Virus record (IMG/VR): IMGVR_UViG_3300021467_000006
Coordinates: 32,321 to 96,320 of that record
Strand: one strand, 5' to 3'
Origin: a virus
Length of the DNA: 64,000 nt
Shown here: one piece after another, positions 1 to 64,000 of the stretch
Layout: every line of letters begins with the position of its first letter
How positions within the stretch are numbered: position 1 is the stretch's first letter
Position numbers and translations under genes: made by a program
The notes under the pieces: model-generated
Database searches by the model: none
What the model saw: the letters and a program-made list of their open reading frames with translations, nothing else
Told to the model about the DNA's origin: nothing

Positions 1-2127
1 AATAGAGCTATTGATAAAATGCTCTATGGGGGATTACCTTTTGGGCATCTTCATGAATTTTTTGGATTATCACAAACAGGCAAATGTGTAACTCCAGATA
101 CTTATCTTTTCAGCCCTGATTATGGCTTCATAATGATAGATGATATTATTTTCCCACCTTCTGGTTATAATCTCATAACGGGTAGATACTTCACAAAAAT
201 GAAAGATTTCCTACCTCCTAATTATTGGTGGGAATTGGATTATAAAATCTGTATAGAAGGAAAACAAAAACCGGAAGAAGTAGATAAGATATATTTTGCA
301 AAAAATGAAAAAGTCATAAGAATCATAACTTATAATGGATTCACAATAGCAGGCACTCCAGATCATAAAATAGAGGTTATAGATAAAAATGGAAAAGTAA
401 TAGATAAAGAACTACGAGAAATCACAAAAGATGATGAAATCAAAATAGAATTACCCAATGTAACTGAATGTCCTGGAAATAATAAACTGCCTAAATATGA
501 AATAGTAGATGAAGAAGCAATAATAGATTATTCCATATTAACAGAATTGCCTGTTGAATTGACCAATGATCTGGTAAGTTTAATAGCTTTATTGCTTACG
601 TTTTATGAATATAAAGATGGGGTTATATCTACCTTACCTACACAACAGTTTTCTTTGAATCAAATGAAAAGCGCAGATATACGCAAAACATTCAGGTTAT
701 TGCTATCCAGAGTAATAAATGTAAGCAATGAAGAACTAGATCCAAGCGAGAATATAACCCAACAATTAATACCTTATTTGTTGAATATTGGAGTAGCCTT
801 GAATTTTCCTATAGGAGCCAGATTTGTACCTTTCTGCTTATTAAGAGCTTCTAAGGATAAGATATTACGTTTCATAATAGAATTCATGGCTCTGAATGGA
901 AGAATGGAAAAGAAGAAATATTCTGTATTTTCTTTCTCATTTTATATACTTTATTTCATAAAGCTATATTTGGAATCATTAGGAATACAATCTAGAGGCT
1001 TTTATACATCTTCTGATGAAGATAAAGATTTTAGATATATAAATGTAATAACCCCTTTCCAAATGACCAGGTTAAGCCTTAAATTCGATAGGCAAAATAT
1101 AGCTAAATTATTGAATCTTGTGGATGTAGACTTTATAGAGGAAAATTATCCTTCTAAATTTGCTTTAATGGTACAGTATGCTCATCCATATTTGGAAAAG
1201 GATTTAAGTTATGTAAAAACAACGCATGATAAAGTATATAAAATACAGAAATATAAAAGCGATGTTCTTGATATAGAAATGCCAATACAGCATAAATATC
1301 TTGCTAATGGTTTTGTATCTCATAATTCGTTTTTCTTACAGAAAGCGCTTGCAAATGCCCAAAAACAATATCCTCCTACAATTGGAATTATTTTAGATAG
1401 GGAAAAAGCATATACTACAAAGAGGGCTGAATTTCTAGGTATTGAAACTGATAAAGTTATACTAGCTAAACCAGCTTCCATACCAACCCCTGAAGCAGCA
1501 AAGGATTTCATATTAGGAACTGTCAATAAAATAAGAGATAAAGATCCTGATATGCACTATCACATTGTTGTTCTTATTGACTCCTTGGCTGCTTTTATGC
1601 CTAAAGGTCTAAAGGGTGAAGATATGGGCAAAAAAGCAAAAGCCATCCATGCTGCTTTCAGGGAATTGTTGGTAATTGATTCCAAGACAATGATTCTATT
1701 TTCCAATCATGTAACATTCAATCCCAATGCAATGTTTACCAGTCCTAAAACGAAAGCATGTGGCACTGCACCTGATTATCTCAGAACCTGTGGTATAGCT
1801 CTGGATGCAAAAAAACCCATAAAAATAGGTACTAAACAGGTAGGGGTATATTTAGAAGTTATTGTGGATAAAACACGCCGTGGCCCCAGTTTCTCACGCA
1901 CAGTTATTCCTTTCTTTTTTGCTACAGGAGTTCCAGAATGGGGTGGTTATGATAGATATTTAGCATTTGAAGGAGTATTAACTCCTACCAATAAGCAAAA
2001 ATTCAATAAAATAACAGATAATAGCTTTGAATATATCTATGAAGATAAAGATACCGGTGAAAAATATAAAATAAAGGCCGGTAATGAAAAACAATTAATA
2101 GCATTATGCAAGAAATTCAATCTTTAA
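1..2127 (+). CDS. RecA/UvsX-like recombinase containing an intein; 5' end lies outside the window
   Basis: Frame is open from base 1 (NRAIDKMLYGGLPFG resembles the RecA-family LDxxLxGGLPxG motif). Walker A GLSQTGK|S is split by the intein. ILDREKA and Walker B VLIDSLAA are present. Confidence 0.9.
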   Translation, partial: NRAIDKMLYGGLPFGHLHEFFGLSQTGKCVTPDTYLFSPDYGFIMIDDIIFPPSGYNLITGRYFTKMKDFLPPNYWWELDYKICIEGKQKPEEVDKIYFAKNEKVIRIITYNGFTIAGTPDHKIEVIDKNGKVIDKELREITKDDEIKIELPNVTECPGNNKLPKYEIVDEEAIIDYSILTELPVELTNDLVSLIALLLTFYEYKDGVISTLPTQQFSLNQMKSADIRKTFRLLLSRVINVSNEELDPSENITQQLIPYLLNIGVALNFPIGARFVPFCLLRASKDKILRFIIEFMALNGRMEKKKYSVFSFSFYILYFIKLYLESLGIQSRGFYTSSDEDKDFRYINVITPFQMTRLSLKFDRQNIAKLLNLVDVDFIEENYPSKFALMVQYAHPYLEKDLSYVKTTHDKVYKIQKYKSDVLDIEMPIQHKYLANGFVSHNSFFLQKALANAQKQYPPTIGIILDREKAYTTKRAEFLGIETDKVILAKPASIPTPEAAKDFILGTVNKIRDKDPDMHYHIVVLIDSLAAFMPKGLKGEDMGKKAKAIHAAFRELLVIDSKTMILFSNHVTFNPNAMFTSPKTKACGTAPDYLRTCGIALDAKKPIKIGTKQVGVYLEVIVDKTRRGPSFSRTVIPFFFATGVPEWGGYDRYLAFEGVLTPTNKQKFNKITDNSFEYIYEDKDTGEKYKIKAGNEKQLIALCKKFNL
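85..1326 (+). mobile_element. Intein (414 aa) in the recombinase P-loop, with a probably degenerate LAGLIDADG endonuclease region
   Basis: Starts with C after GK (CVTPDT), block B GTPDHKI, block F/G VLDIEMPIQHKYLANGFVSHN, followed by Ser +1. Removing it restores GLSQTGKS. Confidence 0.92.
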
Positions 2128-2139
2128 AAGGAGGTTATA

Positions 2140-2421
2140 ATGACAGAAACAAATTTAAAAGATTATGAAATTTTAGAAGAATTTAAAGATTTCAATGTAA
2201 CTGTTTTAATAAATAAAGAATATAATAAAGTTCTTGTTATGCTGGGTTATAGAGGATTAACAATAGAATTCAAACTCATAGAATTCATAACAATCATAAC
2301 TACTCTTGCTCAAGCTGCTTCTAAGTTAGATATATCCAGAATAAACATGGAAAGTGAAATCGCAAATTTAGAACAAGAACTAAAAGAAGCTGTAAGTCTG
2401 ATAAAAGAAGGTAAGAAATAG
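2140..2421 (+). CDS. Hypothetical protein
   Basis: 93-aa ORF with AGGAGG RBS, abutting the next gene. Confidence 0.7.
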   Translation: MTETNLKDYEILEEFKDFNVTVLINKEYNKVLVMLGYRGLTIEFKLIEFITIITTLAQAASKLDISRINMESEIANLEQELKEAVSLIKEGKK

Positions 2422-3459
2422 ATGTTAATAGTTGGAGATCTGCACGCTAAAAGGAACTATATATATGATGAAGAACATATCTCTAAGGATAGGTTCTTAA
2501 GATGCTTTACTTTGCTTTTTGAAAAACTAGCAAAATTAGCTATAAAACTAGATGAAGATACTGTTATCTTTACAGGGGATATTATTGATACTTCTGAAAC
2601 AATAGATGCTGTTGTTTTTGATACAGTTACAACAAATTTTGAAACTTTAAAAAATACCATAGAGAATATTTTTATTCTCTGCGGAAATCATGATAGAGTT
2701 AAAGTAAAAAATTATGATTTTACACCTCTTGATATTTTTAGATATATTCATATCCACGTTATTACTCATCCCTCAGTATATATGAAAAATGTGTATTTTT
2801 TACCTTATGGTTATGATGTTCATAATTTTGATAAAAATGAACATTATGAAATTATGATAACACATTTAGCTAATAAATTATCTTCTCCTTTCGATAAAGA
2901 AGCCATAAACCCTGCTATTCTTCCTGCAGATATCATAATAAATGGGCATATTCATAAAACCGAACAATTCAAACTAAAAAACAATAAAACATTCATAAAC
3001 ATTGGAGTTCCTTATCCAACAAGAAAAGGGGAAGAAAAGTGGAAAAACAGGATAATACAGATAAAAGATGGTAAAATAAAATCGCATCCGCTTCATATAC
3101 ATAAAGTTCAATATAAAAAAGTAGAAGATCTTTCATTAATAACAAAAATAAAACCAGATAAAAATTATGAAATAAATACATTATATCTTACAATTCCAAC
3201 TTCAGAAGATATTTCTAATGATGAAATAAAATCTAATTTAGAAGGTTTCGATTCTATATATATTTTCAGGGAAAAGAAAGCTGTAGTTAAAAATCATGAA
3301 AAAGTTATGATAAATAAATTATCTAAAACCAAGCTATTTAGAAGCCTTCTAAAAGAATTTCATTCCGATTATCTTGATAAAAAACTCATGTATAAATATG
3401 GAATGAATATAATAAAAGAGGTAGATCAGGAATATGGCGAAAGCTCTGATATCCTGTAA
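2422..3459 (+). CDS. SbcD/Mre11-like metallophosphoesterase nuclease (T4 gp47-like)
   Basis: GDLH, GDIID, GNHD, ITH and NGHIH motifs; upstream of the Rad50-like gene. Confidence 0.9.
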   Translation: MLIVGDLHAKRNYIYDEEHISKDRFLRCFTLLFEKLAKLAIKLDEDTVIFTGDIIDTSETIDAVVFDTVTTNFETLKNTIENIFILCGNHDRVKVKNYDFTPLDIFRYIHIHVITHPSVYMKNVYFLPYGYDVHNFDKNEHYEIMITHLANKLSSPFDKEAINPAILPADIIINGHIHKTEQFKLKNNKTFINIGVPYPTRKGEEKWKNRIIQIKDGKIKSHPLHIHKVQYKKVEDLSLITKIKPDKNYEINTLYLTIPTSEDISNDEIKSNLEGFDSIYIFREKKAVVKNHEKVMINKLSKTKLFRSLLKEFHSDYLDKKLMYKYGMNIIKEVDQEYGESSDIL

Positions 3460-4219
3460 GAATTGTGGTAAAGAAAAAGAAGTCATAATAACCGCTAAAG
3501 ACAGCCTTCCTAAATTCTGTAGTAGAGAATGTTCAATAGAATATATGAAAGGAAAATCTCATCCTCCTAAGAGAATCTGGACTAAAAAGCAGGATGATCT
3601 CATAAGATTTGCTTATAGCAATTTCAAAACTTCTACAAAAGCCTTAGATTATTTGCAGGAACAGGATGTATTTAAAGGTTATAAAAGAATTACATTATCA
3701 AAAAGAGCAACAAAATTAGGAATAGCCAAGAACATCAAAACAACCAAAAAGCTGACTAAAGAAGAAATAGAAATAATAGAGAGATTTATAGGAACTAAAT
3801 CCGCAAAAGAAATAGCAAGGATGTTAAGAAGGAAGGGATATAATAGAACCTGGCGGACAATACAATACTATTGCAATAAACGAGGAAATAGCTATAAACT
3901 CGATTATTATACTTTAGAAGAAGTCAGAGAGATCCTAGGTTTTCCATCCAGAAAGCAGATGTATAAATGGTTAGAAGATGGCTTATTAATATATGGAGGA
4001 AAGGATGGAAAAAAGCATGTTATAAAACCCATAGCAATAGCTAAATTCATACGAGAATATCCTTTTGAATTGATAAGATATAAAGTGGATTTACCCTTTG
4101 TGGTTGCTTTATTAGACGAATTTAAACCGCACCAAACTAAGAATTGGAGTTGTAAAAAACATGAATTTAAAATTCATACGACTGAAAGCAAGGAACTTCA
4201 GAAGCCTGAAGAATATTGA
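3434..4219 (+). CDS. Putative DNA-binding protein (Cys-rich N-terminus, Myb/HTH-like repeats, C-terminal excisionase-like HTH)
   Basis: CKNC...FCSREC, WTKKQDDLI and LTKEEIEII repeats, YYTLEEVREILG...YKWLEDGLL. Confidence 0.6.
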   Translation: MAKALISCKNCGKEKEVIITAKDSLPKFCSRECSIEYMKGKSHPPKRIWTKKQDDLIRFAYSNFKTSTKALDYLQEQDVFKGYKRITLSKRATKLGIAKNIKTTKKLTKEEIEIIERFIGTKSAKEIARMLRRKGYNRTWRTIQYYCNKRGNSYKLDYYTLEEVREILGFPSRKQMYKWLEDGLLIYGGKDGKKHVIKPIAIAKFIREYPFELIRYKVDLPFVVALLDEFKPHQTKNWSCKKHEFKIHTTESKELQKPEEY

Positions 4220-6068
4220 TATAGATTTAGACCATCAAACAATAAGGCAAATAATAGGTATAAATGAAGATGAAGGCGGTTCTAATGGTAGTGGAAAGAG
4301 TAATATTTTACAGGCTTTTTGTTGGTGTTTATATGGAGAAACCTTTCCAAAATTACAGGCAGATGCAGTATTAAATGATAAATTAAAACGTGATTGTGAA
4401 GTATCTGTAGAATTCATAAGAAATAATAAGCATTATAAAGTAATAAGATATAGAAATCATAAAGAATACTCCAATAAGCTAAGAATTTTTGAGGATAATG
4501 TTGATATATCTTTTCATAAAGTCAATCAGGATTTCCTCAATAGCCTTCTTGGATTAAATTTCAAGTTGTTTCATTTCTGCAATATCTTTCAAATAGAAAG
4601 AGATTCCCTTTTTAAGATGACTGAATCGAAAAGGAAGATGTTCTTCGAGGAATTTATACAGGATATAAAATTCTTCAGGGTATTTTGTTTCGATAAGACC
4701 AAGGAATATATAAAAGAAAAAGAAGATAAATTGCAGGAATTAAATACTGATCTACAGAAAATAGATACTACTTTATTTATGTTAGATGATTCTCTAAAGC
4801 ATAAAGAAGCTAAATTAAATACATTAAAAAAAGGGCTAAAAAACGATTATGATAAATTGAATGAACAGGAAAAGAAGCTAAAGAATAAATTAGAAACTAT
4901 TTCTGAAGAAATGAATAAACTAAAGAAACTTATAAATAATGATAGAATTTCCAAATTGATGAATGATCTAACATTTTTGAAATCTGAAATACAGGAAGCT
5001 ACCAAAAATAAAATGGAGTTGGAATTCAAAATAAAAAGATATGAAGATGAATTGGATATACTGCAGAAGAATTTAGATTCCATAAGTAAAGATTTGCTCA
5101 GATATTCCAAAGGAATTTGCCCTTTCTGTTTTACCGATTTAAAGAAGTATAAATCCAAGAAACTGCAAAAGCATATAAATAAGTTAGAAAAACAACAAAA
5201 AGAATTTAAAAACAAGATATCCGAAAGTATAAATAATGCTACTGAAACACAAAAAGAATATGAAAAAACATTGAAAGAAATATCTTCTGATGAAGAACTG
5301 GCAGAAAAAATAGAGAAAGAAATAGAAGCAATAAACGCAGAAAATATAAATGCTAGGATGAAATATGATGATTATAACTATATGAAAGTCAAAATAGAAT
5401 CCGAAATAGATTTAATAGCTGATAAGAAGGAATTACTTTTAGCAAAGAAAAAAGAAATAAAAAATCTGAGGGATGAAATAATCGAACTGGAAGGCAAAAT
5501 AAACAAAATTAAAAATAATGAAAAAGAAATCAATTCAACTGTAAAAACAATAAAAAGCGATCTAGAGCATTTAAATATATTAAAACAGCTATTCAGAGTA
5601 TCCTTACCAAATAAACTTATATCTTCTTTTGTGGATATGTTTGAGTATTATATGAATAAATTTATCAATATGATGGAATTTCAAACTTTTAATATAGTAA
5701 TGGAACCAGAAAAGAACACTGAAGGAGAAATAACCAAGATACCGATATATGTTATCAGGTATGATGGCATACCTAAGAATTTTAATGAGCTTTCAGGCGG
5801 AGAGAGGCAAAGATTAATACTTGCAGAAATACTTGCAATAAAACAAATAGTAGAAGAGTTGGTTGATGTATCATACAATATATTATGGCTAGATGAGATC
5901 TTGGACATTTCCCTGGATACCGCTGGATCTACAAAAATAAAAGATTTATTAATCAAAATACGAGAAAAGCAGGGGTATTCAATAGAATTAATCTCTCATT
6001 CTCAGGATTTAATCTTTGAAAACAAATTAATAATTAGAAAAAGAGATGGTTGGAGCACAATAAGCTAA
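4161..6068 (+). CDS. SbcC/Rad50-like ABC ATPase (T4 gp46-like)
   Basis: NFRS, Walker A SNGSGKS, coiled coil with CPFC zinc hook, signature LSGGE, Walker B WLDE, ISH. Confidence 0.93.
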   Translation: MNLKFIRLKARNFRSLKNIDIDLDHQTIRQIIGINEDEGGSNGSGKSNILQAFCWCLYGETFPKLQADAVLNDKLKRDCEVSVEFIRNNKHYKVIRYRNHKEYSNKLRIFEDNVDISFHKVNQDFLNSLLGLNFKLFHFCNIFQIERDSLFKMTESKRKMFFEEFIQDIKFFRVFCFDKTKEYIKEKEDKLQELNTDLQKIDTTLFMLDDSLKHKEAKLNTLKKGLKNDYDKLNEQEKKLKNKLETISEEMNKLKKLINNDRISKLMNDLTFLKSEIQEATKNKMELEFKIKRYEDELDILQKNLDSISKDLLRYSKGICPFCFTDLKKYKSKKLQKHINKLEKQQKEFKNKISESINNATETQKEYEKTLKEISSDEELAEKIEKEIEAINAENINARMKYDDYNYMKVKIESEIDLIADKKELLLAKKKEIKNLRDEIIELEGKINKIKNNEKEINSTVKTIKSDLEHLNILKQLFRVSLPNKLISSFVDMFEYYMNKFINMMEFQTFNIVMEPEKNTEGEITKIPIYVIRYDGIPKNFNELSGGERQRLILAEILAIKQIVEELVDVSYNILWLDEILDISLDTAGSTKIKDLLIKIREKQGYSIELISHSQDLIFENKLIIRKRDGWSTIS

Positions 6069-6076
6069 TTTTATGC

Positions 6077-6105
6077 TTGACAAAACTTTAAATCCGTAGT
6101 ATTAT
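6077..6105 (+). promoter_or_regulatory. Sigma70-type promoter
   Basis: TTGACA-17 bp-TATTAT in an intergenic gap. Confidence 0.75.
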
Positions 6106-6148
6106 TTGAGCCAACATTAAGAGATATAAAACAAAAAAGGAGTTAATT

Positions 6149-6394
6149 ATGGTTTTTCAACAGTTTTTCTTATTAGGAATTATATTCTTTTTAATCATAA
6201 TTTTAATACCCTTCCATAAGAAAAACAAATTTCCGCTAATAAATTTAGATACTGAACCACAAATAGATTGGGCAACATATATTCAATTACTAAGAAGAAA
6301 AGAAAGGGAGGATAAAAATGTTATTGAAAGGAAAAGCATGTTTTCGAGGATTAGGGAAAAACTTGAGAGAAGAAATCAAAAAGATCCAGCCTGA
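6149..6394 (+). CDS. Small membrane-anchored hypothetical protein
   Basis: AGGAG RBS, hydrophobic N-terminus. Confidence 0.55.
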   Translation: MVFQQFFLLGIIFFLIIILIPFHKKNKFPLINLDTEPQIDWATYIQLLRRKEREDKNVIERKSMFSRIREKLERRNQKDPA

Positions 6395-6704
6395 TTCAAT
6401 AAAATGCCAAATAAATTATGATGGAAGATATGTAGTATTTGTCATTTATAAAGATAACAAGTCTTACGTTGGAACCGCAATTTGCAGCGTTTTGGATGTT
6501 TTTGATGAATATGAGGGTAAAAACAAAGCTGCTGGAAGAGCAGTAAAAGCATATAAAAAAGGCGAAAGCTCTGAAAAGGTTAGAAGGGATTTTTATGATT
6601 TCCCTAATGGCTGGACTGTAAGACAGGTTATAAATGTTATCAGCCATCCTTTCAGCCATAAATCTTTGGTATTAGATAAAGAAGAAGTGTATATAGGATA
6701 CTAA
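6318..6704 (+). CDS. Hypothetical phage protein, paralog of 6708..7097
   Basis: GGAGG RBS; shares GxAICSxLDxFD..G.NKA.GRA..AY and FPxxWT with the next gene. Confidence 0.75.
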   Translation: MLLKGKACFRGLGKNLREEIKKIQPDSIKCQINYDGRYVVFVIYKDNKSYVGTAICSVLDVFDEYEGKNKAAGRAVKAYKKGESSEKVRRDFYDFPNGWTVRQVINVISHPFSHKSLVLDKEEVYIGY

Positions 6705-6707
6705 ATT

Positions 6708-7097
6708 ATGTTTATTAAAATCCGAAATAAGTATTTTAAATATATAAATAAGAAGCTAAAGAAAAAATTAAAAGAGATAAATCCAGATCATGTGAATATT
6801 GGAGTTAATGGGAACATAACTACATGTGAAATATATAAAGATGGAGGCGTAGCAATAGGTTTAGCTATATGTAGTACTTTAGACATCTTTGATATGAGAA
6901 TAGGTGTTAATAAGGCTGTAGGGAGGGCTATCAGAGCTTATGTTACTAAACACCACAGTGGTAGAATAAGAAAGAGCTATGATGCCTTCCCTAAGACTTG
7001 GACGTTAGAACAGGCAAGAAACGTATTAAAGGTAGATTCTTTTTTCAAATCAAGATTTTTCAACTATATCCCAAAGGGAAGAATACCTCCCGCATAA
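6708..7097 (+). CDS. Hypothetical phage protein, paralog of 6318..6704
   Basis: Same shared motifs. Confidence 0.75.
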   Translation: MFIKIRNKYFKYINKKLKKKLKEINPDHVNIGVNGNITTCEIYKDGGVAIGLAICSTLDIFDMRIGVNKAVGRAIRAYVTKHHSGRIRKSYDAFPKTWTLEQARNVLKVDSFFKSRFFNYIPKGRIPPA

Positions 7098-7108
7098 AGG
7101 GTAGCAGT

Positions 7109-7423
7109 ATGAACTCAAAAGAATTTCATATGAGAAAGGGCAGATTTTTTATATCTACCGATCTCCTCAATGATAATAGATCTCTAAAAATTATGATTAG
7201 GGCTTTCATTTGGTTACAGTTCATACCAATTGATGTAAGATGGGATTTCATACATCATAGATTTGAATATACAGGCTATTCACCTAGATTTGAACCAATC
7301 GAGGAGGGCAGCATTATGCCTGTTTATGTATTAAAAACTAATATAATCAAAAACAAATTAAAATTTAATCTCAAAAAAATAGGTATTATTGATTTTTCTG
7401 TTGACATGAGTTTAAGTTCATAG
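7109..7423 (+). CDS. Hypothetical protein
   Basis: ORF 6998..7423; likely start at MNSKEF (7109), after the previous stop. Confidence 0.55.
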   Translation: MNSKEFHMRKGRFFISTDLLNDNRSLKIMIRAFIWLQFIPIDVRWDFIHHRFEYTGYSPRFEPIEEGSIMPVYVLKTNIIKNKLKFNLKKIGIIDFSVDMSLSS

Positions 7424-7429
7424 TATATT
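7401..7429 (+). promoter_or_regulatory. Sigma70-type promoter of the RNA cluster / DUF2828 unit
   Basis: TTGACA-17 bp-TATATT. Confidence 0.75.
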
Positions 7430-7443
7430 ATAATTCAAGTTGA

Positions 7444-7538
7444 TGGGTAGGCAAGTTCTTAACTGCCTTGGTAAAAATTTATTTGTTACATTTTTTCAGC
7501 CAATCCTAAACCTCCTGGCAGAGCCACTTGCCTACTCA
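7444..7538 (+). ncRNA. Candidate end-paired small RNA (~95 nt)
   Basis: TGGGTAGGCAAGT (7444-7456) pairs with ACTTGCCTACTCA (7526-7538), 13 bp with one G-U; begins just after the promoter. Confidence 0.5.
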
Positions 7539-7545
7539 AATATCA

Positions 7546-7597
7546 AGGTTGGTTACAGCAAACAAAATGCCATGCGGAGGCTCTAACACCAACCTGT
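7546..7597 (+). ncRNA. ACAGCAA-motif structured RNA, unit 1
   Basis: AGGTTGGT-T-ACAGCAA...ACCAACCT-GT; internal hairpin GCC-ATGCGGA-GGC. Confidence 0.7.
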
Positions 7598-7619
7598 TTT
7601 AAAAAATTATTAACAATTA

Positions 7620-7683
7620 AGGCTGACTGCAGCAAATATAATCAATGGTTTTCAGAGGTTCGATCCCTCAAAAGTCAGCCTGT
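7620..7683 (+). ncRNA. ACAGCAA-motif structured RNA, unit 2 (carries a tRNA T-arm-like hairpin)
   Basis: AGGCTGACT-GCAGCAA...AGTCAGCCT-GT; internal GAGG-TTCGATC-CCTC at 7655-7669. Confidence 0.7.
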
Positions 7684-7692
7684 AAAAAGTTA

Positions 7693-7758
7693 GCGGGAAC
7701 TGGATGGCAGATGTTTTTCTACCCGAAAAATAGGATGGTTCGATTCCATCTTCCCGCT
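7693..7758 (+). tRNA. Shrunken tRNA-Gly-like gene (ACC in the anticodon position, minimal D arm)
   Basis: Acceptor GCGGGAA/TTCCCGC with discriminator T; T arm GATGG-TTCGATT-CCATC; anticodon arm TGTTTTT-CTACCCG-AAAAATA; D hairpin CTG-GATGG-CAG; 1-nt variable region; no encoded CCA. Confidence 0.7.
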
Positions 7759-7768
7759 CTTAAAAACA

Positions 7769-7832
7769 AGGGAGGTTACAGCAAGTTCTATGCAACTTAG
7801 CCTCATAAGCTAACCAGAAAATGCCTCCCTGT
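7769..7832 (+). ncRNA. ACAGCAA-motif structured RNA, unit 3 (carries a Met/CAT anticodon-arm-like hairpin)
   Basis: AGGGAGGT-T-ACAGCAA...GCCTCCCT-GT; internal TTAGC-CTCATAA-GCTAA at 7797-7813. Confidence 0.7.
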
Positions 7833-7852
7833 TCTTATGAAAATAAAGGCCA

Positions 7853-7920
7853 AGGCTGGGTACAGCAAACTTACGCTTATATAGCATCGGACTTTCGAAC
7901 TGATCTATAACCCAGCCTGT
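7853..7920 (+). ncRNA. ACAGCAA-motif structured RNA, unit 4 (carries a Glu/TTC anticodon-loop-like hairpin)
   Basis: AGGCTGGGT-ACAGCAA...ACCCAGCCT-GT; internal TATAG-c-ATCGG-aCTTTCGAa-CTGAT-CTATA. Confidence 0.7.
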
Positions 7921-7954
7921 TTATTAACCTTTTTAACAAATAGGAGGTCTCTCC

Positions 7955-9406
7955 ATGTTTTCCAAAACCCATGAAGGTGGAACTCAGTATCCCTTCTCTT
8001 TAGATCATCATTTAGAATTCTTCTCTAAAGCAGGCTCCCTTTTTAAGAAAAGAGAATCTTTTTATGGATCTGAAGAATCAGCTCTTTCTCTTTTCCAGAA
8101 AATGTGGGTAGTAGATGAAGAGTTATCTATGAAACTGCTCTTTTGGCTGAGAGATTGCAGAGGTGGAGCTGGAAATAGATCCGGTTTTAGAGAATGTATC
8201 AATTGGTTAGCTACCTATGATCCTAGCCTGCCTTTTGATTTTCCAAATTACAAATGGGTAAAAGCCAACTTACATCTAATCCCAAAGTATGGAAGATGGG
8301 ATGACTTGAAGGCTTTATTTGGAACTACTTTGGAAGAGAAAGCTGCAAAATTCTGGGCTGAAGCTTTAAAGAAAAGAGACATTCTTGCAGCTAAATGGGC
8401 TAAAAGGCATTATAAGCCTCTTCAAAAAGCATTAAATACCAACGAAGCTAGATTAAGGAAGATGCTTTCTAGAATTAGAAAGAATCATATAGTTGAGTAC
8501 AAATTGTGCTCTAATCTCTGGAAAGAGATTGAATATCCTAAAGTACCTTCTGTAGCAATGGCAAGATATACAAATGCTTTTGCCAGGCATGATGAAGAAG
8601 GCTTCAGGAAATTCAAAGAAGACTTAAGAAAAGGAAAGGTAGAAATCAAAGCTTCTGTACTTTTCCCCCACGATTGCGTCAGAACTGTAAGAAGTGGAGA
8701 CGCAGAAATAGCAGATGCTCAGTTTGAAGCTCTTCCTAATTATCTGGATGGTAATAAAGAGCGTATTATCGTAATTTCTGATACTTCAGGATCTATGAGT
8801 ATTCGAGTATCTGGTTCTGTCAGGGCTGTAGATATCTCTATTGGAATGGCATTGTATTGCTCTGCCAAGATTCCTAAAGATAATCCTTTCCATAAGAAAT
8901 TCATTGCATTCTGCTCTGAAGGTAGTTTTAAGGATTGGAATGGAATGAAATTTTCAGAAGCAGTAACAAGTGGAGAGATATTTGATGGTGCCATAGGTGG
9001 AACTAGAATTGATAAAGCTCTTGATTTGATACTCAAAACAGCAAGATTCTTCAATCTCACTAATGAGCAAATGCCTACTTGCTTGCTTATTGTTTCGGAT
9101 ATGCAATTTCATGAAGGTTTATCACAATGGAATTGGGGCAAAAAAGACTTCACTCCCGAATTAGTACAAACAGAAGTCAATAAAGCACTAAAGAGATGGG
9201 ATAAAGCTGGGTATAAAAGACCTAAGATAATCTACTGGAATACCGCTGGTTATGCTGGGTCTCCAGAAACAGTCAGAGCTGAAAATACAGCTTTGGTATC
9301 TGGTTTTAGTCCATCTATACTTAAAGCTATTTTCTCTGCTTCAGAATTCACACCTTATACAATTATGTTAGAAGCTATCAAGAAGTATAAAATCAATAAA
9401 CCTTAA
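7955..9406 (+). CDS. DUF2828-family protein with C-terminal vWA domain (Ro60/TROVE-like architecture)
   Basis: RDCRGGAG, YGRWDDL, LAAKWA, KVPSVAM, MIDAS DTSGSM, SDMQF, IYWN and VSGFSP motifs; AGGAGG RBS. Confidence 0.85.
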   Translation: MFSKTHEGGTQYPFSLDHHLEFFSKAGSLFKKRESFYGSEESALSLFQKMWVVDEELSMKLLFWLRDCRGGAGNRSGFRECINWLATYDPSLPFDFPNYKWVKANLHLIPKYGRWDDLKALFGTTLEEKAAKFWAEALKKRDILAAKWAKRHYKPLQKALNTNEARLRKMLSRIRKNHIVEYKLCSNLWKEIEYPKVPSVAMARYTNAFARHDEEGFRKFKEDLRKGKVEIKASVLFPHDCVRTVRSGDAEIADAQFEALPNYLDGNKERIIVISDTSGSMSIRVSGSVRAVDISIGMALYCSAKIPKDNPFHKKFIAFCSEGSFKDWNGMKFSEAVTSGEIFDGAIGGTRIDKALDLILKTARFFNLTNEQMPTCLLIVSDMQFHEGLSQWNWGKKDFTPELVQTEVNKALKRWDKAGYKRPKIIYWNTAGYAGSPETVRAENTALVSGFSPSILKAIFSASEFTPYTIMLEAIKKYKINKP

Positions 9407-9407
9407 C

Positions 9408-9434
9408 AAAAGGCGGGTTAAATCCCGCCTTTTT
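9408..9434 (+). terminator. Intrinsic terminator
   Basis: AAAAGGCGGG-ttaaat-CCCGCCTTTTT directly after the stop codon. Confidence 0.85.
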
Positions 9435-9447
9435 AATATAAGGAGAA

Positions 9448-9825
9448 TTGAATATGCTCTCGTATAAAACTCTGGATAGAATAGAAGAATATACCTCTTT
9501 ATTTTCTCTCATAATCATAACAATAGCGACTATGGCAATTATGGTTTGTTTAATAACAATAACCATGAATGCCATCTGCAAGATAACTTCTACTCCTATA
9601 CAGATAATCCTAATAATAGCCATAATATTAGATATAGTAGTTATCCTATTAAAATACATAATAAATACAATATTGGATATTTTATTTATGAAGAAAACAA
9701 CTAAAATAATCGAGGGAGGAAATAATAAAGATGTCATTATCTTTAGGAAACCAGGTAGAAACAATATCGAAGCTATTCATTCTGGAAAGAAACAAAGAAA
9801 ATTTCAAGAAAGCAACAACACTTAA
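9448..9825 (+). CDS. Hypothetical membrane protein
   Basis: AGGAG RBS, two hydrophobic segments; overlaps the next ORF. Confidence 0.45.
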   Translation: MNMLSYKTLDRIEEYTSLFSLIIITIATMAIMVCLITITMNAICKITSTPIQIILIIAIILDIVVILLKYIINTILDILFMKKTTKIIEGGNNKDVIIFRKPGRNNIEAIHSGKKQRKFQESNNT

Positions 9826-9982
9826 AATAGTGGGATATGATATATCTGGAGCACAAATAGCAGGTTTTGAGATACCTAAAGAAAACACAGACAAAGTTAA
9901 AACTTTAATAATAGAAGAAATGGAATCGCAGATAAAAATTTTAAAAGAGATCAGGAGTAACAATGAGACCAAGTTGGCATGA
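9731..9982 (+). CDS. Hypothetical protein
   Basis: GGAGG RBS upstream; overlaps the dCMP deaminase start. Confidence 0.6.
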   Translation: MSLSLGNQVETISKLFILERNKENFKKATTLKIVGYDISGAQIAGFEIPKENTDKVKTLIIEEMESQIKILKEIRSNNETKLA

Positions 9983-10508
9983 ATATTTTATGTTAATAGC
10001 AAAAGTAGTCGCTACCCGATCTACATGCAATTCCCGTCCAATTGGAGCTGTTATAGTAAAAGATAACCGTATTCTAGCTACTGGCTACAACGGAGCTATT
10101 CCTAAAGCAACTCATTGTACAAGTCTGTTGATGGGCAAAGAGCCTTTCTGCATGAGAAGATATATGAAAGCTGAAGAACACAGCAAAATGGATTATTGCG
10201 TAGCTGTTCATGCAGAGGCTAATGCTGTGGCTCAAGCTGCAAAGATGGGAACAAGTATAGAGGGAGCTTCTATTTATTGCACAGTTTCTCCTTGTTATTC
10301 ATGTTTCAAATTATTAGCTTCTGCAGGTATAAAAAACATATTTTATGAATTGGGATATTCATCTAAGGACAAAAAAAGAGATAAATTCTGGAAGGAACAA
10401 ATTAAGAAATCAGGAATAAATATGAAGCAAATAACAATTAATGAAAATTCTATGAAATATATGTTGGAGATGATTCAGGGAATAACATCATTAAGAAGGT
10501 TTAAATGA
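9963..10508 (+). CDS. dCMP deaminase (ComEB-like)
   Basis: RPSWHEYFM, RSTC, ATGYNG, HAEANA and SPCYSC zinc motifs. Confidence 0.95.
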   Translation: MRPSWHEYFMLIAKVVATRSTCNSRPIGAVIVKDNRILATGYNGAIPKATHCTSLLMGKEPFCMRRYMKAEEHSKMDYCVAVHAEANAVAQAAKMGTSIEGASIYCTVSPCYSCFKLLASAGIKNIFYELGYSSKDKKRDKFWKEQIKKSGINMKQITINENSMKYMLEMIQGITSLRRFK

Positions 10509-10520
10509 GGAGGAGACAAA

Positions 10521-10718
10521 ATGGATGAATTGCAAGAAAAAATAACAATAGAAATCCCAGAAACTGCTTTTATAGAATTAATTTTAGGTTATGTAAGAGA
10601 AAAGATGGAAATAAATATAGAAGATCCAGAAATAGAAATAAGATATTCTAAAGGATTAAATAATCCAGGAAATATGATTGTTTCAGTCCACGGTAAGGCC
10701 ATCAAAAGGAACCTATAA
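10521..10718 (+). CDS. Hypothetical protein
   Basis: GAGGAG RBS, tight gene packing. Confidence 0.6.
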   Translation: MDELQEKITIEIPETAFIELILGYVREKMEINIEDPEIEIRYSKGLNNPGNMIVSVHGKAIKRNL

Positions 10719-10922
10719 ATGAGATATTTTTCTTGTAGAGATCTGCTATCTGGAAATATTAGTTCTCTTAAGGTTGGTGACAGAATAGTAGGTATTGGAT
10801 TTGTTCAAACAGAAAGAGAAGCACAATTGATAAAAGATCTCTGCAAAACTATAAAAAATTGTCATGATAAAACATGGAGTAAAAATATAAAAAGGAAGAG
10901 AAGAGGCTGTTATGAATATTAA
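10719..10922 (+). CDS. Hypothetical protein
   Basis: Abuts both neighbours. Confidence 0.5.
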   Translation: MRYFSCRDLLSGNISSLKVGDRIVGIGFVQTEREAQLIKDLCKTIKNCHDKTWSKNIKRKRRGCYEY

Positions 10923-11268
10923 GAAAATCATAAAAAAACATTATAACTTCTATAAAAAACCTCAATTAATTCAACTTGTACCTACTTTAGAGATTCATAT
11001 TGGATATGGATTGAATTTAACAAAAACAGGAATAGACAGAGATATAGCTGAAGAATTATTAAGCAGGGAAATTACAAAAATATGGAGGCATCTAAGAGCT
11101 AAATATAATTGGTGGGAAGATTTAGATCATGATACTCAAACAAAGCTCTTATTCATAGTTTATGATTCTTATGGTTATGATTTAAATGAGGAAATAATAG
11201 ATTCTATAGAGAAAGGAGAATTGGATATAATTGATAACATTTTCAACCAGATTTTAGAAGGAGCTTGA
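10912..11268 (+). CDS. Degenerate T4-lysozyme-like (GH24) protein
   Basis: IKKH...HIGYGLNL...GIDRDIAEELL...WWEDLD pattern; the usual catalytic HEG motif and the C-terminal part are missing. Confidence 0.45.
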   Translation: MNIKKIIKKHYNFYKKPQLIQLVPTLEIHIGYGLNLTKTGIDRDIAEELLSREITKIWRHLRAKYNWWEDLDHDTQTKLLFIVYDSYGYDLNEEIIDSIEKGELDIIDNIFNQILEGA

Positions 11269-11269
11269 A

Positions 11270-11626
11270 ATGATGACTCTACACAGACTTCCTCTAAATT
11301 GTTTCACTAAAAGAAGTAACCTCTTAAGCAGTTTGAATTATTGTAACAGGTTTATGGATTATTTAGTAGACGTTCTGGATGTTACAGAAATAGGAAGGAT
11401 AGCACATTTAATTGGCGGTGCAAGCTGGAATGGTAAAGAACCAGGAGTATCCATAACCAGCATGTATATAGAAAGCGGGTCTCAATTACATACATGGCCT
11501 GAAAAGAATGAATTCTATCTAGATATAACATCCTGTAAAGAATTTTCCAATGCAGTAGTCATTACTGCTGTAGAAAACTTCTTTGATGCGGAGGTGACAG
11601 AATTGTGCGTTATATTGAAGGAATAA
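11270..11626 (+). CDS. speD: Pyruvoyl-dependent decarboxylase proenzyme, S-adenosylmethionine decarboxylase (SpeD) family
   Basis: PGVS...IES(G)SQLHTWPE...YLDITSCKEF matches the class 1b AdoMetDC pattern. Confidence 0.75.
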   Translation: MMTLHRLPLNCFTKRSNLLSSLNYCNRFMDYLVDVLDVTEIGRIAHLIGGASWNGKEPGVSITSMYIESGSQLHTWPEKNEFYLDITSCKEFSNAVVITAVENFFDAEVTELCVILKE

Positions 11627-12015
11627 GAGTTTGGGGAGGTTCTTTTTTAGAATTAGTTCTGAAAGAGAATAACTGGGATTTGAAGAAAGCTAAAAAGAAT
11701 TTAGAGAAGGAATATTATGAAACTTCAACTACAAGAATGGCTAAAAGATGGGGTTTTCATTATCAAACAGTATATAACACAATAAAGAAACTGGGGATAA
11801 AAATAAAGCCCAAAGGATGGGCAGGCACTAAAACCAGATTCCAATTAAAGGTGGAGGAATTTGGTGGTTATGAAAAAATGATGGAAAAATTCAAATATGA
11901 AAGGTTAGTGGATATTGCAAGGAAGTTAGGCTTTTCAGGTTGCTATACTAAGAATTGCTTATTAAAAGCCGGATATGATTGGGATAAAAACAAAGGAGAG
12001 TGGATAAAGCTATGA
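11605..12015 (+). CDS. Tandem-HTH DNA-binding protein, paralog of 12000..12407
   Basis: STTRMAKRWGFHYQTVYNTIKKLGIKIK and LVDIARKLG. Confidence 0.7.
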   Translation: MRYIEGIRVWGGSFLELVLKENNWDLKKAKKNLEKEYYETSTTRMAKRWGFHYQTVYNTIKKLGIKIKPKGWAGTKTRFQLKVEEFGGYEKMMEKFKYERLVDIARKLGFSGCYTKNCLLKAGYDWDKNKGEWIKL

Positions 12016-12407
12016 TAGAAATAAAAAACGGTACTTTCCTTAAATTAGCGTTGGAAGAATGTGGCAATGATTTAGAAGCTCTCAAAGAAAGATTAAGCAA
12101 AGAATATGACAAATATGGAACTACAAAAATGGCTGAAAAGTGGGGATATCATCCAAATACTATATGGATGGCCTTGAAAAGATTAGGAATAAAAATAAAG
12201 GAAAAGGGATGGCAGGAATACCATGAAACACGTATGAAAAAAGCATTAAAAGAAATTGGAGGCATAGAAACACTGCTTAAAACAAGAGAGAAGACAAAAG
12301 ACATAGCTACAAAGATGGGTATTTCTCCGCAGTATTTAAATAATTTTATGTGGAAACATGGTTATAAGAGATCAAGAAGAGAAAAAAGATGGGTAAAAGC
12401 AAGCTAG
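12000..12407 (+). CDS. Tandem-HTH DNA-binding protein, paralog of 11605..12015
   Basis: GTTKMAEKWGYHPNTIWMALKRLGIKIK and TKDIATKMG. Confidence 0.7.
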   Translation: MDKAMIEIKNGTFLKLALEECGNDLEALKERLSKEYDKYGTTKMAEKWGYHPNTIWMALKRLGIKIKEKGWQEYHETRMKKALKEIGGIETLLKTREKTKDIATKMGISPQYLNNFMWKHGYKRSRREKRWVKAS

Positions 12408-12410
12408 GAA

Positions 12411-12734
12411 TTGATAAGGAGGGAAGCAATGGATGATAAGCCACCATTCAAACCGGAGAATAAAAAACTTTACCAAAAAGCACTGAACAAATGGGGAATG
12501 GAATTTCAGTTATTAATGTTGATGGAAGAATGCTCAGAATTGATTACCGCTACTTCAAAGGTCTTTAGATATAATAACCTGGAGGTAATAGATAGGCTTG
12601 CTGAAGAAATAGCTGATGTTGAAATAATGATCGAACAGATAAAATATGCCATTGGCTTACAAGAAGCATGTAGGTTGCACAAAGAGAAGAAAATTTACAG
12701 ACTTTCAAAGCTATTGGAGGAAAGAGATGAATGA
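12411..12734 (+). CDS. MazG-like NTP pyrophosphohydrolase
   Basis: MEECSEL...LAEEIADVEIM. Confidence 0.8.
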   Translation: MIRREAMDDKPPFKPENKKLYQKALNKWGMEFQLLMLMEECSELITATSKVFRYNNLEVIDRLAEEIADVEIMIEQIKYAIGLQEACRLHKEKKIYRLSKLLEERDE

Positions 12735-15392
12735 ATACTCTACTATGGATAATATGAGTGAAATCATAAAAAAGGGTTTTAAATCCAAACAAGAAGCGAT
12801 TAATTACATGGCTGCTTACCCTGAGAAACATATGCCGTCATTCTTTGTTAAGGAAATAAGGGAATATGAACTCTGGGATTGTTTTGTCAAACAGGCTAAA
12901 AAGAAGAAAGATAAAGCGAGGAAAAGAGATGAGTAGTAGTTGGAGAATAATAATTGGAATGTTTCTAATCATGCTGCCTCTTATGGTTAGTTTGGGATAT
13001 AGTGTCTGGTCATTGGGTTTAAGACAGACGATTTTAATTATGTTGTTAGTCGTTTCCATATTAGGATGTGTGGGTGGTGGACTTTATCTCTTACAAAATG
13101 GCAATGAAGAGGAGGGAGAATAAGATGAGTACAGATGATACATACGAGAAAGAAATTAAATATGATAAAGAGAAAGCCAGAAAGATTCTTATGAAGATAT
13201 TCGAGTGTAAAGAAACTAATACAAAAAAGGAAGAGGATGAGAAATGAAGAAAATTAAAGATATAGCAATATGGATATTATTTCAATTAATAGCAATAACA
13301 TTGCTTTATTTGGCGGGAGTCAAGGATGTAAAAGGCGCTGAAAATGTCTTAAAATTTATCATAGCTATTAATTGTGTTTTTTCTATTCTTATCCTTATTT
13401 TAGTTACTAAGGAAGATGAGAGAGTTATTTCAACATTAGCTAATAAATATAGAATCCCTTACGCAATTGACATGATTTACAGCTTACTTTTTGCATGTGC
13501 TTTAGCATGGTTTGGCTATACAGTCTTAGCTATAGTAGATTTTGTAGCTGGCTTAGCCCAAATAGGCACATCTCAAGAAGTAGAGAAGTTAAAAAAAGGA
13601 GAAAAATGTGAATAATGAGAATCAATATGAAGCAATAACAGAGACAATTTTGGTAGACATGACAAAAAAAGAAGAAATTTGGAAGCAAGTTAAACGAATG
13701 GAAGAGGTCTTCAACGAACACGAAAAAGTCAACGATGATTATCACATGGCCAGAGCTACAATGCTGGCTAACTTTGGAGAAAAAGGAAGCATAAGAAAAG
13801 GGTTAATCAATTCTAATCAAACATTAACACAAATGATCGTTGAAGCCTTGGGTTGTTTAGTGGAAAAGGTCAATCAATATGAAGGGGCTATTATAGAAAA
13901 AGAAGAGACAAAAAGATTAATAAAATTGTAATTCCCTTATAATAAAAGAAAGGGGAAAATAAATAAATTCAATTATTGCAAAGGAGAGGAATGAAATACT
14001 TTCTACAACAACTTATAGCACTCCTGCTTATTGATTCTCCAGTACTTGTACTTCTTTATTATGCAATAGCTGAGGAAGTCCTTATACCTACACGGTTCAT
14101 GGTTCTTAATTTTGCCATATTAGTCACGTTGGGAATATTTATATATCCTTTTGGAGGGAAGAGATGAGCAGTTTTTTCTGTGAATATTGTGGGAAGGAAA
14201 TAATTGACACTGAGAATGGTTATATCACTGGATGTGAACATTATCCAATAGAAGAAAAATCCCAGCAACTAGATCCCAAAATGGAGGTATTATTAATAGA
14301 TATGCAAGAAGCTATAAAACCTAATTTAGAATATAAAATCATAACTGGAAATATTACAAAACTACAAACAATGCTAAATCAATGGCGTCACATGTATGAA
14401 TTAAATATCATTCAAATGATACAATATAAACAAGGATTAGCCATTTTATTGACAAGAAGGAGGATTAAATAATGGGTGAATACATTATATATCTGAAAGA
14501 AGGGGAAGCTATAGATTACAACATGGCCGAGGATGGAAAATATAAACCTGATTATAGAGGAAAAATAGTTGTTCCTTCAGAAATGAGAAGTGATGGATTA
14601 TGGCCTGTATATTTCTATAAAAATGGTTCTATGTATGCCTCTATAGATCCCAATCTACTCACCGAATTCATTGAGCCTCTAATTAAAAAATTAGAAGCGC
14701 AAAAAACAGAATATGAACATGAACATAAAATAGAAGAGCTACATAAAAAATTAGAAAAGGAAACCTCTGCAAGCGAAAATATTGCAAAGATACAAGGTTT
14801 ATTGAGATTATTGGATAAAGTTAATCCAGATGATTTAATACGTCTGAAGAAGGAAGGGATTTTATAAAGGGGTCTAATAATGATATTTAGGGGATTAGAT
14901 ATACCATATGGCAAGATTTCTGAGAAAACAAAAATAGATAAGCAATATCTATCAAATCTATTTTTAGATAATTATAAAGGAGAAATATCTATAATTGAAG
15001 ATGCAAGCCAAGATAGAATAGAATTAATGGAAATAATCACTCTCCAACCAAGGATAGCTATTAAAAAAGCGATTAACTATCCTCTTAATTGGTATGGCAG
15101 CCATGCTAAAATAGGTGAAGAAGCTGTAGAAAGATACTATAATGACAATTTATACTTAGTAATAGATCTCTGGATATCTAAAGAAATAAGAAAAGTTTTC
15201 GATAAGTATAAGAAAATCATATTAGCTGATGCTCAAGGAGTTATTGTTAAATATATTAATTACTCATGGGCAGACAAGCAAATATTAGATTATTGGTGGA
15301 TTACAATTTCACAACGAGATTATGATTTTTCGCAGTTAAAATCATCTGCAACATATTTTGTAGAAGCAAAATATAAAATAGGTATTATCTAG
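12728..15392 (+). CDS. Run of small co-oriented hypothetical genes (about 12728-12936, 12929-13123, 13244-13615, 13608-13931, 13976-14167, 14164-14472, 14472-14867, 14880-15392), several with transmembrane segments
   Basis: Tightly packed or overlapping ORFs with purine-rich RBSs; no family recognised. Confidence 0.6.
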
Positions 15393-15407
15393 ATCTATAA
15401 AAAAGGA

Positions 15408-15779
15408 TTGGAAATGAAAACATTTACTTGTCTGAAATGTGGAGGAAAATATATTCCAAAACAAGGAACGTTAAAAGACCTGGAATTCTGCGGGTTTATA
15501 TTAACAGTAAAAGATGTTGAATATTATGAATGCGAAAAATGTGGTAGGCTACTATTTTCCTCAGAAACTGCTGAAAAGATAGAAAAAGAGTTTTCTAAAG
15601 TTAAAAAAGAAGAAGGGTGTAAAGCATGTAAATATTCCTATTCTGGTTATTTCAAATACCTTAAAGGAAATGTCTGCATACATAACACAATAATAAAATA
15701 TTACCCCAAAGGAAGGATATTAAATCCTGATTTTAAAATACCTTCTTGGTGTCCACTTTTAAAAGGAGTTAAAACATGA
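15408..15779 (+). CDS. YgiT/MqsA-type zinc-finger protein
   Basis: CLKCGG...VKDVEYYECEKCGRLLFSSE, plus further Cys motifs. Confidence 0.65.
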   Translation: MEMKTFTCLKCGGKYIPKQGTLKDLEFCGFILTVKDVEYYECEKCGRLLFSSETAEKIEKEFSKVKKEEGCKACKYSYSGYFKYLKGNVCIHNTIIKYYPKGRILNPDFKIPSWCPLLKGVKT

Positions 15780-17165
15780 AGATACATCCAAAAGATATGC
15801 TATTAGAACCAACAAACAATGAAGATCTTTTAAAATATCCCAGAGATATGATGGAAATTGAAGAAGAAGCCCGAAAAGCCTTTAAAGCTAAAGAGCTGAG
15901 AGAAGAATATCTCGAATCTATCAAAAATAAAAAAGAAAGAAGAATAGTTCTGCAGAAGGAAAGGACATTGGAAGATGTATTATTAAGCGTAACAAAACTA
16001 TATCCAAACGGTTGTACTGTTAATTTCATAATAGAGGGAAGGAAGGTATATATTAAATATGGTTGTCATGGTTTTACAGCTTTCTTTTCTTTTAGTGGTG
16101 ATGAGAAATTATTTATTGATTGGTTCGAAGAAAATAAAGACGATAAAGAAAGGGTTAGGGTAGATCATATAATACATCCTAAAATCTTAGCAGAACTTAG
16201 AAAGAGAGTATATCAATGCCCTATATGTGGAGGGGAAATATATTCAATGTAAAAGTAACTGATTAAAAAGGAGTATAAAATGCGTAAACCTTGTGCTTTC
16301 AACAGGAATTCTTACTTGATACATGTTTCGGATTTTGAAAAACTTTTGGTTTCAGAAGCAGATATCGAATTGAAAGAATTCGATTATAATCCAAAAGATC
16401 TTGCTCTGGAATTGGCTTATACAAGATATCTGCTAGCAAAAGCTGAAAAGGAACTTGGTAAGAAACTAGATTTTGACGAATCTTATCCCATAAGGAACAA
16501 ATCAGGCAAAAGGGGAAGAGAGGAAGTAGATGTTGAAATACCTAACTCAGATGTAGTTGTTAAGATAACCTCTGAAGGCAATGGGATAATGTGGGAATGG
16601 AAAAATATAGAAAATATCAAATTGACTTTCCATAGAAGCGAATGGCCTTTGCATCCACGTTCTGAGTTCTCTTTTGAAGAATTACGGGAAATATCGCTTA
16701 CATCAGCTTATATTGTTGTTGAGTTCTTTGAGCCTCATTAATAGGATGAATTATGTTTATATTAAAATTATTTTGTATTTTATTATGGGCATTTATATGT
16801 ATCTTTAAACTCTGTATTATAGTTATTGTAGCGGTGTGTGTAGCAATTGGAGTTATTGGAATACGAGGATAGTGAATGATGGAATCTAATACCATTTTAG
16901 ATTGTTTATTATCGGTATTTATGCAGCTATTGGGGATAGAAATATGAATAAGGAATTAATAAAATGGACTTGCAAATATTGCTCTGCATATTTTGAATTT
17001 TATATGCATAAAAATTCAGATCAACCCCGTATTATCTCTGAAGATAGAATAATGATTCGGGAAACTACATTGTATTGCCCTTGGTGTGGAACACCTGTAA
17101 AAATAAGAGGAAAAATAGCTAAAATAATTATGGAAGATGCAAAATCTAAATTTATTGTTTCATAA
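15776..17165 (+). CDS. Hypothetical genes 15776-16252, 16280-16741 and 16902-17165 (zinc-ribbon motifs in the first and last)
   Basis: ORFs with RBSs; CPICGG; CKYC...CPWCG. Confidence 0.6.
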
Positions 17166-17410
17166 AAATAAACCATTCATTAATATCGTTATTTCATAAC
17201 AGGCATAACGCCTAATATATAAAAAATCATAATAATATCATAATAACTATACATTACTCCATATATCCCCTTATTATCACTCTTAGCTCTTAACACCCTA
17301 ACCTGTAGTTATCTAACATCATCCTATATGTTATCATTCTAACTGTTATCATGTTATCATATTTCATAATTTTTCATAATAACCCTATATCTTCACTGGT
17401 GGTGAATTAG

Positions 17411-17492
17411 AGAATTATCCCCCCTATATATGCTACTATATAGGGGGAGATTATTATAGCCTTATAGTAGCATATATAAGGGGGATAATTCT
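17411..17492. repeat. 30-bp inverted repeat (1 mismatch, 22-nt spacer) in the non-coding strand-switch region
   Basis: AGAATTATCCCCCCTATATATGCTACTATA ... TATAGTAGCATATATAAGGGGGATAATTCT. Confidence 0.9.
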
Positions 17493-17505
17493 TTAATAAT
17501 AAAAA

Positions 17506-17638
17506 TCATAATAATTATTATGAAAAATATATATTAGACGTTATGTCGGGAATGATATAAGTGTTTTCTATATTAACTAAAAAATCATAATAAAAATTAT
17601 GAAATTTATTGTTATGAAAATCATAATAATTATTATGA
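17506..17638. repeat. Three copies of the palindrome TCATAAT-N4-ATTATGA
   Basis: At 17506-17523, 17585-17602 and 17621-17638; two more copies at 63805 and 63970. Confidence 0.8.
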
Positions 17639-17667
17639 AAAAATTATGATGGTTTTTCTTCACTGTA

Positions 17668-17875
17668 TGGAGCCATCGTCGAATCAGCATTTAAGCGCTG
17701 GACTGGGGTGGTGTGGCCTCCCAGGTCTGGCTTTACAGGCCATTCGCTGTTGCATATCCCCCAACAGCGAATCCCCAGCCTATCCCCTGCCTTTCGGCAC
17801 CAGGACGGGGTGCCCTCTTAAAGGGCAAATCTGGGCAGCGCCACTTTTACAGCGAGGAGACGCCAGCCTCGGCTC
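17668..17875 (-). ncRNA. Candidate ~210-nt GC-rich structured RNA of unknown family
   Basis: About 60% GC in AT-rich flanks; ends pair (GAGCC/GGCTC); hairpins include TGCC-GAAA-GGCA (GNRA on the - strand) and an 11-bp ATTCGCTGTTG/CAACAGCGAAT stem. Confidence 0.6.
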
Positions 17876-18131
17876 ATATACATCCATATCCTATAAAAAT
17901 ACAGATGTATCCTCAGAGCCTTTAGAGGGGATACCAGATGACGGGATATGTGTAGAAAAAAGAAAACCCCCTAAGTGAGTGATGCTTAGAGGGCTATAAG
18001 AAGGAATAGCACAAAAACTCAGTTTATCTGAGTTATTGTCGTTTATATAACTTGTCATTTCTTCACTCATAATTGCTATTCCTTCCTTGTTTATTACTTC
18101 AATAATTGCTTAACATATTAATTTATAAGAG

Positions 18132-18758
18132 TCAAGACTTTTCTGTATAAAAAATATGATTTCCAAACCTACCTAGTTTCTTTAATTTCAACCACCAACC
18201 ATGAGGCTTAAATCCAACTGCATGATAATAGAGAGGCTTACCAACAAAATCTTCAAATAATCCTAAATATACATTAATGGCAATTCCTTGATGCTCTTGC
18301 CATAGAGTATCTTGCTTTTTCCAGTGTCCTATCATGGATTTGATTCTGCTCTTATTTCCAAAACAACTGAACTGTAACGCACCATTTGTTGTTGTAGAAA
18401 GCATTACTCCCCGCCACCCTATACCAAAGTACTTCTTACGTGCTAAAACTCGATTCCTGACAGTTAAACCTACCCCTACCTTGCTTTCCCAGGGTTCTCC
18501 TTCAGCCTCTCCAATCAATAGCATGGTGAGCAATTCAAGATCGCTGTATCTATTAAATATTGCTATATGCTTATCACAAATTCTACCTGTCACACCTTTC
18601 TCCAGCCTTCTAACAAAAAATTCTATATCCGAGATGGCATCATTGACTTCTTTTGCGGACTCTGAATGTTTATCTCTGGTTCTAGATAATTTCCTACACA
18701 CCAATTTAAGTCCGGTGGTAGCATTCCGCACGTGATGCTTGGTATATTGAGTAGTCAT
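18132..18758 (-). CDS. Endolysin, SleB/Hydrolase_2 cell wall hydrolase
   Basis: GEAEGE, V..TVRNRV, QFSCF, LYYHA, GNHIFY. Confidence 0.88.
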   Translation of the reverse strand: MTTQYTKHHVRNATTGLKLVCRKLSRTRDKHSESAKEVNDAISDIEFFVRRLEKGVTGRICDKHIAIFNRYSDLELLTMLLIGEAEGEPWESKVGVGLTVRNRVLARKKYFGIGWRGVMLSTTTNGALQFSCFGNKSRIKSMIGHWKKQDTLWQEHQGIAINVYLGLFEDFVGKPLYYHAVGFKPHGWWLKLKKLGRFGNHIFYTEKS

Positions 18759-19114
18759 CTCTCTCCGCTACTGCCCCTCGCCTGAGCTTCTATTAGACTC
18801 TTCAGACAATTTATATCTTCTTTCATTTCTTTTCGCATCGTTTTAGTTTCTTTGAATAGCATGTCGAATTTCTGTTCAAGTCTCTCAATAGCAGCATCCC
18901 GCATTTCCAGATCTTTTTGCTGTATTTCCATATCCTTTTTATGCAATTCCATGCATCCTTCTCTCAATTTTTTACATTTCTCTTCATGATCTTCCCTGAA
19001 AGATTCGAATTCTGATCTAAAGAGGAAGGCTTTTCTTAAAGCAGTGACTATTGATAAAGTTATAATAACAATAGTCAATACTATCCCTAAAAACCATTGG
19101 CCCCAATCTTCCAT
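18755..19114 (-). CDS. Single-TM coiled-coil protein, holin/lysis-accessory candidate
   Basis: N-terminal TM plus coiled coil; overlaps the endolysin start. Confidence 0.5.
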   Translation of the reverse strand: MEDWGQWFLGIVLTIVIITLSIVTALRKAFLFRSEFESFREDHEEKCKKLREGCMELHKKDMEIQQKDLEMRDAAIERLEQKFDMLFKETKTMRKEMKEDINCLKSLIEAQARGSSGER

Positions 19115-19122
19115 CTATCCAA

Positions 19123-19353
19123 TTACCTCTTTGCAATAGAATAGCCCATTATAGCACCAAATACCCCTGATAGTGCCATTTTATACCATTCTAGTATTCC
19201 TGTCACAACCTCTCCTTCTGCATTGGCTAATCTAGCAACATAATGTGCCAATATTATAACAAGCAAAAACCCTATAGTTTTATCGTTGCTTAAAACCTCA
19301 TTTATTCCATCAGAAATAGTTTTCATTGTTTTAGGAATCCAATCATAATTCAT
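19123..19353 (-). CDS. Two-TM small protein, holin candidate
   Basis: Two hydrophobic helices, GGAGG RBS, in the lysis cluster. Confidence 0.5.
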   Translation of the reverse strand: MNYDWIPKTMKTISDGINEVLSNDKTIGFLLVIILAHYVARLANAEGEVVTGILEWYKMALSGVFGAIMGYSIAKR

Positions 19354-19438
19354 TTGTTACCTCCATGTATCCATAGATAAATAGCAGCAAATAACAAAGA
19401 AAAACCAGCTATATATAAACTACATAAGATTCCATATA

Positions 19439-20134
19439 TCATATCCATTGTATTCCCTCCAAACCTTGAAACATTTCTATATATTCCAATTCTCTTCCCT
19501 TTACAGGTCTGAAATAGATATCGTCATTTATCATTGCTTTGAATATTTCTTTAGGATTTTTTAATTCCTTCATTGTAGATGCTTGATAGAATCTTGTTCC
19601 TAAATTCTGTTCTTCAATAATGGTTGCTATAATAGCAGTTATTTCTGATTGTATTGTTTGAACTATTTCAGGATTTCCTGAAGAAATCATGATTTTCAAC
19701 AAATCTTCACCTTTCATGTTTATATTCCTAACCTAATCATAATTCCCAACATAAACCCAACTACAAATTCCATTAGATCTCCAACTGTAGAAACAGGGTT
19801 TTCCGGTTCTTTTACCTCATATATTGTATAGGAAATTATGATTATTATTCCTAACCAGAAAGGAACAATAGCCGAAATAAAACCAAAAACAGCATGTCCT
19901 AATGATCTTTTATCATCAAATAGATATGTCTTCATTTTCCATTTCCTGCATAATTTTGGATTCTATTAGCTTTATTTCACGCAATAAATGCACTCTTGCT
20001 AAATAACAAGCCATCTGAGCCAGAGAATTATTAACATATACCCCCTGTACTTCTCCTTCCAGACGTATTTCTACTTCTCCTTTTGCAGTTTCAAATTTCC
20101 TCAGCATTTTATAAAGGTCTGTTAGATTTTTCAT
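19439..20134 (-). CDS. Three small hypothetical genes (19439-19717, 19720-19935 membrane protein, 19916-20134)
   Basis: Packed co-oriented ORFs. Confidence 0.6.
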
Positions 20135-20144
20135 AATAACCTCG

Positions 20145-20672
20145 TTATGATTTTTTTATGTTATACAATTTACCATTCCACCATTTAGGAATATCACCAG
20201 GCCAAGCTGCATAGTTATTCATGATTTTACGTTCTAAGCCATTTATTATCCATACATAATCTACAAATTCAGAGCATATGAATTTTTCGGGATTTCTTTC
20301 TGGATGGGTAAAAGCACTTTTTAATAATGCTGAATAATCATAACCTTTATTATGAGAAAGCAATAGGAAGGCTGTTTTAAAAATAGTCAATGTATTCCAT
20401 CTGTTTAATCCTTCTGGAACAAATAAGTCTACCTGTTCAGAAGGTTCATTTTTCAACATTTCTTCTAAATCATTAAATTCCAAACCATGTTCAAATGCTT
20501 CTATTAAAAATACTTTGTCCTTCAATAAATCATATTTATCAAACCTAATAATCAGAGAAGCATGGCTGTATTCAGTCCATTTCTTTATTACTTCTGAAAT
20601 AAGAAAGGAATTCTTCCATAAAATACAGCTTCCGGTTACCATTTTAGGTTTTAATGATTCAAAGTTATTCAT
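20145..20672 (-). CDS. Permuted papain-like NlpC/P60 (YiiX/YebB-like) peptidase/amidase
   Basis: YSHASL...LIEA...GYDY...FICSEFV (His before Cys). Confidence 0.8.
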   Translation of the reverse strand: MNNFESLKPKMVTGSCILWKNSFLISEVIKKWTEYSHASLIIRFDKYDLLKDKVFLIEAFEHGLEFNDLEEMLKNEPSEQVDLFVPEGLNRWNTLTIFKTAFLLLSHNKGYDYSALLKSAFTHPERNPEKFICSEFVDYVWIINGLERKIMNNYAAWPGDIPKWWNGKLYNIKKS

Positions 20673-20674
20673 GA

Positions 20675-21226
20675 TTATCCAAATAATAATGAAGATTCAA
20701 TTATTTTAGAATCATATCTATAAATGTTTATTAATCTATCGCTACATTCTTTCCATGTATTGCTAAAGTGCTTGCCCTTTCTCTCTCCTATTTTCTTCCA
20801 ACCCATAGCTTTCCAAAATAAATTGGATTCTAAATCGTAAGCACAACCACAACTAAAGGATAGGGTTTGAACATTGCTCTTTCCATATTCTAAAACTTCA
20901 GTTAGTAACATTCTTCCTCTTTGCATCATTCTAGCATCTTCCTGAAGGCATATTTGGGCTATTTTACCTATTCTTATTTTGGAAAGGGGATTACCAAAAG
21001 ATGCAAGGACAAAACCAACTAAATCACCATTTATTTCACAAACATATAATTTATCATTACATCTATCAGACCATCTATTTTTGCTAGGTTTTAATCCTGT
21101 TATAGCAGCTTCATATGCTTGTTTAGGTATAAAACCTATGCTAAAACTATTCTTTTTAGATAAATCTATTATATATTTTAGATCTTCTAATCTTGCTGGT
21201 CTTACTAACTCATCAGACATGTTCAA
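20675..21226 (-). CDS. GNAT-family acetyltransferase
   Basis: VRPARLEDL, NGDLVGFV, QICLQEDARMMQRGRML, SNLFWKAMGW. Confidence 0.8.
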   Translation of the reverse strand: MNMSDELVRPARLEDLKYIIDLSKKNSFSIGFIPKQAYEAAITGLKPSKNRWSDRCNDKLYVCEINGDLVGFVLASFGNPLSKIRIGKIAQICLQEDARMMQRGRMLLTEVLEYGKSNVQTLSFSCGCAYDLESNLFWKAMGWKKIGERKGKHFSNTWKECSDRLINIYRYDSKIIESSLLFG

Positions 21227-22549
21227 TGCTCTCTTAATCCTTTAGGTTTCTCTGCTTTTATTTGCAATTTCCATCTATTCTTTCCGCAGCCATATCTGCA
21301 AATTGCTTTGGTAACTACAAACTTTTGTCTGCATTCGAACCATGTTACTTCTACCCAAGCACCAACACCACAATTCCTACAAATTATTCTCAGCCACGGC
21401 CTCTCATCCAACTCTATAACATCAAATTTTTCAAACAGGCTTTCTGGATATGTTTCTGATTTGTTTAATAGCCACTCTCTAGGGTCTTCATCTTCTATAT
21501 AATGTAGCTGAAAACGCACTATTCACTCCAAATAATACATCCATCTAGCAAAGCTATCCCTAACTTTAGGTTCAGGACGTAATAAATTCCCATAAATAAC
21601 ATAAATACCGCTTTTCCTATGAAAAGTATTATGATGTTTTAAAATGCTGTATAATTTACCTTCTGAGTAAAGAAGCAAATATATATCCATATTACCCTTA
21701 TTAAAATGCACTTTTGAGCAAATTTCTGGATCATAAACAATACATCTAGCAATATACTGTTCTAGCTCATCACTATATTCTTCTACTTCTACTCTCTTCA
21801 TGGCTTAAATAATGGTAAAATTAATTAATTTATCTGGTAGTATTTGTAGCTGTGTTTGATGTCTCAAAGTCATAACATTTTTCTAATTCATATAGGGTTC
21901 CTGGAATAAGCTCTGACCAAGAATGTCCGCAATGCTCACATACATAATAATACCATGTTGGATGAGTAGGTTTCTTGGCTTGTAAAAGTCTTTGTGCCTT
22001 ACAATTAGGACACGTGGTATATGTCTTATACTTTGTATTATAATTCATTACTGCTCCTTCCTACACATCCTCAATGCCTTCGAGAGGCAAGTCTCACAAA
22101 GGTTGTATGTCTTTGTCCTGGTGAAGAAGAAGCTCTCCACCAGAATGTTGATCTGGATGCACTCTTTCTCCTGACCGCATTGGTTACAGATTGCTATGCC
22201 TACGTTCTTCATACTTTCTCTCCTGTACTATCTTCTGACCAAAGTGTCTTCTTGGATTCCCACACATCCAACAAGAACACCTTGGCCTGCTGTTCACTAG
22301 AATGCTTAGTTCTTTCTCGCTTGGCGAATACCAGGTGATTTCCCTAGCTAATCGCTTCATCAATCGCTGTCTGTTGTATCGTCTTTGTGCTCTAGGTTTT
22401 ATATTTTTCACTGCTAACTTATTCATCATTATTTTCTTCATCTCCCCAGTCTGGAATAACCAATTGACCATTTGTCTTGATGACATTCCTAATAGCAACA
22501 AAGCACATATACTCGTCAACAGATACAAAATGATTATCATGAGATTCAA
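21223..22549 (-). CDS. Small hypothetical genes (21223-21519, 21523-21801, 21830-22048 zinc ribbon, 22184-~22440 with CSCWMCGNPR)
   Basis: Packed ORFs with CxxC motifs. Confidence 0.55.
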
Positions 22550-22594
22550 TATTCTCTATATTTTCCATCGCTAGCTTGCTCCTTTTCGAGTTAA

Positions 22595-22720
22595 CAGTGG
22601 AAGTATGTATCTGATCCTATCTCTCCCTCAATTAAGACTGGCTAGTGGTTGCAAACCCACGGGACGCCGGCCTTTTGCTTCCACTGAGGGGGATTCCCGA
22701 CCGCTAGGGTCTAGCCAGTC
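22595..22720 (-). ncRNA. Candidate structured RNA (GC-rich intergenic element)
   Basis: Perfect 10-bp stem GACTGGCTAG/CTAGCCAGTC (22636-22645 with 22711-22720); an internal 9-mer (22678-22686) is complementary to 22595-22603. Strand inferred from flanking genes. Confidence 0.45.
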
Positions 22721-22724
22721 CGTC

Positions 22725-22949
22725 TTACACAATCTTTCCCTCATTGCTTAGTTCATCACAAATATCCATTGCTAATTTTGGCGGTATTTGCAACTGTTCT
22801 ACTATTTCTGCTAGGTCAACAGTTCCCTTATCATCTATATAATCAGCTATAACCCTTTTGAGAGAGTTTGATTCTTTTTCAGTCACAAATACATCCTTTT
22901 CACAATCAACAACGATACAAGGTTTGCCTCTTCTTCTCTTTACCTTCAC
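22725..22949 (-). CDS. Small winged-helix-like protein
   Basis: IADYIDDKGTVDLAEIVEQLQIP...ICDELSNEGKI; GGAGG RBS. Confidence 0.6.
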   Translation of the reverse strand: MKVKRRRGKPCIVVDCEKDVFVTEKESNSLKRVIADYIDDKGTVDLAEIVEQLQIPPKLAMDICDELSNEGKIV

Positions 22950-22963
22950 CTTGGCCTCCCTGA

Positions 22964-23030
22964 TGGAGCGGGTTGCAGGAACTGCCCCTGCTCATCCCGT
23001 TGGTTAGGGATGCTCGCTGACCGAACCCGC
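22964..23030 (-). tRNA. Second shrunken tRNA-Gly-like gene, with encoded CCA
   Basis: GCGGGTT-CGGTCAGCGAG-CATCCC-TAACCAAC-GGGATG-A-GCAGG-GGCAGTT-CCTGC-AACCCGC-T-CCA. Confidence 0.7.
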
Positions 23031-23042
23031 TTCTATCTTATA

Positions 23043-23450
23043 CTATGCAGAAAGATCAATTTTTACCCACCCAGTGATTAATTTAGGATGAACATAAGTT
23101 ACTTTTACTTCATCCTTTCCTTGCAAATTTACAAAATATACATATCCAATTCTATTTGGTTTCCAAATTTTACCAAGCAAATCACAAGCCTCTATTTCAA
23201 GGAGTCCTATAAAATTACCACCATACTTTGCATAACTAATAGCCATGTTAAAATCATCCGTCAGATAGACGTGTAAATGCTTTAACTTTGCTTGGACATA
23301 TTCAGAAATTCTCTTCTTAAATTTACATTTTAGTTGGCCACAAAAAGAATACTTCTCTATTACATTATTTATGGTTTGTTTCACATCAATTGGTTTTAAA
23401 CCAGTAATTAAAACTTCATTAGGAGAAATTTTTGTTCCATGATATAGCAT
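23043..23450 (-). CDS. ADP-ribosyltransferase-fold protein (Tpt1/KptA- or ART-like)
   Basis: LYHGT...GLKP...HVYLTDDFNMAISYA...YVYFVN; likely start at ATG 23450. Confidence 0.55.
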   Translation of the reverse strand: MLYHGTKISPNEVLITGLKPIDVKQTINNVIEKYSFCGQLKCKFKKRISEYVQAKLKHLHVYLTDDFNMAISYAKYGGNFIGLLEIEACDLLGKIWKPNRIGYVYFVNLQGKDEVKVTYVHPKLITGWVKIDLSA

Positions 23451-23475
23451 TAGAATGCTCACCAACCGAACCCGC
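23450..23475 (-). repeat. Diverged copy of the 5' half of the tRNA-like gene at 22964-23030
   Basis: GCGGGTTCGGTTGGTGAGCATTCTAA versus GCGGGTTCGGTCAGCGAGCATCCCTAA. Confidence 0.75.
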
Positions 23476-23476
23476 C

Positions 23477-23782
23477 TTAATCCTTCTTCTGCAACAACCC
23501 AGCCACTATCGGTAGTGCTATTTGTGCTAACTGCAACCATCCTCCACCGCCTGCACTACCAACTATGCCCGCAATTACATTCATTACATCCTTGATCTGG
23601 AGCTCGCCGAGGTTGATGCCTTGCTGATCTAGCAACTTGGCAATAGCGCTCAAGTCTAGTCCTTGTGGCTGAGCGTAGAACTGTTGCTCGCCAATTTTGA
23701 TACTACGGACTTGGGCCTCAGCTGGAATGTCTAGCTGGGTTGTAATTGCATGTGTTACGACTACTTCTATGTCCTGTGGCAT
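23477..23782 (-). CDS. Hypothetical protein with hydrophobic C-terminus
   Basis: GGAGG RBS, 101 aa. Confidence 0.65.
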   Translation of the reverse strand: MPQDIEVVVTHAITTQLDIPAEAQVRSIKIGEQQFYAQPQGLDLSAIAKLLDQQGINLGELQIKDVMNVIAGIVGSAGGGGWLQLAQIALPIVAGLLQKKD

Positions 23783-23791
23783 GTTGCCCTC

Positions 23792-26035
23792 CTATCTAAA
23801 ATTGGCTTGGCCTGAGTAATAGTGCTTACTTCGATGTTCTGTATATGAAATATCGTCCCATTCTATGGTGTACTGCCCATCCGCTGTTGCAGGACTTTTC
23901 TTATGAGTGTATGTACAACTTAATGCAGGCGACTCATTTCCTTGAGTGTCTACAGCCGTAACTACATATTGAGTAGTGCCACTAGTATTTCCTAGCCAAT
24001 CTACCCAAGAACATTTGCCACTTTGGCACCATCCCTTTGGTATTGAGGCTATTCTATTCTGTTGGTTGATAGCAGGGATCGAACCATCTTCAGCATAAAT
24101 ATTGTAATAACGTATCAGTTCTGGGTAGTTAGAATTGTAACTGGTATAAAAGTCACTGGAGCCTGGGTCATCAAGGTCGCCAGGGCTAGATGGATAAACT
24201 GTATCTTGCGAACCTGTACCACTACCATCACTTACGGTGATGGTATATATGTTAGATAAAGTACGGCTTTCAAGACCAGACCACTCAATAGACGTGACAG
24301 CATAATACCATGTTCCGTCACCTGGGGTGTCTGTTGCTTCCCAGTAAGAATCGCCTGACCAGGTGCCATCGCTGAAATCATAACGACTAAAAATATCATA
24401 ACTAACTGTCGTTATGGGTTCCCATGTCGATTTATCAGTAGAACGCCATAATCTAAACTCTTTTATCTCTCTTGGCGGAGGCGGATCATCTGAGTCTTGA
24501 TTTGGCCAACCCCTACTTGTATAGCCTCGTGGTGATGTTGTAGATAGCCTCCAATCCCATCGAATAGTGACAACTCCATTGGTTGCGCTACAGGTAGTAA
24601 TTTCAGGCGGGTGTGGAAATTCTGCAATTACCACAAAAAGGTCACGCACTCCAGTAGAACTTAGCCAGTCAGACCCCACAGCTATTTTCGTGCCATCGGG
24701 GCTTTGCCCAGGCTTAGTGAACTCGTTAGCTGTTTCAGAATGTAGATATGCCAATATGTAGTGGTCTGCATTATTAGTTGAATTGTATTTAGTTATGCAA
24801 ACATTTACTGCCGGACTACCACATGTATGTGCAGCGTAATCTGTCCAACCTGTCCACGCATGATATTGGGTGCCTCCAGGCGTAGTGTAAAGCGCCGTTT
24901 GTGTAGAGTTTTCCACATCAAAGACTCCTGGACTAACTGGAGAAGCATCAGTGTCAGAAAATGCTATATGAGTACCCCATCTATCAGTAACTCCATGGCT
25001 CCAGTAGTCACTAACGAAGTCAGGCAAAGTGCCTGCATTACCATTAACGCATTGAATCTCTTTCTGTGCATCTGTTCCTTCCCACCAGTCGTAAGGGCTA
25101 GTATGATCTACTGTGTGATTCGGAGCGTTATTGTCTGTACCCCATGGTCTCATCCGCCACCAGTCAGCAGCAGTGTGTAAGAGATAAATCCAATATCCTT
25201 GAGAACTGTTCCCTGTAAACATTTCATCATGCCAATCACCCTGTCCAGTAGACGGAGTATTCGCCCAATATGTATCTAATGAGGGTTGGCTGTAACTTAA
25301 TTTGAGTTGACGGGAGCTGGAAGGCTCGATTTGAACAATGTAAAATGGTTCGTTTTCAGCCCAAGTACTGGTTAAGTAGTAGAGGCCATCAGAAGTGATA
25401 GCGTCTTTCATGCCTCCAGTTCTTAATGAAGTAGTGTCACCAGCTATCATGTCTACTATGAGAGTTGAGCTTACCGAAGTGTCACTAATGACTTCTCTAT
25501 ACACTGCATTCTGATCTTTACCAGAGACACCGTTATCATTATATGCTATTGCGTATGCTATGTCTGGAATGGTCGGAGACCAGTCAAAGTATGGTCTCCT
25601 GATGTCTGTTGTACTCACAGATCCATTGATGGGACGCCAATAAGTTCCATCGCTTCTAGCGACATACCACGGATAACCTGTGTTTCTAGTGAACGCTCCT
25701 GTTTCGACCTCTTGCACAAATGCAATTCTTTTTCCATCAGCAGACCAAGGTTGCCAGCCATATTCCGTAACTGACCGAACAGTGTTTACATCAGGAAGTT
25801 GTGACCAAAGAATAACTTCATGGGACGTTGTTGTGTCTTGGTAGATACATAGTTGTGGTTGCCTTATGTAATAGTTATTTGAGTCTTCTCCACTATAATA
25901 TGTATTGCTTCCCTTTCTGGAGGAACGTGCCTCTAACTCGTCTAAATTTTCATACGCAAAAACATTTACTGCAAACAACAAACTCATAAAGAATAAGATT
26001 GTTAAAGTTATCCTTACTGATCGCATCCTAACCAC
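23792..26035 (-). CDS. Secreted protein, TolB-like beta-propeller plus FnIII-like C-terminal domains
   Basis: Signal peptide ending VFA; WSADGKRIAF and QSPDGTKIA repeats; WYYAVTSIEWSGLES and YVVTAVDTQGNES. Confidence 0.7.
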   Translation of the reverse strand: MVRMRSVRITLTILFFMSLLFAVNVFAYENLDELEARSSRKGSNTYYSGEDSNNYYIRQPQLCIYQDTTTSHEVILWSQLPDVNTVRSVTEYGWQPWSADGKRIAFVQEVETGAFTRNTGYPWYVARSDGTYWRPINGSVSTTDIRRPYFDWSPTIPDIAYAIAYNDNGVSGKDQNAVYREVISDTSVSSTLIVDMIAGDTTSLRTGGMKDAITSDGLYYLTSTWAENEPFYIVQIEPSSSRQLKLSYSQPSLDTYWANTPSTGQGDWHDEMFTGNSSQGYWIYLLHTAADWWRMRPWGTDNNAPNHTVDHTSPYDWWEGTDAQKEIQCVNGNAGTLPDFVSDYWSHGVTDRWGTHIAFSDTDASPVSPGVFDVENSTQTALYTTPGGTQYHAWTGWTDYAAHTCGSPAVNVCITKYNSTNNADHYILAYLHSETANEFTKPGQSPDGTKIAVGSDWLSSTGVRDLFVVIAEFPHPPEITTCSATNGVVTIRWDWRLSTTSPRGYTSRGWPNQDSDDPPPPREIKEFRLWRSTDKSTWEPITTVSYDIFSRYDFSDGTWSGDSYWEATDTPGDGTWYYAVTSIEWSGLESRTLSNIYTITVSDGSGTGSQDTVYPSSPGDLDDPGSSDFYTSYNSNYPELIRYYNIYAEDGSIPAINQQNRIASIPKGWCQSGKCSWVDWLGNTSGTTQYVVTAVDTQGNESPALSCTYTHKKSPATADGQYTIEWDDISYTEHRSKHYYSGQANFR

Positions 26036-26757
26036 CCTGTTGAGCTGACATCTACATGGTCAATATAATAATGAATTGGGATATTGGTAGCGTTATCTCC
26101 ATACTGTCCTAATTTAATCCTCTGAAAATCTGTCTCTGGATTATTTGTGCCACTACCTTGAGAAATGCCATCTATCTTCCATTCCCAGTTATTACTAGAG
26201 TTATCCCAATATGCTTCAACACAATATGTTGTTCCAGTGGAAATGGTATATGTATCTCTTGAAGCGTATCCGCTCCAAAGTTGCAGCTCAAGGTTGCCAC
26301 TGGTTTTGGCTAATTTTATTGCTGCATTCGAAGCGTCCCCCACTGAGTCAGTACTTCTTGGGACAAATATATAATAACTGTCTCCATCAGCTAAGCTCTC
26401 CGATTCTAGGTAGAATATGAATCTTACATATATTGCTGAATGGCTAGTTGAAAGATCTGTATATGTATGTGCCCTAGAATAAGTACCAGTAGGAATCTCT
26501 ATTTCTAACCATTCCCCGTCAAAACCGCATTCAGAAGAACCAGGAGTAGTATTTTCGTCTTCATCAACCGTACCCCCACTAATATTCTCAGTCCAAGTAT
26601 TATCATATCCAGTTGAATCAAATGTCTCATTGAGTAGGTCACCAGATGAAAACGTACCACAAGATGTTCCTCCACCACTAGGAAAGTTCCTGACTACAAT
26701 CATCCCAGAGCAGAACAAGAAAATTAAGCATATGAATGGTATCAGTAGCTTTCTCAT
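26014..26757 (-). CDS. Secreted beta-sandwich (ConA/lectin-like) protein
   Basis: Signal peptide MRKLLIPFICLIFLFCSG; WKIDG...YYIDHV. Confidence 0.55.
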   Translation of the reverse strand: MRKLLIPFICLIFLFCSGMIVVRNFPSGGGTSCGTFSSGDLLNETFDSTGYDNTWTENISGGTVDEDENTTPGSSECGFDGEWLEIEIPTGTYSRAHTYTDLSTSHSAIYVRFIFYLESESLADGDSYYIFVPRSTDSVGDASNAAIKLAKTSGNLELQLWSGYASRDTYTISTGTTYCVEAYWDNSSNNWEWKIDGISQGSGTNNPETDFQRIKLGQYGDNATNIPIHYYIDHVDVSSTGWLGCDQ

Positions 26758-26759
26758 AA

Positions 26760-29717
26760 TTACTTCTCCACCTTAAGAGCTGCTGTTACCCGCTGTATTG
26801 ATGTAGCATTACCTTCAACCACAAAAGCAAGGATATCTCCAGCGCTGATTGATGTTGTCCAACCTGTCAATGTCGGATCTTCATACTTAACGCCGGAGGA
26901 TATAGCTGGCGTGGCACTAGCCGTTATCGAGTCCCCATTCACGGGATGTGTGCTTCCGGCATCAAAGTCTGAGTAAGTACATTTCCAAATGTCCACGGTT
27001 ACTGAGCCCGATTGATCTGCTAGTAAAGTAACGCTCTTGATGGTGCAGTTATAAGGCACTCTGATGTAGAGCTTTTCTCCATCAGTGAGTGCAGAGCCGC
27101 CACCATCTAAAATGACGTTAATTGAGTCGGTAACAACATCGGAGCCATCTAACATATTATCTTCATCTACATTGGTTAAGCTGTTACCAGTGCCATTAGC
27201 GTCAAAAGTTGTGTTTGTGAATGTCTTAGAGTCGCTGGCATAAGCAGATAACTCACTTTGCACATAAGCCGTAGTTGCAATACTGGTATCATTGTCATTA
27301 GCACTGGCTGTAGGTGCCGTTGGGTCACCGGTTAAGGCAGGAGAAGCCAATGGAGCTTTGGCATCGAGTTGGGTCTGGATGGCAGAAGTCACACCATCAA
27401 GATAGCCAAATTCTGTATTGTCCACGCTTCCACCAGCTATCTTGGTTGCGTCTATGGCAGCCGAAGCGTTGATATCTGTGTTAACTATTGCTCCGTCAGC
27501 TATTAGGGCACTAGTAATTACTCCAGTCATGTTAGAATCAATAAGGTACTGCCCCCAATCAGAGCCATCGTAGAACTCAAACCTGTTCTCCGCTTCATCA
27601 TAATTAAGCCAGCCTTCTGACGGCGAACCAGTAGTAAAACCATTCGTGTTACTCACGTCTATATAATGAGAACCGTCAGCGGAGGTGGTCTCGAACCCAG
27701 TTGCCTTGACAACCTTGTTAAACGTAAAATCGTCGTCTGTGATCGTGAGACTTGGGTCTGTTCCGGTTCCGGTATCCCAAGTCCAAGATTTAGAAGCATC
27801 TGTGTTAGTACCAAAAGTGGTGTCATCTATTTCCGTAGTATCTAGAGCAATAGTTACATTCCCACCTGCTCCACCATCGGTGATATCCAATGCCGTACCT
27901 TCAGTAAGCACTCGCTCTGCAGAAAGAGTTGCGTTTGTGGATAGAGTTACATATTCAGCGTCAGTTGGTGCACCTGAACTAGGAGGCACAGCCCATGTGC
28001 CATCGCCCCTAAGAAAATCAGAAGTAGATCCACTGAGCTTCGGAAGTAGCCCATGATAGCTTGTGGTTGCATTGAGATCAGTATTGTCGTCAGGTGTACC
28101 AAAGTCATCTAGTTTAGTAGTTGTCAAGGCCAATGTACCACTTGTGGATGGCAACGTAATGTTTATGTCTGAGGTGGGGTCATCAGTAGGAGCTATAATA
28201 CTGAGTTCATTAGTATCATCAGTGGTTCCCTCCCATATGAGCATCGTGGTTCCAGTTGAGACCACTCCATCCGTGAAAGCTGCACCAGATGAGAAGGCTG
28301 GGCCTACATCTGTAATATCACCACTTCCGCTAGGGGTTCCCCAACTTGGTGCAGATGTGGCACCATTGCTCATCAAATATGTACCAGAAGAACCAAGGGC
28401 AAGTTCGGTTATATTTCCAGAACCATTACTGTAAAACAGCCTCCACGCTGTAGGAGACGCTAATGTCTGTAAATCACTGTCAAGTGCTCCATTTGCAACT
28501 GAACCAGATGCGGAAATAGTCAAATCATCAGCTACTTCATTGTCTGCCCAAGGGTTAGCAGTATTAACCCAGTTAGCTGTTATTGTCTCAGCTTCGTCTA
28601 GCATGGCTATTGAGTCAACATCAGAAAGATCAGAACTGCTTATTTGAGTTCCATTTATCTGATAAACAGCCCCGCTGGGCAGATTCAAGTTTCCAGTGTC
28701 ATCAATCGTAACATTGGAGTTCTGGATCATCTTCCCGTCAGTTCCGTCAAACCTTGCTATTGCATTATCCGTAGAAGAAGAAGGACCTGTTACGTCCCCA
28801 GTACCAGACACAGCATCTGGCACCCAATAAGTACCGTTCCATTTAATTACATCGCCTGTGGATGGTGTGCCACTGATAAAGTCATGTAGACTGATATCAT
28901 TAGCATCATCACCTCCAGTTGCGATATTAAGAACGGGTTGATCTATTTTATTATTATCAAGCCCATCACCAGCTAATAAATCAGGATCAAGTGAATTACT
29001 CACTTCTAATGATTGGTCAGAAATAATTAAGCCATTTCCAGGCATCAATGTGCTAACTGCCCCGTCCGAATCATCCCAAAAGAGAATTGCATCAGTATTA
29101 GGGTCAGTTAGATTTGCTATATCATCCAACCAATCATCATAAGCCTGTACATCTGTTCCTATTTCTAAGCCTAAGTTAGTCCTAGCCGTAGCCGCATTAC
29201 TAGCTCCAGTACCACCATCTGCTATTGCTACATCAGTAGAACCAGGTGCATAATAGTCGGTTCCAGCTACTCCAGCGGAATAACCACTTTCATTCCCAGC
29301 CCCTTTTACCAATCCGTTGATACCAGAAGCCAGCGAATCAAGATCAGAATCAGCAGGTTGGTAGGTACTGGACAAATCAGGAATCATATCTTCATGAATC
29401 TTAACTAATCGCCATACTCCACCACTTGAGTAGTCATCCGGTCTTATCACATTCGGTGAGCTCTCTGCATCCGTGCCGTCAGCATCAAAGATATACTCGT
29501 AAACTGTGACTGTAGTGCCGGAAATTACTGTTACTATGGCAGAGTCACCATCAGCCAAGTCATCCGAGTTAGGTGCCCCACTTGCTGTGATATCCAGTGC
29601 ATCTAAGGCTCCGGTTCCTCCACCAGTTAACGCTGTACAACCATAACGGTTAGCTGCGTAACTCTGGCTACAAACTAGGATAAAAAAAGCTAAAATCAAA
29701 AACAGAATCTTTTTCAT
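26760..29717 (-). CDS. Tail-fibre-like repetitive protein with an N-terminal signal peptide
   Basis: Signal peptide ending SYA; fibre-type motifs [68 protein letters not shown]. Confidence 0.75.
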
Positions 29718-29728
29718 ATTACACGCTC

Positions 29729-31531
29729 CTATAAGTCTTGGAATGTTATTCCTCCTGTATCTTTATAGTTTATCCCTGCTCCATCCATGAATGTCATATA
29801 TCCAGCCTGAGATGGCGGAGCTGGTGTTGAGGCTAAAGCATACATCCTCTGCATATGCCACCTTCTCCCATCCCACCACAATGCCTTCCTCTCGTCACAT
29901 CCAATGTCAGGCGTGCCGAGGATTGGTTGCTTGTCTATGTCCAAGACTGTCTCGTGGAAGCCTGAGATGGTTGTGCCTGCGTTGATGCAGGGAGAGTTGT
30001 GAGAGAGTCTGAAACCAGATAGCAACGGGTCAGACTGGATATTACCATCTATAGTATCACCATTGCTATCGGACGTATTCCAGGTAGACACTGACATAGC
30101 AGTGCCACGGTAATAGATGACGTTAGCAATACCAGATTTATAAACACAATTATTCTCAAATGTGTTGTTCAGAATATCAGAAGCGTTATCAACTACGATG
30201 CCATAGTTATCAAGGCTATCTTTCGAGTCCAAACCACAGTTATAGACGATGTTGTTAGAGATAATGTTATCCTCTTTATTGTTAGCATCTGTTCTAAGCC
30301 TAATTCCAGCTTCATCACAGTTGAGAATGGTGTTATTGGCTATTTTATTATCATGGCAGACATTAGAACCATAACCCTGTAATTCAATGCCTTGGGCTGT
30401 ACCGTAGCTATAGCAAGGCGAATTGCTAATTGTATCTATGAGATTATAAGCAAATATGTTATGATCGCCGTTGATTTGATTTCTTACAGTAGTATTTAAT
30501 ATACAGTTTCTAACAATCTCGTTATACTGAGTTTTGGTATCCGGCCCGCTAACACTAAATCCCCGCATATAGGAAACATTTGCACCAATTATAACGTTGT
30601 CCGAGATAGTGTTGTACTTGACGCCGTTACCAGTAGAGGTAGCAGTAAGCCCAACACCGCAATGACCCCAATTGGAAATGGTGCAATTGGTTACGTTGCA
30701 ATGTTCAGCACCTTGATAAAGTGTGATTCCATCGTTTAGGTTTATATCTTCGTGGTCATAAGTTCCGTTAAAGCCGGATGATATAGTACAATTCACAATA
30801 TCAATATAAGTAGATGAATCTGGAGTGGAGTCCTGTTGTATTTGCACGCCCTTGACAGCACCATAACCAATTGTACAATTCTCCACAATGGCATGATCTA
30901 CATTGACTAAATATAGACAGGCAGAATACCCACCACGAAGTTCAATGTTCTTGATCTTGATGTATTGTCTGGCTTCCGCATATAAGGCGTAACTAGATGA
31001 ACTACCCTTCATTGACGAATATTCATCGGCCGGATTCTGGGTAGCGTAGACATATAAAGTACTTGAACCAGTATCGTAATACCATTTATAGGTAAAGTTG
31101 ACTGTAGTGGAGGACGTAGCTAAAATTGCCTCATCACCATCTAAATACAGTCGTCCTGGACGAGGGCTATAGCTCATAGACCAAATATTATTGCCATTAT
31201 CTGTCCAATTAGAGGACTCATCCCAACCGGTAAGTTCATTTATTACATTGATAATAATTGTGTCGCCCTCTCTACCCTCAAGAGTAACATATCCGGTAGC
31301 ATCACCTACATCATTACTGCGCCATACTACTTTATCGAATTCAGCAGTTCCTCCTGGAGTACTTGCTAAAACTCTAATCTTGTCGTTCGGCCCTAAGTCT
31401 TCTCCATCAAATGCTGCTTGTATGTCTGTATAGTCGCATCCACTAGAACATACAGTATAGGTAGTCGCCCACCCCACCACGGGCAACAGCAAAAGCATTA
31501 TCAAGGTTACGAGAAAAAACGCTTTCTTCAT
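29729..31531 (-). CDS. Secreted right-handed beta-helix (pectin-lyase-like) protein, possible depolymerase
   Basis: Signal peptide ending GWA; Asn-rich parallel beta-helix repeats (NCTI, NNTI, NNIV); SPCINAG...PDIGCDE. Confidence 0.75.
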
Positions 31532-31569
31532 TTAAGCCTCCACCGAGCAAATTGTCAGCGAACAAATTG

Positions 31570-32058
31570 CTACGGATAATAAACATCAAACACAATCGTA
31601 ATGGTTGCCTTCTTCGAATCTCCCATCCCTGAGAGGGAAATTGTCATGCTATCCCAAACATGAGTCCAGTCCAGGTAGATGCTTGTTGCAGAGCTGTTAC
31701 TTAGGTTTGTGCCTTGTCCGCCTGTAAGAATCTCTCTTCCATTGCTGTCTTTGATGCTTAGGTCAAAATTATCATCAGGAGTATCTGTTCCGTCTGGTTC
31801 AACAACTATGCAACTATATCCTGCAATATCCAACATCCCCAAGTCGCTGATGGTGATGAAGGCATCTCCATCTCCATTAGAAGTAGCTTCTAATGTAAGT
31901 TTATATCTATTATTGCCATAATATTGTAATCCTGCTTGTGGATTGGTAGGAGACCATGTTCCCGAACTAACTGTATAACTTCCAAGAAGGGCAAAAGAAT
32001 AAACAGGCAGGAATAAACTGAAAACCAATAAAAAGAGCATTACTTTCTTCATTTTCAT
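31570..32058 (-). CDS. Secreted hypothetical protein
   Basis: AGGAG RBS before ATG 32058; signal peptide ending SFA. Confidence 0.65.
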   Translation of the reverse strand: MKMKKVMLFLLVFSLFLPVYSFALLGSYTVSSGTWSPTNPQAGLQYYGNNRYKLTLEATSNGDGDAFITISDLGMLDIAGYSCIVVEPDGTDTPDDNFDLSIKDSNGREILTGGQGTNLSNSSATSIYLDWTHVWDSMTISLSGMGDSKKATITIVFDVYYP

Positions 32059-32081
32059 CTCTCCTATATAAAAGTTATGAT

Positions 32082-32111
32082 AAACTATCAAATCATGAAA
32101 TTTAGTGTCAA
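32082..32111 (-). promoter_or_regulatory. Candidate promoter of the secreted-protein cassette
   Basis: TTGACA (32111-32106), 18 bp, then TAGTTT preceded by TGA (extended -10). Confidence 0.45.
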
Positions 32112-32129
32112 ATTGCTAATAAATTATAT

Positions 32130-35100
32130 TTAATTACCCAATCCATACTCATCTATTTTTATAGGTATCAACCTTGGAGTTCCTGAAAAAGACCTTGTGT
32201 AATAAATGGGTAATTTTAATTTTGTATCTGGGGTTCCAAATACAAATACCTTATCTCCTACTTTATAATCATAAAAATCCGTAGGTTGAACTTTTGTACC
32301 ATCCTTTAGTGTTATCAATTTATTTATATTATCTTCATTTTCTATAGAAACTACTTCACTGTAATAAAATTGTGTTGTCCTTATTGGTTTTTGTACATAT
32401 TGTTTTTCTGCATCAGCCATCTCTATTCCTCTTCTGCAGTATCCACAACATAATAAAGAACATCACCAAAATAATTTTGAATTATTAAAGAAGAAGTTGT
32501 AATACCTGGAATTGGAGCTGCTCTAAAACTTCTTCTCCAAGCATACTGAAACTTTCTACCTCCTAATATCAATATTTTATGAGCGGTTACGCTACCACCT
32601 ATAACTTTAAAGTTTAATCTATAAAAAGGCTTAGGCTCTACAGAAAACCAATATTCATACATTTCCCCACATTTACTCTCTTCTGGAGGAAATTCCATCC
32701 TAACAATCAGTGATGGTATCCTCTCATTCTCACCAAATAAAGAAGATTCTTCTGTGGTATAAATCATTTCTATCGAACAATCCAAATCATCAAAATATGT
32801 CTTATTTGTAACATATGCGATAATATCTCTTTCATTATCACTACTTTCAGCTTTCGGGAACATACCTATTTTAAATACCTCAGCTCCCAATCTAGGCAAT
32901 GCTTGCATAATATTTCCAGTTATGTTTTCATATTCATCATCTTCTACAACATCATGTTCTTCATCTGTAACATATGCAACCACTTGGACTCTCAATGCCT
33001 CTTCTTGAGCTTTGTTATATAAATTTTCTAATTGAGTTATTTCATAATTAAATATGTTTTTGTATAATGATGCACTATTTTCACAATATTTTTCATAATT
33101 CTCCCTTAAATCTTTTATACTTTCTTCAGTATCCTTCCATACTTTATATCTCAAGTTATCATCAGAAAAATATCTACTACCGCTTATCCATTGGATATAT
33201 TTGGATATCCATACATAAGAAGAACCCAACATTTTATTTTCTAATTGGTCAGCAGTATAAAATACTGAAGAAGCATAGGTTTGGATGTTATGAAAATGTC
33301 TATAGACATTATAGACATAATTCCTTAAATCAAAAAATATATCCACTCTATTTTCAGTAGTAGAACTTCCTTCATCTCCAGGTGTATTTACTTCACAAAC
33401 ACCTCTAACTGGGCAAATTCCTTTAGGATGCACATATGTTGTCATTCTAATTTCTTTAGCCATAATATCAATCTATAGTAAACCAATCATTTGCAAGGCC
33501 ATCTTGATCGCTTTGCAAGTAAGGAGAAGGTGGTATCAATTTTAATTCATGACGGCCTCGTGTTAATTTCCCTATATAACAATATCCATTATCATCAGTT
33601 ACACCTACTGTTTTACCATCAACCTGAACTATAGTTCCTGGAACTACGGTTTCGGTGGTAAAATCTTTTACTACAATACTACAACTTGGGTTATCTTCAT
33701 CCTCGTCTTCTTCAGATAATAATGTTATTATCTGATTAGCAACAATGTTGTCATTATTTACAAAGTAAATGCATACATTTTTTTCTGGATAATCTGATGG
33801 TATTGATTTCAGGGTATAATAATAAACCTCAAAAGAATAAGTTATTTTAAAATATCCAAAATAATTACCAGAAGGTAGAATAATTCTTCTACCATCAAAA
33901 GTTACATTCCCATTATTCTGCCCTAACCACTTATATTCAGATATACTGGAAGGTAGATACCTTAAAGTAATCTCATTTGTATCAGAATATTTCTTATCTA
34001 TGGCAAAATATTCCGTTATGGTATCTCCAGAAGTTCCTGAAGGAGATAGAGACCCAGAAGAAGTCCATGTCTCCTTAATATTTGAAGAAGTAATAATAGA
34101 TAATACTATTGGTTCTCCTGGAGAAAAACTCATTTTACCATTATTTTTATCAGGATCTATCTCTATATATAAATACCCGTCTTTTCCTTGAGGAGTTGAT
34201 TCAAAATCTATAACATATGTAGCTAAAATGCTCATATATATACCTTCTTAGTGGTTAAATTTTTAGTAGGTAATGGTATAAAAATATTTGGAGTACCCAA
34301 AATAACCACACCTAAATCACCTTTTTTAACATTCAGGTTATCCTGAATCTTAGTTTTAACTATTTCTCCAGAATTTAATTTCACAAAATAATCATTACCG
34401 GAGATATCACTTATCATGCCTTCTATGGTATTAGATGTTTTGAAGATATCAGTTAAAACTTTAGTTAAATGGGTCTGCATATTCTCCCTCTACATTCATA
34501 TTTACAGAAACACCCTTATTTTTATCAATATTTATAGTCATAGAAGTTATTCTGTATTTGGAATTAACTTCTGGATTATCACAATAAATACCAACAATAT
34601 CCCCATCCATTAACCCCCTATAAGGCACTGAAAGTTTATATTGTTTATATCTATAATACCAGCTATATAATTCTTGCTTACCTACAATTACAGCTTGAGG
34701 TTCTGTAGTAATTAAGGGGCTGGAAATAGTAGTTTTACGCTTTTCTTCTCCAGAACCTGTTTTCTGTATGACTATAGAAACAGCCATCTATATAGCCTCC
34801 ACCCAGATTAAAACAGGATCAAAATTACCAGAAACGCTGGAAAATATAATTGGAAGATATTTAGCTGTATAAGTCACATTCCCTATTCCCATACTCTTAG
34901 TCTGAGAATATATGGTAGAAGATACCCCAGCATTATAAGTTATAGATCCCAAATCTGTACCATACCATTCAATAGAAGCACTCTCTATAGTATGGGATAC
35001 ACTACCTTCACCATTTGTAAAAGTAACATCCTCTTCAAACGTATCCGTAGTTACTGACCCTGCAGTTATAGACCCATTTGTAGCATGAACACTAACTGAA

Positions 35101-35264
35101 TCTAATAAACTACTTGGAGATCCATATAATCTCAGATAAATTGTATCCCCAGGATAAAAACTGGTTCTACCATTATTATCATCTGACTCTATTGCAAGGG
35201 TAAGACTACCAGCTTCTCCTTCATCAAAATCCAATACATAAGTAGCAAGGATTCTTTCTGTCAT
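32130..35264 (-). CDS. Tail tip/baseplate-region genes (32130-32420, 32423-33463, 33468-34235, 34232-34480, 34461-34787, 34788-35264)
   Basis: Contiguous, downstream of the tape measure; acidic and beta-rich; 33468 and 34788 are paralogous; OB-fold-like VGDKVFV and KKGDLGVV. Confidence 0.65.
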
Positions 35265-38200
35265 TTATACCTCCTTGGCTATTACAAAAAGAACAGAATC
35301 TTCATCGAGATCTTGAGCATACCATAAATCATAAGCAGTATTATAAGTTATTGAAACTATACCTTCAGTTCTATCTCCCGAAGGAGTCAATTTCAATGTA
35401 TTCTCCCTTTCTGGATCTACAGTTATAGTTCCTGGGTTTAATCCTATCCATGAATATGAAACTATATTTAATATTGGATATTGTGTAGTTCCTTTAGAAG
35501 AAACTATTTCTACTTCCTCAGTTATTTCTTCGGTTATTGTTCCTTGGTATGTCAATGATCCATCTGTTGTCCTAAATTCATAAAAAGAATCTGGATAACC
35601 CGATTCATTATAATCAGGAATTGCAGTTAAATACACTCTGAAATAGATAGCATCTCCTAAGGTAGGAGAAGGTGGAGTCTTATCAGGATCTAAAACTATT
35701 GTTCCACTTACATTGCTTTCCTGTTTAGTAGATGTATCTGTTTCAACTAATACTGCATTATATCCACTTTCCTGTATTTCACTCTCACTTAATGAAATAA
35801 TATTATCATAATAATCAAAATCATAATCAGTTGTTTCACTTTCTATTTCATCTGGATTATATGGATATTTATATCTTATTATTAATTCGCCTTGCTTTCC
35901 ACATCTAACTATACCTCCACCAGCTTTAGCAATAGCATCTATAACCTGTATTTTAGTTTTACCTGCTATTTCAAATGTATTTTCCGGTATAAAATAATCA
36001 AAAATATTATATTCTAGGGTAAAACCAGAAGCTAAATTAGCTATAACATCACTAGCCACTCCTGAAGATAAATATTGATCTGTTAATTTCGTGGAATAAG
36101 GCTCTGAAAGTATAGCTGTTTTACTCCTTCCCCATATTTTTATAACTCTTTTGCCAAAAGATGCACTAAATTCACGTTTTTCTAGCAAGAAATAATAATC
36201 ATCTATACCTATTTTTATATGTATCCTTAATGTTTCAGAACCATCAGGCTCCAATAATGACCATAATGATAAATCTGATATTTCTGCATCGAAAGAGTTG
36301 GTAAAATAGTTTTCCGATAAAGTAATAGAAATATTTTCCACACTATCTTTAATAGACTGCCCATCTAAAAATATATCAAAATCACCTGTAGAAGCACTAG
36401 CTCCTTCATCAGCTACAAGATCAAAGTCTCCCAAATGAAGAGGATCTGATTTTCCTAATGTTGTTATTAGAGAGTAATCTTTTAAGAGTGGGTTTATTGA
36501 TAAAATGTCATTTATGATTTTTATGTTTTTCTTTAATTCATCTCCAATATAATTAATAATATCTATAGTTTTAAAGGTTTTTTCATCAATAGAATTTAGT
36601 AATGTAGTTAAAATCAAAATCTCATCAAAGTTTAAACTATTAATCAAATCATAGTATTTTTCTACAGGATCATAACCTAGTTTATTGAGCAAATTCATTA
36701 ATCTTAGTTTATCTTCTATGATATGATTAACTAAATTCCGGTATAAAATATAAATTATAGAATTCTTAACATTATAGAACTTTATACTCTGTATGAGGTT
36801 TTTAATATTATATAATACTTTTAATGAGATAGTATTTAGAAATGAAAAATCCTTATATAAACTAAAATGTATCTTCCAAGCCAATTCTCTTAACATTTGT
36901 TGAAGATTTACTTTCCAAGCAATAGTTTGAGAAGAAGTTTCAAGCCCTATTTGCCAAGCAATTATATTTTGTAGAAAAGATTCTATAGTTCCTATAGTAA
37001 TCAAATTGTTAAACAACGATTCTTTTACTGTACTTATCCAATCAGAAGACCTAGCAGTCTTAGAAATCCTCAATAAAGCTATTAAATCTTCCCAATAATC
37101 ATCCCCAGCATCTGAATATTTTCTCCCTATAATATGCCCTACAGAAGATAAATCCGCAGACCCAACAGCAGAATTGGCATCTGTTCCATCAGAAGAGGCA
37201 TCTATATATAAATTGATAGTATAGTCGTCCAAAACCCCCACAACATAATGGTCGTTATTGTCTGCTATAGTCGTAGTAGATATAGCTTGCACATCATCAC
37301 CACCATCATCTTGCTTCCACAGTCTCAAATAGTTAGAACTATCTTTCCTGAAATGTATTGTAGGTGTTTCACCGGAAGTTCGTGCCCCATATATAGTAGA
37401 CCAAGTAGTCGTGTCATCGGTTTTGACAAGGGCTTCAACTGTGAAATCACTATCTCCCAAGATATCTAAATAACCTTTATCATTACCTATAGATATGTAA
37501 TCATCTGTTCCATCAAAATTTTGACCACCAGCAAAAGATGAAGTGGTTTCTTGAGGCTCATTAGCTCCCTTCTTAGTAAGTATTTTTCGCTCTTCTGTAA
37601 GAAGTTCATCCCTCAAATACTGCGTCTTATATTTAAAATTATGAATATCTACTAAATCTTCTATGGTATATATCTTACCCGTATCATGTGTTCCAAAGAA
37701 AAATCTATCTCCATCCCATGCAAAACCTTCTCCCTCTTCAGAAATATTAGTTTTATATTCAACAGTATCAATAGTTCCATCATCTCTTAATAAAAGCTCA
37801 AATATAGAAACTTGAGAGCCATTGTCTGCTAATAAAAATAACCTACCATCAACATAATCCATCCCTTGTGGAATACCTACCCCACTATGAGACCATACAT
37901 TCCCCAAAGTGTAAGTTCCATCAGAATGAAGAGTTACCTCTCTAACCTTAAAAGCATAAGGAGAAGTTGTCTCTGAGGTAAAAACATAAATCGTATTCCC
38001 TTCCTTATAAGCTATTTCTCCCCCTTCTCCATAATCCACAGATGATAAATCCCACTCCTGTTGTTTAGTACCTGTTTTAGTTATTTCCCATACCTCATAG
38101 GGCTCGGAACCTCCCGAACAAAAAAGTAGCGTATCATTATCTTCATGAATATCCCCTCCCGCTGCATGTGGTGGGCCTGAAAAAGAGGTAACATCTGTAC

Positions 38201-39332
38201 CGTCATACTCAAATTTATATATAGTACCATCTACTCCAGCACCGTTATCCTTACCCCAATAAAAATATGTACCATCCGCAGCTAAACCTTGATTCCCATA
38301 ATTAGAGGATTTCGTCAGATAAGTATATAAATCAAAAGAGTCTACCATAGAGGTAGCTAAAAGAAAGTCATTATCCCATACACCCGAAGCCATGTAGCTT
38401 CCAGCCCTACCAACATAACCACTAGCCCGTTCACAAGAAGAAACAACAAAATCTTCAAAATAGCCAGATACAGAAGGATAATCTCCACCACAAGAAAATT
38501 CTAAAGCTACCACAGCACTATCTGAATACATTGTGATCTCACCCAGTGAAATCCAATCTCCAGTAGTCTTGTAATAATATCTTGTTAAATCTCCTTCACG
38601 AACCAAACGTAGCGTAAAATCAGTATCTGTCACATTATCCCAATCCAAATTGGTAGAAGTCCCTTTGTTGTATCTCGATTTAATAAACTGCTGCCCTATT
38701 GTCGAATCGTATCCTCTTCCAACATAACACCAATGACCTCCTCTATCAGGAAAATGTAGTACTAAATTCATTACCCACCAATTAGTAGAAGGAGTAGAAT
38801 CTAAATGACCTTTTACCTGGATATCAAAATCTCCCCATAATACAGATTTCAATATAATTCTATTCCTTCGGTTGCTTGAAGAGACTGAAATAGATAATCT
38901 ATTAGATTGTATCGTTGGATTACCTTTACATACTCGCCATTTCAATATATCAGGAGGATCACCGTCTACACCCGTAAAATCATCAGATAAGTCAGTAGGA
39001 GAAGGATGCCATCTTTGGTCATCAGCATCTTCATCATAATATAAATAGATTTTTGTATCAGATGAGCTGGATACATCGGGAATTCCTACAACTATCCAAC
39101 CATCATTAGAGTCAGACTCCCATCTCTGAACATTTACAAATAATCTTGTAGTACCATCTTCTTTAGATATAGCAATTTTTTCATAATGAGATCCTACTTT
39201 ACTAAACACATCAGATAAACCACTAGCAGACATATCTATATCTAGAGGAAAATAACTTATATCACTCCCAACTTTTGTACTATCTATAGTTAGAGGTATC
39301 CTGTTTTTAAATCCAGGCAAAAATCCAGCCAT
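35265..39332 (-). CDS. Large tail protein: DUF2341-like N-terminus, beta-propeller and LamG/ConA-like domains, C-terminal hub-like region
   Basis: RIPLTIDSTKV...DTKIYLYY, FDGTDDYI..DFTVEA, LRISKTARSSDWI, IWGRSKTAILSEPYS. Confidence 0.7.
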   Translation of the reverse strand: MAGFLPGFKNRIPLTIDSTKVGSDISYFPLDIDMSASGLSDVFSKVGSHYEKIAISKEDGTTRLFVNVQRWESDSNDGWIVVGIPDVSSSSDTKIYLYYDEDADDQRWHPSPTDLSDDFTGVDGDPPDILKWRVCKGNPTIQSNRLSISVSSSNRRNRIILKSVLWGDFDIQVKGHLDSTPSTNWWVMNLVLHFPDRGGHWCYVGRGYDSTIGQQFIKSRYNKGTSTNLDWDNVTDTDFTLRLVREGDLTRYYYKTTGDWISLGEITMYSDSAVVALEFSCGGDYPSVSGYFEDFVVSSCERASGYVGRAGSYMASGVWDNDFLLATSMVDSFDLYTYLTKSSNYGNQGLAADGTYFYWGKDNGAGVDGTIYKFEYDGTDVTSFSGPPHAAGGDIHEDNDTLLFCSGGSEPYEVWEITKTGTKQQEWDLSSVDYGEGGEIAYKEGNTIYVFTSETTSPYAFKVREVTLHSDGTYTLGNVWSHSGVGIPQGMDYVDGRLFLLADNGSQVSIFELLLRDDGTIDTVEYKTNISEEGEGFAWDGDRFFFGTHDTGKIYTIEDLVDIHNFKYKTQYLRDELLTEERKILTKKGANEPQETTSSFAGGQNFDGTDDYISIGNDKGYLDILGDSDFTVEALVKTDDTTTWSTIYGARTSGETPTIHFRKDSSNYLRLWKQDDGGDDVQAISTTTIADNNDHYVVGVLDDYTINLYIDASSDGTDANSAVGSADLSSVGHIIGRKYSDAGDDYWEDLIALLRISKTARSSDWISTVKESLFNNLITIGTIESFLQNIIAWQIGLETSSQTIAWKVNLQQMLRELAWKIHFSLYKDFSFLNTISLKVLYNIKNLIQSIKFYNVKNSIIYILYRNLVNHIIEDKLRLMNLLNKLGYDPVEKYYDLINSLNFDEILILTTLLNSIDEKTFKTIDIINYIGDELKKNIKIINDILSINPLLKDYSLITTLGKSDPLHLGDFDLVADEGASASTGDFDIFLDGQSIKDSVENISITLSENYFTNSFDAEISDLSLWSLLEPDGSETLRIHIKIGIDDYYFLLEKREFSASFGKRVIKIWGRSKTAILSEPYSTKLTDQYLSSGVASDVIANLASGFTLEYNIFDYFIPENTFEIAGKTKIQVIDAIAKAGGGIVRCGKQGELIIRYKYPYNPDEIESETTDYDFDYYDNIISLSESEIQESGYNAVLVETDTSTKQESNVSGTIVLDPDKTPPSPTLGDAIYFRVYLTAIPDYNESGYPDSFYEFRTTDGSLTYQGTITEEITEEVEIVSSKGTTQYPILNIVSYSWIGLNPGTITVDPERENTLKLTPSGDRTEGIVSITYNTAYDLWYAQDLDEDSVLFVIAKEV

Positions 39333-39341
39333 ATTTAATCC

Positions 39342-39839
39342 TTAAGGTTCTAGATATTCTACTACAATAGTTGTGTTGTCATTAGGATCTGTCGAAGCAC
39401 CAGCATTTACGACTCTTTTAAACCATATATAATTCTTATCTCCAGACGCCATATTCCCCAAATCCAATTTATTACTGGAATCCCTAAATGTGAAAGTTGT
39501 TTCTTCCCAACCAGTTTGATCTGGAGCTGTATCCTCGTCAGCTATGGTAGTAGGGGAAGAAGGATTCTTCCCCTCCCAAGCTATTTGAATAGAAGTATCT
39601 GAAGAAGAAGTATCTGAATCAAAATAGACTTTTACAGAGTTATAAGAAGCCCCATTGGCATATAAGACTAAACACCTGTACTCAGTATCTCCAGAAGAAG
39701 CCTCCGAAGCTAATACGTCATCAAACAAATTATTCATTGCAGTGGAATTGAGTTGTGTTGCACTCATGCTGCCACCAAGAGATTCGTTTGGATCTCCATT
39801 ATCTGAACCTGAATATGTATATCTCCATTCTAAAGGCAT
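39342..39839 (-). CDS. Putative virion (tail) protein
   Basis: PNESLGG..S..NNLFDDV...YRC...IWFKRVV; related in pattern to the next gene. Confidence 0.65.
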   Translation of the reverse strand: MPLEWRYTYSGSDNGDPNESLGGSMSATQLNSTAMNNLFDDVLASEASSGDTEYRCLVLYANGASYNSVKVYFDSDTSSSDTSIQIAWEGKNPSSPTTIADEDTAPDQTGWEETTFTFRDSSNKLDLGNMASGDKNYIWFKRVVNAGASTDPNDNTTIVVEYLEP

Positions 39840-39849
39840 TTATTTCTCC

Positions 39850-40875
39850 TTAAGCTGATTCCCCATAAATACCAACAACAACTGTATTGTTGGCTTTACT
39901 ATTTGCTCCGGCTGGAACTACTTCTTTCATCCAAACTGCCTCACTAGCTGGATACAATTCAAAAACCAATGTGTCACCACTAGCCCATGTGCCCGTCCAA
40001 CCTGCAGAAGGAACTGTAAAATAAGGTGTAGAAGTATTTGGGTTAGAAGGAGAAAAATCAGATGAAGTAGTTCCAGATCCTAAACTTCCCAAATAACTAC
40101 CAGAGGCATCAAAAGCCGTAGCGGAAGTAAAAGTCAAAGTTATCGTATCTCTAACTGAGCCTTTATTATCCCCTGTTATTGGATGATTAGCATCATCGAA
40201 ATCCCCATCGCCAGCCGTAGTTGCTACCACCGAATCAGTATAAGCATGTAGATCTCCTAAATCCAAATAAATGGCAATTCTGGTATAATAGGTAATTCCA
40301 CCGTCATCATATGAAATTGGATAATCATACTGTAACTGGCTATCCAATCCAATTGTGGCAACACTTCCAGACCAACTTATAGAGTCTATCTCATTAAATT
40401 CGCTATGGTGTGTAGTATCAGATTCATCTTTGAGATTAGTTATATATAATTTATCTCCTGAAGCTAGTACTCCATTTAAGTCGGTTTGAAAGAAATTTAC
40501 TTCTATAGAGGTAGCTCCGGCACTGGCAGCAGAATTCAGTCTTCCAGTTCCATAAAACTTGTAGCTGGAATCAATATCATTCTGAGTATCTGTAGCCGTA
40601 CCTGTAGCAATCCTGAAATAATCATCTCCAGTGCTCAACTTATCTATGAAGAAAGCTACATTATACAAGGTATCCTGCTCATCATCTATATTATGAACAA
40701 AGATTTTTCTATATCTGGTTAATCCAGCTACCCTCTCAGCATTGGTAACACGAGGAAAAACATTATATAAGGTATTATCAGTTACCTGGGTATAACTCTC
40801 CCTACCTCCATTGTTATTGCCGTCTGTATTTACAGAGGCTTTAAATAAAACTATTTCTGATGTAGATACTGGCAT
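39850..40875 (-). CDS. Putative virion (tail) protein
   Basis: NGGR...NVFPRV..AER.AG.TRYRKIF...VWMKEVVPAG. Confidence 0.65.
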   Translation of the reverse strand: MPVSTSEIVLFKASVNTDGNNNGGRESYTQVTDNTLYNVFPRVTNAERVAGLTRYRKIFVHNIDDEQDTLYNVAFFIDKLSTGDDYFRIATGTATDTQNDIDSSYKFYGTGRLNSAASAGATSIEVNFFQTDLNGVLASGDKLYITNLKDESDTTHHSEFNEIDSISWSGSVATIGLDSQLQYDYPISYDDGGITYYTRIAIYLDLGDLHAYTDSVVATTAGDGDFDDANHPITGDNKGSVRDTITLTFTSATAFDASGSYLGSLGSGTTSSDFSPSNPNTSTPYFTVPSAGWTGTWASGDTLVFELYPASEAVWMKEVVPAGANSKANNTVVVGIYGESA

Positions 40876-40884
40876 TTTTAACTC

Positions 40885-41088
40885 CTATTTATTTTCCATT
40901 TGTTTATTTAAAACCCTAGGTTGAGGCGGAGGTACTGCCCCTCCACACATTGTAAATAGTCCTTCCGGCCTAAATACGCATGAGAAATCTCTTGGGTTAG
41001 CGAAAATAATCTCTACTTTTCTTATTTTATTATCCTCAGTTAGATCTAGATGAAATTCCATACCTCTTCTAACATCTTCAATAACCAT
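40885..41088 (-). CDS. Hypothetical protein
   Basis: Fills the gap between tail genes; GGAGG RBS. Confidence 0.5.
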   Translation of the reverse strand: MVIEDVRRGMEFHLDLTEDNKIRKVEIIFANPRDFSCVFRPEGLFTMCGGAVPPPQPRVLNKQMENK

Positions 41089-41089
41089 T

Positions 41090-41470
41090 TCATACCTCCA
41101 ATAATTTTATAGTTCCATACATATAATCGTCATCTCCTAAGTTATTCCTATTTATAAGTGGTTTAAAATCCAAAACAGGCGGATCATTAAATCTAAAAAT
41201 AACTTCATAAGAAGTATTACCATATACCAAAGTTATAGGGCTATTGACTTCTATTAAACTTTTCAATTGTTTATAAGTAGCATATGTTATCCAACCACTT
41301 TCTCTTGTAGCCACCAAATTTATAGGTTTTCCTGCAGTAGCTTCAACAGCATAATAACAGATCCTACCCCCTAAAGTTCTAGTAATAAAACCAGAAAAAG
41401 GTTCCCAAGAGAAATTATTCTCTATAACCATTTCATTAGATAATGCTATACCACCTAATGTTATACTCAT
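41090..41470 (-). CDS. Distal tail (Dit-like) protein
   Basis: Directly after the tape measure; RTLGG...GKPINL..GWI...TIKLLEV. Confidence 0.6.
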   Translation of the reverse strand: MSITLGGIALSNEMVIENNFSWEPFSGFITRTLGGRICYYAVEATAGKPINLVATRESGWITYATYKQLKSLIEVNSPITLVYGNTSYEVIFRFNDPPVLDFKPLINRNNLGDDDYMYGTIKLLEV

Positions 41471-44400
41471 ATCGACATAAGCCTCTCTTTTTCAAGTCGC
41501 TCTACAAACATATCAACTATTTCCTTATCACCAAACAAAGGAAATTGTGTTCCACCTAGATTCAAATTTACATTTACTATTTCTTTAGGTTTGGATTCTT
41601 GCACTACTCCTCCTGCCTGCATTTTAGGAAAAGAAGCGTTGAAAACCAATCCCTCATTTATACTCTTAAAAAATCCAAGACCTAAATTCTTAACAATTTC
41701 CTTTCTTACAACAAATTCACCAGGTTCTAACCATGTAGGAACTACATCCCCGCCCCCATATCCAGGAATCCAACCACCTGTAGATTTACCTTCCCCTTTT
41801 GAAACTGCTATAGAAATCTTAGCTTTCCTATTTATATCATCAAGCAATTTGCTTACATCTTTGAGTTTGGTTATTACAGAATCCAAATTGTCTTTAATAA
41901 CTAATTTAGGTTCTGATTCCACTATCTTTTTTATAAGAGCCTCAAATTTAGGAACTATTTCAGTATCAATATTATCCTTAATTTCCAATTGTCCTTGCTT
42001 CTCTAAGCTCTTCTTAACAGCATCCATAGCCGATCTCATCTCTGTAACCAAAGAGTTGAGAGATTTTTCCATCATATTTATTTGAGCTTCAAGAGTGGTC
42101 TTCTGATCTTCAAGTACAGAATCCTTCACATCTGAAAGGTCTTTCATCAATGCTTTGATTCTATGTGAAAGAGATCTAACTTGAGCTTCACTTAACTTTG
42201 TAGTAGATAGAAAGGAAGATTTAAGAGCATTTAATCTTTGTTCAGCTTCTCTTAGATAAACCTTTCCCTTTCCTTCATCAGCATAAAGTCTAGCTTCACT
42301 CAATAAAGAGCTAATACTTCTGGCTTCTCTTTTTAATCTATCGAAGGTACTTCTGGAAGTACCCTCCATCTTCCTCAGTTTCTCACGTACAGCGTTATCG
42401 AAACTCTTTAAAGACAACTCCAGAGAAACTTCATTCTGTTGAAGTTGGACATTTATATCATTTAATTGTTGATATAATTTCTGAAGAGCAGATGTTTCAT
42501 CTTTTACTAGCTGATCTATGGTATTTTTATAATTAGTTGCAGCTTTACTCATCTCAGAGTAAAGCCTAGTTTCTTGCTCTGCTCTCCAAGCATTTATCTT
42601 ATTTATAGTCTCAGCATTGCCTTTAGCCAGTTCCAACTGCCTTTTATAAGATTGTTCCATCAATTGCATTCGAGCAGTTATAGAACCTATATCTACAAGA
42701 TAAGTTTGTTTGGCTTGTAATGCTTTTTGCTGGTTTATCTGGATCTTTTGAACATTGGTTAGTTCGTTCAACTTCTTTGTATAATCCACGATACCCCAAG
42801 CAACCTGTTCTCTAATCAGATTCAATTTCTGTAAAGTATGAGAATATTGCAAAGTAAGAGTTTGAACATCTTGGAGCGGTTTCATAGTATTTTTAAAATT
42901 AACAGTAGTTCTGGATAATGTTGTATCCATATCAGAAAACTGTTTCTGAAGCACATTAATAGAAGTTACTAGGGATTTTATCTGAATATCCTCATCTTCC
43001 AATAGGCTTACAAATCTCTGAACCGCTCCCCCCTCAGTAGCAGGTAAGATTCCTTCATCTATAAGGGTACTAAATGCTACCTTCAAAGCATCTATATCTT
43101 CAGACGTACTAACAAATTGTGTAGATAACTCTACAAACAATTTGGGATATTTAGCTAATTCTTTTATATTTTTTGTGTCTATAAAAGTTAGGTCTTTTAT
43201 AGACCCCCCTTCATATTTTAATATATTTAAGAAATTTTTAAGTGATTTTGTATAATCATTTATTGTCTTATTTGAAGAATATAACTTTTTAGCAAATTCA
43301 GGGCCTGCAAGCTCAACAACTTTTATGAAATCATAAAGTTGCTTGCTCATATCTTTTGTAATGCCTGTTAATTCAACATTTTGGTCTCTAAGTGATTTAA
43401 GCCACTCTGAAGATAGGGGAGATCCTAATAATTTTTGAATGTTAGAAATAGCTTTATTTAAATCACCTACATCCGGTAGACCTAATACCACATCAGCTTC
43501 AGTGAAAGGAGTAGCCAATTCATCTCTGTAGTTTTTATAGCTTTTCAATATCTGTATTAATTCCTTATTCTGTTCTTCATAAGTATCTCTTAGCTTCCTA
43601 TTGGCTTCAGCTTGTTTTTCTAATGCATCTGAAAATTCAACTATCCTCCGTACTCTTTCTATTTCTATATTACGCTTTATAGAATCATTCAGAAGTTCTT
43701 GTGCCTTCCTAAGAGTATTAGTGGTATCAGCACCTGTAACTATCTCGGCATTATATTCCTTCATTAACTTATTATATTCTTCTAGGGGAACTAAACCTGC
43801 TTTGTACGCCTTAGTTACTGCCTGAATAAATAAGCCTGCCCTTTCCAACCCTCTTATCTCGGCTACAGTATCATTAAAATTACTCATAGACAGGCTTAAC
43901 TCATCTATCCTTTTCTTTGCTGATTCAGCAGCTAAAACTATTTCACCTACCGTCTTGGTAAATTTTATAGCCCCTTCTGGGGTTATTTCCATTTTTCTAA
44001 GACCTGTAAGAGCATCAATAAAATGCGTAATGGTAGGCACTAAATCCACAAATACCGCTTTTATGCTATTCCAGAATATAGTTAATCTAGCCTGCAAACT
44101 TTCACTAGCAATAGCAGCCAGAGAAGCAGCACGGGCATAATTATTAAAAGATGTACTCAACTGTGCAACCTTTTCAGCATTGGATACAAGAACTGCGATT
44201 CCAGAAGCACCTCTTCTTCCAAACGCTCTAAATGCATCTGCAGCAGAAAATCCTGCCTTCTTAAGAGTGTTCAATATTTGAGTTATTGTATGTAATTGGG
44301 GGTCTACATCCTCTATAGTCAATCCTAAATTGCTTAATGTATCTATAAGCCTATTAGAGGGTCTTAATAATTCGGCAAACATAGCTCTCATAGAAGTACC

Positions 44401-47244
44401 GGACGTAGAAGCTCTAATACCAGCATCAGCCATCGTACCCAAAATAGCAGCAGTTTCTTCCAGAGTTACATTTATTTGGGGGGCAATACCTGTAATATAA
44501 TTGAAAGAAGTATTCAATCTATCCACAGTTAATCGAGTGCTGTTTATTGCAGAAGTAAAAATATTTGCAACATCAGCAGCATTGGAAGTTTCAAGATTCC
44601 ATGCCTGCATAGCAGATAACATTAAATTAACGGTGTCTGAAAGTTCAGATCCGGTTGCAACAGCAAGCTGGGAAGTAGAAGTTATAAGTGCAATTGATTC
44701 TTGAGCTGTATAACCTGCCTGACCTATTTTTATCAAAGCATCTGCTATATCAGTAGCAGCAAGAGCATATCTCATTGAGAGGTCAACCACCGTATCCGTT
44801 GCCAAATCTACAGCTTCTGTAGTAGCTAGGGTAATAGTCTGGAACTTTTTCATCTTGTCTTCAAGTTCCACTATTGTTTTAGTTACATCGCTAAAAATTC
44901 TCCTTAACTCCCATAAAGTCCTATAAAGCAGGAATACCCCAACCAACCTAAAATTAAAAAACCCAGATAGAGCAGAACCTGCTCCAATTATAGTTCCCCT
45001 TGTTTTTTCAGCTTCAGTCTCAGTCTGTCTTAAGATACTTCTTACTACCCCTAAAGATCTCTCTAATTTTTGTGTATTATTCTTCCATTCCCTAGTAAGA
45101 GTTCCATTTGCAGCAACAAACTTGGTAGTTGTCTTCAATATATTAAGAATCTGTTGCTCTCTAGCTCTAAGTTCTGCAGTAGTTCTTAATTCTTCTATAC
45201 CAGTGGTTAATTGCTCTATTTTCTCTTTCGTTATGGAATCCAAAATCTTTTTAGATTCTATTCTGGATCTTACTTCCTTTTCTACACCTCTAACGGTTCT
45301 ATCGGAAATATCTGATAATTGCTTTGTAGCTGCTAAGGTTTCATCTACAACCTGTTTTCTTTCCTTTATTAGCCTTAAAACTCTCTCGGCATTTTTAGTT
45401 TCTTCTTCAGATCCTCCAGAAACCTTTAGATTTTTCAAATATTGTTCTTGAGCTACAAGCAAATTATTTAATTTTTCTTGTTCGGCCACTAATAAAGTAT
45501 AAGCAGATTTTTCAGTAGATAATTGTGTGTTTATCCTACCTAATAAAACCTGCTGTTCTGTAGTAAGATTAGCTTGCTGTAATAATTCATCTCTAAGTCT
45601 TACTTGAGATTGTTCATTCAATAACCCAAGCTCATACTGAAGCTGCAAAGATCTTATAGATTGCTCTCTTGCAGTAGTTATAGCTTGTTCTATTTTTTCT
45701 CTATTTATACCAAAAGCCTCAATTAACCTATTAGCTTCTAAGTCTTTAGCATAAGAATCCGCTATTAATTTCCTCAACTTTGAAATATTTGATTCTATAT
45801 TATATTGGCTTTCTAATTGAACATTTATTTCTGCAAGAGTAGAAACTGCTTTTTTTATGCTTTTATCTAAATCTATACCTAAAGAAGCTCTGGATTTCTG
45901 AATAAGAAGATCATAATAATCCACAACCTGAGAAATAGAATATACTCTTTTATTTTCAAATTTTATTAATTCTGCTTCTATTTCAAGTTCTTTCTTCCTC
46001 TGCCTAAGCGTGGCAACTGTTTCAGCAGTTATAGTTTTCCCTAAAGAATACGCTTCTTTTAAGAGAATATTTACCAAATCTAATTCTGATCTAATTTTCT
46101 CTATAGAACCTTTAGATTTTAAAGATTCAACATAAAAAGAAGCCCAATCTTTTGTAGATAAATTAAGGGTATTTAACACATCTTTTAATGAAAGATTATA
46201 TTTCTGAGCATAAAGAGAAGTTTGCTTTAATAAGTTTATGGCTTCCTGTTCTGAAGCTAAACCTGCTCTGACCACATTAGCTCTGACTTGAAGAGCTTGT
46301 AATTCAATATCTCTATATTGGACAATCTGCTTTATGTTTTTAACTTCAGTAGCGCTTAGGTCATAACCAGCCTTAGCTAATGAAATTATTTGATTGCGTA
46401 CACTTTCTGCCATCCTTGGAACATATTGAAATTCCGATTTAATGAGTCCTAAAGTCTTCGATAGTTCCGCTCTGGTTCTTCCTAATTTCTCTAATATCCC
46501 TGAATATGCACCTCCTAATTGTTGTACAGGAGTTGCCACTATATTTCTGGAAGCATAAAATTGTTCTGTTTTCTTATTGAGAAGATCAAATTCCCGAATG
46601 AGTTGTTGTAACCCAACGAGAGCAGTTTTAGAACCAAAATTAAGTTTCCGTAGATTTTCTACAGCTTTTAAAAATGCCGTTTTTGATTTATCATCCCCCA
46701 ATTTAAGGGCTTCAATCATCCTATCTATAGATGGAATAACTCTACCACGAAGTTCTTTATCTAACTGAGGAGATAATTTCACATTTGATAAAGTAGCTTT
46801 CACACTTTCCATTCTAGAAGCTACTTCACCAAGAGATTCTTGTATTTTAATATTTTCTTCTACACCTACTTTTCCATATTTATGATAAAGAGAAGTAGAG
46901 CTATCTATTAATTTGTTAAGATTCCCAAAAGCAACTCCAACTTCTGCATAATGGGAATGTACATCTTCAATATTTTTTATTAGAGTTTTAATACCAGGAA
47001 GAAATTTTTTACCGCTTATACCTAAATCCAGACCAGAACTTATATCTTGAGCTAGAGTTCTAAACTGTTTCCGAAAAGCACTTATATATTTATAAGTATT
47101 ACTGAAGGGATCACCTTTTATTGCCCCTTCAATATTAATTGATTTCAATGAGGATTCTAAAGCCTGTGCTGCTTTTGATGCTTTATTAGAAGCTCTATCC
47201 TCAAAATCAAGCGCTAAAGTTGCTATTAATTCAGCTACCGTCAT
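41467..47244 (-). CDS. Tape measure protein (TP901-type core)
   Basis: 1925 aa, helical; LAVATG, ETAAILGTMADAGIRASTSGTSMR; C-terminal GGWIPGYGGGDVVP.WLEPGEFVV. Confidence 0.93.
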   Translation of the reverse strand: MTVAELIATLALDFEDRASNKASKAAQALESSLKSINIEGAIKGDPFSNTYKYISAFRKQFRTLAQDISSGLDLGISGKKFLPGIKTLIKNIEDVHSHYAEVGVAFGNLNKLIDSSTSLYHKYGKVGVEENIKIQESLGEVASRMESVKATLSNVKLSPQLDKELRGRVIPSIDRMIEALKLGDDKSKTAFLKAVENLRKLNFGSKTALVGLQQLIREFDLLNKKTEQFYASRNIVATPVQQLGGAYSGILEKLGRTRAELSKTLGLIKSEFQYVPRMAESVRNQIISLAKAGYDLSATEVKNIKQIVQYRDIELQALQVRANVVRAGLASEQEAINLLKQTSLYAQKYNLSLKDVLNTLNLSTKDWASFYVESLKSKGSIEKIRSELDLVNILLKEAYSLGKTITAETVATLRQRKKELEIEAELIKFENKRVYSISQVVDYYDLLIQKSRASLGIDLDKSIKKAVSTLAEINVQLESQYNIESNISKLRKLIADSYAKDLEANRLIEAFGINREKIEQAITTAREQSIRSLQLQYELGLLNEQSQVRLRDELLQQANLTTEQQVLLGRINTQLSTEKSAYTLLVAEQEKLNNLLVAQEQYLKNLKVSGGSEEETKNAERVLRLIKERKQVVDETLAATKQLSDISDRTVRGVEKEVRSRIESKKILDSITKEKIEQLTTGIEELRTTAELRAREQQILNILKTTTKFVAANGTLTREWKNNTQKLERSLGVVRSILRQTETEAEKTRGTIIGAGSALSGFFNFRLVGVFLLYRTLWELRRIFSDVTKTIVELEDKMKKFQTITLATTEAVDLATDTVVDLSMRYALAATDIADALIKIGQAGYTAQESIALITSTSQLAVATGSELSDTVNLMLSAMQAWNLETSNAADVANIFTSAINSTRLTVDRLNTSFNYITGIAPQINVTLEETAAILGTMADAGIRASTSGTSMRAMFAELLRPSNRLIDTLSNLGLTIEDVDPQLHTITQILNTLKKAGFSAADAFRAFGRRGASGIAVLVSNAEKVAQLSTSFNNYARAASLAAIASESLQARLTIFWNSIKAVFVDLVPTITHFIDALTGLRKMEITPEGAIKFTKTVGEIVLAAESAKKRIDELSLSMSNFNDTVAEIRGLERAGLFIQAVTKAYKAGLVPLEEYNKLMKEYNAEIVTGADTTNTLRKAQELLNDSIKRNIEIERVRRIVEFSDALEKQAEANRKLRDTYEEQNKELIQILKSYKNYRDELATPFTEADVVLGLPDVGDLNKAISNIQKLLGSPLSSEWLKSLRDQNVELTGITKDMSKQLYDFIKVVELAGPEFAKKLYSSNKTINDYTKSLKNFLNILKYEGGSIKDLTFIDTKNIKELAKYPKLFVELSTQFVSTSEDIDALKVAFSTLIDEGILPATEGGAVQRFVSLLEDEDIQIKSLVTSINVLQKQFSDMDTTLSRTTVNFKNTMKPLQDVQTLTLQYSHTLQKLNLIREQVAWGIVDYTKKLNELTNVQKIQINQQKALQAKQTYLVDIGSITARMQLMEQSYKRQLELAKGNAETINKINAWRAEQETRLYSEMSKAATNYKNTIDQLVKDETSALQKLYQQLNDINVQLQQNEVSLELSLKSFDNAVREKLRKMEGTSRSTFDRLKREARSISSLLSEARLYADEGKGKVYLREAEQRLNALKSSFLSTTKLSEAQVRSLSHRIKALMKDLSDVKDSVLEDQKTTLEAQINMMEKSLNSLVTEMRSAMDAVKKSLEKQGQLEIKDNIDTEIVPKFEALIKKIVESEPKLVIKDNLDSVITKLKDVSKLLDDINRKAKISIAVSKGEGKSTGGWIPGYGGGDVVPTWLEPGEFVVRKEIVKNLGLGFFKSINEGLVFNASFPKMQAGGVVQESKPKEIVNVNLNLGGTQFPLFGDKEIVDMFVERLEKERLMSI

Positions 47245-47681
47245 TTATCTTTTCCTTCTTTAGGTATCACAGGAACTAAGGATAACAATTGATCCAATAC
47301 CTTCTTAGCCTTTTCTTCTTTTTTTGGTTTTTGCTTTTTAAGCGATTCGATACTCTGTTTATTGAAAAATCTTATTAATTTATCCCATCTTTTTGCAGCA
47401 TCTTTAAAAGCCTTTTTGCTTGTAGAAGTAATTTGTAATGTTATTGCTGCTCCTATGGTAGTGGCTAAATTCGCCAAAAAATCATATTTCTTTCGTGTTT
47501 CTTGTCTTATTATAGAATCATAGAAAGCATAGACTTGCGATATTGAGTAGGTATTTAAAATATCGTGGTAGGAATGTCCGTTTGATATAAGCACCTGGAA
47601 TATATCAGTTATGAATAATACTAATTGCTCTCTCTTACCTCCAGGTGCTCCTTCTCGGTAAAGAGAGCTGAAATATTTTTT
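47241..47681 (-). CDS. -1 frameshift extension (gpT-like) of the tail assembly chaperone
   Basis: The -1 frame is open from the slippery site at 47681 through VLISNGHSY to 47241. Confidence 0.8.
   Translation of the reverse strand, partial: KKYFSSLYREGAPGGKREQLVLFITDIFQVLISNGHSYHDILNTYSISQVYAFYDSIIRQETRKKYDFLANLATTIGAAITLQITSTSKKAFKDAAKRWDKLIRFFNKQSIESLKKQKPKKEEKAKKVLDQLLSLVPVIPKEGKDK
47590..47681 (-). promoter_or_regulatory. Programmed -1 frameshift signal: A AAA AAT plus H-type pseudoknot
   Basis: In-frame heptamer at 47681-47675, 6-nt spacer, stem 1 47668-47657 with 47639-47627, stem 2 47649-47640 with 47599-47590. Confidence 0.8.
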
Positions 47682-48055
47682 AGGAAACCAAGATTAATGT
47701 AGAAAATAGTGGCCATTATAAGCATCCCTTTTTCTACAGGCCATTCTTTGATTTCCTCCTCTGTAGCTTCTGGGCAAGCAAGAGATATGAGCTTAATCAT
47801 ATCTTTTGCTGCTATCATATATAATTTTATGAAATCTCCTTTAAACTCCAGTTTCTCAGGGAAACCATCTTTGAAGATTTCTCTCTCTTCTATTTCTTTA
47901 TAAATTCTTTCCAGTATTGGTGTCAATTCCAAGAACTGACCAAAAGTATAAGGTCTTACTTTTACATCATCTATTTCTACTTCTCTTGTTAATTGGGTTT
48001 TAATATCTTCTGAAAATTCTTTATCAACATCTTTAGACTTCTTTTTCTTAGCCAT
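47621..48055 (-). CDS. Tail assembly chaperone (gpG-like)
   Basis: Between tail tube and tape measure; contains the slippery site. Confidence 0.8.
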   Translation of the reverse strand: MAKKKKSKDVDKEFSEDIKTQLTREVEIDDVKVRPYTFGQFLELTPILERIYKEIEEREIFKDGFPEKLEFKGDFIKLYMIAAKDMIKLISLACPEATEEEIKEWPVEKGMLIMATIFYINLGFLKNISALFTEKEHLEVRESN

Positions 48056-48080
48056 ATTTTACACCTCATTACGATTTTTT

Positions 48081-48106
48081 AAAAAGGGGCTAAAAGCCCC
48101 TATTTT
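48081..48106 (-). terminator. Intrinsic terminator after the tail tube gene
   Basis: AGGGGC-TTTTA-GCCCCT followed by a T run on the - strand. Confidence 0.75.
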
Positions 48107-48116
48107 CACATCTCAA

Positions 48117-48977
48117 TTAAAAGAAATCAATATAGCCATATGGACAGCTTACAGCAGATGAATCAAAAGTATGGCTAAAGGTTTCATCTTTGAGAACTTC
48201 GATTTCAAAAGTACCAGACATCCAATCATCAGCACCAAAACCAAGATCTCCAGAAGGCTTAATGGAACATTTAGGAATATGATATTTCCACTGTCTACCA
48301 ACAGTAGTAGGAAATACCATCAGCATTGCACCTTCGGCAGTGATTGCATTTTCATCAAATACCGTAATACCTACAATATAGGTATAACTCACAGTAATAC
48401 TAGAACCGCTATCTGGAGCAGTCTCATAATCCAATACAATAGCCCCTGAGCCATAATCAATGGTTCCAGTACTGCTTCCACTTGCAGGAGAAAGGGTTCC
48501 ACCACCATCATCAGTCATATCAAGATCAGAGGAACTGATTGTAGCAGTCACTGTAACTGTAGTAGGAGATATTGGAATATTACCCAAAGTGAATTCGAAA
48601 TGAGTCTCAGTACCATCTGGAGCAGCACCAGAATCTTCATCAGTTAGAGCCTTGGTCTGGTTAGCACCATAGAAGAACCTTCTCATGTTATCAGCATCAA
48701 ATTCATCAAAAGTCATAGAGAGGCTGATTGTCTGCTCAATGATAATTGATTTATCTTTCTGTTTCTTACCTGCAGTAACCGTAAAATGATCCAGAGAATC
48801 CGTACCCAATGTCAATGACATATCCGCTGCATTACCGAGATAATAATACTTTTTATCATAAGTACCGGTTCCAGCATAGGCATTCTCAAGGATCGTCAAT
48901 CCCGAGGAACCTGTTGTACCATAAAAATACAACAGAGGCATTCCAAGGGAGTAATTATTTGTATGTTTTGAAGCCAT
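48117..48977 (-). CDS. Major tail tube protein with an inserted Ig-like domain
   Basis: NYSLG..LYF, YLGNA, IPKCSIKPSGDL..DDW..FEIEVL; position in the module. Confidence 0.8.
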   Translation of the reverse strand: MASKHTNNYSLGMPLLYFYGTTGSSGLTILENAYAGTGTYDKKYYYLGNAADMSLTLGTDSLDHFTVTAGKKQKDKSIIIEQTISLSMTFDEFDADNMRRFFYGANQTKALTDEDSGAAPDGTETHFEFTLGNIPISPTTVTVTATISSSDLDMTDDGGGTLSPASGSSTGTIDYGSGAIVLDYETAPDSGSSITVSYTYIVGITVFDENAITAEGAMLMVFPTTVGRQWKYHIPKCSIKPSGDLGFGADDWMSGTFEIEVLKDETFSHTFDSSAVSCPYGYIDFF

Positions 48978-49060
48978 ATTTATTACCTCCGTTTAGTTTG
49001 TTAAATCCGAGAGACTTTATTTAGTTTAATATATCCAATAGTTTAACATCATAATTTTTG

Positions 49061-49327
49061 TTATGATTTTTTTCTCCTTCTTGTTGTTTTCTTTTTAACT
49101 TTTTTAACTGCTTTCTTTCTGCTAGTACGTTTCTTATTAGTAACTTTAACTTTCGTTTTCACTTCTTTAGCAGCTTGTAATGCTCTTTGTTCTTCTTTTA
49201 TTCTTTCTTCTACTTTCTTTAAAGCCCTTTTTAATCTTTTCTTGTCTTTTTTAATAGCTTCTGCATTAATAAGCACTCTTGCATCATCCTCAGCCTGCCA
49301 ATCTGCCTCACTTTTTACTCTTGCCAT
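49061..49327 (-). CDS. Small, very basic protein
   Basis: WQAEDDARVL..AEAIKKDKKRL and a Lys/Arg tail. Confidence 0.65.
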   Translation of the reverse strand: MARVKSEADWQAEDDARVLINAEAIKKDKKRLKRALKKVEERIKEEQRALQAAKEVKTKVKVTNKKRTSRKKAVKKVKKKTTRRRKKS

Positions 49328-49338
49328 AGTTTATCCTT

Positions 49339-49779
49339 TCATAAATTCAATACATCATAAATTATACTATTAAACCACACATAATTAGTAAAAGTTTGTC
49401 TGCCTTTCTCATCTAAATAATAAGGAACAGGAGTACCACTGCCTATATAAGATATAGAATTTGGGGATAATATACCTCCCCTTTTATCAAATACAAAAGT
49501 TAATAACTCAGCAGTTTTAAATGCTTTTAATTTATCAATAGAACGTACTATGAAGTCAAATGAAGGATTATAACAGGGTGTATTTCTTAACCTATTAGGT
49601 CTGGATCTGGGCATTATAATAATTACATCATCTGGAGTTTCTGGAAAAAAGAAAAAAAATAGATTTGTACCTAAAACCAATTCTTCTCCCCAAATAGATA
49701 TGAATTTAGAACCTATATTATCTTCTGAGATATTATGAATCCCCTCAAAAAATGTTCTTAAATCTTCAACAAAACCCAT
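49339..49779 (-). CDS. Tail terminator/completion protein
   Basis: LGTNLF...PETPD...PSFDFIVRS...DEKGR..F; position. Confidence 0.65.
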   Translation of the reverse strand: MGFVEDLRTFFEGIHNISEDNIGSKFISIWGEELVLGTNLFFFFFPETPDDVIIIMPRSRPNRLRNTPCYNPSFDFIVRSIDKLKAFKTAELLTFVFDKRGGILSPNSISYIGSGTPVPYYLDEKGRQTFTNYVWFNSIIYDVLNL

Positions 49780-50529
49780 TTATTTAACTCTTTGGTCAAA
49801 TCTTTTAAATATGATATTTCTATCCCTTTTAAGTTCTGGAATAACTTTATTGAGAATATCCTTAAAATCTCCAGATGATTGAATCATCGCCCTTTCTAAC
49901 CATTTAGGGCCTACAGGCCATGATGCATAACGAGGCTTCCAATCCAATCTTTCATGCAAAAACATAGCAATATCAAATTGCTCAGGTCTTCTACCTGATT
50001 TAGAAAAATCCTCTATAATCTCACCTTTTACCCTATGAAAAGTTATAGCAAATGTGCTTCTTTTTAATTTATAGGCTTGTGCAGATTGAAAAAACCCAGA
50101 AAGATCTGCAAACTGAGTAGTAAATCTACCTAAACCATCTGCAGAGCAAGTACCTACTATTTTGCTATTATAATATAATTTAGCTGAACTTCTTAAGGTT
50201 CCTGTATCAAAAGGGGCATAACTTATAGCTTTTTCATATGTAGCTTTCATAACTTCATACATTCTATTTAATGCTATTTTCACACTTGTAGCTGCAACAG
50301 TAGATATTATTTTCTTCAATATTACATCAAAACCCGCCCTTAATTTACCTCCAGCAATCTGCCAATCTTTTGTTATAAAAGTAGGAAGAGGCTTATCTGC
50401 AAAAAGTCCTCTTCTGGAATCCATATATTTACCTTCAATTTCATATAAACCTAATCTTAGGGCAGAAGTATAGTTTATTCTTTTTAATTCTTTCTCAAAT
50501 TTATCATCAAATTCCATTAATTTAGGCAT
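49780..50529 (-). CDS. HK97 gp10-like neck protein
   Basis: APFDTGTLRSS...HE...GPKWLERA. Confidence 0.75.
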   Translation of the reverse strand: MPKLMEFDDKFEKELKRINYTSALRLGLYEIEGKYMDSRRGLFADKPLPTFITKDWQIAGGKLRAGFDVILKKIISTVAATSVKIALNRMYEVMKATYEKAISYAPFDTGTLRSSAKLYYNSKIVGTCSADGLGRFTTQFADLSGFFQSAQAYKLKRSTFAITFHRVKGEIIEDFSKSGRRPEQFDIAMFLHERLDWKPRYASWPVGPKWLERAMIQSSGDFKDILNKVIPELKRDRNIIFKRFDQRVK

Positions 50530-50861
50530 TAAACTAATCCTAATTTGAGAAAATCTATATTGCCACCAAAATCAGTACCCTCATAAATATCCATAACTTT
50601 ATATTCTACATTATTATATTTCACAATATATCCATAATCTATAGATATATCGGAAATTTCTGAATAAGGAATATAACAAGCAGCTTTATATATTATATTT
50701 TCTTGAGCCCTATAATCGGGTATGTAATCCCTAGTTACTTCTATACCCCTAACAAACCTGCATTTTACACCAGTTTTGATTTCAGTTTTGGTTTCTTGCC
50801 CAAAACCATCTTGAGAAAAAGAATATATATCTACAATATGTGGAGTATAGCCTTCTAACAT
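50529..50861 (-). CDS. Head closure protein
   Basis: DGFGQ...VKCRF; size and position. Confidence 0.6.
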   Translation of the reverse strand: MLEGYTPHIVDIYSFSQDGFGQETKTEIKTGVKCRFVRGIEVTRDYIPDYRAQENIIYKAACYIPYSEISDISIDYGYIVKYNNVEYKVMDIYEGTDFGGNIDFLKLGLV

Positions 50862-51865
50862 TATGCTCTACCTAAACCTAATACTTTTTTGCCTATGTAT
50901 TCATTCAGATAATAAAAAGCATCAGGACAAAAAAGATTCTTTAAAGTTACTGGATCGCTTGAGTATGACGCAAAAACATCACCTATCTTATACTGAATAA
51001 CTCCAGCATGTCTTTTTATAAGATCTTGAGTAGTGGAATTAGTAGTTAAATAAGAAGCCTGCTTAGCCGTAGCAAGACGTATATTATAAGGAAGTTGAGG
51101 AATCAGATATAAAGTATCATCGCTTCCAATATCTATTGTGAAAGGCTCGGTAATAATCAAGCCATTAAAAATATCCAATTTCTCAACTTTCTTACCTATG
51201 CCCGCATTGACTCCATCAGTTATTACAAAAGCAGCGTCATTTTCATACAATTTATAATCCTCTATTGAAGACTCTGAAACAGATGAAGAGGTAAAGCTAT
51301 CATATTGAATAGAGGCATGATAACGATATGAAATAGTATAATCTTCAGAATCATCTATTTCATAATTAAAAGTTATGGAAAGATCACCTGTATCATAATC
51401 AAGACTGGAAGAGGATACATAAATAGGATTATAAAAAGGATTGGAAGACGAGCCAGTATCCCTGAGAACAACTTGAGTTGAAGTTCCGTCTATCAGCAAA
51501 TAAACAGTTATTTCAACACTACCCTGTCTAACAACCGTATTAAGAGTTTTAGATATAGATGTATCTCCAGCAGTAGCAGTATCTGTAATGGTTGCTTCTG
51601 TGCCCTGAAAAATAGAAGTAGGGGTTACTGTAATATAATCAAAATAGTCACGAGGAAATTCAAGAGCTTGGGCTGTTATCAACTTTTCACCATAAAAATT
51701 GATGCTATCAATCAACTGTGTAGCCAATCGCAAAGCATTCTCTTTGATATATGAATCATAAGCCAACCAGGTTGTATCTGCTACTAAAAGAGCATCGGCT
51801 TCTGAAACAGAAATATAGGATTCGGCATTTATTGTACCCTGTAAAGAATTAAGACTCATCTCCAA
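50861..51865 (-). CDS. Head-tail adaptor with an internal insertion
   Basis: AESYISVSEAD...ALRLATQLID...QALEFPR, then LP..IRLATAKQA...KIGDV. Confidence 0.7.
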   Translation of the reverse strand: MEMSLNSLQGTINAESYISVSEADALLVADTTWLAYDSYIKENALRLATQLIDSINFYGEKLITAQALEFPRDYFDYITVTPTSIFQGTEATITDTATAGDTSISKTLNTVVRQGSVEITVYLLIDGTSTQVVLRDTGSSSNPFYNPIYVSSSSLDYDTGDLSITFNYEIDDSEDYTISYRYHASIQYDSFTSSSVSESSIEDYKLYENDAAFVITDGVNAGIGKKVEKLDIFNGLIITEPFTIDIGSDDTLYLIPQLPYNIRLATAKQASYLTTNSTTQDLIKRHAGVIQYKIGDVFASYSSDPVTLKNLFCPDAFYYLNEYIGKKVLGLGRA

Positions 51866-51876
51866 TCCTTATTAAA

Positions 51877-52149
51877 TTATTTCTTCTTCCTTCCACGTTT
51901 TTTCATCTTCCTGAAAGTTCTGGCTAAGTTGGCTCTTCTCTTAAGCAAAGCCGTAACTTTTATCTTTTTACCTTTTACTGTAACGGTGCTCCCAACCTTC
52001 GCCTGTATAATTTTATTAAGTACAGATGTTGGGATCGTTTGGTCTTCTTTGTAACCAAGTTGTTTCTTAAGAGCACCTTTCTTGATGTTTTTAGGAATCC
52101 ATTTTTTCTTCCTAGAAGTTTTTTTCTTTTTACGTCTTTTGATTGCCAT
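51877..52149 (-). CDS. Small, very basic protein
   Basis: Lys/Arg-rich; KKWI..IKKGAL..QLG...RRANLARTF. Confidence 0.65.
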   Translation of the reverse strand: MAIKRRKKKKTSRKKKWIPKNIKKGALKKQLGYKEDQTIPTSVLNKIIQAKVGSTVTVKGKKIKVTALLKRRANLARTFRKMKKRGRKKK

Positions 52150-52151
52150 TG

Positions 52152-52430
52152 CTAATCTCCTTCAAGGAATATAATATATTTCCTCTCAGCACCCACACCC
52201 ATGACATGCACTTTTTTACCTTCCTTTACATACTTCTCAACTTCTTCCATTTTGGTTCTATCCAGAACAAGTTTCTTTCTTTTCATAACTTTCTTAGGAG
52301 CAACCTTTTCATCAAATTCTTCCTTTGTCATAGGCTCTCCTGCTTCCATAGTTTTAGGCTCTTCTCCTGCCTTCTTCAATTCCGTAGTTTTTTTAACAGT
52401 CTTTTTAACAGACTTCTTAGATCTAGCCAT
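52152..52430 (-). CDS. Hypothetical Lys-rich protein
   Basis: AGGAGG RBS; follows the capsid gene. Confidence 0.65.
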   Translation of the reverse strand: MARSKKSVKKTVKKTTELKKAGEEPKTMEAGEPMTKEEFDEKVAPKKVMKRKKLVLDRTKMEEVEKYVKEGKKVHVMGVGAERKYIIFLEGD

Positions 52431-52444
52431 GATTCCTCCTTTTT

Positions 52445-52468
52445 AAATAAAGGGGGCTAAAAGCCCCC
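52445..52468 (-). terminator. Intrinsic terminator after the major capsid gene
   Basis: GGGGGC-TTTTA-GCCCCC-TTTATTT on the - strand; same core as 48081. Confidence 0.75.
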
Positions 52469-52479
52469 AGTTTTACAGA

Positions 52480-53451
52480 TTACGACTGCGACAGATTGCA
52501 TCCATATACAAATCTCCAGTTCTGAACATAAATGCCAAACCTACAAATAATGGATGCTCTATAATCTTTAGTTTCGGGATCTACCCAGAAATCAATAACA
52601 GGATCGAGCTTATTGATTACATAGATACCTTTCTTGGATTGCATAAGAATCCAACCATCAGAATCAGTAAGCCTTCTCCATACAACAGGTCTAACAATAT
52701 CCCTGAGAACATTGGTTACACCAGGATTACTAGAATCAAGAGATGTAGACTTCAAGATTTCCTCTGCAGTGAACTTCAATGCAGGCGGAACCAAAAGCAC
52801 GTCAGGAACGATATCAATATCCTCATCCCTTTCATCCTTGGCATTTGTAGTGGTCATTGCTGTATAAACAGTTTTCAAATTAGCAGCATTCAGAGCAAGA
52901 GCTTGGAAATTATAATAAGTTCCACCACCTTTAGATACATGCTCATTACCAGATGCAGCAAAGAGAGGTTTTCCATCATAAATAAAATCCCCAGAAGGAT
53001 CTTGGATCAACCCAGGAATAGAATTATTGAAGATGGAATGACCTGCCGTAAAAGCACCATAATTGAATACCTTAGCAAAAGTTTTATCTCTGGTTCTTTC
53101 ATATGCATCTCTCCAGCTTGCCACTGTCTTTCTGAAGAGACCTTCAACCTGAGTATCAGAATAAAGTTCCAGAGAAAATGAAATCTGCCTACCGAAAGTC
53201 TTAGGAGCACCAAGGACGCTGTATCCTTCCATAGGAGAATCGAATTCCAGCTTATCGCCCTCTTTCTTTTCCTTAAGATCTCCCAATCCCAAAGCAGAAG
53301 TTGTCATGGTATAGGAAGCATCTTCAGGAAAATCTGTATCCTCGGCAAACAGCTCCGTCCAAGTGTCATAATTGGTCGTAGCTGCTTCCCAAAACCATCT
53401 ATATGCATTAACCTTAAGTTTTTCTGTAAAATCAGTTCTAGTTACACCCAT
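52480..53451 (-). CDS. Major capsid protein (HK97 fold, Mu gpT-like)
   Basis: KKEGD, DGKPLFA..H, PDVLLVPPALKFTAEEIL, LTDSDGW, NWRFVYG. Confidence 0.88.
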   Translation of the reverse strand: MGVTRTDFTEKLKVNAYRWFWEAATTNYDTWTELFAEDTDFPEDASYTMTTSALGLGDLKEKKEGDKLEFDSPMEGYSVLGAPKTFGRQISFSLELYSDTQVEGLFRKTVASWRDAYERTRDKTFAKVFNYGAFTAGHSIFNNSIPGLIQDPSGDFIYDGKPLFAASGNEHVSKGGGTYYNFQALALNAANLKTVYTAMTTTNAKDERDEDIDIVPDVLLVPPALKFTAEEILKSTSLDSSNPGVTNVLRDIVRPVVWRRLTDSDGWILMQSKKGIYVINKLDPVIDFWVDPETKDYRASIICRFGIYVQNWRFVYGCNLSQS

Positions 53452-53484
53452 ATCTTATACCTCCAAATAATTAGCTCATAATCA

Positions 53485-53868
53485 TTATATTACCCGCACA
53501 ATAAGATCACTACCATCAATTTCAACCACTTCAAATACCACATTGGTAGTTTCATCAGTATCTACATACTGAACATTGGATGTGACCTTCACACCAAATC
53601 TAGATCCTATTGCAGGAGAACCACTTCCAGTCTTAGGCATTCTGTAAGTCTTGCCAAGAACGCTTTCTACAAGGATGGGATCATCCTGAGAAATAGTTCC
53701 GGCAGGTCTAACTGCCCAACCAAAAATAGTCACGTTACCGTCAGCAAGAGCAGCCTTACCACTGGAAATAGTTATAAAAGCCCCGCCACTATCACTAAGC
53801 ACAAGACCATTAGCAGCAGGAACTTCAATTACAGCTTCGTTTGTTCCAACCTGTACATATTTACTCAT
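53485..53868 (-). CDS. Capsid decoration/cement protein candidate
   Basis: Small beta-rich protein between scaffold and capsid. Confidence 0.55.
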   Translation of the reverse strand: MSKYVQVGTNEAVIEVPAANGLVLSDSGGAFITISSGKAALADGNVTIFGWAVRPAGTISQDDPILVESVLGKTYRMPKTGSGSPAIGSRFGVKVTSNVQYVDTDETTNVVFEVVEIDGSDLIVRVI

Positions 53869-53871
53869 AGT

Positions 53872-54765
53872 TTATCCTCCAGCTTGTTGTTTCTTCATTT
53901 CAATTACTTCTTTCTTTATTTTCTGAATTTCAAGCCACTGCTTTATATCCATCCCAGCAATCCTGGCAGAAGCATAATCTGCAGGAGTAGCCTTAGAGAC
54001 ATCTATCTCATCGTCATCCCCACTTCTCTTAGGGGGTTTACGCTTATAATCACCATCCTTATTAGGAGGTAATTGAACAGCAACAAGATTAGAATTCGCT
54101 GGGTCTCTCAAAAACTCTGCTACAAATTCTTCCACAGTGACTTCCTTACCTTTTTTATTGATGGCATAATATTCACCATCTTCATTTCTCTTAAAGAAAT
54201 GTTTAGTCATCAAGACTATCTGCTCAGGAGAATATGCCTTTTCTTCAATGGCTATCTTCCTGATCCTACCTTCAAGAACCTGCTCATATAAAGTACTGAG
54301 CAACTGTTCTTTTTCCTGAAGTTTCTGTTCAAAAGTTTGCTTGGTAGTATTGAGTTCTTCTTCTAACTCTTCAAGTTTAGCTTTATAATCTTCCTCAACA
54401 GATTTAAGCTGAATCTTCAGTCTCTCGGATTCTGATTTGTCTTTAAGTTCCGCTTCCTGTTGTTTCTTCTTTATTTCTTCCCTAAACTTTCTGAGTTCTT
54501 CCAATTCCTCCCGCATCTTCTCAACTTTATCTTTAGGAGGAGCTGTTTTCACTACTTCTTCATATTTTGACAATTTCTCTTCCAGTTCTTTTAAACGCTT
54601 CTTCGTCCTATCTCTATCTCTTATAATACTATCAACATAGGACTTAGAGAGTTTAACATCGTCTTTATTCTTATCTTTATCTTTATCATCATTCTTATTA
54701 TCATCTAAGTTTTGATCTTTGTTCATATCTTTATCTTTCTCAGGTGGCATATCTTTTACCTCCAT
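53872..54765 (-). CDS. Capsid scaffolding protein
   Basis: D/K-rich N-terminus, long coiled coil, position after the portal. Confidence 0.75.
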   Translation of the reverse strand: MEVKDMPPEKDKDMNKDQNLDDNKNDDKDKDKNKDDVKLSKSYVDSIIRDRDRTKKRLKELEEKLSKYEEVVKTAPPKDKVEKMREELEELRKFREEIKKKQQEAELKDKSESERLKIQLKSVEEDYKAKLEELEEELNTTKQTFEQKLQEKEQLLSTLYEQVLEGRIRKIAIEEKAYSPEQIVLMTKHFFKRNEDGEYYAINKKGKEVTVEEFVAEFLRDPANSNLVAVQLPPNKDGDYKRKPPKRSGDDDEIDVSKATPADYASARIAGMDIKQWLEIQKIKKEVIEMKKQQAGG

Positions 54766-54771
54766 TTATAG

Positions 54772-56361
54772 TTATTCTTGTTTATTCATAGGTCTACCTT
54801 CTCCAGTATCCTTCTTTATATCTGGAGAACCTTCTTCTTTTTCATCATAAGTTCTATCAGAAGGAGATTTATATTCTGATGATCCAAAAACACTTTGGCC
54901 GAAAGTCATTTTTACATTCCCAGCTCTCACATTTTCAACTATTTCTGATGCTTCTTTATTCTCTATCTCATCTATCACCTCCTCTTTTACACTATCAGGT
55001 GCTGATTTTAATAATTTCAAAGCAACCTCTTTAGCTAAATATTTTGTCAATTTATCTGAAATACTCTTGGAAATCACATCAAAAGTATACTTCAGATAAT
55101 CTACAAAATTTAAAACATCGAAAGATTTAGGATAAACTACTTGATATATAGATTCATCATTTACAGGCTTACCTGTCATAATTTCATAATACATTTTCAT
55201 TATTTCCATTTCAGCTTTCTCTAAATTCGAGGACTTAGAATTGAGATTAGCTTCTATGGAATAAAATTGCTGTTGTTTAGCCCTACCTGAAGAAGCAGAT
55301 ACATCAACAGCAGTACCTGCAAGACCTGCCATAATATAAATCTGCTTGATATGAGAAAGCACCATTTCCCATATAACTTCTATTTGTGAAGTATCAGGAG
55401 AAATAAATCTAGGGGGATGTCCAGCATTAGCAGGAAAGGTAAAAATAGCAGCAGTTCCAACTTTTACCAACGGGTCTTCACCTGTATGCTTCTTGGCCTC
55501 TGCTTGCTCTGCTAAAGAACCATCATCTGGACAGGTCAATTGCGAAAATGTTTGTCTTTCTATCATTTCATCAATATTTGAACACCAGTTAAATATAGCT
55601 CTATTTACATATGCTATATCTTTAATGGTAGAAAGACTTAATCCTTCATATGATTCCCCCATATTTTTCACTAAAACAACAGGTACAAAACCAAAAGGAT
55701 TATCAATTTTACTACCTACCTGTTCTCCCGTCTCCTTTTCATATTTAACCCAATAATCTCTAGTTATTAGATTCCTAATAGTAACAATTTCCCTATCTAT
55801 TGTAGGGTCTGAATCTTCATAAATATCTTCCTCTATCAATATCCAATCAAAATTGCCATGTGTGTCTACAGAAAAATCCACAACTTCTGAAGGTACATGC
55901 ATTGTAAGATAAGGATAGAGGTTGTAGTTTTTAACTATATTAAGGGGAACTTTGCTGTCTTCTGAAGTAGGGAACAATGATAAATCACGAAAGTTGAATA
56001 ATACATATACAAAACCACAAGCCCCAGAATAATTCGATACTTTTCTCATAAAAGTATCTATATCATCACCAGAACCTGTTACATTTTTTAGAAATGGAGC
56101 AAAGATTTCATTGGAAGGTCTTATGATTTCTTTAGAAAATATGAAGTTTGTGTAACTTTCTATTACAGCAGAACAATAATTTAAGTAATAAGCTCTTTCT
56201 TTTCTATTTTCAAAATCCTCATCTAATTCCAAACGGTGAGTAAATAAATTATCACCATCTATGTAATCGCTTCCTCCTTCATATGCCTCTAAAAAGAAAG
56301 ACCACTCTTCATTGTGGTCTTTATATAAAGGATGTTCTCTATCAGTTATAGCCACACTCAT
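54772..56361 (-). CDS. Portal protein
   Basis: HPLY...W.F..AYEGG...RKERAYYLNY, GFVPVV, DIAYVNRAIFN, SG.AK; follows the terminase. Confidence 0.88.
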   Translation of the reverse strand: MSVAITDREHPLYKDHNEEWSFFLEAYEGGSDYIDGDNLFTHRLELDEDFENRKERAYYLNYCSAVIESYTNFIFSKEIIRPSNEIFAPFLKNVTGSGDDIDTFMRKVSNYSGACGFVYVLFNFRDLSLFPTSEDSKVPLNIVKNYNLYPYLTMHVPSEVVDFSVDTHGNFDWILIEEDIYEDSDPTIDREIVTIRNLITRDYWVKYEKETGEQVGSKIDNPFGFVPVVLVKNMGESYEGLSLSTIKDIAYVNRAIFNWCSNIDEMIERQTFSQLTCPDDGSLAEQAEAKKHTGEDPLVKVGTAAIFTFPANAGHPPRFISPDTSQIEVIWEMVLSHIKQIYIMAGLAGTAVDVSASSGRAKQQQFYSIEANLNSKSSNLEKAEMEIMKMYYEIMTGKPVNDESIYQVVYPKSFDVLNFVDYLKYTFDVISKSISDKLTKYLAKEVALKLLKSAPDSVKEEVIDEIENKEASEIVENVRAGNVKMTFGQSVFGSSEYKSPSDRTYDEKEEGSPDIKKDTGEGRPMNKQE

Positions 56362-57911
56362 CCCCCGTATGTGAGAAGCTGAAATTTTTTCTTATTTATT
56401 AATTCCATTGCACCAGCCAAAGCATCTGGGCCATCATCATTATTCACAATTCCATATAGATGTAGCTGTGTATATAATGTCAAATGATTCTTATTAAAAC
56501 GAATTGTACCATCTTTTATAAGAGGTTCTAACTTAGAGATACGAGCTTTTTTAGGTAAATTATTCTGAACAGCAATGATTGGAACATAGATTCCTTCTTC
56601 TCTTAATTCCCTTTTAAAATCATTAGTAATCAATGCCTGAAAGCCATTTGATTCAATTCCTACATATCTTATTTTATCCAGGTATTTAATAGAATATCTC
56701 TTTAATTCGCTCTTCTGATATGAAGGTGGTTTCTTCTCTACATCTGCATGTAATACAAAAACATATCCAGAATCTATATGCCTCATTAATACAATAAGAG
56801 CATAGTAATCAGATTTCTTATTTTTATTAACTGTGGGATCTAAGTAAATATATATCTCACTGTCATCAATAAGGGCTTTTATGTCTTCTTCTTCATAAAA
56901 ACTAAAGATACTCTCAGGAAAGAGAAGTGTTGATGGGTCAAATGGTTCGTTCTGTTTCTCTGAATAAAAGGAGGCTGTTCCTTCTCCAATGAGTTCTACC
57001 ATTAAATCATAGTAAGAAGATCCTTCAGGCCACATGAGGGAAACGCCTGACAACATTACCTCTTCATGTTTCTTATAGAAGATATAGGCATTTTTCTCCC
57101 TTCTCTTATCGAATCTATTTTGATATATAGCCTTCCATTTATCCCATAAGTCTTGATTCTTAGCAAAAGATAGGACAGCTTTAAACTTCTTACCATGAAA
57201 AGCAGAGAATTCTGGAGTAGTCAAAAGTTTGTTTAATAAACTAAAAGGATGTAATATAGTACCAACAACAAATATATCTACAGGTCGGTTGGGGCCTCCT
57301 GTTTTCAATACATCCTTAGAAAACCAATCAGATATATGTTCTCTATATGTTTCAGATATAATGGCATTTCTATTTTCCAAATCATCAGCTATAACCAACC
57401 CAACACGGTGTTGTTTAAATCTCCTGCCTCTAACTTTACCCATAGACCCCAATGCACGGATCATGATTTCATTTTTTGTTATTATGAATTCATCTCTCCA
57501 TTTAGTTCCTTTTCCGAATACTTCTGGATAAAAGTATTGAATCATTTCATTTGTTTCTAGCTCTCTCTTTATATCTGATAAGAAATCACTTGCTTGGGAA
57601 AATACGTCTGAAAGAATAACTATGTAATGGTAGAGATTTTTATTTCTTCTTGCAGACTCGCATATAATCCATAGAGGCCATGCAAGAGTAGTAACAGTAG
57701 ATTTACCAAAACCACGAGGGGCAGCTATAGCTTCCCTCGCATTTTTACCTATATTTTCCCTGAAGTTATTAAATAAATAATAATGAAGTGGAGAAAAGGG
57801 AATTGTGAAATAATGAGGCAGGATAGTAGCAGCAAAAGCATCTATTCTTGAAGAAAATACTTCTCTTAGGATTTCTTTTTGTGATAATTTAGGTTTTCCT
57901 GATTTAAACAT
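56358..57911 (-). CDS. terL: Terminase large subunit
   Basis: Walker A APRGFGKST, Walker B IADDLE, VGTILH, nuclease YLDP, IESNGFQ, DDGPDAL. Confidence 0.95.
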   Translation of the reverse strand: MFKSGKPKLSQKEILREVFSSRIDAFAATILPHYFTIPFSPLHYYLFNNFRENIGKNAREAIAAPRGFGKSTVTTLAWPLWIICESARRNKNLYHYIVILSDVFSQASDFLSDIKRELETNEMIQYFYPEVFGKGTKWRDEFIITKNEIMIRALGSMGKVRGRRFKQHRVGLVIADDLENRNAIISETYREHISDWFSKDVLKTGGPNRPVDIFVVGTILHPFSLLNKLLTTPEFSAFHGKKFKAVLSFAKNQDLWDKWKAIYQNRFDKRREKNAYIFYKKHEEVMLSGVSLMWPEGSSYYDLMVELIGEGTASFYSEKQNEPFDPSTLLFPESIFSFYEEEDIKALIDDSEIYIYLDPTVNKNKKSDYYALIVLMRHIDSGYVFVLHADVEKKPPSYQKSELKRYSIKYLDKIRYVGIESNGFQALITNDFKRELREEGIYVPIIAVQNNLPKKARISKLEPLIKDGTIRFNKNHLTLYTQLHLYGIVNNDDGPDALAGAMELINKKKFQLLTYGG

Positions 57912-58426
57912 GTAAATCCATATAACCCAATAAGGACTGACTCTGCAATCCCATCATGTGGTTTTTTTGATCTTTTGGATTTTAATAATGATAAATCAGG
58001 AAAAAGGCAACTTACTTTTTCTATAGCATCTATTTTTTGCTTCTTTGTACCTTTCAACATAACCTTTTTCCATTCTTGCGGTCTTACTCTAATAAATGGA
58101 AGATTAAGACCTAAAAGAATACCATGAATTATTCCAGCATTATACATATACCTACCTGAAGAAGCTATACCTTGTTTGGGCATTGTTTGTGTTTTTTCTA
58201 TAACTGTCATAGTTGGTAGATATGTTTTAAAAATCATAATCAATTTATGATAATCCAACTTCCTTCTATTCTTCTCTTTGATAATAGGCATAACAGAAGA
58301 ATAAATTACCTTATGCTTATTTTTTGGTGTTTCAGCTATTACTGAAATACCCCCATCAAAACCAGGATCTATGCCACAAACAATAATACGTCTTTTAATC
58401 GTCATAAATAGCCTCTTCACATTCAT
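57866..58426 (-). CDS. RuvC-like Holliday junction resolvase
   Basis: GIDPGFDGG, VIEK, VRPQEWKK, DGIAESVLI. Confidence 0.88.
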   Translation of the reverse strand: MNVKRLFMTIKRRIIVCGIDPGFDGGISVIAETPKNKHKVIYSSVMPIIKEKNRRKLDYHKLIMIFKTYLPTMTVIEKTQTMPKQGIASSGRYMYNAGIIHGILLGLNLPFIRVRPQEWKKVMLKGTKKQKIDAIEKVSCLFPDLSLLKSKRSKKPHDGIAESVLIGLYGFTCLNQENLNYHKKKS

Positions 58427-58658
58427 CTAGAAATTTATTGATCTGATGTTGTAACCTTGCAGTTACACTTAAAGCCTTATAGGTAGGGTCTTTAGAAAAC
58501 CAACAATATTCTACATCGCCTTCAGCATCTACAATACCCAAGACAAATATCTTCACTTCATCTTTTCTGAGTCTATTTAAAAGCCTTTTTAACATCTTAT
58601 TAGCTGGAAAGACATCGGTGAAATAAATAAGGTTGGATTTTATCTTTTCCTCAGGCAT
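58395..58658 (-). CDS. Hypothetical protein
   Basis: GGAG RBS; overlaps the resolvase start. Confidence 0.6.
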   Translation of the reverse strand: MPEEKIKSNLIYFTDVFPANKMLKRLLNRLRKDEVKIFVLGIVDAEGDVEYCWFSKDPTYKALSVTARLQHQINKFLDECEEAIYDD

Positions 58659-58675
58659 TTTTTCTCCAAATTATA

Positions 58676-58704
58676 TTGACTAAAGATTAAGAGTATGCTA
58701 TATT
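58676..58704 (+). promoter_or_regulatory. Antisense-oriented sigma70-type promoter
   Basis: TTGACT-17 bp-TATATT with an extended -10 TG. Confidence 0.6.
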
Positions 58705-58710
58705 TATAAT

Positions 58711-58779
58711 GCGTTAAGCCAACGGCCATACACATGGTCACAGGACAAAGGCTGTCTATTTTAGACAGCCTTTATTTTT
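58711..58779 (+). ncRNA. Candidate ~65-nt sRNA ending in a terminator hairpin
   Basis: Hairpins CGTT/AACG and GGCCAT/ATGGTC, then AAAGGCTGTCTA-TTT-TAGACAGCCTTT-ATTTTT. Confidence 0.5.
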
Positions 58780-59241
58780 GTGTTCATACCATAGATTATA
58801 TATCCTCCTGTAAGTTTTAATAAACCAACTTCCAAATTCATAACATATTATTTCTTCAGCTATATCTTTATGATTATGATAATTTATTTCATCCTGATTC
58901 TCTATCTCTTCAAAAGAAGGATTCTCCAAGGTTCTTATCCTATTAAACATTGCATGAAGCAATTCATGCGCAACTACTTCTTCATTAAAACATTCTATAG
59001 TTATATGTATTTCTCCAAGTTTAGGTCTTATTATTTTTTCGTCAGGTTTATCGTTGTAAACCATAATTATTTCCCATTCATGATTCACAACAGCGGAAGC
59101 ATTTTCAGAATTCAAAGAATTCTCCCTCAAACTCTTTAAATCTTTCCAAATAAAAACATGATAATAATGTTTTCTATCTAAAGTCTTTAATTTGAAACAA
59201 TCTAATAAATTAGTTTTATCCTTACGTCTTTTTACTGGCAT
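58756..59241 (-). CDS. HExxH metallopeptidase-like protein
   Basis: VVAHELLHA...EEIICY. Confidence 0.55.
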   Translation of the reverse strand: MPVKRRKDKTNLLDCFKLKTLDRKHYYHVFIWKDLKSLRENSLNSENASAVVNHEWEIIMVYNDKPDEKIIRPKLGEIHITIECFNEEVVAHELLHAMFNRIRTLENPSFEEIENQDEINYHNHKDIAEEIICYEFGSWFIKTYRRIYNLWYEHKNKGCLK

Positions 59242-59846
59242 TAAAACTCCTTTAATAATTTAATTATTTCATCTTTTTTCATAACAAATTCATAATTTTT
59301 TACAGAAGCATAGCCTTTATTCAGATATTTAATAGCAATACCTAATGGGGAAATAATTATATAATTTCCGGTATGCCTTTCATTTGGAGTCCATAATACA
59401 ATAAGGGATGAAGAACACAAAAAAGATCTGAACCTGAAGAAGAAGGGTTTTTCGTTATCATTATTATATATAACAAAAGCCGTTCTTTTGTTTATTTTTT
59501 TCAACTCTCCATTTTCTATAGCTAATAACGCTTTTCTTAATTCATTTAGAAATCTTTTTAATTTAGGAAAACGCTTTATTTTACTATCAATAAACCTATT
59601 TATAATGGTTTCTCTTTGGATAGCATTTGCCCGTTTTTTATACCCTAAATATTTAATAATGGTAGAAGATACCGCCTGTCTGGATATACCATAATCCTTA
59701 GCAATGGAAGTTATGGTCTCTTTGCCCTCATACGCTTTCTTTATCCTTCTAGCATACTCATCTCCAAATCTTTTTTTTAGAAGTTCATATCCCAGTTTTT
59801 GACTCATATAACACCTTAGGTTCCTCTTGTTCTTCTTTTGGTTCAA
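59241..59846 (-). CDS. HTH DNA-binding protein
   Basis: TITSIAKDYGISRQAVS. Confidence 0.65.
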   Translation of the reverse strand: MNQKKNKRNLRCYMSQKLGYELLKKRFGDEYARRIKKAYEGKETITSIAKDYGISRQAVSSTIIKYLGYKKRANAIQRETIINRFIDSKIKRFPKLKRFLNELRKALLAIENGELKKINKRTAFVIYNNDNEKPFFFRFRSFLCSSSLIVLWTPNERHTGNYIIISPLGIAIKYLNKGYASVKNYEFVMKKDEIIKLLKEF

Positions 59847-60054
59847 AATATGGGCAATTATTACATTGGTTCAATACCGCAGGATCTCCATATACCTCTT
59901 TAAATCCCTTATAATCATATTCATAATCCTTAATAGCCAAACAAATATCTTTTTCCTCCCATATATTTCTTTCTATTTCTCTCTTTATGACAGAAAAATA
60001 TTTACATTCTGAGCAAAAAATTAAATTCTCCAACCTTTTTGGTTTATTATTCAT
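59785..60054 (-). CDS. Cys-rich small protein, paralog of 60900..61184
   Basis: LIFCSECKYF...IC.A...YGDP..N..NNCPYFEPK. Confidence 0.7.
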   Translation of the reverse strand: MNNKPKRLENLIFCSECKYFSVIKREIERNIWEEKDICLAIKDYEYDYKGFKEVYGDPAVLNQCNNCPYFEPKEEQEEPKVLYESKTGI

Positions 60055-60069
60055 AATATCTCCTTGTTT

Positions 60070-60900
60070 TTATATAAAAGGTAATGTTTTACACTGAAAA
60101 CCTGCTGCTCCTTTATGCCCTCCACCGCCGTACTTTTTAGCTATTTTTGAAACATCAACATCAGATTTGTCTGAATAGAGAGACACAGTCCATCCTCTTT
60201 CTGGGTCTAACATACAGAAAGTCAACATTGCATCATATTTTGTTGTATCCCAGATAGAATCAAATAATTGCGAATTTGTAAGCCCTTTATTGCAGCAAAT
60301 AAATTTCAATCCTTCCCATTCCAACTCAAAACCCCTTGATTTTATATATCTTTCGTTCATCACTTCTTCATATCTCAGTACTGTTTCGCCTCTTTCTACA
60401 ATCTTTTCAATTATAGAATGATCGAATAGTGATTCCCATAAAGGGATATTATATGGATTTGTATTCTCCAATCTGAGACCATATTGAAAAGGAAGGGTAT
60501 AAGGATTTCCAAACCACCAAACATCATATTCTGCTAATAACTTAATAAAATAAGGAACTGGTTCTGTAGGAAAGAAGTATTCCCAGCATAGTTGACATGC
60601 GCCTATACCATCCCTTATTAATCCATCAATAGTAATCGTGGATTTTGAATATTCATCAATAGCTGATTTATGATGATCTATCCATATAAATTTTTTACAT
60701 CTACTGGCTAACTTTTCCATTTCTGAAAATGGCTGAAGAGAAAAATCAACCATAATAATAGTATTATGTTTTTCAACAATATCCCAAGGGAATTCATCTC
60801 CGTAATCTATTCCATATAAATCACAATTAGGATGTGCTCTTTTAACAACATATCCAGAACATTTTCCATCTAAATCACTACTATGGTAAAAAGTTAACAT
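60070..60900 (-). CDS. DHH/DHHA1 phosphoesterase
   Basis: YHSSDLDG, MVDFS, WIDHH, GGGGHKGAAGF. Confidence 0.92.
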   Translation of the reverse strand: MLTFYHSSDLDGKCSGYVVKRAHPNCDLYGIDYGDEFPWDIVEKHNTIIMVDFSLQPFSEMEKLASRCKKFIWIDHHKSAIDEYSKSTITIDGLIRDGIGACQLCWEYFFPTEPVPYFIKLLAEYDVWWFGNPYTLPFQYGLRLENTNPYNIPLWESLFDHSIIEKIVERGETVLRYEEVMNERYIKSRGFELEWEGLKFICCNKGLTNSQLFDSIWDTTKYDAMLTFCMLDPERGWTVSLYSDKSDVDVSKIAKKYGGGGHKGAAGFQCKTLPFI

Positions 60901-61184
60901 TATTTAAACCTCCATTTCTTATGTTTTTTAGGTTCAAAATATTGACAATTATTATCTTTATTTATTTCTTTTGGGTCTCCATATTCTTCCCAATATGTCC
61001 TATGATTATGCCTTAATTTTATAACTGCTTCACATATTTCAGTTTCATAAACAAGTGCTGAACCAACAAAATCCTGTTTAACACGGAAATGCATACATTC
61101 CTCGCAAAAAATAAGGTCTTTTAGCTCTTCTGGTTTATTTTCATAATTTTTCATAATTTTACCTTTCCTCTTTAAGCTAAACAT
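60900..61184 (-). CDS. Cys-rich small protein, paralog of 59785..60054
   Basis: LIFCEECMHF...ICEA...YGDPKEINKDNNCQYFEPK. Confidence 0.7.
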   Translation of the reverse strand: MFSLKRKGKIMKNYENKPEELKDLIFCEECMHFRVKQDFVGSALVYETEICEAVIKLRHNHRTYWEEYGDPKEINKDNNCQYFEPKKHKKWRFK

Positions 61185-61634
61185 TTTTTAAACTCCTTAA
61201 AATAAATACCATGAATTGGTAGATCTCTAGGCTTATTTTCACATCTTATAATAATATCTTTTGTAATTAGATCTTTGCTGAATTCAAAGCTATCATTATT
61301 TTCAAGAATAGCATCTATTATTAGCTTTATATCGGGATTTATAGCTTTTTCTAATGTTTCACACGTTATTTTAAATATCCCCATTGTTAAATACCTCCTT
61401 TTTTAATACTTCAAAATGCTCAAAGAACATATTACCATGCAGATATTCAGCTCCTATTTTAGCATCCTCACATATTGCCATAAGCTCTGAAGAAGGTAAT
61501 TTCTCGCTTAATAAATGCAATAGAATAACAATATATTCCTCTTTTGCTTTGCTTTCTGGTATGTATGCATCTATAATTGCAAGATTATTGAAATATCTGC
61601 ATTTATCTTGTATATCTTTAAATATATCAGACAC
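61172..61634 (-). CDS. Two small hypothetical genes (61172-61384, 61371-61634)
   Basis: Overlapping co-oriented ORFs with RBSs. Confidence 0.55.
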
Positions 61635-62136
61635 TTACTTTCACCTCTTTTTTGCTTAGATGTTTAACAAGCATATCCCCTATCTGATCTTTAACATCTT
61701 CAGGCAATAATTCCTCACCATCAATCACAGTTTCTGAAGCAGATAACACTGTCTGGGCATCCATTTTCCAGAGCTTCATTCTTAATTCCAACAAATTGCA
61801 GATAACCTTCATAACATCCCCAACAACATGGGGCTTTTTATATTTATGAAGCTCAATTATTTCCTTCCCTATTTTTATTTGCTTCAATATCTCCTCATCT
61901 ATTTCTATCCTTCTTAAATTCTTTGTTTCCTCGTCTATCCCCCCTATTTCGATATTCTTCAAAAACTGAACATCTTTATATACAGTAGCGGTGCTTATAT
62001 TCAGTTTCTCTGCAATCTCCGCTACCTTCAATCCCTTATCCAATAGCATCTTCACCTTGCCCAAACGCACTACTTGGGGCATCGAGACTTTTTGCTTTTT
62101 TTCATTATCATCATATATCTCTACATCATATGCCAT
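61627..62136 (-). CDS. HTH protein, terminase small subunit candidate
   Basis: GLKVAEIAEKLNISTATVYKDV, then helical ...ELRMKLW; first gene of the late-strand block. Confidence 0.55.
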   Translation of the reverse strand: MAYDVEIYDDNEKKQKVSMPQVVRLGKVKMLLDKGLKVAEIAEKLNISTATVYKDVQFLKNIEIGGIDEETKNLRRIEIDEEILKQIKIGKEIIELHKYKKPHVVGDVMKVICNLLELRMKLWKMDAQTVLSASETVIDGEELLPEDVKDQIGDMLVKHLSKKEVKVSV

Positions 62137-62168
62137 AATTTTTCCTCATATATTATATATTTATACTC

Positions 62169-62197
62169 ACGATACTATATATTAATATTTTTGTCAA
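62169..62197 (-). promoter_or_regulatory. Sigma70-type promoter of the - strand block
   Basis: TTGACA-17 bp-TATCGT, preceded by TAG as at 6077 and 7401. Confidence 0.6.
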
Positions 62198-62215
62198 CTC
62201 ATTTTTATTATAGAA

Positions 62216-62244
62216 TTGACCTCTTATAAACCACGCATTATAAT
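62216..62244 (+). promoter_or_regulatory. Divergent sigma70-type promoter
   Basis: TTGACC-17 bp-TATAAT. Confidence 0.75.
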
Positions 62245-62277
62245 ATCATCAAAATATATTCCCAGAGGTATTATTAT

Positions 62278-63774
62278 ATGCCAACAAGCACCGAAGATCC
62301 TTATACAATAGAATTAAGCGCTGATGAGGCACTTCTGATGCACGATGTTATAGAAGGAACTATAACTGCAATAGATAGGGATGCTAAAACTGTAGATGTA
62401 ACCCTCGATGAGCCTTATTATCCACGAAACCAAAATATTCATTATGGAAAGCTGGAAAAATATGATACTTATGAACATTATGAATCAGATCCTATAACTG
62501 AAATTTCCGGCGCAAAAATCATATATAACTGCCAATCTTCAAATTTAGATCCTACTTCCGCTTTCAATGTTAATGATAAGGTACTAATATATGCTGTAAA
62601 TGATGAATATTATTGCGTGGGATTTCCTGATGAAATAAGAAGATGCGGGCAGATACTATATATACAGTTGGATACAAAATGCCTTATCTGGGATATAGAA
62701 GGGGAGCAGCCTGTATCAATAGATGGAGTAACATGGCCTGCAGACATAAATAATCAAGCTGTAAAGGATTATATAAACAATCTCCAACCAGCTCCTGTAG
62801 CCGGAATGATAGAATATACACAATATGCCCCTCCTTGGGATTATGCCACACATAAGGTATATCTTTTCGCTCATGAAGCCTCTGGAGGGGAACCTTGGTA
62901 TATAAAACCTGATACCCCTGAATGCTGGAGCCCTGAAATAGATGGGTTCAGCTTTAGAATAAACTGCAACGAAACATGGAGCGAATCGACCTGCTATGAT
63001 CCAGGCGTTCCATGCCACCATTCTATGACTTCCACAGATTATTTAGCTAGAGAGGTTATACAATACAATTTCTTCAATAAGCACGAGATGCTGATAGATC
63101 TTGCCTATTATATGATGCATTGGAGCAGCACTTATGATGCCGAGGAATATCCCTGCCATACCTGCCAATCCACGGGGAGGGTATCGCTATTTAAAAGAAC
63201 AGGAGCTGGAGATACCTCTCCTGAAGAGTATTCCTCATGGCCTGATGCCGAGGTATCTGCATGTTGCGTGAATATGGTATATGAATCGGATCAATGCACT
63301 TCCCAACCCTGCGAAGACCCTTCCATTTTATATTGCTATGATTCTGAAAAGATACGCTCTATATCCAAATCAGTTGTCAGACCTCTGGATAAGGATTCCA
63401 ACTTCTTTGGTATCTTCTATGAGCCTCCGCAATATTCCTTAACCCACAGCGGATATTGCTCGAATCTTTATTGCTTCATAATAATAGTAGGAAGATTTAT
63501 AACCGGAGATGTTTATGGAGGCATGGGAAATTATATGCATCAATATGGCTATAATGAGTGTATTTATAACGAGGACAATTTCGTCAATAGGGTTCTGGTA
63601 TTAAAAACAGATGCTCCTGAAGAAGGAGATATAACAGATATTGATCCTTATAATTATCAAGAATATTCAACTCTGGTTCCATATATAGAAGATCTGATAG
63701 ACGCAGTAAGGGAAGGGTTATCCCCAACAGATATAACATATCCTCAGCAACTAGCAATAACAATATATACATAA
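62278..63774 (+). CDS. Acidic Cys/Tyr-rich protein with an OB-fold-like N-terminus, possibly virion-associated
   Basis: GTITAID...VDVTLD...IYNC...AFNVNDKVLI...VGF; GAGG RBS. Confidence 0.55.
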   Translation: MPTSTEDPYTIELSADEALLMHDVIEGTITAIDRDAKTVDVTLDEPYYPRNQNIHYGKLEKYDTYEHYESDPITEISGAKIIYNCQSSNLDPTSAFNVNDKVLIYAVNDEYYCVGFPDEIRRCGQILYIQLDTKCLIWDIEGEQPVSIDGVTWPADINNQAVKDYINNLQPAPVAGMIEYTQYAPPWDYATHKVYLFAHEASGGEPWYIKPDTPECWSPEIDGFSFRINCNETWSESTCYDPGVPCHHSMTSTDYLAREVIQYNFFNKHEMLIDLAYYMMHWSSTYDAEEYPCHTCQSTGRVSLFKRTGAGDTSPEEYSSWPDAEVSACCVNMVYESDQCTSQPCEDPSILYCYDSEKIRSISKSVVRPLDKDSNFFGIFYEPPQYSLTHSGYCSNLYCFIIIVGRFITGDVYGGMGNYMHQYGYNECIYNEDNFVNRVLVLKTDAPEEGDITDIDPYNYQEYSTLVPYIEDLIDAVREGLSPTDITYPQQLAITIYT

Positions 63775-63804
63775 CAGAACATTATGTATAAAGTGTTTTA
63801 TAAA

Positions 63805-63987
63805 TCATAATATTTATTATGAAAATTTACCTTAATATCATCTCATAATTTTTCTGAAGAAGAGAAATAAATCCCCCCCCCTAATTATTATAGAGAATAT
63901 AATAATAATTATTATCATACCAGACAAACTAATTGATAAAAAATTATCATAACTAATATTAAAAAATTATCATAATTTTTATTATGA
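63805..63987. repeat. Two more TCATAAT-N4-ATTATGA palindromes in an AT-rich non-coding region
   Basis: At 63805-63822 and 63970-63987. Confidence 0.75.
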
Positions 63988-64000
63988 TTTTTATGTATAC

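What the first reader, a model, noticed from the sequence alone, without database searches (positions are those of the whole stretch)
7546..7920. Each ACAGCAA unit displays a different isolated tRNA arm: possible tRNA-decoy cassettes
Seen: unit 3 carries a perfect 5-bp/7-nt anticodon arm, TTAGC-CT CAT AA-GCTAA (Met). Unit 4 carries a long hairpin capped by CT TTC GA (Glu-like loop). Unit 2 carries a T arm, GAGG-TTCGATC-CCTC. Unit 1 has a weaker GCC-AT GCG GA-GGC loop. Established: several anti-phage and toxin nucleases (PrrC, RloC, VapC, PARIS AriB) cut tRNA anticodon loops, and phages counter them with their own tRNAs or repair enzymes. Inference: a constant scaffold with swappable tRNA-fragment cargo could act as decoys for tRNA-targeting nucleases or synthetases, or as guides for the DUF2828 protein. 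They could instead be relics of decayed tRNA genes.
Basis: partly seen in the sequence, partly recalled or inferred. Interest (0 to 1): 0.85.

Follow-up and report, generated by a model that had tools for sequence, protein, structure and literature searches.

The report
Phage Ro60-like RNAs displaying tRNA arms
Four small RNA genes in front of a phage gene for a Ro60-shaped protein share one conserved "handle" and each hold out a piece that looks like part of a tRNA; this design recurs far above chance in related phages, but whether the pieces act as baits for tRNA-cutting enzymes is untested.

Summary
Window 7546-7920 contains four units of one build: aAGG-stem, (U/A)CAGCAA, variable insert, stem-CCU, GU. 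A covariance model trained only on other phages finds exactly these four (E 1e-9 to 1e-6).

- Unit 3 carries a textbook anticodon arm (5 bp, loop CU-CAU-AA).
- Unit 2 carries a T arm (GAGG-UUCGAUC-CCUC).
- Unit 4 carries an anticodon-like loop whose closing pair is A.A in this strain.
- Unit 1 carries only a 3-bp hairpin.

In 292 unique homologous units, 59 inserts hold a perfect anticodon-type arm. Shuffled inserts give 3.8 and native control segments give 10. T arms number 40, against 0.2 and 2.2.

The downstream DUF2828 protein folds like Ro60 (Z 21, 409 residues aligned). The handle travels with its gene: 355 units on the gene strand, 2 on the other. The best reading is Y-RNA-like partner RNAs of a Ro60-like ring that display tRNA parts.

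The decoy role is plausible but unshown; no RNA data exist for this phage. The units are not members of YrlA or of Dictyostelium Class I RNA (RF01414, 13 bits against a cut-off of 41.5), though the build matches Class I closely.

This scan has made the same reading many times on other DNA (272 notes). I found no paper or Rfam family that covers it.

The parts
7401..7429 (+). sigma-70-like promoter (TTGACA, 17 nt, TATATT) in front of the RNA array
   Evidence: Consensus scan gives 11 of 12 matches. The sequence is conserved in L002, L037 and L038. Activity is inferred.
7444..7538 (+). 95-nt leader hairpin of unknown kind with a 12-bp outer stem; it has no CAGCAA handle
   Evidence: Fold z-score -2.9. 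Three substitutions in L002 keep the pairing. It is absent from L038 and found only in close relatives. No Rfam match.
7546..7597 (+). Unit 1: handle AGGTTGGT/ACCAACCT plus taCAGCAA. The insert holds a 3-bp hairpin GCC-ATGCGGA-GGC (7569-7581).
   Evidence: R1 43.9 bits, E 1e-9.
7620..7683 (+). Unit 2: handle AGGCTGACT/AGTCAGCCT plus gCAGCAA. The insert ends in a T arm GAGG-TTCGATC-CCTC (7655-7669).
   Evidence: R1 42.0 bits, E 3e-9. The handle stem has two compensatory double changes against L038 and L002.
7693..7759 (+). Free-standing 67-nt tRNA-like gene. It has a 7-bp acceptor stem, a short D arm, the loop CUACCCG and a canonical T arm. It has no handle and no encoded CCA.
   Evidence: ARAGORN calls tRNA-Gly(ACC). 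The best Rfam tRNA-clan score is 22.5 bits, below threshold. Fold z-score -2.4. Conserved in relatives.
7769..7832 (+). Unit 3: handle AGGGAGGT/GCCTCCCT plus taCAGCAA. The insert carries the anticodon-type arm TTAGC-CTCATAA-GCTAA (7797-7813).
   Evidence: R1 33.0 bits, E 1e-6, with the arm aligned to the model's hairpin. The arm is invariant in four strains.
7853..7920 (+). Unit 4: handle AGGCTGGGT/ACCCAGCCT plus aCAGCAA. The insert is a long hairpin capped by CTTTCGA (7892-7898). A second allele, CTTTGGA, occurs in relatives.
   Evidence: R1 35.0 bits, E 3e-7. Fold z-score -3.6. Allelic changes cluster at 7889-7910.
7955..9406 (+). Gene for a 483-aa DUF2828 + DUF7788 protein with a Ro60-like fold: an alpha-helical ring plus a vWA domain with a conserved DxSxS motif.
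   Evidence: Pfam. PHROG 850, 'RNA-binding protein'. AlphaFold model with pLDDT 84. Foldseek: the top 13 hits are all Ro60. VIA-align: Z 21.2 over 409 residues. D276, S278 and S280 are invariant.

Best explanation
The four units are genes for small RNAs of about 50-70 nt. They belong to a widespread, uncatalogued family that plays the part of Y RNAs for the Ro60-shaped DUF2828 protein encoded just downstream.

The constant part is a 7-10-bp stem that joins the two ends, the single-stranded (U/A)CAGCAA next to its 5' strand, and the terminal CUGU. This part is most likely the docking site for the protein ring.

The variable insert is the working end. In many members, including units 2, 3 and 4 here, it is shaped like one arm of a tRNA. 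It probably engages proteins that recognise tRNA: anticodon nucleases, modification enzymes or repair enzymes.

The array is probably transcribed from the promoter at 7401-7429 and cut into single RNAs.

Shown here:
- the family, its structure and its linkage to the gene;
- the Ro60 fold of the protein;
- the enrichment and covariation of the tRNA-type arms.

Inferred: that the RNAs are expressed and processed, that the protein binds the handle, and what the arms bind.
For: Family and structure:
- Strict units number 355 on the gene strand and 2 on the opposite strand in 975 kb around DUF2828 genes.
- 334 of 647 CAGCAA words sit in such units. Non-overlapping permutations of the word give at most 16.
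- Handle stems use 166 different sequences.
- Model R1 finds only the four window units.

Linkage tested from the RNA side:
- A handle-only pattern found 43 viral stretches.
- 28 of them lie in contigs with a DUF2828 gene.
- The other 15 lie in records CheckV rates 5-57% complete.

Protein:
- Foldseek's top 13 PDB hits are all Ro60 (probability 1.0), led by the Thermus phage phiLo Ro60.
- VIA-align gives Z 21.2 over 409 aligned residues to Xenopus Ro60 bound to RNA. vWA-only hits follow at Z about 10.
- The phiLo Ro60 binds two Y-like RNAs encoded upstream of its gene (PMC12135203).

Cargo:
- Perfect anticodon-type arms occur in 59 of 292 inserts, against 3.8 in shuffles and 10.0 in native segments.
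- T arms occur in 40, against 0.16 and 2.2.
- 7-nt loops make up 133 of 403 predicted hairpins, against 19 of 242 in shuffles.
- In 47 short units chosen on the handle alone, the 5-bp helix is 71.6% paired. Shuffles give 42% and slid controls 31-41%. The covariation score is 0.60 against 0.17, reached by 0 of 500 shuffles.
- Loops read C32 (44 of 51), U33, A37 (45 of 51) and A38 (43 of 51; this position was not constrained). A34 is depleted (10 of 51, p 0.007).

Context:
- 253 of 255 ARAGORN tRNA calls near these genes lie on the same strand.
- Among DUF2828 phage records at least 90% complete, 6 of 12 encode RtcB and 9 of 12 a PF09414 RNA ligase.
- RtcB lies within 3-7 kb of the DUF2828 gene in 4 of the 7 records that have it.
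- This recalls the Salmonella rsr-yrlBA-rtcBA operon (established knowledge).
Against: - No member has been shown to bind the protein.
- No sequence-level link to TROVE exists: none of 35 family members hits PF05731 even at E 5, and PDB sequence searches are empty.
- The Ro60-binding motifs of known Y RNAs (GGUCCGA; GNCGAA) are absent, and no Rfam Y-RNA model matches.
- About half of the inserts show no tRNA-type arm, so tRNA mimicry is not a defining feature of the family.
- This phage has no RtcB or PF09414 ligase.
- Baseline frequencies of RNA ligases in large phages were not measured.
- Related loci are not phylogenetically independent, so the enrichment factors are inflated to an unknown degree.
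Confidence: 0.7

Rival explanations
1. Bait or decoy. The displayed anticodon arms and T arms are competitive substrates or inhibitors for host tRNA-targeting defence nucleases such as PrrC, RloC, VapC-type enzymes, colicin-like enzymes and PARIS AriB. They protect the tRNA pool during infection. The DUF2828 ring stabilises or presents the baits. This is a specific version of the best explanation, not an exclusive rival.
For: - Anticodon-type arms are enriched and covary.
- The same stem frame occurs with different triplets. UUAGA/UCUAA carries AUU, CAU, GCU, GUU and UGA. UUUGA/UCAAA carries AUA, GUA, UGA and AGG.
- Near-identical units differ in the triplet. L013 and L120 read AUC and AUA. 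L091 reads GAA where L092 and L102 read GCA.
- In this phage, unit 4 has two alleles across vent samples, UUC and UUG. Seven of the differences across the array cluster in 22 nt of that arm.
- Many complete DUF2828 phages also carry RNA ligases.
Against: - There is no experiment of any kind.
- The paired comparison of related units yielded only 8 usable pairs and no significant excess of change in the triplet.
- The commonest triplets (UGA, GUU, CAU, GAU, GCU) are not those of the best-known anticodon nucleases (Lys UUU for PrrC and PARIS, from established knowledge).
- The stems are AU-rich and stylised rather than copies of host tRNA arms.
- Many nucleases need modified bases that a mimic may lack.
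- Half of the units carry no arm.
Confidence: 0.25
2. Cis-acting leader. The units are not separate RNAs. They are protein-binding sites in the 5' untranslated region of the DUF2828 mRNA, through which the protein regulates its own synthesis.
For: All four window units lie between one promoter-like site and the gene, on its strand. No strong terminator was called between them.
Against: - In other phages, units also lie downstream of the gene, kilobases away, and among tRNA genes.
- Handle-pattern hits occur away from the gene.
- Diverse structured inserts with covarying arms are not needed for an operator.
- Dictyostelium Class I RNAs of the same build are free 42-65-nt RNAs (PMC7919456).
Confidence: 0.08
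3. Relics or variants of tRNA genes. The units are decaying tRNA genes, or minimal 'armless' tRNAs or precursors that still work in translation.
For: - The order of parts is that of a tRNA: a closing stem of 7-8 bp, then the anticodon-type arm, then a T arm where present.
- Some long units hold a whole, circularly permuted tRNA body (L129).
- DUF2828 genes often sit in tRNA arrays.
Against: - The handle motif and the CUGU end are conserved across very distant phages.
- No unit ends in CCA.
- ARAGORN calls no tRNA inside any unit.
- Arms keep perfect stems through compensatory change. That is selection, not decay.
- An origin from tRNA remains likely. A present-day role as a tRNA does not.
Confidence: 0.04

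Closest known systems
Ro60 (Rsr, TROVE2) with Y RNAs. The closest cases are bacterial and phage YrlA/YrlB (Chen et al. 2014, PMC4201824) and Thermus phage phiLo Ro60 with Yrl1/Yrl2 (PMC12135203; PDB 9L5Y, 9KOP).
   Same: - The protein is a ring of helical repeats closed by a vWA domain.
- Several small RNAs are encoded beside its gene.
- Each RNA has a stem joining its two ends, a short conserved single-stranded motif on the 5' side of that stem, and a variable module.
- The module mimics tRNA (YrlA has T arm, D arm and acceptor-like stem).
- Phage versions exist.
- There is a recurrent neighbourhood with RtcB.
   Different: - There is no detectable sequence similarity to TROVE.
- The handle motif is (U/A)CAGCAA with a CUGU end, not GGUCCGA or GNCGAA.
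- No Rfam Y-RNA model matches.
- Many members display a bare anticodon-type arm with a free choice of triplet, which to my knowledge YrlA does not.
- Up to four units occur per locus here, and more elsewhere.
Class I RNAs of dictyostelid social amoebae (Rfam RF01414; Kjellin et al. 2021, PMC7919456).
   Same: The build is the same, as the paper describes it:
- the RNAs start at AAG;
[quoted passage not shown]
- an 11-nt motif lies next to the 5' strand, with C, C, A, A fixed at positions 6, 9, 10 and 11 (here CAGCAA);
- the rest is variable;
- the RNAs end in CUGU;
- they are about 60 nt long.
   Different: - Only unit 1 touches the RF01414 model. It scores 13.3 bits (E 0.85) against a cut-off of 41.5.
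- The fixed U is at motif position 4 here (260 of 292) rather than position 3.
- The stem is 7-10 bp, not 6.
- Class I RNAs are reported as unique to Dictyostelia and bound by the RRM protein Rnp1A.
- No tRNA-like inserts are described for them.
- Whether dictyostelids have a DUF2828 protein was not checked here.
Phage-encoded tRNAs that resist or replace tRNAs cut by host anticodon nucleases, and T4 Pnk/Rnl1 repair of PrrC damage (established knowledge, not tested here).
   Same: These are phage RNA genes, in or near tRNA arrays, whose relevant part is the anticodon loop. They are linked to RNA ligases.
   Different: The units are not tRNAs. They lack an acceptor end with CCA, and most carry a single arm on a foreign scaffold.

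Membership tests
Ro60/TROVE protein family (for the DUF2828 protein) | Ring of HEAT-like helical repeats closed by a vWA domain (the Ro60 fold) | tested here: met
   The AlphaFold model has pLDDT 84. Foldseek's top 13 hits are all Ro60. VIA-align gives Z 21.2, rmsd 4.2 and 409 aligned residues against 1yvp_A.
Ro60/TROVE protein family (for the DUF2828 protein) | Match to the Pfam TROVE domain (PF05731) | tested here: not met
   None of 35 family members matches it at E up to 5. All 35 match DUF2828 and DUF7788.
Ro60/TROVE protein family (for the DUF2828 protein) | vWA domain with a MIDAS motif (DxSxS ... T ... D) | tested here: met
   D276, S278, S280, T350 and D382 are invariant in 35 sequences. 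The vWA fold matches at Z 9-10.
Ro60/TROVE protein family (for the DUF2828 protein) | Binds Y-type RNAs on the outer face of the ring | not testable with these tools
   Only genomic linkage of the handle RNAs with the gene is shown.
Y RNAs (Rfam Y_RNA, YrlA and relatives) | Score above the family's Rfam gathering threshold | tested here: not met
   No Y-RNA family appears even at E up to 10 over 6500-9000.
Y RNAs (Rfam Y_RNA, YrlA and relatives) | Ro60-binding motif GGUCCGA or GNCGAA(N)G on the 5' strand of the terminal stem | tested here: not met
   The units carry (U/A)CAGCAA at that place. The known motifs are as quoted in PMC4201824.
Y RNAs (Rfam Y_RNA, YrlA and relatives) | Terminal stem joining the 5' and 3' ends plus a variable effector module, encoded next to the Ro60 gene | tested here: met
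Dictyostelium Class I RNA (RF01414) | Score above the gathering threshold of 41.5 bits | tested here: not met
   The best unit (U1) scores 13.3 bits, E 0.85. An unrelated site scores higher.
Dictyostelium Class I RNA (RF01414) | AAG start, short covarying terminal stem, 11-nt motif ending CAGCAA, variable rest, CUGU end | tested here: met
   A precedes the stem in 274 of 292 units. The motif region, the CCU-G(U/A) end and 166 different stems are. The family's features are as described in PMC7919456.
tRNA | Cloverleaf with acceptor end, recognised by tRNA finders or the Rfam tRNA model | tested here: not met
   ARAGORN calls no tRNA inside any unit. In the window it calls only the free-standing element at 7693-7759, which is itself below the Rfam threshold.

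The most novel reading that the evidence does not exclude
The CAGCAA-handle RNAs are a programmable display system. A Ro60-like ring holds a constant handle, and the RNA presents a bare anticodon arm whose three 'anticodon' letters are swapped freely to bait anticodon-specific host nucleases or other readers of tRNA.

The same handle in Dictyostelium Class I RNAs would then mark an ancient second branch of the Ro60/Y-RNA particle, spanning phages, bacteria and eukaryotes. It would give the large DUF2828 family its function.
Probability: 0.2. Interest if true: 0.9.

Novelty: new variant of a known kind. Interest (0 to 1): 0.78.

Why it matters
DUF2828 is a very large family without a function. 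More than 3,400 relatives scored E of 0.001 or better among the 8,000 candidates examined. The family occurs in phages, bacteria and, according to Pfam, eukaryotes.

A conserved RNA partner would turn it into a testable ribonucleoprotein of the Ro60/Y-RNA kind. Inserts shaped like single tRNA arms point to the contest over tRNA between phages and bacterial defence nucleases. In that contest, RNA baits built on a protein-held scaffold are, to my knowledge, not described.

The handle shares its build with the Class I RNAs of social amoebae. Their molecular role is unknown, and they are reported as unique to that group. The resemblance offers a new lead for that question.

The claim is limited. 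Everything beyond sequence, structure prediction and co-occurrence is inference.

Tried and rejected
- Phage DNA search: a blastn of 7400-9406 against the annotated phage collection found no match.
- PDB sequence searches with the protein and with its profile found nothing meaningful. The weak RNase H hits (E at best 0.024) are not supported by the fold.
- RNA evidence: no RNA holder is listed among public runs for this stretch, so expression and RNA ends could not be examined.
- DNA contigs laid on the region gave allele information only.
- Substitution test: I compared rates by region between closely related units, looking for faster change in the triplet. Only 8 pairs of equal length qualified and nothing was significant.
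- Whole tRNAs inside units: ARAGORN found none in my set. By eye, L129 holds a permuted tRNA body.
- A hidden fifth unit was sought in the leader hairpin 7444-7538 and in the rest of the 96-kb genome. None was found.
- Literature: a search for DUF2828 gave 5 unrelated papers. Searches on anticodon-nuclease decoys and on TROVE, vWA and phage gave nothing that describes these RNAs.
- Kissing idea, considered and dropped: the loops could pair with tRNA anticodons. The complementary anticodons would mostly start with A34, which bacteria hardly use (my reasoning).

Full report
**What is there**

The window is the right two thirds of a 96-kb phage genome with terminal repeats, from hydrothermal-vent metagenomes. 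Between a strong sigma-70-like promoter site (7401-7429) and a 483-codon gene (7955-9406) lie about 520 nt without a plausible coding frame. They hold, in order:
- a 95-nt hairpin (7444-7538);
- unit 1 (7546-7597) and unit 2 (7620-7683);
- a free-standing tRNA-like gene (7693-7759; ARAGORN calls Gly-ACC);
- unit 3 (7769-7832) and unit 4 (7853-7920).

Each unit reads a-AGG...stem, then 0-3 nt, then CAGCAA, a variable insert of 26-41 nt, the complementary stem ending CCU, and then GU. No Rfam family matches the units even at E 10.

**Checking the four inserts**

- Unit 3 is a perfect 5-bp stem with the 7-nt loop CUCAUAA. It is identical in three related strains.
- Unit 2 ends in GAGG-UUCGAUC-CCUC, a T arm. 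L038 keeps it with a compensated stem (CAGG/CCUG). In L002 it has decayed to UCCGACU.
- Unit 4 folds into a 5+5-bp hairpin (z -3.6). Read as a 7-nt loop, CUUUCGA is closed by A.A in this strain. L037 (97% protein identity), L038, L002 and contigs from two other vent samples carry CUUUGGA on a perfect stem. Seven of the differences in the whole array cluster at 7889-7910.
- Unit 1 has only a 3-bp stem around AUGCGGA, supported by one compensatory change.

**Is it a family?**

I fetched 175 loci around relatives of the gene from viral, metagenome and genome collections. I scanned them with a simple rule: CAGCAA, a stem of at least 7 bp around it, A at the 5' end, and U then G at the 3' end.
- 355 units lie on the gene strand and 2 on the other strand, in 975 kb. 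292 are unique.
- Of 647 CAGCAA words on that strand, 334 sit in such a unit. The 59 other orderings of the same letters give at most 16, unless they overlap the true word.
- Positions that the rule does not fix are conserved. A precedes the stem in 274 of 292 units. U lies two before CAGCAA in 260 of 292. An A-rich run follows.
- The stems use 166 different sequences.
- A covariance model from 47 short units, none from this phage or its close relatives, finds exactly the four window units in 64 kb. Their E-values are 1e-9 to 1e-6; the next hit has E about 1.

**Linkage to the protein**

I also searched from the RNA side. A handle-only pattern found 43 viral stretches. 28 of them lie in contigs that encode the protein. 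The other 15 lie in records rated 5-57% complete.

The protein matches Pfam DUF2828 and DUF7788 and PHROG 850, labelled 'RNA-binding protein'. It has no sequence match to TROVE or to any solved structure.

Its AlphaFold model (pLDDT 84) matches Ro60 and nothing else over its full length:
- Foldseek's top 13 hits are all Ro60, led by the Thermus phage phiLo protein.
- VIA-align gives Z 21.2 with 409 aligned residues to Xenopus Ro60 bound to RNA. vWA-only hits follow at Z about 10.
- The MIDAS residues of the vWA domain are invariant.

The phiLo Ro60 binds two Y-like RNAs encoded just upstream of its gene (PMC12135203). That is the same layout as here.

I looked in the 292 unique inserts for tRNA-type arms.
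- Predicted hairpins: 7-nt loops are 133 of 403, against 19 of 242 in shuffled inserts.
- Explicit search for a perfect 5-bp stem with a 7-nt loop: 59 inserts carry an anticodon-type loop (Y-U-NNN-R-N, T loops excluded). Shuffles give 3.8 (maximum 13). Random native segments of equal length from the same loci give 10.0 (maximum 17).
- 40 inserts carry a T arm (UUCRA loop), against 0.16 and 2.2.
- The 51 distinct anticodon-type arms read C32 in 44, A37 in 45 and A38 in 43. Position 38 was not constrained by the search. A is rare at position 34 (10 of 51, p 0.007 against insert composition), as in real bacterial tRNAs.
- In short units the arm sits 6-19 nt (median 10) after CAGCAA and 2-15 nt (median 9) before the 3' stem.
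- In the alignment of 47 short units, chosen on the handle alone, the arm falls in one register. Its five pairs are 71.6% paired, against 42% in shuffles and 31-41% in slid controls. All five pairs show changes on both sides. The covariation score is 0.60 against 0.17, reached by 0 of 500 shuffles.

The cargo is therefore not random, and the stated refutation fails.

There are limits. 148 of 292 inserts show neither arm, even when only 4 of the 5 stem pairs are required. Related loci are not independent samples.

**What the arms look like**

At least 29 different triplets occur. UGA, GUU, CAU, GAU and GCU are the commonest.

The stems are AU-rich and recur. UUAGA/UCUAA and UUUGA/UCAAA each appear with several different triplets.

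Some near-identical units differ in the triplet:
- L013 and L120 read AUC and AUA.
- L091 reads GAA where L092 and L102 read GCA.
- Unit 4 here reads UUC or UUG.

These cases suggest that the triplet is the free variable. A paired test had only 8 usable pairs and showed nothing significant, so this stays anecdotal.

T arms usually lie 45-63 nt before the 3' stem. At least one long unit (L129) holds a whole tRNA body in permuted order: anticodon arm, T arm, closed acceptor stem, then D arm. This recalls YrlA. Unit 2 of the window is the rarer kind, with the T arm right at the 3' stem.

**Mechanism**

The best-supported reading is a Ro60/Y-RNA-type particle. The ring protein holds the handle. 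The insert engages something that recognises tRNA.

Context fits RNA damage and repair:
- These genes commonly sit in phage tRNA arrays; 253 of 255 tRNA calls lie on the same strand.
- Among DUF2828 phage records at least 90% complete, 6 of 12 encode RtcB and 9 of 12 a PF09414 RNA ligase.
- RtcB lies 3-7 kb from the gene in 4 of the 7 records that have it.
- This resembles the Salmonella rsr-yrlBA-rtcBA operon (established knowledge).

This phage itself has neither ligase, and its only tRNA-like gene called by ARAGORN is the one in the array.

The decoy idea is a reasonable special case and I give it about one chance in four. Nothing here tests it. The commonest triplets are not those of the classic anticodon nucleases.

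A purely cis-acting leader is unlikely, and so are tRNA relics. Units occur downstream of the gene and far from it. They end in CUGU, not CCA. Their arms are maintained by compensatory change.

**Comparison with what is known**

By fold and layout this is a Ro60/Y-RNA system. By sequence it is not a member. The protein lacks a TROVE match. The RNAs lack the GGUCCGA or GNCGAA motif (PMC4201824) and match no Rfam Y-RNA model.

The handle has the build of Dictyostelium Class I RNAs: an AAG start, a short covarying stem, an 11-nt motif with C6, C9, A10 and A11 fixed, a variable rest and a CUGU end (PMC7919456). The Rfam model RF01414 gives only 13.3 bits for unit 1 against a cut-off of 41.5. So this is resemblance, not membership.

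I found no paper on these phage RNAs.

This scan has reached the same reading many times on other genomes: 272 notes hold the search words, and several of them are on the anticodon-arm display. I took the Class I lead and the RF01414 accession from those notes and tested both here.

**Verdict**

The scaffold-plus-tRNA-arm design is real and general. The partner protein is Ro60-like. The bait function is open.

Noticed in passing
window 7444-7538 (+): A 95-nt hairpin lies directly after the promoter and before unit 1, with a 12-bp outer stem. Three substitutions in L002 all keep the pairing. It is absent from L038, which otherwise has the same array. It occurs only in close relatives and has no Rfam match or CAGCAA handle. 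A contig in run X5 shows a variant with a similar core and a different outer stem.
   Followed up: partly
window 7693-7759 (+): A compact 67-nt tRNA-like gene lies between units 2 and 3. It has a 7-bp acceptor stem, a 3-bp D stem, the loop CUACCCG (ACC at the anticodon place, C at position 37), a canonical T arm and no encoded CCA. ARAGORN calls Gly(ACC); the best Rfam tRNA-clan score is 22.5 bits, below threshold. In L038 the loop reads CUACCAG. It is the only tRNA call in the 96-kb genome.
   Followed up: partly
window 22964-23030 (-) and about 23450-23475 (-): A second tRNA-like element on the other strand begins GCGGGTT and ends AACCCGC-T-CCA. A partial copy of its 5' half lies about 450 nt upstream. 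I only read the sequence. ARAGORN does not call it.
   Followed up: partly
window 7889-7910: Two alleles of the unit 4 arm coexist in hydrothermal-vent samples. One is CUUUCGA with an A.A closing pair (this genome and run X2). The other is CUUUGGA on a perfect stem (runs X4 and X5; L037, L038, L002). The differences are clustered, while the rest of the array is nearly identical.
   Followed up: partly
L001:2690-2930: In a related phage the units are interleaved with four or five copies of another short repeat: GCGAGCCA, 8-10 nt, then AAGACACCC. I did not analyse it.
   Followed up: no
L129 (unit with a 104-nt insert) and L015:6054-6170: Long units hold a whole tRNA-like body. In L129 the order is anticodon arm, 5-nt variable loop, T arm, acceptor stem closed by a loop, then D arm. 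This is a circularly permuted tRNA opened between the D arm and the anticodon arm and clamped by the handle.
   Followed up: partly
contigs of L003, L017, L018, L031 (handles G021, G029, G030, G040): An RtcB RNA ligase gene lies 3-7 kb from the DUF2828 gene in four large phages. In the contig of L003 it is on the same strand, about 2.6 kb away.
   Followed up: partly
L016:2389-2471: One unit's insert consists largely of tandem copies of TTTTTCAA instead of a structured arm.
   Followed up: no
window 6632-6665 (-): A sub-threshold match to the Rfam ssnA RNA motif (22.7 bits against a cut-off of 37.3, E 0.006). It is probably chance.
   Followed up: no

What the first reader, a model, noticed from the sequence alone, without database searches (positions are those of the whole stretch)
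7693..7758. Shrunken tRNA-Gly-like gene with ACC at the anticodon position, embedded in the RNA array
Seen: a 66-nt cloverleaf with acceptor GCGGGAA/TTCCCGC and U73, a canonical T arm, no nucleotides between acceptor and a 3-bp D hairpin, a 7-bp anticodon stem and a 1-nt variable region. Established: G1-C72, C2-G71, U73 and C35/C36 are bacterial GlyRS identity elements, and tRNA-Gly(ACC) is essentially absent from bacteria. Inference: it may be glycylated but non-ribosomal (amino-acid donor, decoy, or ligand of the Ro-like protein).
Basis: partly seen in the sequence, partly recalled or inferred. Interest (0 to 1): 0.75.

Follow-up and report, generated by a model that had tools for sequence, protein, structure and literature searches.

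The report
Miniature glycine tRNA look-alike in phage
A hydrothermal-vent phage keeps, under strong selection, a shrunken 66-base copy of a glycine tRNA inside the small-RNA operon of its Ro60-like protein; it still carries every mark for being loaded with glycine but probably cannot read codons, so it is most likely a glycine-carrying or decoy RNA that works outside protein synthesis.

Summary
ARAGORN calls 7693-7759 tRNA-Gly(ACC), with 0 calls in 3.8 Mb of simulated sequence. It is the only tRNA-type gene in this complete 96-kb phage. Rfam's tRNA models stay below threshold.

It is not a decaying pseudogene. Relatives whose neighbouring gene differs at 23-26% of third codon positions differ from it at only 2-4 of 66 bases. 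These changes lie in the D loop and at position 37, and one turns G.U into G-C.

It sits in one promoter-driven array with four "CAGCAA-handle" RNAs, upstream of a DUF2828 protein. I show that this protein folds like Ro60.

A model built from this element alone finds a second, diverged mini tRNA-Gly-like RNA 15 kb away. The two share the whole bacterial GlyRS identity set, while 10 of 22 base pairs changed on both sides.

Similar mini elements in other viral contigs directly follow Mom genes, and Mom is published to use Gly-tRNAGly. This phage has no Mom.

A pairable C32-G38, C37, the missing 8-9 linker and the 1-nt variable region argue against decoding.

Best reading (0.5): a chargeable, non-decoding tRNA-Gly mimic. 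Charging, processing and Ro binding are untested.

Earlier AI notes of this scan reported mini tRNA-Gly RNAs in other phages. I found no paper describing them.

The parts
7401..7429 (+). Sigma-70-type promoter of the RNA array: TTGACA (7401-7406), 17-nt spacer, TATATT (7424-7429).
   Evidence: Read from the sequence and matched by pattern. It is conserved in L005 and L039. The 9-mer CATAGTATA that overlaps the -10 box occurs only here and upstream of element B in the whole genome.
7444..7538 (+). Leader hairpin RNA with a 13-bp closing stem and no CAGCAA handle.
   Evidence: It folds as a separate module. It is 92% identical in L005 and absent in L039, so it is dispensable for the array.
7546..7597 (+). 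Handle RNA 1: stem closed by GGTTGGTT-a-CAGCAA ... ACCAACC-TG.
   Evidence: Regex and fold. The same handle lies upstream of DUF2828 genes in many loci, including Aeromonas phage 4_4572.
7620..7683 (+). Handle RNA 2, whose body carries a T-arm mimic (GAGG-TTCGATC-CCTC).
   Evidence: The body is only 73-77% identical in L005 and L039, but it keeps a GGTTCGA-type hairpin in L039.
7693..7758 (+). The finding: a 66-nt miniature tRNA-Gly-like RNA ('A'). Acceptor 7693-7699 with 7751-7757. D hairpin 7700-7710. Anticodon-type stem 7712-7718 with 7726-7732. Loop 7719-7725 with ACC at 7721-7723. T arm 7734-7750. Discriminator U at 7758.
   Evidence: ARAGORN and RNAfold. It is 94-100% conserved in L038, L005 and L039. 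Covariance models R1 and R2.
7770..7833 (+). Handle RNA 3, whose body carries an anticodon-arm mimic with loop CTCATAA (CAU).
   Evidence: It is 92-98% identical in relatives.
7853..7920 (+). Handle RNA 4, whose body carries an anticodon-arm mimic. The loop is CTTTCGA (UUC) here and CTTTGGA (UUG) in L005, L038, L039 and in contigs of runs X5 and X7.
7955..9406 (+). DUF2828/DUF7788 protein (483 aa), Ro60-like ring plus vWA domain, with RBS AGGAGG at 7942-7947.
   Evidence: Pfam PF11443 and PF25043, and phrog_850 'RNA-binding protein'. AlphaFold2 model with pLDDT 88.4 and pTM 0.88. The top 13 PDB matches are all Ro60 (1YVR, 9KOP phage phiLo, 2NVO), with E from 2e-7 to 2e-3 and TM 0.45-0.60.
22964..23030 (-). 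Second mini tRNA-Gly-like RNA ('B'): acceptor GCGGGTT/AACCCGC, U73, encoded CCA, 6-bp stem CATCCC/GGGATG, 8-nt loop TAACCAAC, T stem GCAGG/CCTGC with the non-canonical loop GGCAGTT.
   Evidence: Lead from earlier notes e1-6056082 and e1-6056069. Checked here: sequence; cloverleaf by RNAfold; best non-self hit of a model built from A alone (28.7 bits, E about 2e-6). It is conserved in the sister phage with one loop change, and homology ends at its 3' end.

Best explanation
The element is a functional, miniaturised derivative of a bacterial-type glycine tRNA that works off the ribosome.

Proposed course of events (each step is marked shown or inferred):
1. It is transcribed from the promoter at 7401-7429 as one unit of a polycistronic small-RNA array that runs into the Ro60-like DUF2828 gene. 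The layout is shown; transcription is inferred.
2. It folds on its own into a compact cloverleaf. The D-loop GG and a canonical TTCGATT T loop can form the tRNA elbow. The fold is predicted; the 3-D shape is inferred.
3. Host RNase P and 3' trimming release it, and the host CCA-adding enzyme completes it (inferred).
4. Host GlyRS charges it, because it carries G1-C72, C2-G71, G3-C70, G4-C69, U73, C35 and C36. The sequence determinants are shown; charging is inferred.
5. Three sets of features keep it out of normal decoding (inferred): its anticodon hairpin (7-bp stem, pairable C32-G38, C37), the missing 8-9 linker and the 1-nt variable region.
6. The glycyl-RNA, or the uncharged mimic, then serves as one of two things. 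It may be a private carrier of activated glycine for a transferase not yet recognised in this phage. Or it may be a decoy that soaks up host factors aimed at Gly-tRNAGly. In either case it acts alongside the other tRNA-part-displaying RNAs of the Ro-like operon.
For: Selection:
- The element differs at 2 of 66 bases (L005) and 4 of 66 bases (L039). Third codon positions of the adjacent gene differ by 26% and 23%. Binomial P = 6e-7 and 2.5e-4.
- The changes are confined to the first three D-loop bases (the 3' GG is kept), position 37, and G.U to G-C at 7713/7731.
- The metagenome variants in runs X5 and X7 have 16 differences in 538 nt of the array and none inside the element.

Glycine identity:
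- All published determinants of bacterial GlyRS are present (PMC10464925).
- A covariance model built from A alone finds a second element, B, as the best other hit in 64 kb.
- A and B pair in 100% of cells, and 10 of 22 pairs changed on both sides. Slid controls give 45-55% paired cells and 1-3 such pairs.
- Yet both keep G1-G5/C68-C72, U73 and ACC.
- Three further mini elements (L141, L113, L102) share the design and always keep NCC in loops of 5-6 nt.

Precedent for use:
- The L141 element starts 14 nt after a full-length Mom gene (PF25680, E = 1e-40). Its homologue in L113 follows a truncated Mom C-terminus.
- Mom uses Gly-tRNAGly as co-substrate (PMC13219725).

Against decoding:
- RNAfold closes the loop to 5 nt in the window. 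In L039, where C37 becomes A and can pair with U33, it closes to 3 nt.
- The base before CC is A or U across the mini elements.
- The Rfam tRNA model fails.

Context:
- Other DUF2828 loci hold real tRNAs and tRNA-shaped RNAs with 5-nt loops.
- The neighbouring units display a T arm and anticodon arms.
Against: - There is no expression, processing or charging data.
- This complete phage has no Mom. About 100 ORFs were scanned and showed no Fem, L/F-transferase or other known aminoacyl-tRNA-using family. Its one GNAT is generic. So the glycine-carrier branch has no consumer.
- Unlike B, element A keeps U33, a formal 7-nt loop, a canonical T loop and the D-loop GG. These are what a decoder needs.
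- GlyRS of Lactobacillus is reported to need the whole L shape (PMC10464925), and a shrunken core might not provide it.
- Only three distinct A sequences exist. The A/B comparison is effectively two lineages, on an alignment fitted to the structure.
- The shared acceptor stem could partly reflect descent from tRNA-Gly genes. The same GCGGGTT/AACCCGC stem is common in ordinary phage tRNA-Gly(UCC) genes.
Confidence: 0.5

Rival explanations
1. It is a working, if unusually small, elongator tRNA-Gly. It reads GGU, or all GGN codons through an unmodified A34. For example, it could be a replacement that escapes a host nuclease or toxin aimed at the host's tRNA-Gly.
For: - U33, a 7-nt loop, the TTCGATT T loop, the D-loop GG and a 12-bp acceptor/T stack are all present and conserved.
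- The combined length of anticodon stem, linker and D hairpin (7+1+3) is close to the canonical 5+1+4.
- GGU is a common codon in this phage: 564 of 1690 Gly codons.
- Relatives with 55-62% identical DUF2828 carry real tRNA arrays at the same place.
- An ACC/GGU pairing is functional in a ribosomal mimic system (PMC6720975).
Against: - C37 in three of four copies, where tRNAs carry a purine (general tRNA knowledge).
- A Watson-Crick-capable C32-G38 pair. In L039 the C37-to-A change adds a possible U33-A37 pair, so the fold predicts a 3-5-nt loop.
- No 8-9 linker, a 3-bp D stem and a 1-nt variable region.
- Rfam tRNA models are below threshold.
- The paralogue B lacks U33 and the T-loop and D-loop elbow bases, yet keeps the same identity set.
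- One tRNA for one amino acid gives little codon-usage benefit.
Confidence: 0.17
2. It is an uncharged structural tRNA mimic of the Ro-like system. It would be a free-standing counterpart of the tRNA-like domain of YrlA Y RNAs. The DUF2828 ring would bind or present it, or it would be shown to host tRNA-binding enzymes or nucleases. Glycine would play no role.
For: - It is co-transcribed with four handle RNAs whose bodies display a T arm and anticodon arms, directly upstream of a protein that folds like Ro60.
- Other DUF2828 loci contain tRNA-shaped RNAs with closed 5-nt loops.
- Bacterial YrlA Y RNAs mimic tRNA, and a phage Ro60 binds phage-encoded Y-like RNAs (PMC4201824; PMC12135203).
Against: - It lacks the CAGCAA handle that marks the presumed DUF2828 partners.
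- Handle-RNA arrays in L004, L006 and many other loci work without any such element.
- This reading does not explain why A and B keep precisely the GlyRS determinants while everything else diverged.
- It also does not explain why B, far from the Ro-like gene, has an encoded CCA.
Confidence: 0.15
3. It is kept only as a processing signal. As a tRNA-shaped punctuation mark it would be cut by RNase P and RNase Z to release the neighbouring small RNAs and the DUF2828 mRNA from the precursor.
For: - It sits in the middle of a polycistronic RNA array.
- The acceptor/T-arm minihelix and elbow, which are the parts RNase P and RNase Z recognise, are the invariant parts.
- T4 and other phages process small stable RNAs from tRNA clusters (general knowledge).
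Against: - There is one such element for five other RNAs.
- Related arrays in L004, L006, L003 and others have no tRNA-like unit at all.
- The anticodon-type hairpin and ACC are as conserved as the acceptor, which processing does not require.
- B stands alone right behind a -10-like box, with nothing to release upstream.
Confidence: 0.1
4. It is a decaying remnant of a tRNA-Gly gene, left over from a lost tRNA array.
For: - Relatives carry tRNA arrays around the DUF2828 gene.
- The D arm and variable region look deleted.
- tRNA models score it low.
Against: - It is 94-100% identical across lineages whose synonymous sites have diverged 23-26%.
- All 22 pairs are intact in every copy.
- The one stem change is G.U to G-C.
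- A second copy has the same re-proportioned design and 10 compensated pairs.
Confidence: 0.03

Closest known systems
Non-proteogenic tRNA-Gly isoacceptors (NP1-NP3) of Staphylococcus aureus and S. epidermidis (PMC7826273)
   Same: These are tRNA-Gly paralogues that GlyRS still charges but that bind EF-Tu and the ribosome poorly. They supply glycine to a non-ribosomal transferase (FmhB/FemA/FemB). Their D and T regions are altered while the glycine identity is kept.
   Different: They are full-size cellular tRNAs with a UCC anticodon and a known consumer. This one is phage-encoded and shrunken to 66 nt (no 8-9 linker, 3-bp D hairpin, 7-bp anticodon stem, 1-nt variable region). It has ACC, and this genome has no recognised consumer.
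Gly-tRNAGly as co-substrate of phage Mu Mom, a GNAT-fold DNA adenine modifier (PMC13219725; bioRxiv 10.1101/2023.03.24.534169)
   Same: This shows that phages use activated glycine on tRNA-Gly outside translation. Mini tRNA-Gly-like elements of the same design directly follow Mom genes in two viral contigs (L141 and L113).
   Different: The papers use host tRNA-Gly. In the text I searched they do not mention phage-encoded mini tRNAs. The window phage and its sister have no Mom homologue.
YrlA-type bacterial and phage Y RNAs with Ro60/Rsr (Chen et al. 2014, PMC4201824; Thermus phage phiLo Ro60 with Yrl1/Yrl2, PMC12135203)
   Same: These are small RNAs encoded next to a Ro60-type ring protein. 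They include a tRNA-like module with T-arm and D-arm mimicry, and phages carry them too.
   Different: In YrlA the tRNA-like domain is fused to the Ro-binding stem. Here the tRNA-like RNA is a separate unit with free acceptor ends and a discriminator. The partner protein is DUF2828, which resembles Ro60 only by fold. Rfam Y RNA models do not match.
D-arm-reduced mitochondrial tRNAs (for example metazoan mt-tRNA-Ser(AGY))
   Same: They have a reduced D region, short connectors and a lengthened anticodon stem. ARAGORN in mitochondrial mode also calls the element.
   Different: Those tRNAs decode on co-adapted mitochondrial ribosomes with their own elongation factors. Nothing suggests such adaptation in a bacterial host.
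Small stable RNAs and tRNA-like RNAs processed from tRNA clusters (phage T4 species 1 and 2 RNAs; mascRNA of MALAT1). Recalled from general knowledge, not checked here.
   Same: These are tRNA-shaped, non-decoding RNAs released by tRNA-processing enzymes from longer transcripts.
   Different: They are not known to keep a complete aminoacylation identity set.

Membership tests
Canonical elongator tRNA (Rfam RF00005, clan CL00001) | Score at or above the curated gathering threshold of the tRNA covariance model. | tested here: not met
   The best clan match is tRNA-Sec at 22.5 bits against a gathering score of 47 (E = 0.065). RF00005 scores lower and finds nothing in the whole genome.
Canonical elongator tRNA (Rfam RF00005, clan CL00001) | Standard core: 2-nt 8-9 linker, 4-bp D stem, 5-bp anticodon stem, 4-5-nt (or long) variable region. 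| tested here: not met
   There is no linker, the D stem has 3 bp, the anticodon stem has 7 bp, and the variable region is 1 nt.
Canonical elongator tRNA (Rfam RF00005, clan CL00001) | Open 7-nt anticodon loop with U33 and a purine at position 37. | tested here: inconclusive
   U33 and a formal 7-nt loop are present. But position 37 is C in three of four copies, C32-G38 can pair, and RNAfold closes the loop to 5 or 3 nt.
Canonical elongator tRNA (Rfam RF00005, clan CL00001) | Elbow elements: T loop TTCRANN and D-loop GG. | tested here: met
   The T loop is TTCGATT. The D loops are GATGG, GGTGG and ATTGG, with the 3' GG invariant.
Substrates of bacterial GlyRS (glycine identity set) | G1-C72, C2-G71, purine4-pyrimidine69, U73, C35 and C36 (PMC10464925). 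| tested here: met
   All are present in A and in all its variants, and also in B.
Substrates of bacterial GlyRS (glycine identity set) | An L-shaped body accepted by the enzyme, and actual glycylation. | not testable with these tools
   This needs an in vitro charging assay or acid-gel northern blots.
DUF2828-associated 'CAGCAA-handle' RNAs | 5' and 3' ends closed by a stem, with the CAGCAA motif on the 5' side and CTG on the 3' side. | tested here: not met
   The element contains no CAGCAA. Its ends form a tRNA acceptor stem.
YrlA / Y RNA (Rfam RF02553, RF00019) | A match to the family model, and a Ro-binding stem fused to the tRNA-like domain. | tested here: not met
   No Y RNA family is reported in 7300-8000 even at E up to 10.
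Mom-linked mini tRNA-Gly-like elements (undescribed; L141 and L113 type) | GCGGG acceptor with U73; a D hairpin abutting the acceptor; a 6-7-bp anticodon-type stem with NCC in a small loop. | tested here: met
   The design is shared. Model R2, built from A and B, scores L141 at 30.9 bits and L113 at 26.3 bits.
Mom-linked mini tRNA-Gly-like elements (undescribed; L141 and L113 type) | Adjacency to a Mom (PF25680) gene, and an encoded CCA. | tested here: not met
   Neither this complete phage nor its sister has a Mom homologue. Element A has no encoded CCA.
tRNA pseudogene | Evolves at about the neutral rate and accumulates stem-breaking changes. | tested here: not met
   2-4 changes in 66 nt against 23-26% at third codon positions. 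All pairs are kept.

The most novel reading that the evidence does not exclude
Phages encode a so far undescribed class of miniature glycine-acceptor RNAs. They keep only what GlyRS needs (acceptor stem, U73, C35 and C36 on a compact scaffold) and are invisible to tRNA finders. They would supply or sequester activated glycine outside translation. In some phages they would feed Mom-type DNA modification. In this phage, one copy has been recruited into the operon of a Ro60-like RNP that displays tRNA parts, and a second copy sits behind a small gene of unknown family. That would point to further glycyl-RNA-dependent reactions or to anti-defence decoys.
Probability: 0.4. Interest if true: 0.85.

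Novelty: new variant of a known kind. Interest (0 to 1): 0.7.

Why it matters
If this RNA is charged but not used for decoding, phages privatise an activated amino acid with a stripped-down tRNA. That would extend the staphylococcal "non-proteogenic tRNA-Gly" principle to viruses. It would also give the recently discovered tRNA-dependent DNA modification by Mom a dedicated carrier.

It would further define the minimal RNA that a bacterial GlyRS accepts. It would explain why an ACC "anticodon", avoided in real tRNA-Gly, is tolerated here: the first base would not matter.

Its place in the operon of a Ro60-like protein, among RNAs that display tRNA arms, links two little-understood phage systems. 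It offers a simple experimental handle, because the RNA is 66 nt long and can be transcribed and tested for charging.

In practice, such elements are missed or mislabelled by tRNA annotation.

Tried and rejected
- **Expression.** No RNA holder is listed among public runs for 7400-8400. Only DNA contigs from hydrothermal-vent and marine metagenomes could be laid.
- **More copies of A.** Exact or degenerate pattern scans of IMG/VR found only the sister phage. A scan of 185,579 species genomes for the T-arm/acceptor 21-mer found nothing.
- **Other mini copies.** Model R2 found none in the rest of G000, in G001 or in about 60 DUF2828 loci. It gave only weak hits to real tRNAs.
- **A consumer enzyme.** Mom (PF25680) is absent from G000 and G001. 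The GNAT at 20675-21226 is generic (phrog_1249, weak rimI) and shows no Mom or PDB relative by sequence. 65 small ORFs gave only DUF7239, AdoMet_dc, Dbr1_C (weak) and DUF7830.
- **The 137-aa ORF before B.** It matches no family. It does not resemble the L141 Mom.
- **DUF2828 by sequence.** A sequence-profile search against PDB gave nothing. Only the fold search showed Ro60.
- **Integration-site (attP) reading.** Rejected: both acceptor strands are present, the genome has direct terminal repeats, and no integrase was seen.
- **Covariation within A.** This is too thin. There are three distinct sequences and one one-sided change in a stem.

Full report
**Where the window lies.** The window is bases 32321-96320 of a complete 96,320-bp IMG/VR phage genome with direct terminal repeats. 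The genome has 33.6% G+C, and its DNA is held mainly by hydrothermal-vent metagenomes. Genes around the finding are typical of a large lytic phage: a UvsX/RecA protein with an intein, SbcCD, dCMP deaminase and family A polymerase.

**Observation.** The 66-nt cloverleaf is in the sequence exactly as described.
- ARAGORN calls tRNA-Gly(acc) at 7693-7759, the only tRNA call in the window. It makes no call in 60 simulated 64-kb sequences of the same composition.
- RNAfold returns the four-way junction as both minimum-energy and centroid structure. This holds for the element alone and within the whole 518-nt transcript.
- RNAfold's junction has a 3-bp D hairpin abutting the acceptor, a long anticodon-type stem and a canonical T arm.
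- Rfam does not accept it as a tRNA. The best match is 22.5 bits to tRNA-Sec, and RF00005 finds nothing anywhere in the genome.

**Surroundings.** A TTGACA-17-TATATT promoter (7401-7429) is followed by six modules:
- a leader hairpin;
- two stem-closed RNAs with the motif CAGCAA;
- the tRNA-like element;
- two more CAGCAA RNAs;
- a ribosome-binding site;
- a 483-aa DUF2828/DUF7788 gene.

I modelled the protein from 35 homologues (pLDDT 88.4, pTM 0.88). Its 13 best PDB matches are all Ro60. They include the Ro60 of Thermus phage phiLo (9KOP) and Deinococcus Rsr, with E from 2e-7 to 2e-3. So "Ro-like" holds at the level of fold, although a sequence profile finds no PDB relative.

The bodies of the handle RNAs carry tRNA parts. 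One has a T arm (7620-7683). One has a CAU anticodon arm (7770-7833). One has an anticodon arm that reads UUC here but UUG in close relatives.

DUF2828 genes occur in 693 phage records. In the loci I fetched they often lie inside tRNA arrays. Real tRNAs sit within 2.5 kb in about 18 of 52 loci, and tRNA-Val or tRNA-Ile lies directly upstream in the 55-62% relatives. One such array (L032) also holds tRNA-shaped RNAs with 5-nt loops.

**Is it a relic?** No.
- The element occurs in four sources: the window, L038 (identical), L005 (the sister phage G001) and L039.
- Against L005 and L039 it is 97% and 94% identical. Third codon positions of the adjacent gene are 74% and 77% identical, giving binomial P of 6e-7 and 2.5e-4.
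- The few changes fall in the first three D-loop bases, at position 37 (C to A), and at 7731, where G.U becomes G-C.
- The acceptor, the T arm, ACC and the D-loop GG never vary.
- L039 has lost the leader hairpin but kept this element.
- Handle arrays in L004, L006 and others have no such unit. So it is not needed to process the neighbouring RNAs.

**A second copy.** Earlier notes of this scan (e1-6056082, e1-6056069) pointed to 22964-23030 on the minus strand. I checked this independently.
- A covariance model built only from the three A variants, run without filters over the window, returns that site as the best non-self hit. It scores 28.7 bits (E about 2e-6) and aligns end to end.
- Element B has acceptor GCGGGTT/AACCCGC, U73, an encoded CCA, a small D hairpin, a 6-bp stem, the 8-nt loop TAACCAAC and a non-canonical T loop.
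- On the model-fitted alignment of A and B, every cell pairs and 10 of 22 pairs differ on both sides. Slid controls give 45-55% pairing and 1-3 such pairs.
- What the two share is the set that bacterial GlyRS reads: G1-C72, C2-G71, purine4-pyrimidine69, U73, C35 and C36 (PMC10464925).
- B is conserved in the sister phage with one loop change. Homology between the two phages ends at its 3' end.

Two caveats apply. This is effectively a two-lineage comparison on a fitted alignment. The same acceptor stem is also common in ordinary phage tRNA-Gly(UCC) genes.

**The design elsewhere.** I scanned IMG/VR for short elements with B's acceptor and CCA. Besides normal tRNA-Gly genes, this gave three further mini elements that ARAGORN misses: L141, L113 and L102. 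In each, a D hairpin abuts the acceptor, the anticodon-type stem has 7 bp, and the loop of 5-6 nt contains ACC or UCC.
- In L141 the element begins 14 nt after a full-length Mom gene (PF25680, E = 1e-40).
- In L113 the homologous element follows the truncated C-terminus of a Mom gene at the contig end.
- Mom of phage Mu was recently shown to use Gly-tRNAGly as its co-substrate for DNA adenine modification (PMC13219725). The parts of that paper I searched do not mention phage-encoded carriers.
- Two targeted full-text searches turned up no paper on miniature phage tRNA-Gly.

Earlier AI notes of this scan (e1-5742188, e1-5728570, e1-5632212) had proposed the Mom link in other phages. I confirm it for two contigs. 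I also show that it does not apply here: the window phage and its sister have no Mom.

**Decoder or not?**

For decoding:
- Element A has U33, a nominal 7-nt loop, a perfect T loop and the D-loop GG.
- GGU is frequent, at 564 of 1690 glycine codons.
- An ACC/GGU pair can work on the ribosome (PMC6720975).

Against decoding:
- Position 37 is C.
- C32-G38 can pair. The C37-to-A change in L039 adds a possible U33-A37 pair, so the fold closes the loop to 5 or 3 nt.
- The core lacks the 8-9 linker and most of the variable region.
- tRNA models fail.
- Across the mini elements the base before CC and the loop size vary freely, while CC is fixed. That pattern fits recognition by GlyRS rather than by codons.

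That pattern would also explain why ACC, avoided in real tRNA-Gly (PMC6720975), is tolerated here.

**Verdict.** The best-supported reading is a selected, non-decoding tRNA-Gly mimic that keeps glycine-acceptor identity and is expressed with the Ro-like RNP's RNAs (confidence 0.5). Whether it delivers glycine to an unknown enzyme, acts as a charged decoy (for instance against toxins that target Gly-tRNAGly), or is handled by the Ro-like ring cannot be decided.
- About 100 ORFs scanned show no known aminoacyl-tRNA-using family.
- The only GNAT is generic.
- The small ORF before B could not be classified.

The rivals are a true mini decoder (0.17), an uncharged Ro-system mimic (0.15), a processing signal (0.10) and a pseudogene (0.03).

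Not shown: expression, processing, CCA addition, charging and any protein contact.

Noticed in passing
window 22964-23540 (- strand): The second mini tRNA-Gly-like RNA, B (22964-23030), lies 12 nt after a 137-aa ORF (23043-23453). This ORF starts MLYHGT and has conserved VYLTDD and LLEIEAC motifs. It matches no Pfam, PHROG or NCBIfam family. Four homologues exist in the protein collection. Homology with the sister phage covers the ORF and B and stops at B's 3' end. My structure model was too poor (pLDDT 54.7) to test that.
   Followed up: partly
L141:4576-5266; L113:4258-4490 (- strand): In two high-GC viral contigs a mini tRNA-Gly-like element directly follows a Mom-family gene. The element has a GCGGGTT acceptor, U73, an encoded CCA, and a 5-6-nt loop containing ACC or UCC. 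The Mom match is PF25680 at E = 1e-40 in L141; L113 has only the Mom C-terminus at the contig end. ARAGORN misses both elements.
   Followed up: partly
L102:3535-3602: A 68-nt mini tRNA-Gly(UCC)-like element with CCA lies after a Mu F-like head gene, in a complete 65.9-kb virus (63% GC) that has no Mom homologue.
   Followed up: partly
window 7880-7912: The hairpin in the body of handle RNA 4 looks like an anticodon arm. Its loop reads CTTTCGA (UUC, Glu-like) in the window but CTTTGGA (UUG, Gln-like) in L005, L038, L039 and in contigs of runs X5 and X7, with matching stem changes.
   Followed up: partly
window 7388-7428 (+) and 23038-23059 (-): ATTGAT(T/C)TTTCTG and the 9-mer CATAGTATA both precede the RNA array and element B. 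The 9-mer occurs nowhere else in the 96-kb genome. At the array an 18-nt insert carrying TTGACA separates the two motifs.
   Followed up: partly
L032:1990-2270; L057:1985-2058: Other DUF2828 arrays hold odd tRNA-type genes. L032 has two tRNA-shaped RNAs with 5-nt loops, one of which ARAGORN labels 'tRNA-???'. L057 has a tRNA-Ile with anticodon AAT, another rare A34 species.
   Followed up: no
L004:2690-2930; L063:1490-1600: In the 66-70% relatives, three to four 27-nt units of the form AGCGAGCCA-N9-10-AGACACCC flank the handle RNAs upstream of the DUF2828 gene. They are absent from the window.
   Followed up: no
window 17704-17826 (- strand): This is the only Rfam match above its gathering score in the window: EGFOA RNA (RF02955, 49.8 bits). 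It lies at the strand-switch region between the early and late gene blocks.
   Followed up: no
G000 9849-16032 (L091), L092:5458-7926, and one small ORF among the 65 scanned (place not resolved): The early region encodes a radical SAM protein, a 698-aa protein with a weak PPDK_N match next to a DSP-type phosphatase, and a family A DNA polymerase with an N-terminal UDG-superfamily domain. Separately, one of the 65 small ORFs scanned genome-wide matches AdoMet decarboxylase; which ORF it is was not resolved. Together these might point to nucleotide or DNA modification chemistry.
   Followed up: no
window 19-2127: The UvsX/RecA-type recombinase gene is interrupted by an intein (PF14890 plus PF00154).
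   Followed up: no

Follow-up and report, generated by a model that had tools for sequence, protein, structure and literature searches.

The 67-nt element at positions 22964–23030 (minus strand) of the phage DNA described here, hereafter copy B, is a discrete module that extends from its first base, G1, to its encoded CCA and has been maintained by purifying selection in three or more related vent phages. We put the probability at about one half that copy B is a genuine gene for a small RNA, derived from tRNA-Gly by reduction, that mimics a tRNA but does not decode; it probably serves a purpose other than protein synthesis. The window, i.e. the whole stretch of 64 000 nt that was analysed, corresponds to bases 32321–96320 of the 96 320-bp IMG/VR record IMGVR_UViG_3300021467_000006 (G000), a genome with direct terminal repeats (DTR) at its ends; positions given without a prefix are those of the window. 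Copy B sits in a 93-nt gap between two minus-strand ORFs and, read 5' to 3', is built from the following parts.

22964–23030, minus strand: copy B, a tRNA-Gly-like RNA gene of 67 nt, characterized by sequence, fold, descriptor, conservation and purifying selection
23030–23024 (5' strand) and 22974–22968 (3' strand), minus strand: acceptor stem of 7 bp, GCGGGTT/AACCCGC
23023–23013, minus strand: D region of 11 nt, CGGTCAGCGAG
23012–23007 and 22998–22993, minus strand: anticodon-like stem of 6 bp, CATCCC/GGGATG
23006–22999, minus strand: 8-nt loop, UAACCAAC, with ACC at loop positions 3–5
22992, minus strand: variable region, a single A
22991–22987 and 22979–22975, minus strand: T stem of 5 bp, GCAGG/CCTGC
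22986–22980, minus strand: T loop of 7 nt, GGCAGUU (GGCAGTT in the DNA), non-canonical
22967 and 22966–22964, minus strand: 3' end, U73 (T in the DNA) followed by the encoded CCA

Every feature that the sequence-only reading had listed for this element (acceptor, U73, CCA, D region, stem, loop with ACC, variable nucleotide and T loop) is present, and the coordinates and strands confirm its placement 15 kb away from, and on the strand opposite to, a second mini gene at 7693 (copy A). The cloverleaf is both the minimum-free-energy and the centroid structure computed for copy B with RNAfold (−30.2 kcal/mol, z −2.97), with a fold energy matched by 2 of 200 shuffles, and its three arms are retained when the element is folded with 30-nt flanks. 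A sequence-blind descriptor was also written (7-bp acceptor, 6–14-nt D region, 5–7-bp stem with a 7–8-nt loop, 1–5-nt variable region, 5-bp T stem with a 7-nt loop, N73 and CCA), and copy B was its sole match on both strands of the 96 320-bp genome, compared with four matches in 500 dinucleotide shuffles (~0.008 per genome). When CCA is not required the descriptor is loose, with 0.84 matches per shuffled genome, and its matches in the real genome were then copies A and B and a third site that probably arose by chance.

DNA related to the window phage is present in several hydrothermal-vent metagenomes, and copy B was found in two relatives. The copy in IMGVR_UViG_3300022188_000008 (95 kb, hereafter G001; L002:1779–1845) differs at 1 of 67 nt, the first loop base having changed from U to C (loop CAACCAAC), and the copy in a 4.1-kb metagenome contig (L007:2256–2322) differs at five; contigs of metagenome runs X2 and X4 span copy B without any difference. 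The similarity of both G001 and L007 to the window runs exactly from G1 to the A of CCA, and a contig from run X3 loses similarity 2 nt past G1. Downstream of copy B the genes are unrelated in the window phage, G001 and L007, a different ORF starting 11–14 nt after the CCA in the latter two. The gene upstream, encoding 135 amino acids, is common to the window phage and G001, and in L007 copy B and the homologue of this gene are separated by about 320 nt of other genes. The immediate neighbours of copy B in the window are as follows.

23043–23450, minus strand: 135-aa gene (MLYHGT...), a predicted stand-alone ADP-ribosyltransferase fold, ending 12 nt before copy B
22725–22949, minus strand: 74-aa ORF, with the ribosome-binding site (RBS) GGGAGG and a GTG start 14 nt past the CCA
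23455–23475, minus strand: decaying relic, GCGGGTTCGGTTGGTGAGCAT, of the 5'-terminal 21 nt of copy B, a direct repeat that immediately precedes the upstream gene's start codon

The three pairwise comparisons gave 1, 5 and 6 differences over the 67 nt of copy B (0.015, 0.075 and 0.09), against synonymous divergences (pS) of 0.134, 0.195 and 0.257 for the adjacent 135-aa gene in the matching comparisons, i.e. copy B evolves 3–9 times more slowly than the synonymous sites of its neighbour. Two of the L007 changes, both C to U, lie in the T stem and keep G-U pairs, and a third (G5 to A) breaks one pair of the acceptor stem, leaving an A·C mismatch; among the three near-identical sequences compared, no compensatory double changes were found. 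Conservation extends to the loop AACCAAC, the Gly identity pairs, U73 and the encoded CCA. The relic, located 445 nt upstream of the full copy, offers a second yardstick. G001 carries it at L002:1273–1293 with the same junction, GAGCAT/TCTA, and three different substitutions, and the relics of the two phages differ at 6 of 21 positions against 1 of 67 for the full copies; it is absent from L007. Since the junction is shared by two phages and the substitutions are not, the relic appears to be a recombination scar that is decaying neutrally, and it is best read as the mark of one illegitimate recombination in the common ancestor and not as a working part. It is, as such, a built-in neutral control for the slow change of copy B.

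The second mini gene lies at the following position.

7693–7759, plus strand: copy A, mini tRNA-Gly-like gene (ARAGORN score 107.9; 20 bits with model R1; kept in G001)

Unlike copy B, copy A is called by ARAGORN. It has a canonical T arm, the loop CUACCCG, C at position 37 and no encoded CCA, and is situated inside an array of Y-RNA-like units that precedes a Ro60-like gene (7955–9406, plus strand; Pfam DUF2828 and DUF7788; phrog_850 'RNA-binding protein'). The G001 version carries two changes, one of which turns a G-U pair into G-C. A covariance model built from the three B sequences only (R1) returned copy A as the next-best match both in the window (20 bits, E 0.01) and in G001 (20.8 bits), whereas the canonical Escherichia coli tRNA-Gly(GCC), with an acceptor stem identical to that of copy A and CCA included, reached 11.5 bits, through the acceptor alone. 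This difference implies that the spacing and arms shared by A and B are specific to them and that the architecture is measurable. When the three B and two A sequences were placed in one model-fitted alignment, 98.9% of the cells paired, compared with ~50% in slid controls, and 18 of 18 modelled pairs held in both copies with nine differing on both sides; this counts as only one comparison of A with B, made on a structure-fitted alignment. Copies A and B share an architecture beyond that common to canonical tRNA-Gly.

The sequence-only reading had seen in the two copies a conserved class of D-arm-reduced tRNA-Gly-like RNAs and not random decay, with inner stems that differ and yet pair, and had proposed a covariance model, a look at the gene neighbourhoods and a search for homologues of the same shortened build. 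Its view is supported: by recurrence (both copies in G001, copy B in L007), by exact boundaries, with constant module edges and swapped flanking genes, by slow change, by the contrast with the decaying relic and by the scores of the model made from B sequences only.

Further relatives were sought by sequence and by shape. Pattern scans of IMG/VR with the 5' half, the anticodon-like arm or a 21-base signature of A and B returned only G001 and chance matches in coding DNA, and a looser 16-base signature gave, among the matches listed, GC-rich chance matches besides the A and B copies of G001. The 21-base signature yielded no further sequence relatives in 185 579 prokaryote genomes (one per species), where its matches were tRNA-Gly genes of full size with C8, one truncated piece of a tRNA-Gly(UCC-like) and GC-rich noise, and locus searches by neighbour protein recovered copy B only in the closest relatives. 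Judged by these pattern scans, and among the matches listed, copy B seems to have no sequence relatives outside the lineage of the window phage. Against cultured phages, blastn of the 1.4-kb copy B region gave no match, and the large terminase subunit shows at most 36% identity to that of any cultured phage.

Applied to 1.1 Mb of unrelated viral loci, the descriptor passed one more element (L038:9035–9104, equivalent to G002:C1:41083–41152), a 70-nt GCG...U73-CCA cloverleaf with an 11-nt D hairpin (3 bp, 5-nt loop) and a non-canonical T loop that was not called by ARAGORN. It is located 26 nt from the end of a GC-rich provirus with an integrase at the opposite end. This element may be another mini tRNA-Gly-like gene, and it hints that minis are present elsewhere too, perhaps as host genes that serve for integration. 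A 68-nt element of the form GCGGG...CCCGC-U-CCA (L135:13578–13645, minus strand) was also observed on a GC-rich viral contig, where a tRNA-Met gene lies about 300 nt before it; its T arm is canonical, its D region is shortened and its acceptor stem has two mismatches.

Several other features of the window phage were recorded along the way. Copy B lies at the low-coordinate edge of a tail-fibre/beta-helix block (22000–32000) with 41–45% G+C, against 30–35% elsewhere. A RecA-like gene with an intein (19–2127, plus strand; Pfam RecA and Intein_splicing) opens the window, and an Rfam EGFOA RNA match (17704–17826, minus strand; 49.8 bits against a gathering threshold of 37.7) adjoins an AT-rich strand-switch region. 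Outside the window, genome positions 13114–16032 (L178:13114–16032) encode a PPDK_N-like protein (698 aa) and, after it, a DSP-PTPase (272 aa) of the 'Swiss Army Knife'/polymorphic-toxin type; an SNF2 helicase and a radical-SAM gene precede them. In the window, a structured, GC-rich segment follows the 74-aa ORF (22595–22720, minus strand); many contigs of run X6 cover it, and it is 95.6% identical over 91 nt in G001, where it is kept though the preceding gene differs.

The bacterial glycine determinants are U73, G1-C72, C2-G71, G3-C70 and anticodon C35 and C36 (PMC9976931, Table 1). U73 and the three acceptor pairs are invariant in the three B and two A copies, and ACC is conserved in the loops of both copies, with the limit that the 8-nt loop of copy B makes the C35/C36 numbering ambiguous; the label 'tRNA-Gly' is, for copy B, a prediction taken from the acceptor identity set only. 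Canonical elongator tRNAs have a D stem of 3–4 bp with G18G19 that docks on the T loop, a T loop of the form T54-Psi55-C56-R57-A58 and a 7-nt anticodon loop with U33 and a purine at position 37. Copy B has neither a D stem nor G18G19, the 11 nt CGGTCAGCGAG forming at best a 3-bp/5-nt hairpin that borrows U7, and its T loop GGCAGUU (GUCAGUU in L007) has G/G at positions 54/58 and no T54-A58 pair. The anticodon-like loop of 8 nt has no U33 and no U before ACC, its position 1 being U or C and its position 2 A. Loops of 8 nt are known in frameshift-suppressor tRNAs. ARAGORN did not call copy B in default, 80%-threshold or mitochondrial modes, a search of 201 nt including copy B with Rfam gave no match to the tRNA clan even at E ≤ 10, and no canonical tRNA genes were found in the genome of the window phage. 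To judge from its sequence, copy B cannot plausibly decode. An ordinary tRNA was ruled out by the ARAGORN and Rfam misses, the missing U33, the degenerate T loop and the lack of a D stem.

In outline copy B resembles the mitochondrial tRNAs that lack a D arm (those of nematodes and mites and the mammalian tRNA-Ser AGY), which likewise have a short D replacement, an extended anticodon stem and a length of ~60–67 nt. These, however, decode, have a 7-nt loop with U33 and need co-evolved mitochondrial factors, whereas copy B is a bacteriophage RNA from which the decoding features have been lost.

A second likeness is to the YrlA-type Y RNAs that accompany Ro60/Rsr, which are non-coding and tRNA-derived or tRNA-mimicking as copy B is (PMC4201824), and the window phage shares with such systems a Ro60-like (DUF2828) gene and an RNA array, which holds copy A. 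The YrlA of Mycobacterium smegmatis has an acceptor-like stem of 7 bp, is an RNase P substrate and has CCA added (Chen et al., 2014; PMC4201824). YrlA and YrlB Y RNAs lie within ~4 kb of the Ro60 orthologue and on the same strand (PMC4201824), which fits copy A and does not fit copy B; they also carry a Ro-binding module with the motif GNCGAAN0-1G, whereas copy B has no CGAA and no helix beyond the cloverleaf. The T loop, conserved in YrlA, is degenerate in copy B, which, unlike YrlA, has a predicted Gly aminoacylation identity and an encoded CCA. Copy B was rejected as a Y RNA on the published criteria of position, strand and Ro-binding motif (PMC4201824). The 8-nt loop UAACCAAC (22999–23006, minus strand) is fully complementary to GUUGGUUA at 7548–7555 (plus strand), part of the 5' arm of the first Y-like unit, and in G001 the U to C change of the loop and an A to G change of the unit occur together. 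This complementarity was discarded as evidence, since the 8-mer occurs at chance frequency in the genome (three further occurrences against 3.7 expected).

The main rival to the mimic reading, although we regard it as unlikely, is that copy B is a private glycine carrier that is charged by host GlyRS, escapes EF-Tu and the ribosome and donates glycine to a phage acyl-transferase. The complete Gly acceptor identity, the encoded CCA and the loss of ribosome-related features would all suit such a role, for which there are precedents: Mom of phage Mu uses Gly-tRNAGly for DNA adenine modification and probably reads the acceptor end only (PMC13219725), and in Staphylococcus aureus some tRNA-Gly isoacceptors serve the ribosome and others the cell wall (PMC7826273). 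Both the non-proteogenic tRNA-Gly of Staphylococcus (PMC7826273) and the Gly-tRNAGly consumed by Mom (PMC13219725) are, as is predicted for copy B, RNAs of glycine identity with a job outside decoding, in systems where the consuming enzyme seems to read just the acceptor end. They are, however, full-size cloverleaves that tRNA finders detect and whose partners (FemXAB and Mom) are known, whereas copy B has an 11-nt D region, a non-canonical T loop, an 8-nt loop and no Fem, Mom or DruA gene to go with it. Six-frame searches of G000 and G001 gave no match to Mom (PF25680) or DruA (PF14236) at E ≤ 1, nor to FemAB (PF02388), which we count against the carrier. A candidate acyl-transferase is available in the form of a GNAT (Acetyltransf_1) ORF of 183 aa located 1.9 kb downstream on the same strand (20675–21226, minus strand), but it is generic and was not found in G001, though G001 keeps the RNA, and no acyltransferase is found among the ORFs that directly flank copy B in the three genomes.

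It is rather improbable that copy B is a cis-acting processing signal, i.e. a tRNA-shaped 'punctuation mark' for RNase P and 3' trimming whose excised RNA has no job of its own. A ribosome-binding site and start codon lie 11–14 nt past the CCA in three of three genomes with unrelated ORFs, and RNase P depends mainly on the 7-bp acceptor stem (PMC4201824). Copy B has no promoter of its own (no sigma-70-like promoter scoring above 9/12 was found just upstream of it on the minus strand), and copy A is placed between units of the RNA array, where cutting would release Y-like units. An acceptor/T minihelix would nevertheless suffice for such a signal, yet the loop AACCAAC, the Gly pairs, U73 and CCA are conserved too, and the same Gly identity in two copies would then be a strange coincidence.

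The gene upstream of copy B suggests a further, speculative reading to which we give little weight, namely that the 135-aa protein and copy B form a two-part system. All homologues of this protein start with MLYHGT. Its AlphaFold2 model from an 18-sequence alignment reached a pLDDT of 94 (a model from five sequences, pLDDT 57, was set aside), and the best structural match by VIA-align was the NAD-binding C lobe of the tRNA 2'-phosphotransferase Tpt1/KptA (residues 93–184; Z 11.8, rmsd 2.2 Å over 79 residues, 25–30% identity), compared with Z 7–9 for ADP-ribosylating (ART) toxins. Foldseek alone gave a weak match (E 0.02), and there was none in Pfam, the Tpt1 model included, in a sequence-profile search of PDB chains or, by tblastn, in cultured phages. 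The protein belongs to a small family without a Pfam model (118–167 aa, ~15 clusters at 50% identity) and lacks the RNA-binding N lobe of Tpt1; the full Tpt1 family, RtcB and Rnl-type RNA ligase are absent from G000 and G001. In a two-part system the RNA would replace the missing N lobe and could be the dedicated substrate of the Tpt1-type enzyme, or its antidote or decoy; as antidote or decoy it would restrain an ADP-ribosyltransferase aimed at tRNA acceptor ends until needed. If true, this would be an RNA-partnered ADP-ribosyltransferase acting on tRNA-Gly. The link between the two is loose, since homologues of the gene at 53–68% identity occur without a copy-B-like RNA and other ORFs intervene in L007.

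Still less probable is the notion that copy B marks a cassette boundary or the scar of a recombination, having once been a tRNA-type site of attachment or exchange, and that it has no RNA function and is kept only because genes are swapped there. The mosaic breakpoints lie exactly at both ends (G001, L007 and the X3 contig), the 21-nt duplicate of the 5' half, 445 nt upstream, brackets the single 135-aa gene, and the L038 element, of similar architecture, lies near the end of an integrase-bearing provirus. The full copy changes, however, far more slowly than both synonymous sites and the half-copy relic, and the whole three-arm fold is preserved, not merely a core site. No integrase (PF00589) was matched in G001 or in the DTR-ended, lytic-type genome of the window phage, and the half copy brackets one gene only; the attachment site of an integrating phage was ruled out, no integrase being present. 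A working, if odd, tRNA-Gly, reading GGU or, with its 8-nt loop, a codon of four bases, would account for ACC, the encoded CCA and the Gly identity but is highly improbable, since there is no U33 (loop position 1 being U or C and position 2 A), ARAGORN and the Rfam tRNA models miss the element, an elongator-type elbow cannot form without D stem, G18G19, T54 and A58, and D-armless tRNAs are reported to function only with specialized mitochondrial factors (PMC7609411, PMC6158502).

On the preferred reading, that of a tRNA mimic, copy B would be transcribed together with the upstream genes, as the lack of a good promoter in front of it suggests; host RNase P would cut at G1 and the 3' end would be trimmed to the encoded CCA. 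The cleavage would also release the downstream mRNA just before its ribosome-binding site. The acceptor/T minihelix of the mature RNA would then be read by proteins that recognize the acceptor end of tRNA-Gly, host GlyRS included. Its most likely role would be as part of a tRNA-centred conflict kit of the phage, together with the Ro60-like protein and its array of tRNA-arm RNAs, copy A and the Tpt1-C-lobe-like ADP-ribosyltransferase upstream, in which copy B would be bait or substrate for an enzyme aimed at tRNA-Gly and not a translation adaptor. TROVE (Ro60) proteins with tRNA-like partners have been described as a phage RNA-repair theme, and in bacteria as well (PMC7824862, PMC4201824), and the DSP-PTPase gene of the 'Swiss Army Knife' type is further context for such a kit. 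Against this role, copy B lies 15 kb from the Ro60-like gene and on the other strand, and no target enzyme can be named for a bait; the mimic reading as a whole draws on three near-identical B sequences, in one of which (L007) the G5 to A change breaks an acceptor pair.

Transfer RNA genes in phages are usually taken to help with codon usage or to replace host tRNAs that have been cleaved. The window phage has no ordinary tRNA and yet keeps under selection two miniature RNAs that retain only a glycine 'address label' and processing signals, and minis of this sort are invisible to standard tRNA annotation. If charged, such RNAs would be private amino-acid carriers for chemistry outside the ribosome; if not charged, they would be decoys or substrates in a contest over host tRNAs.
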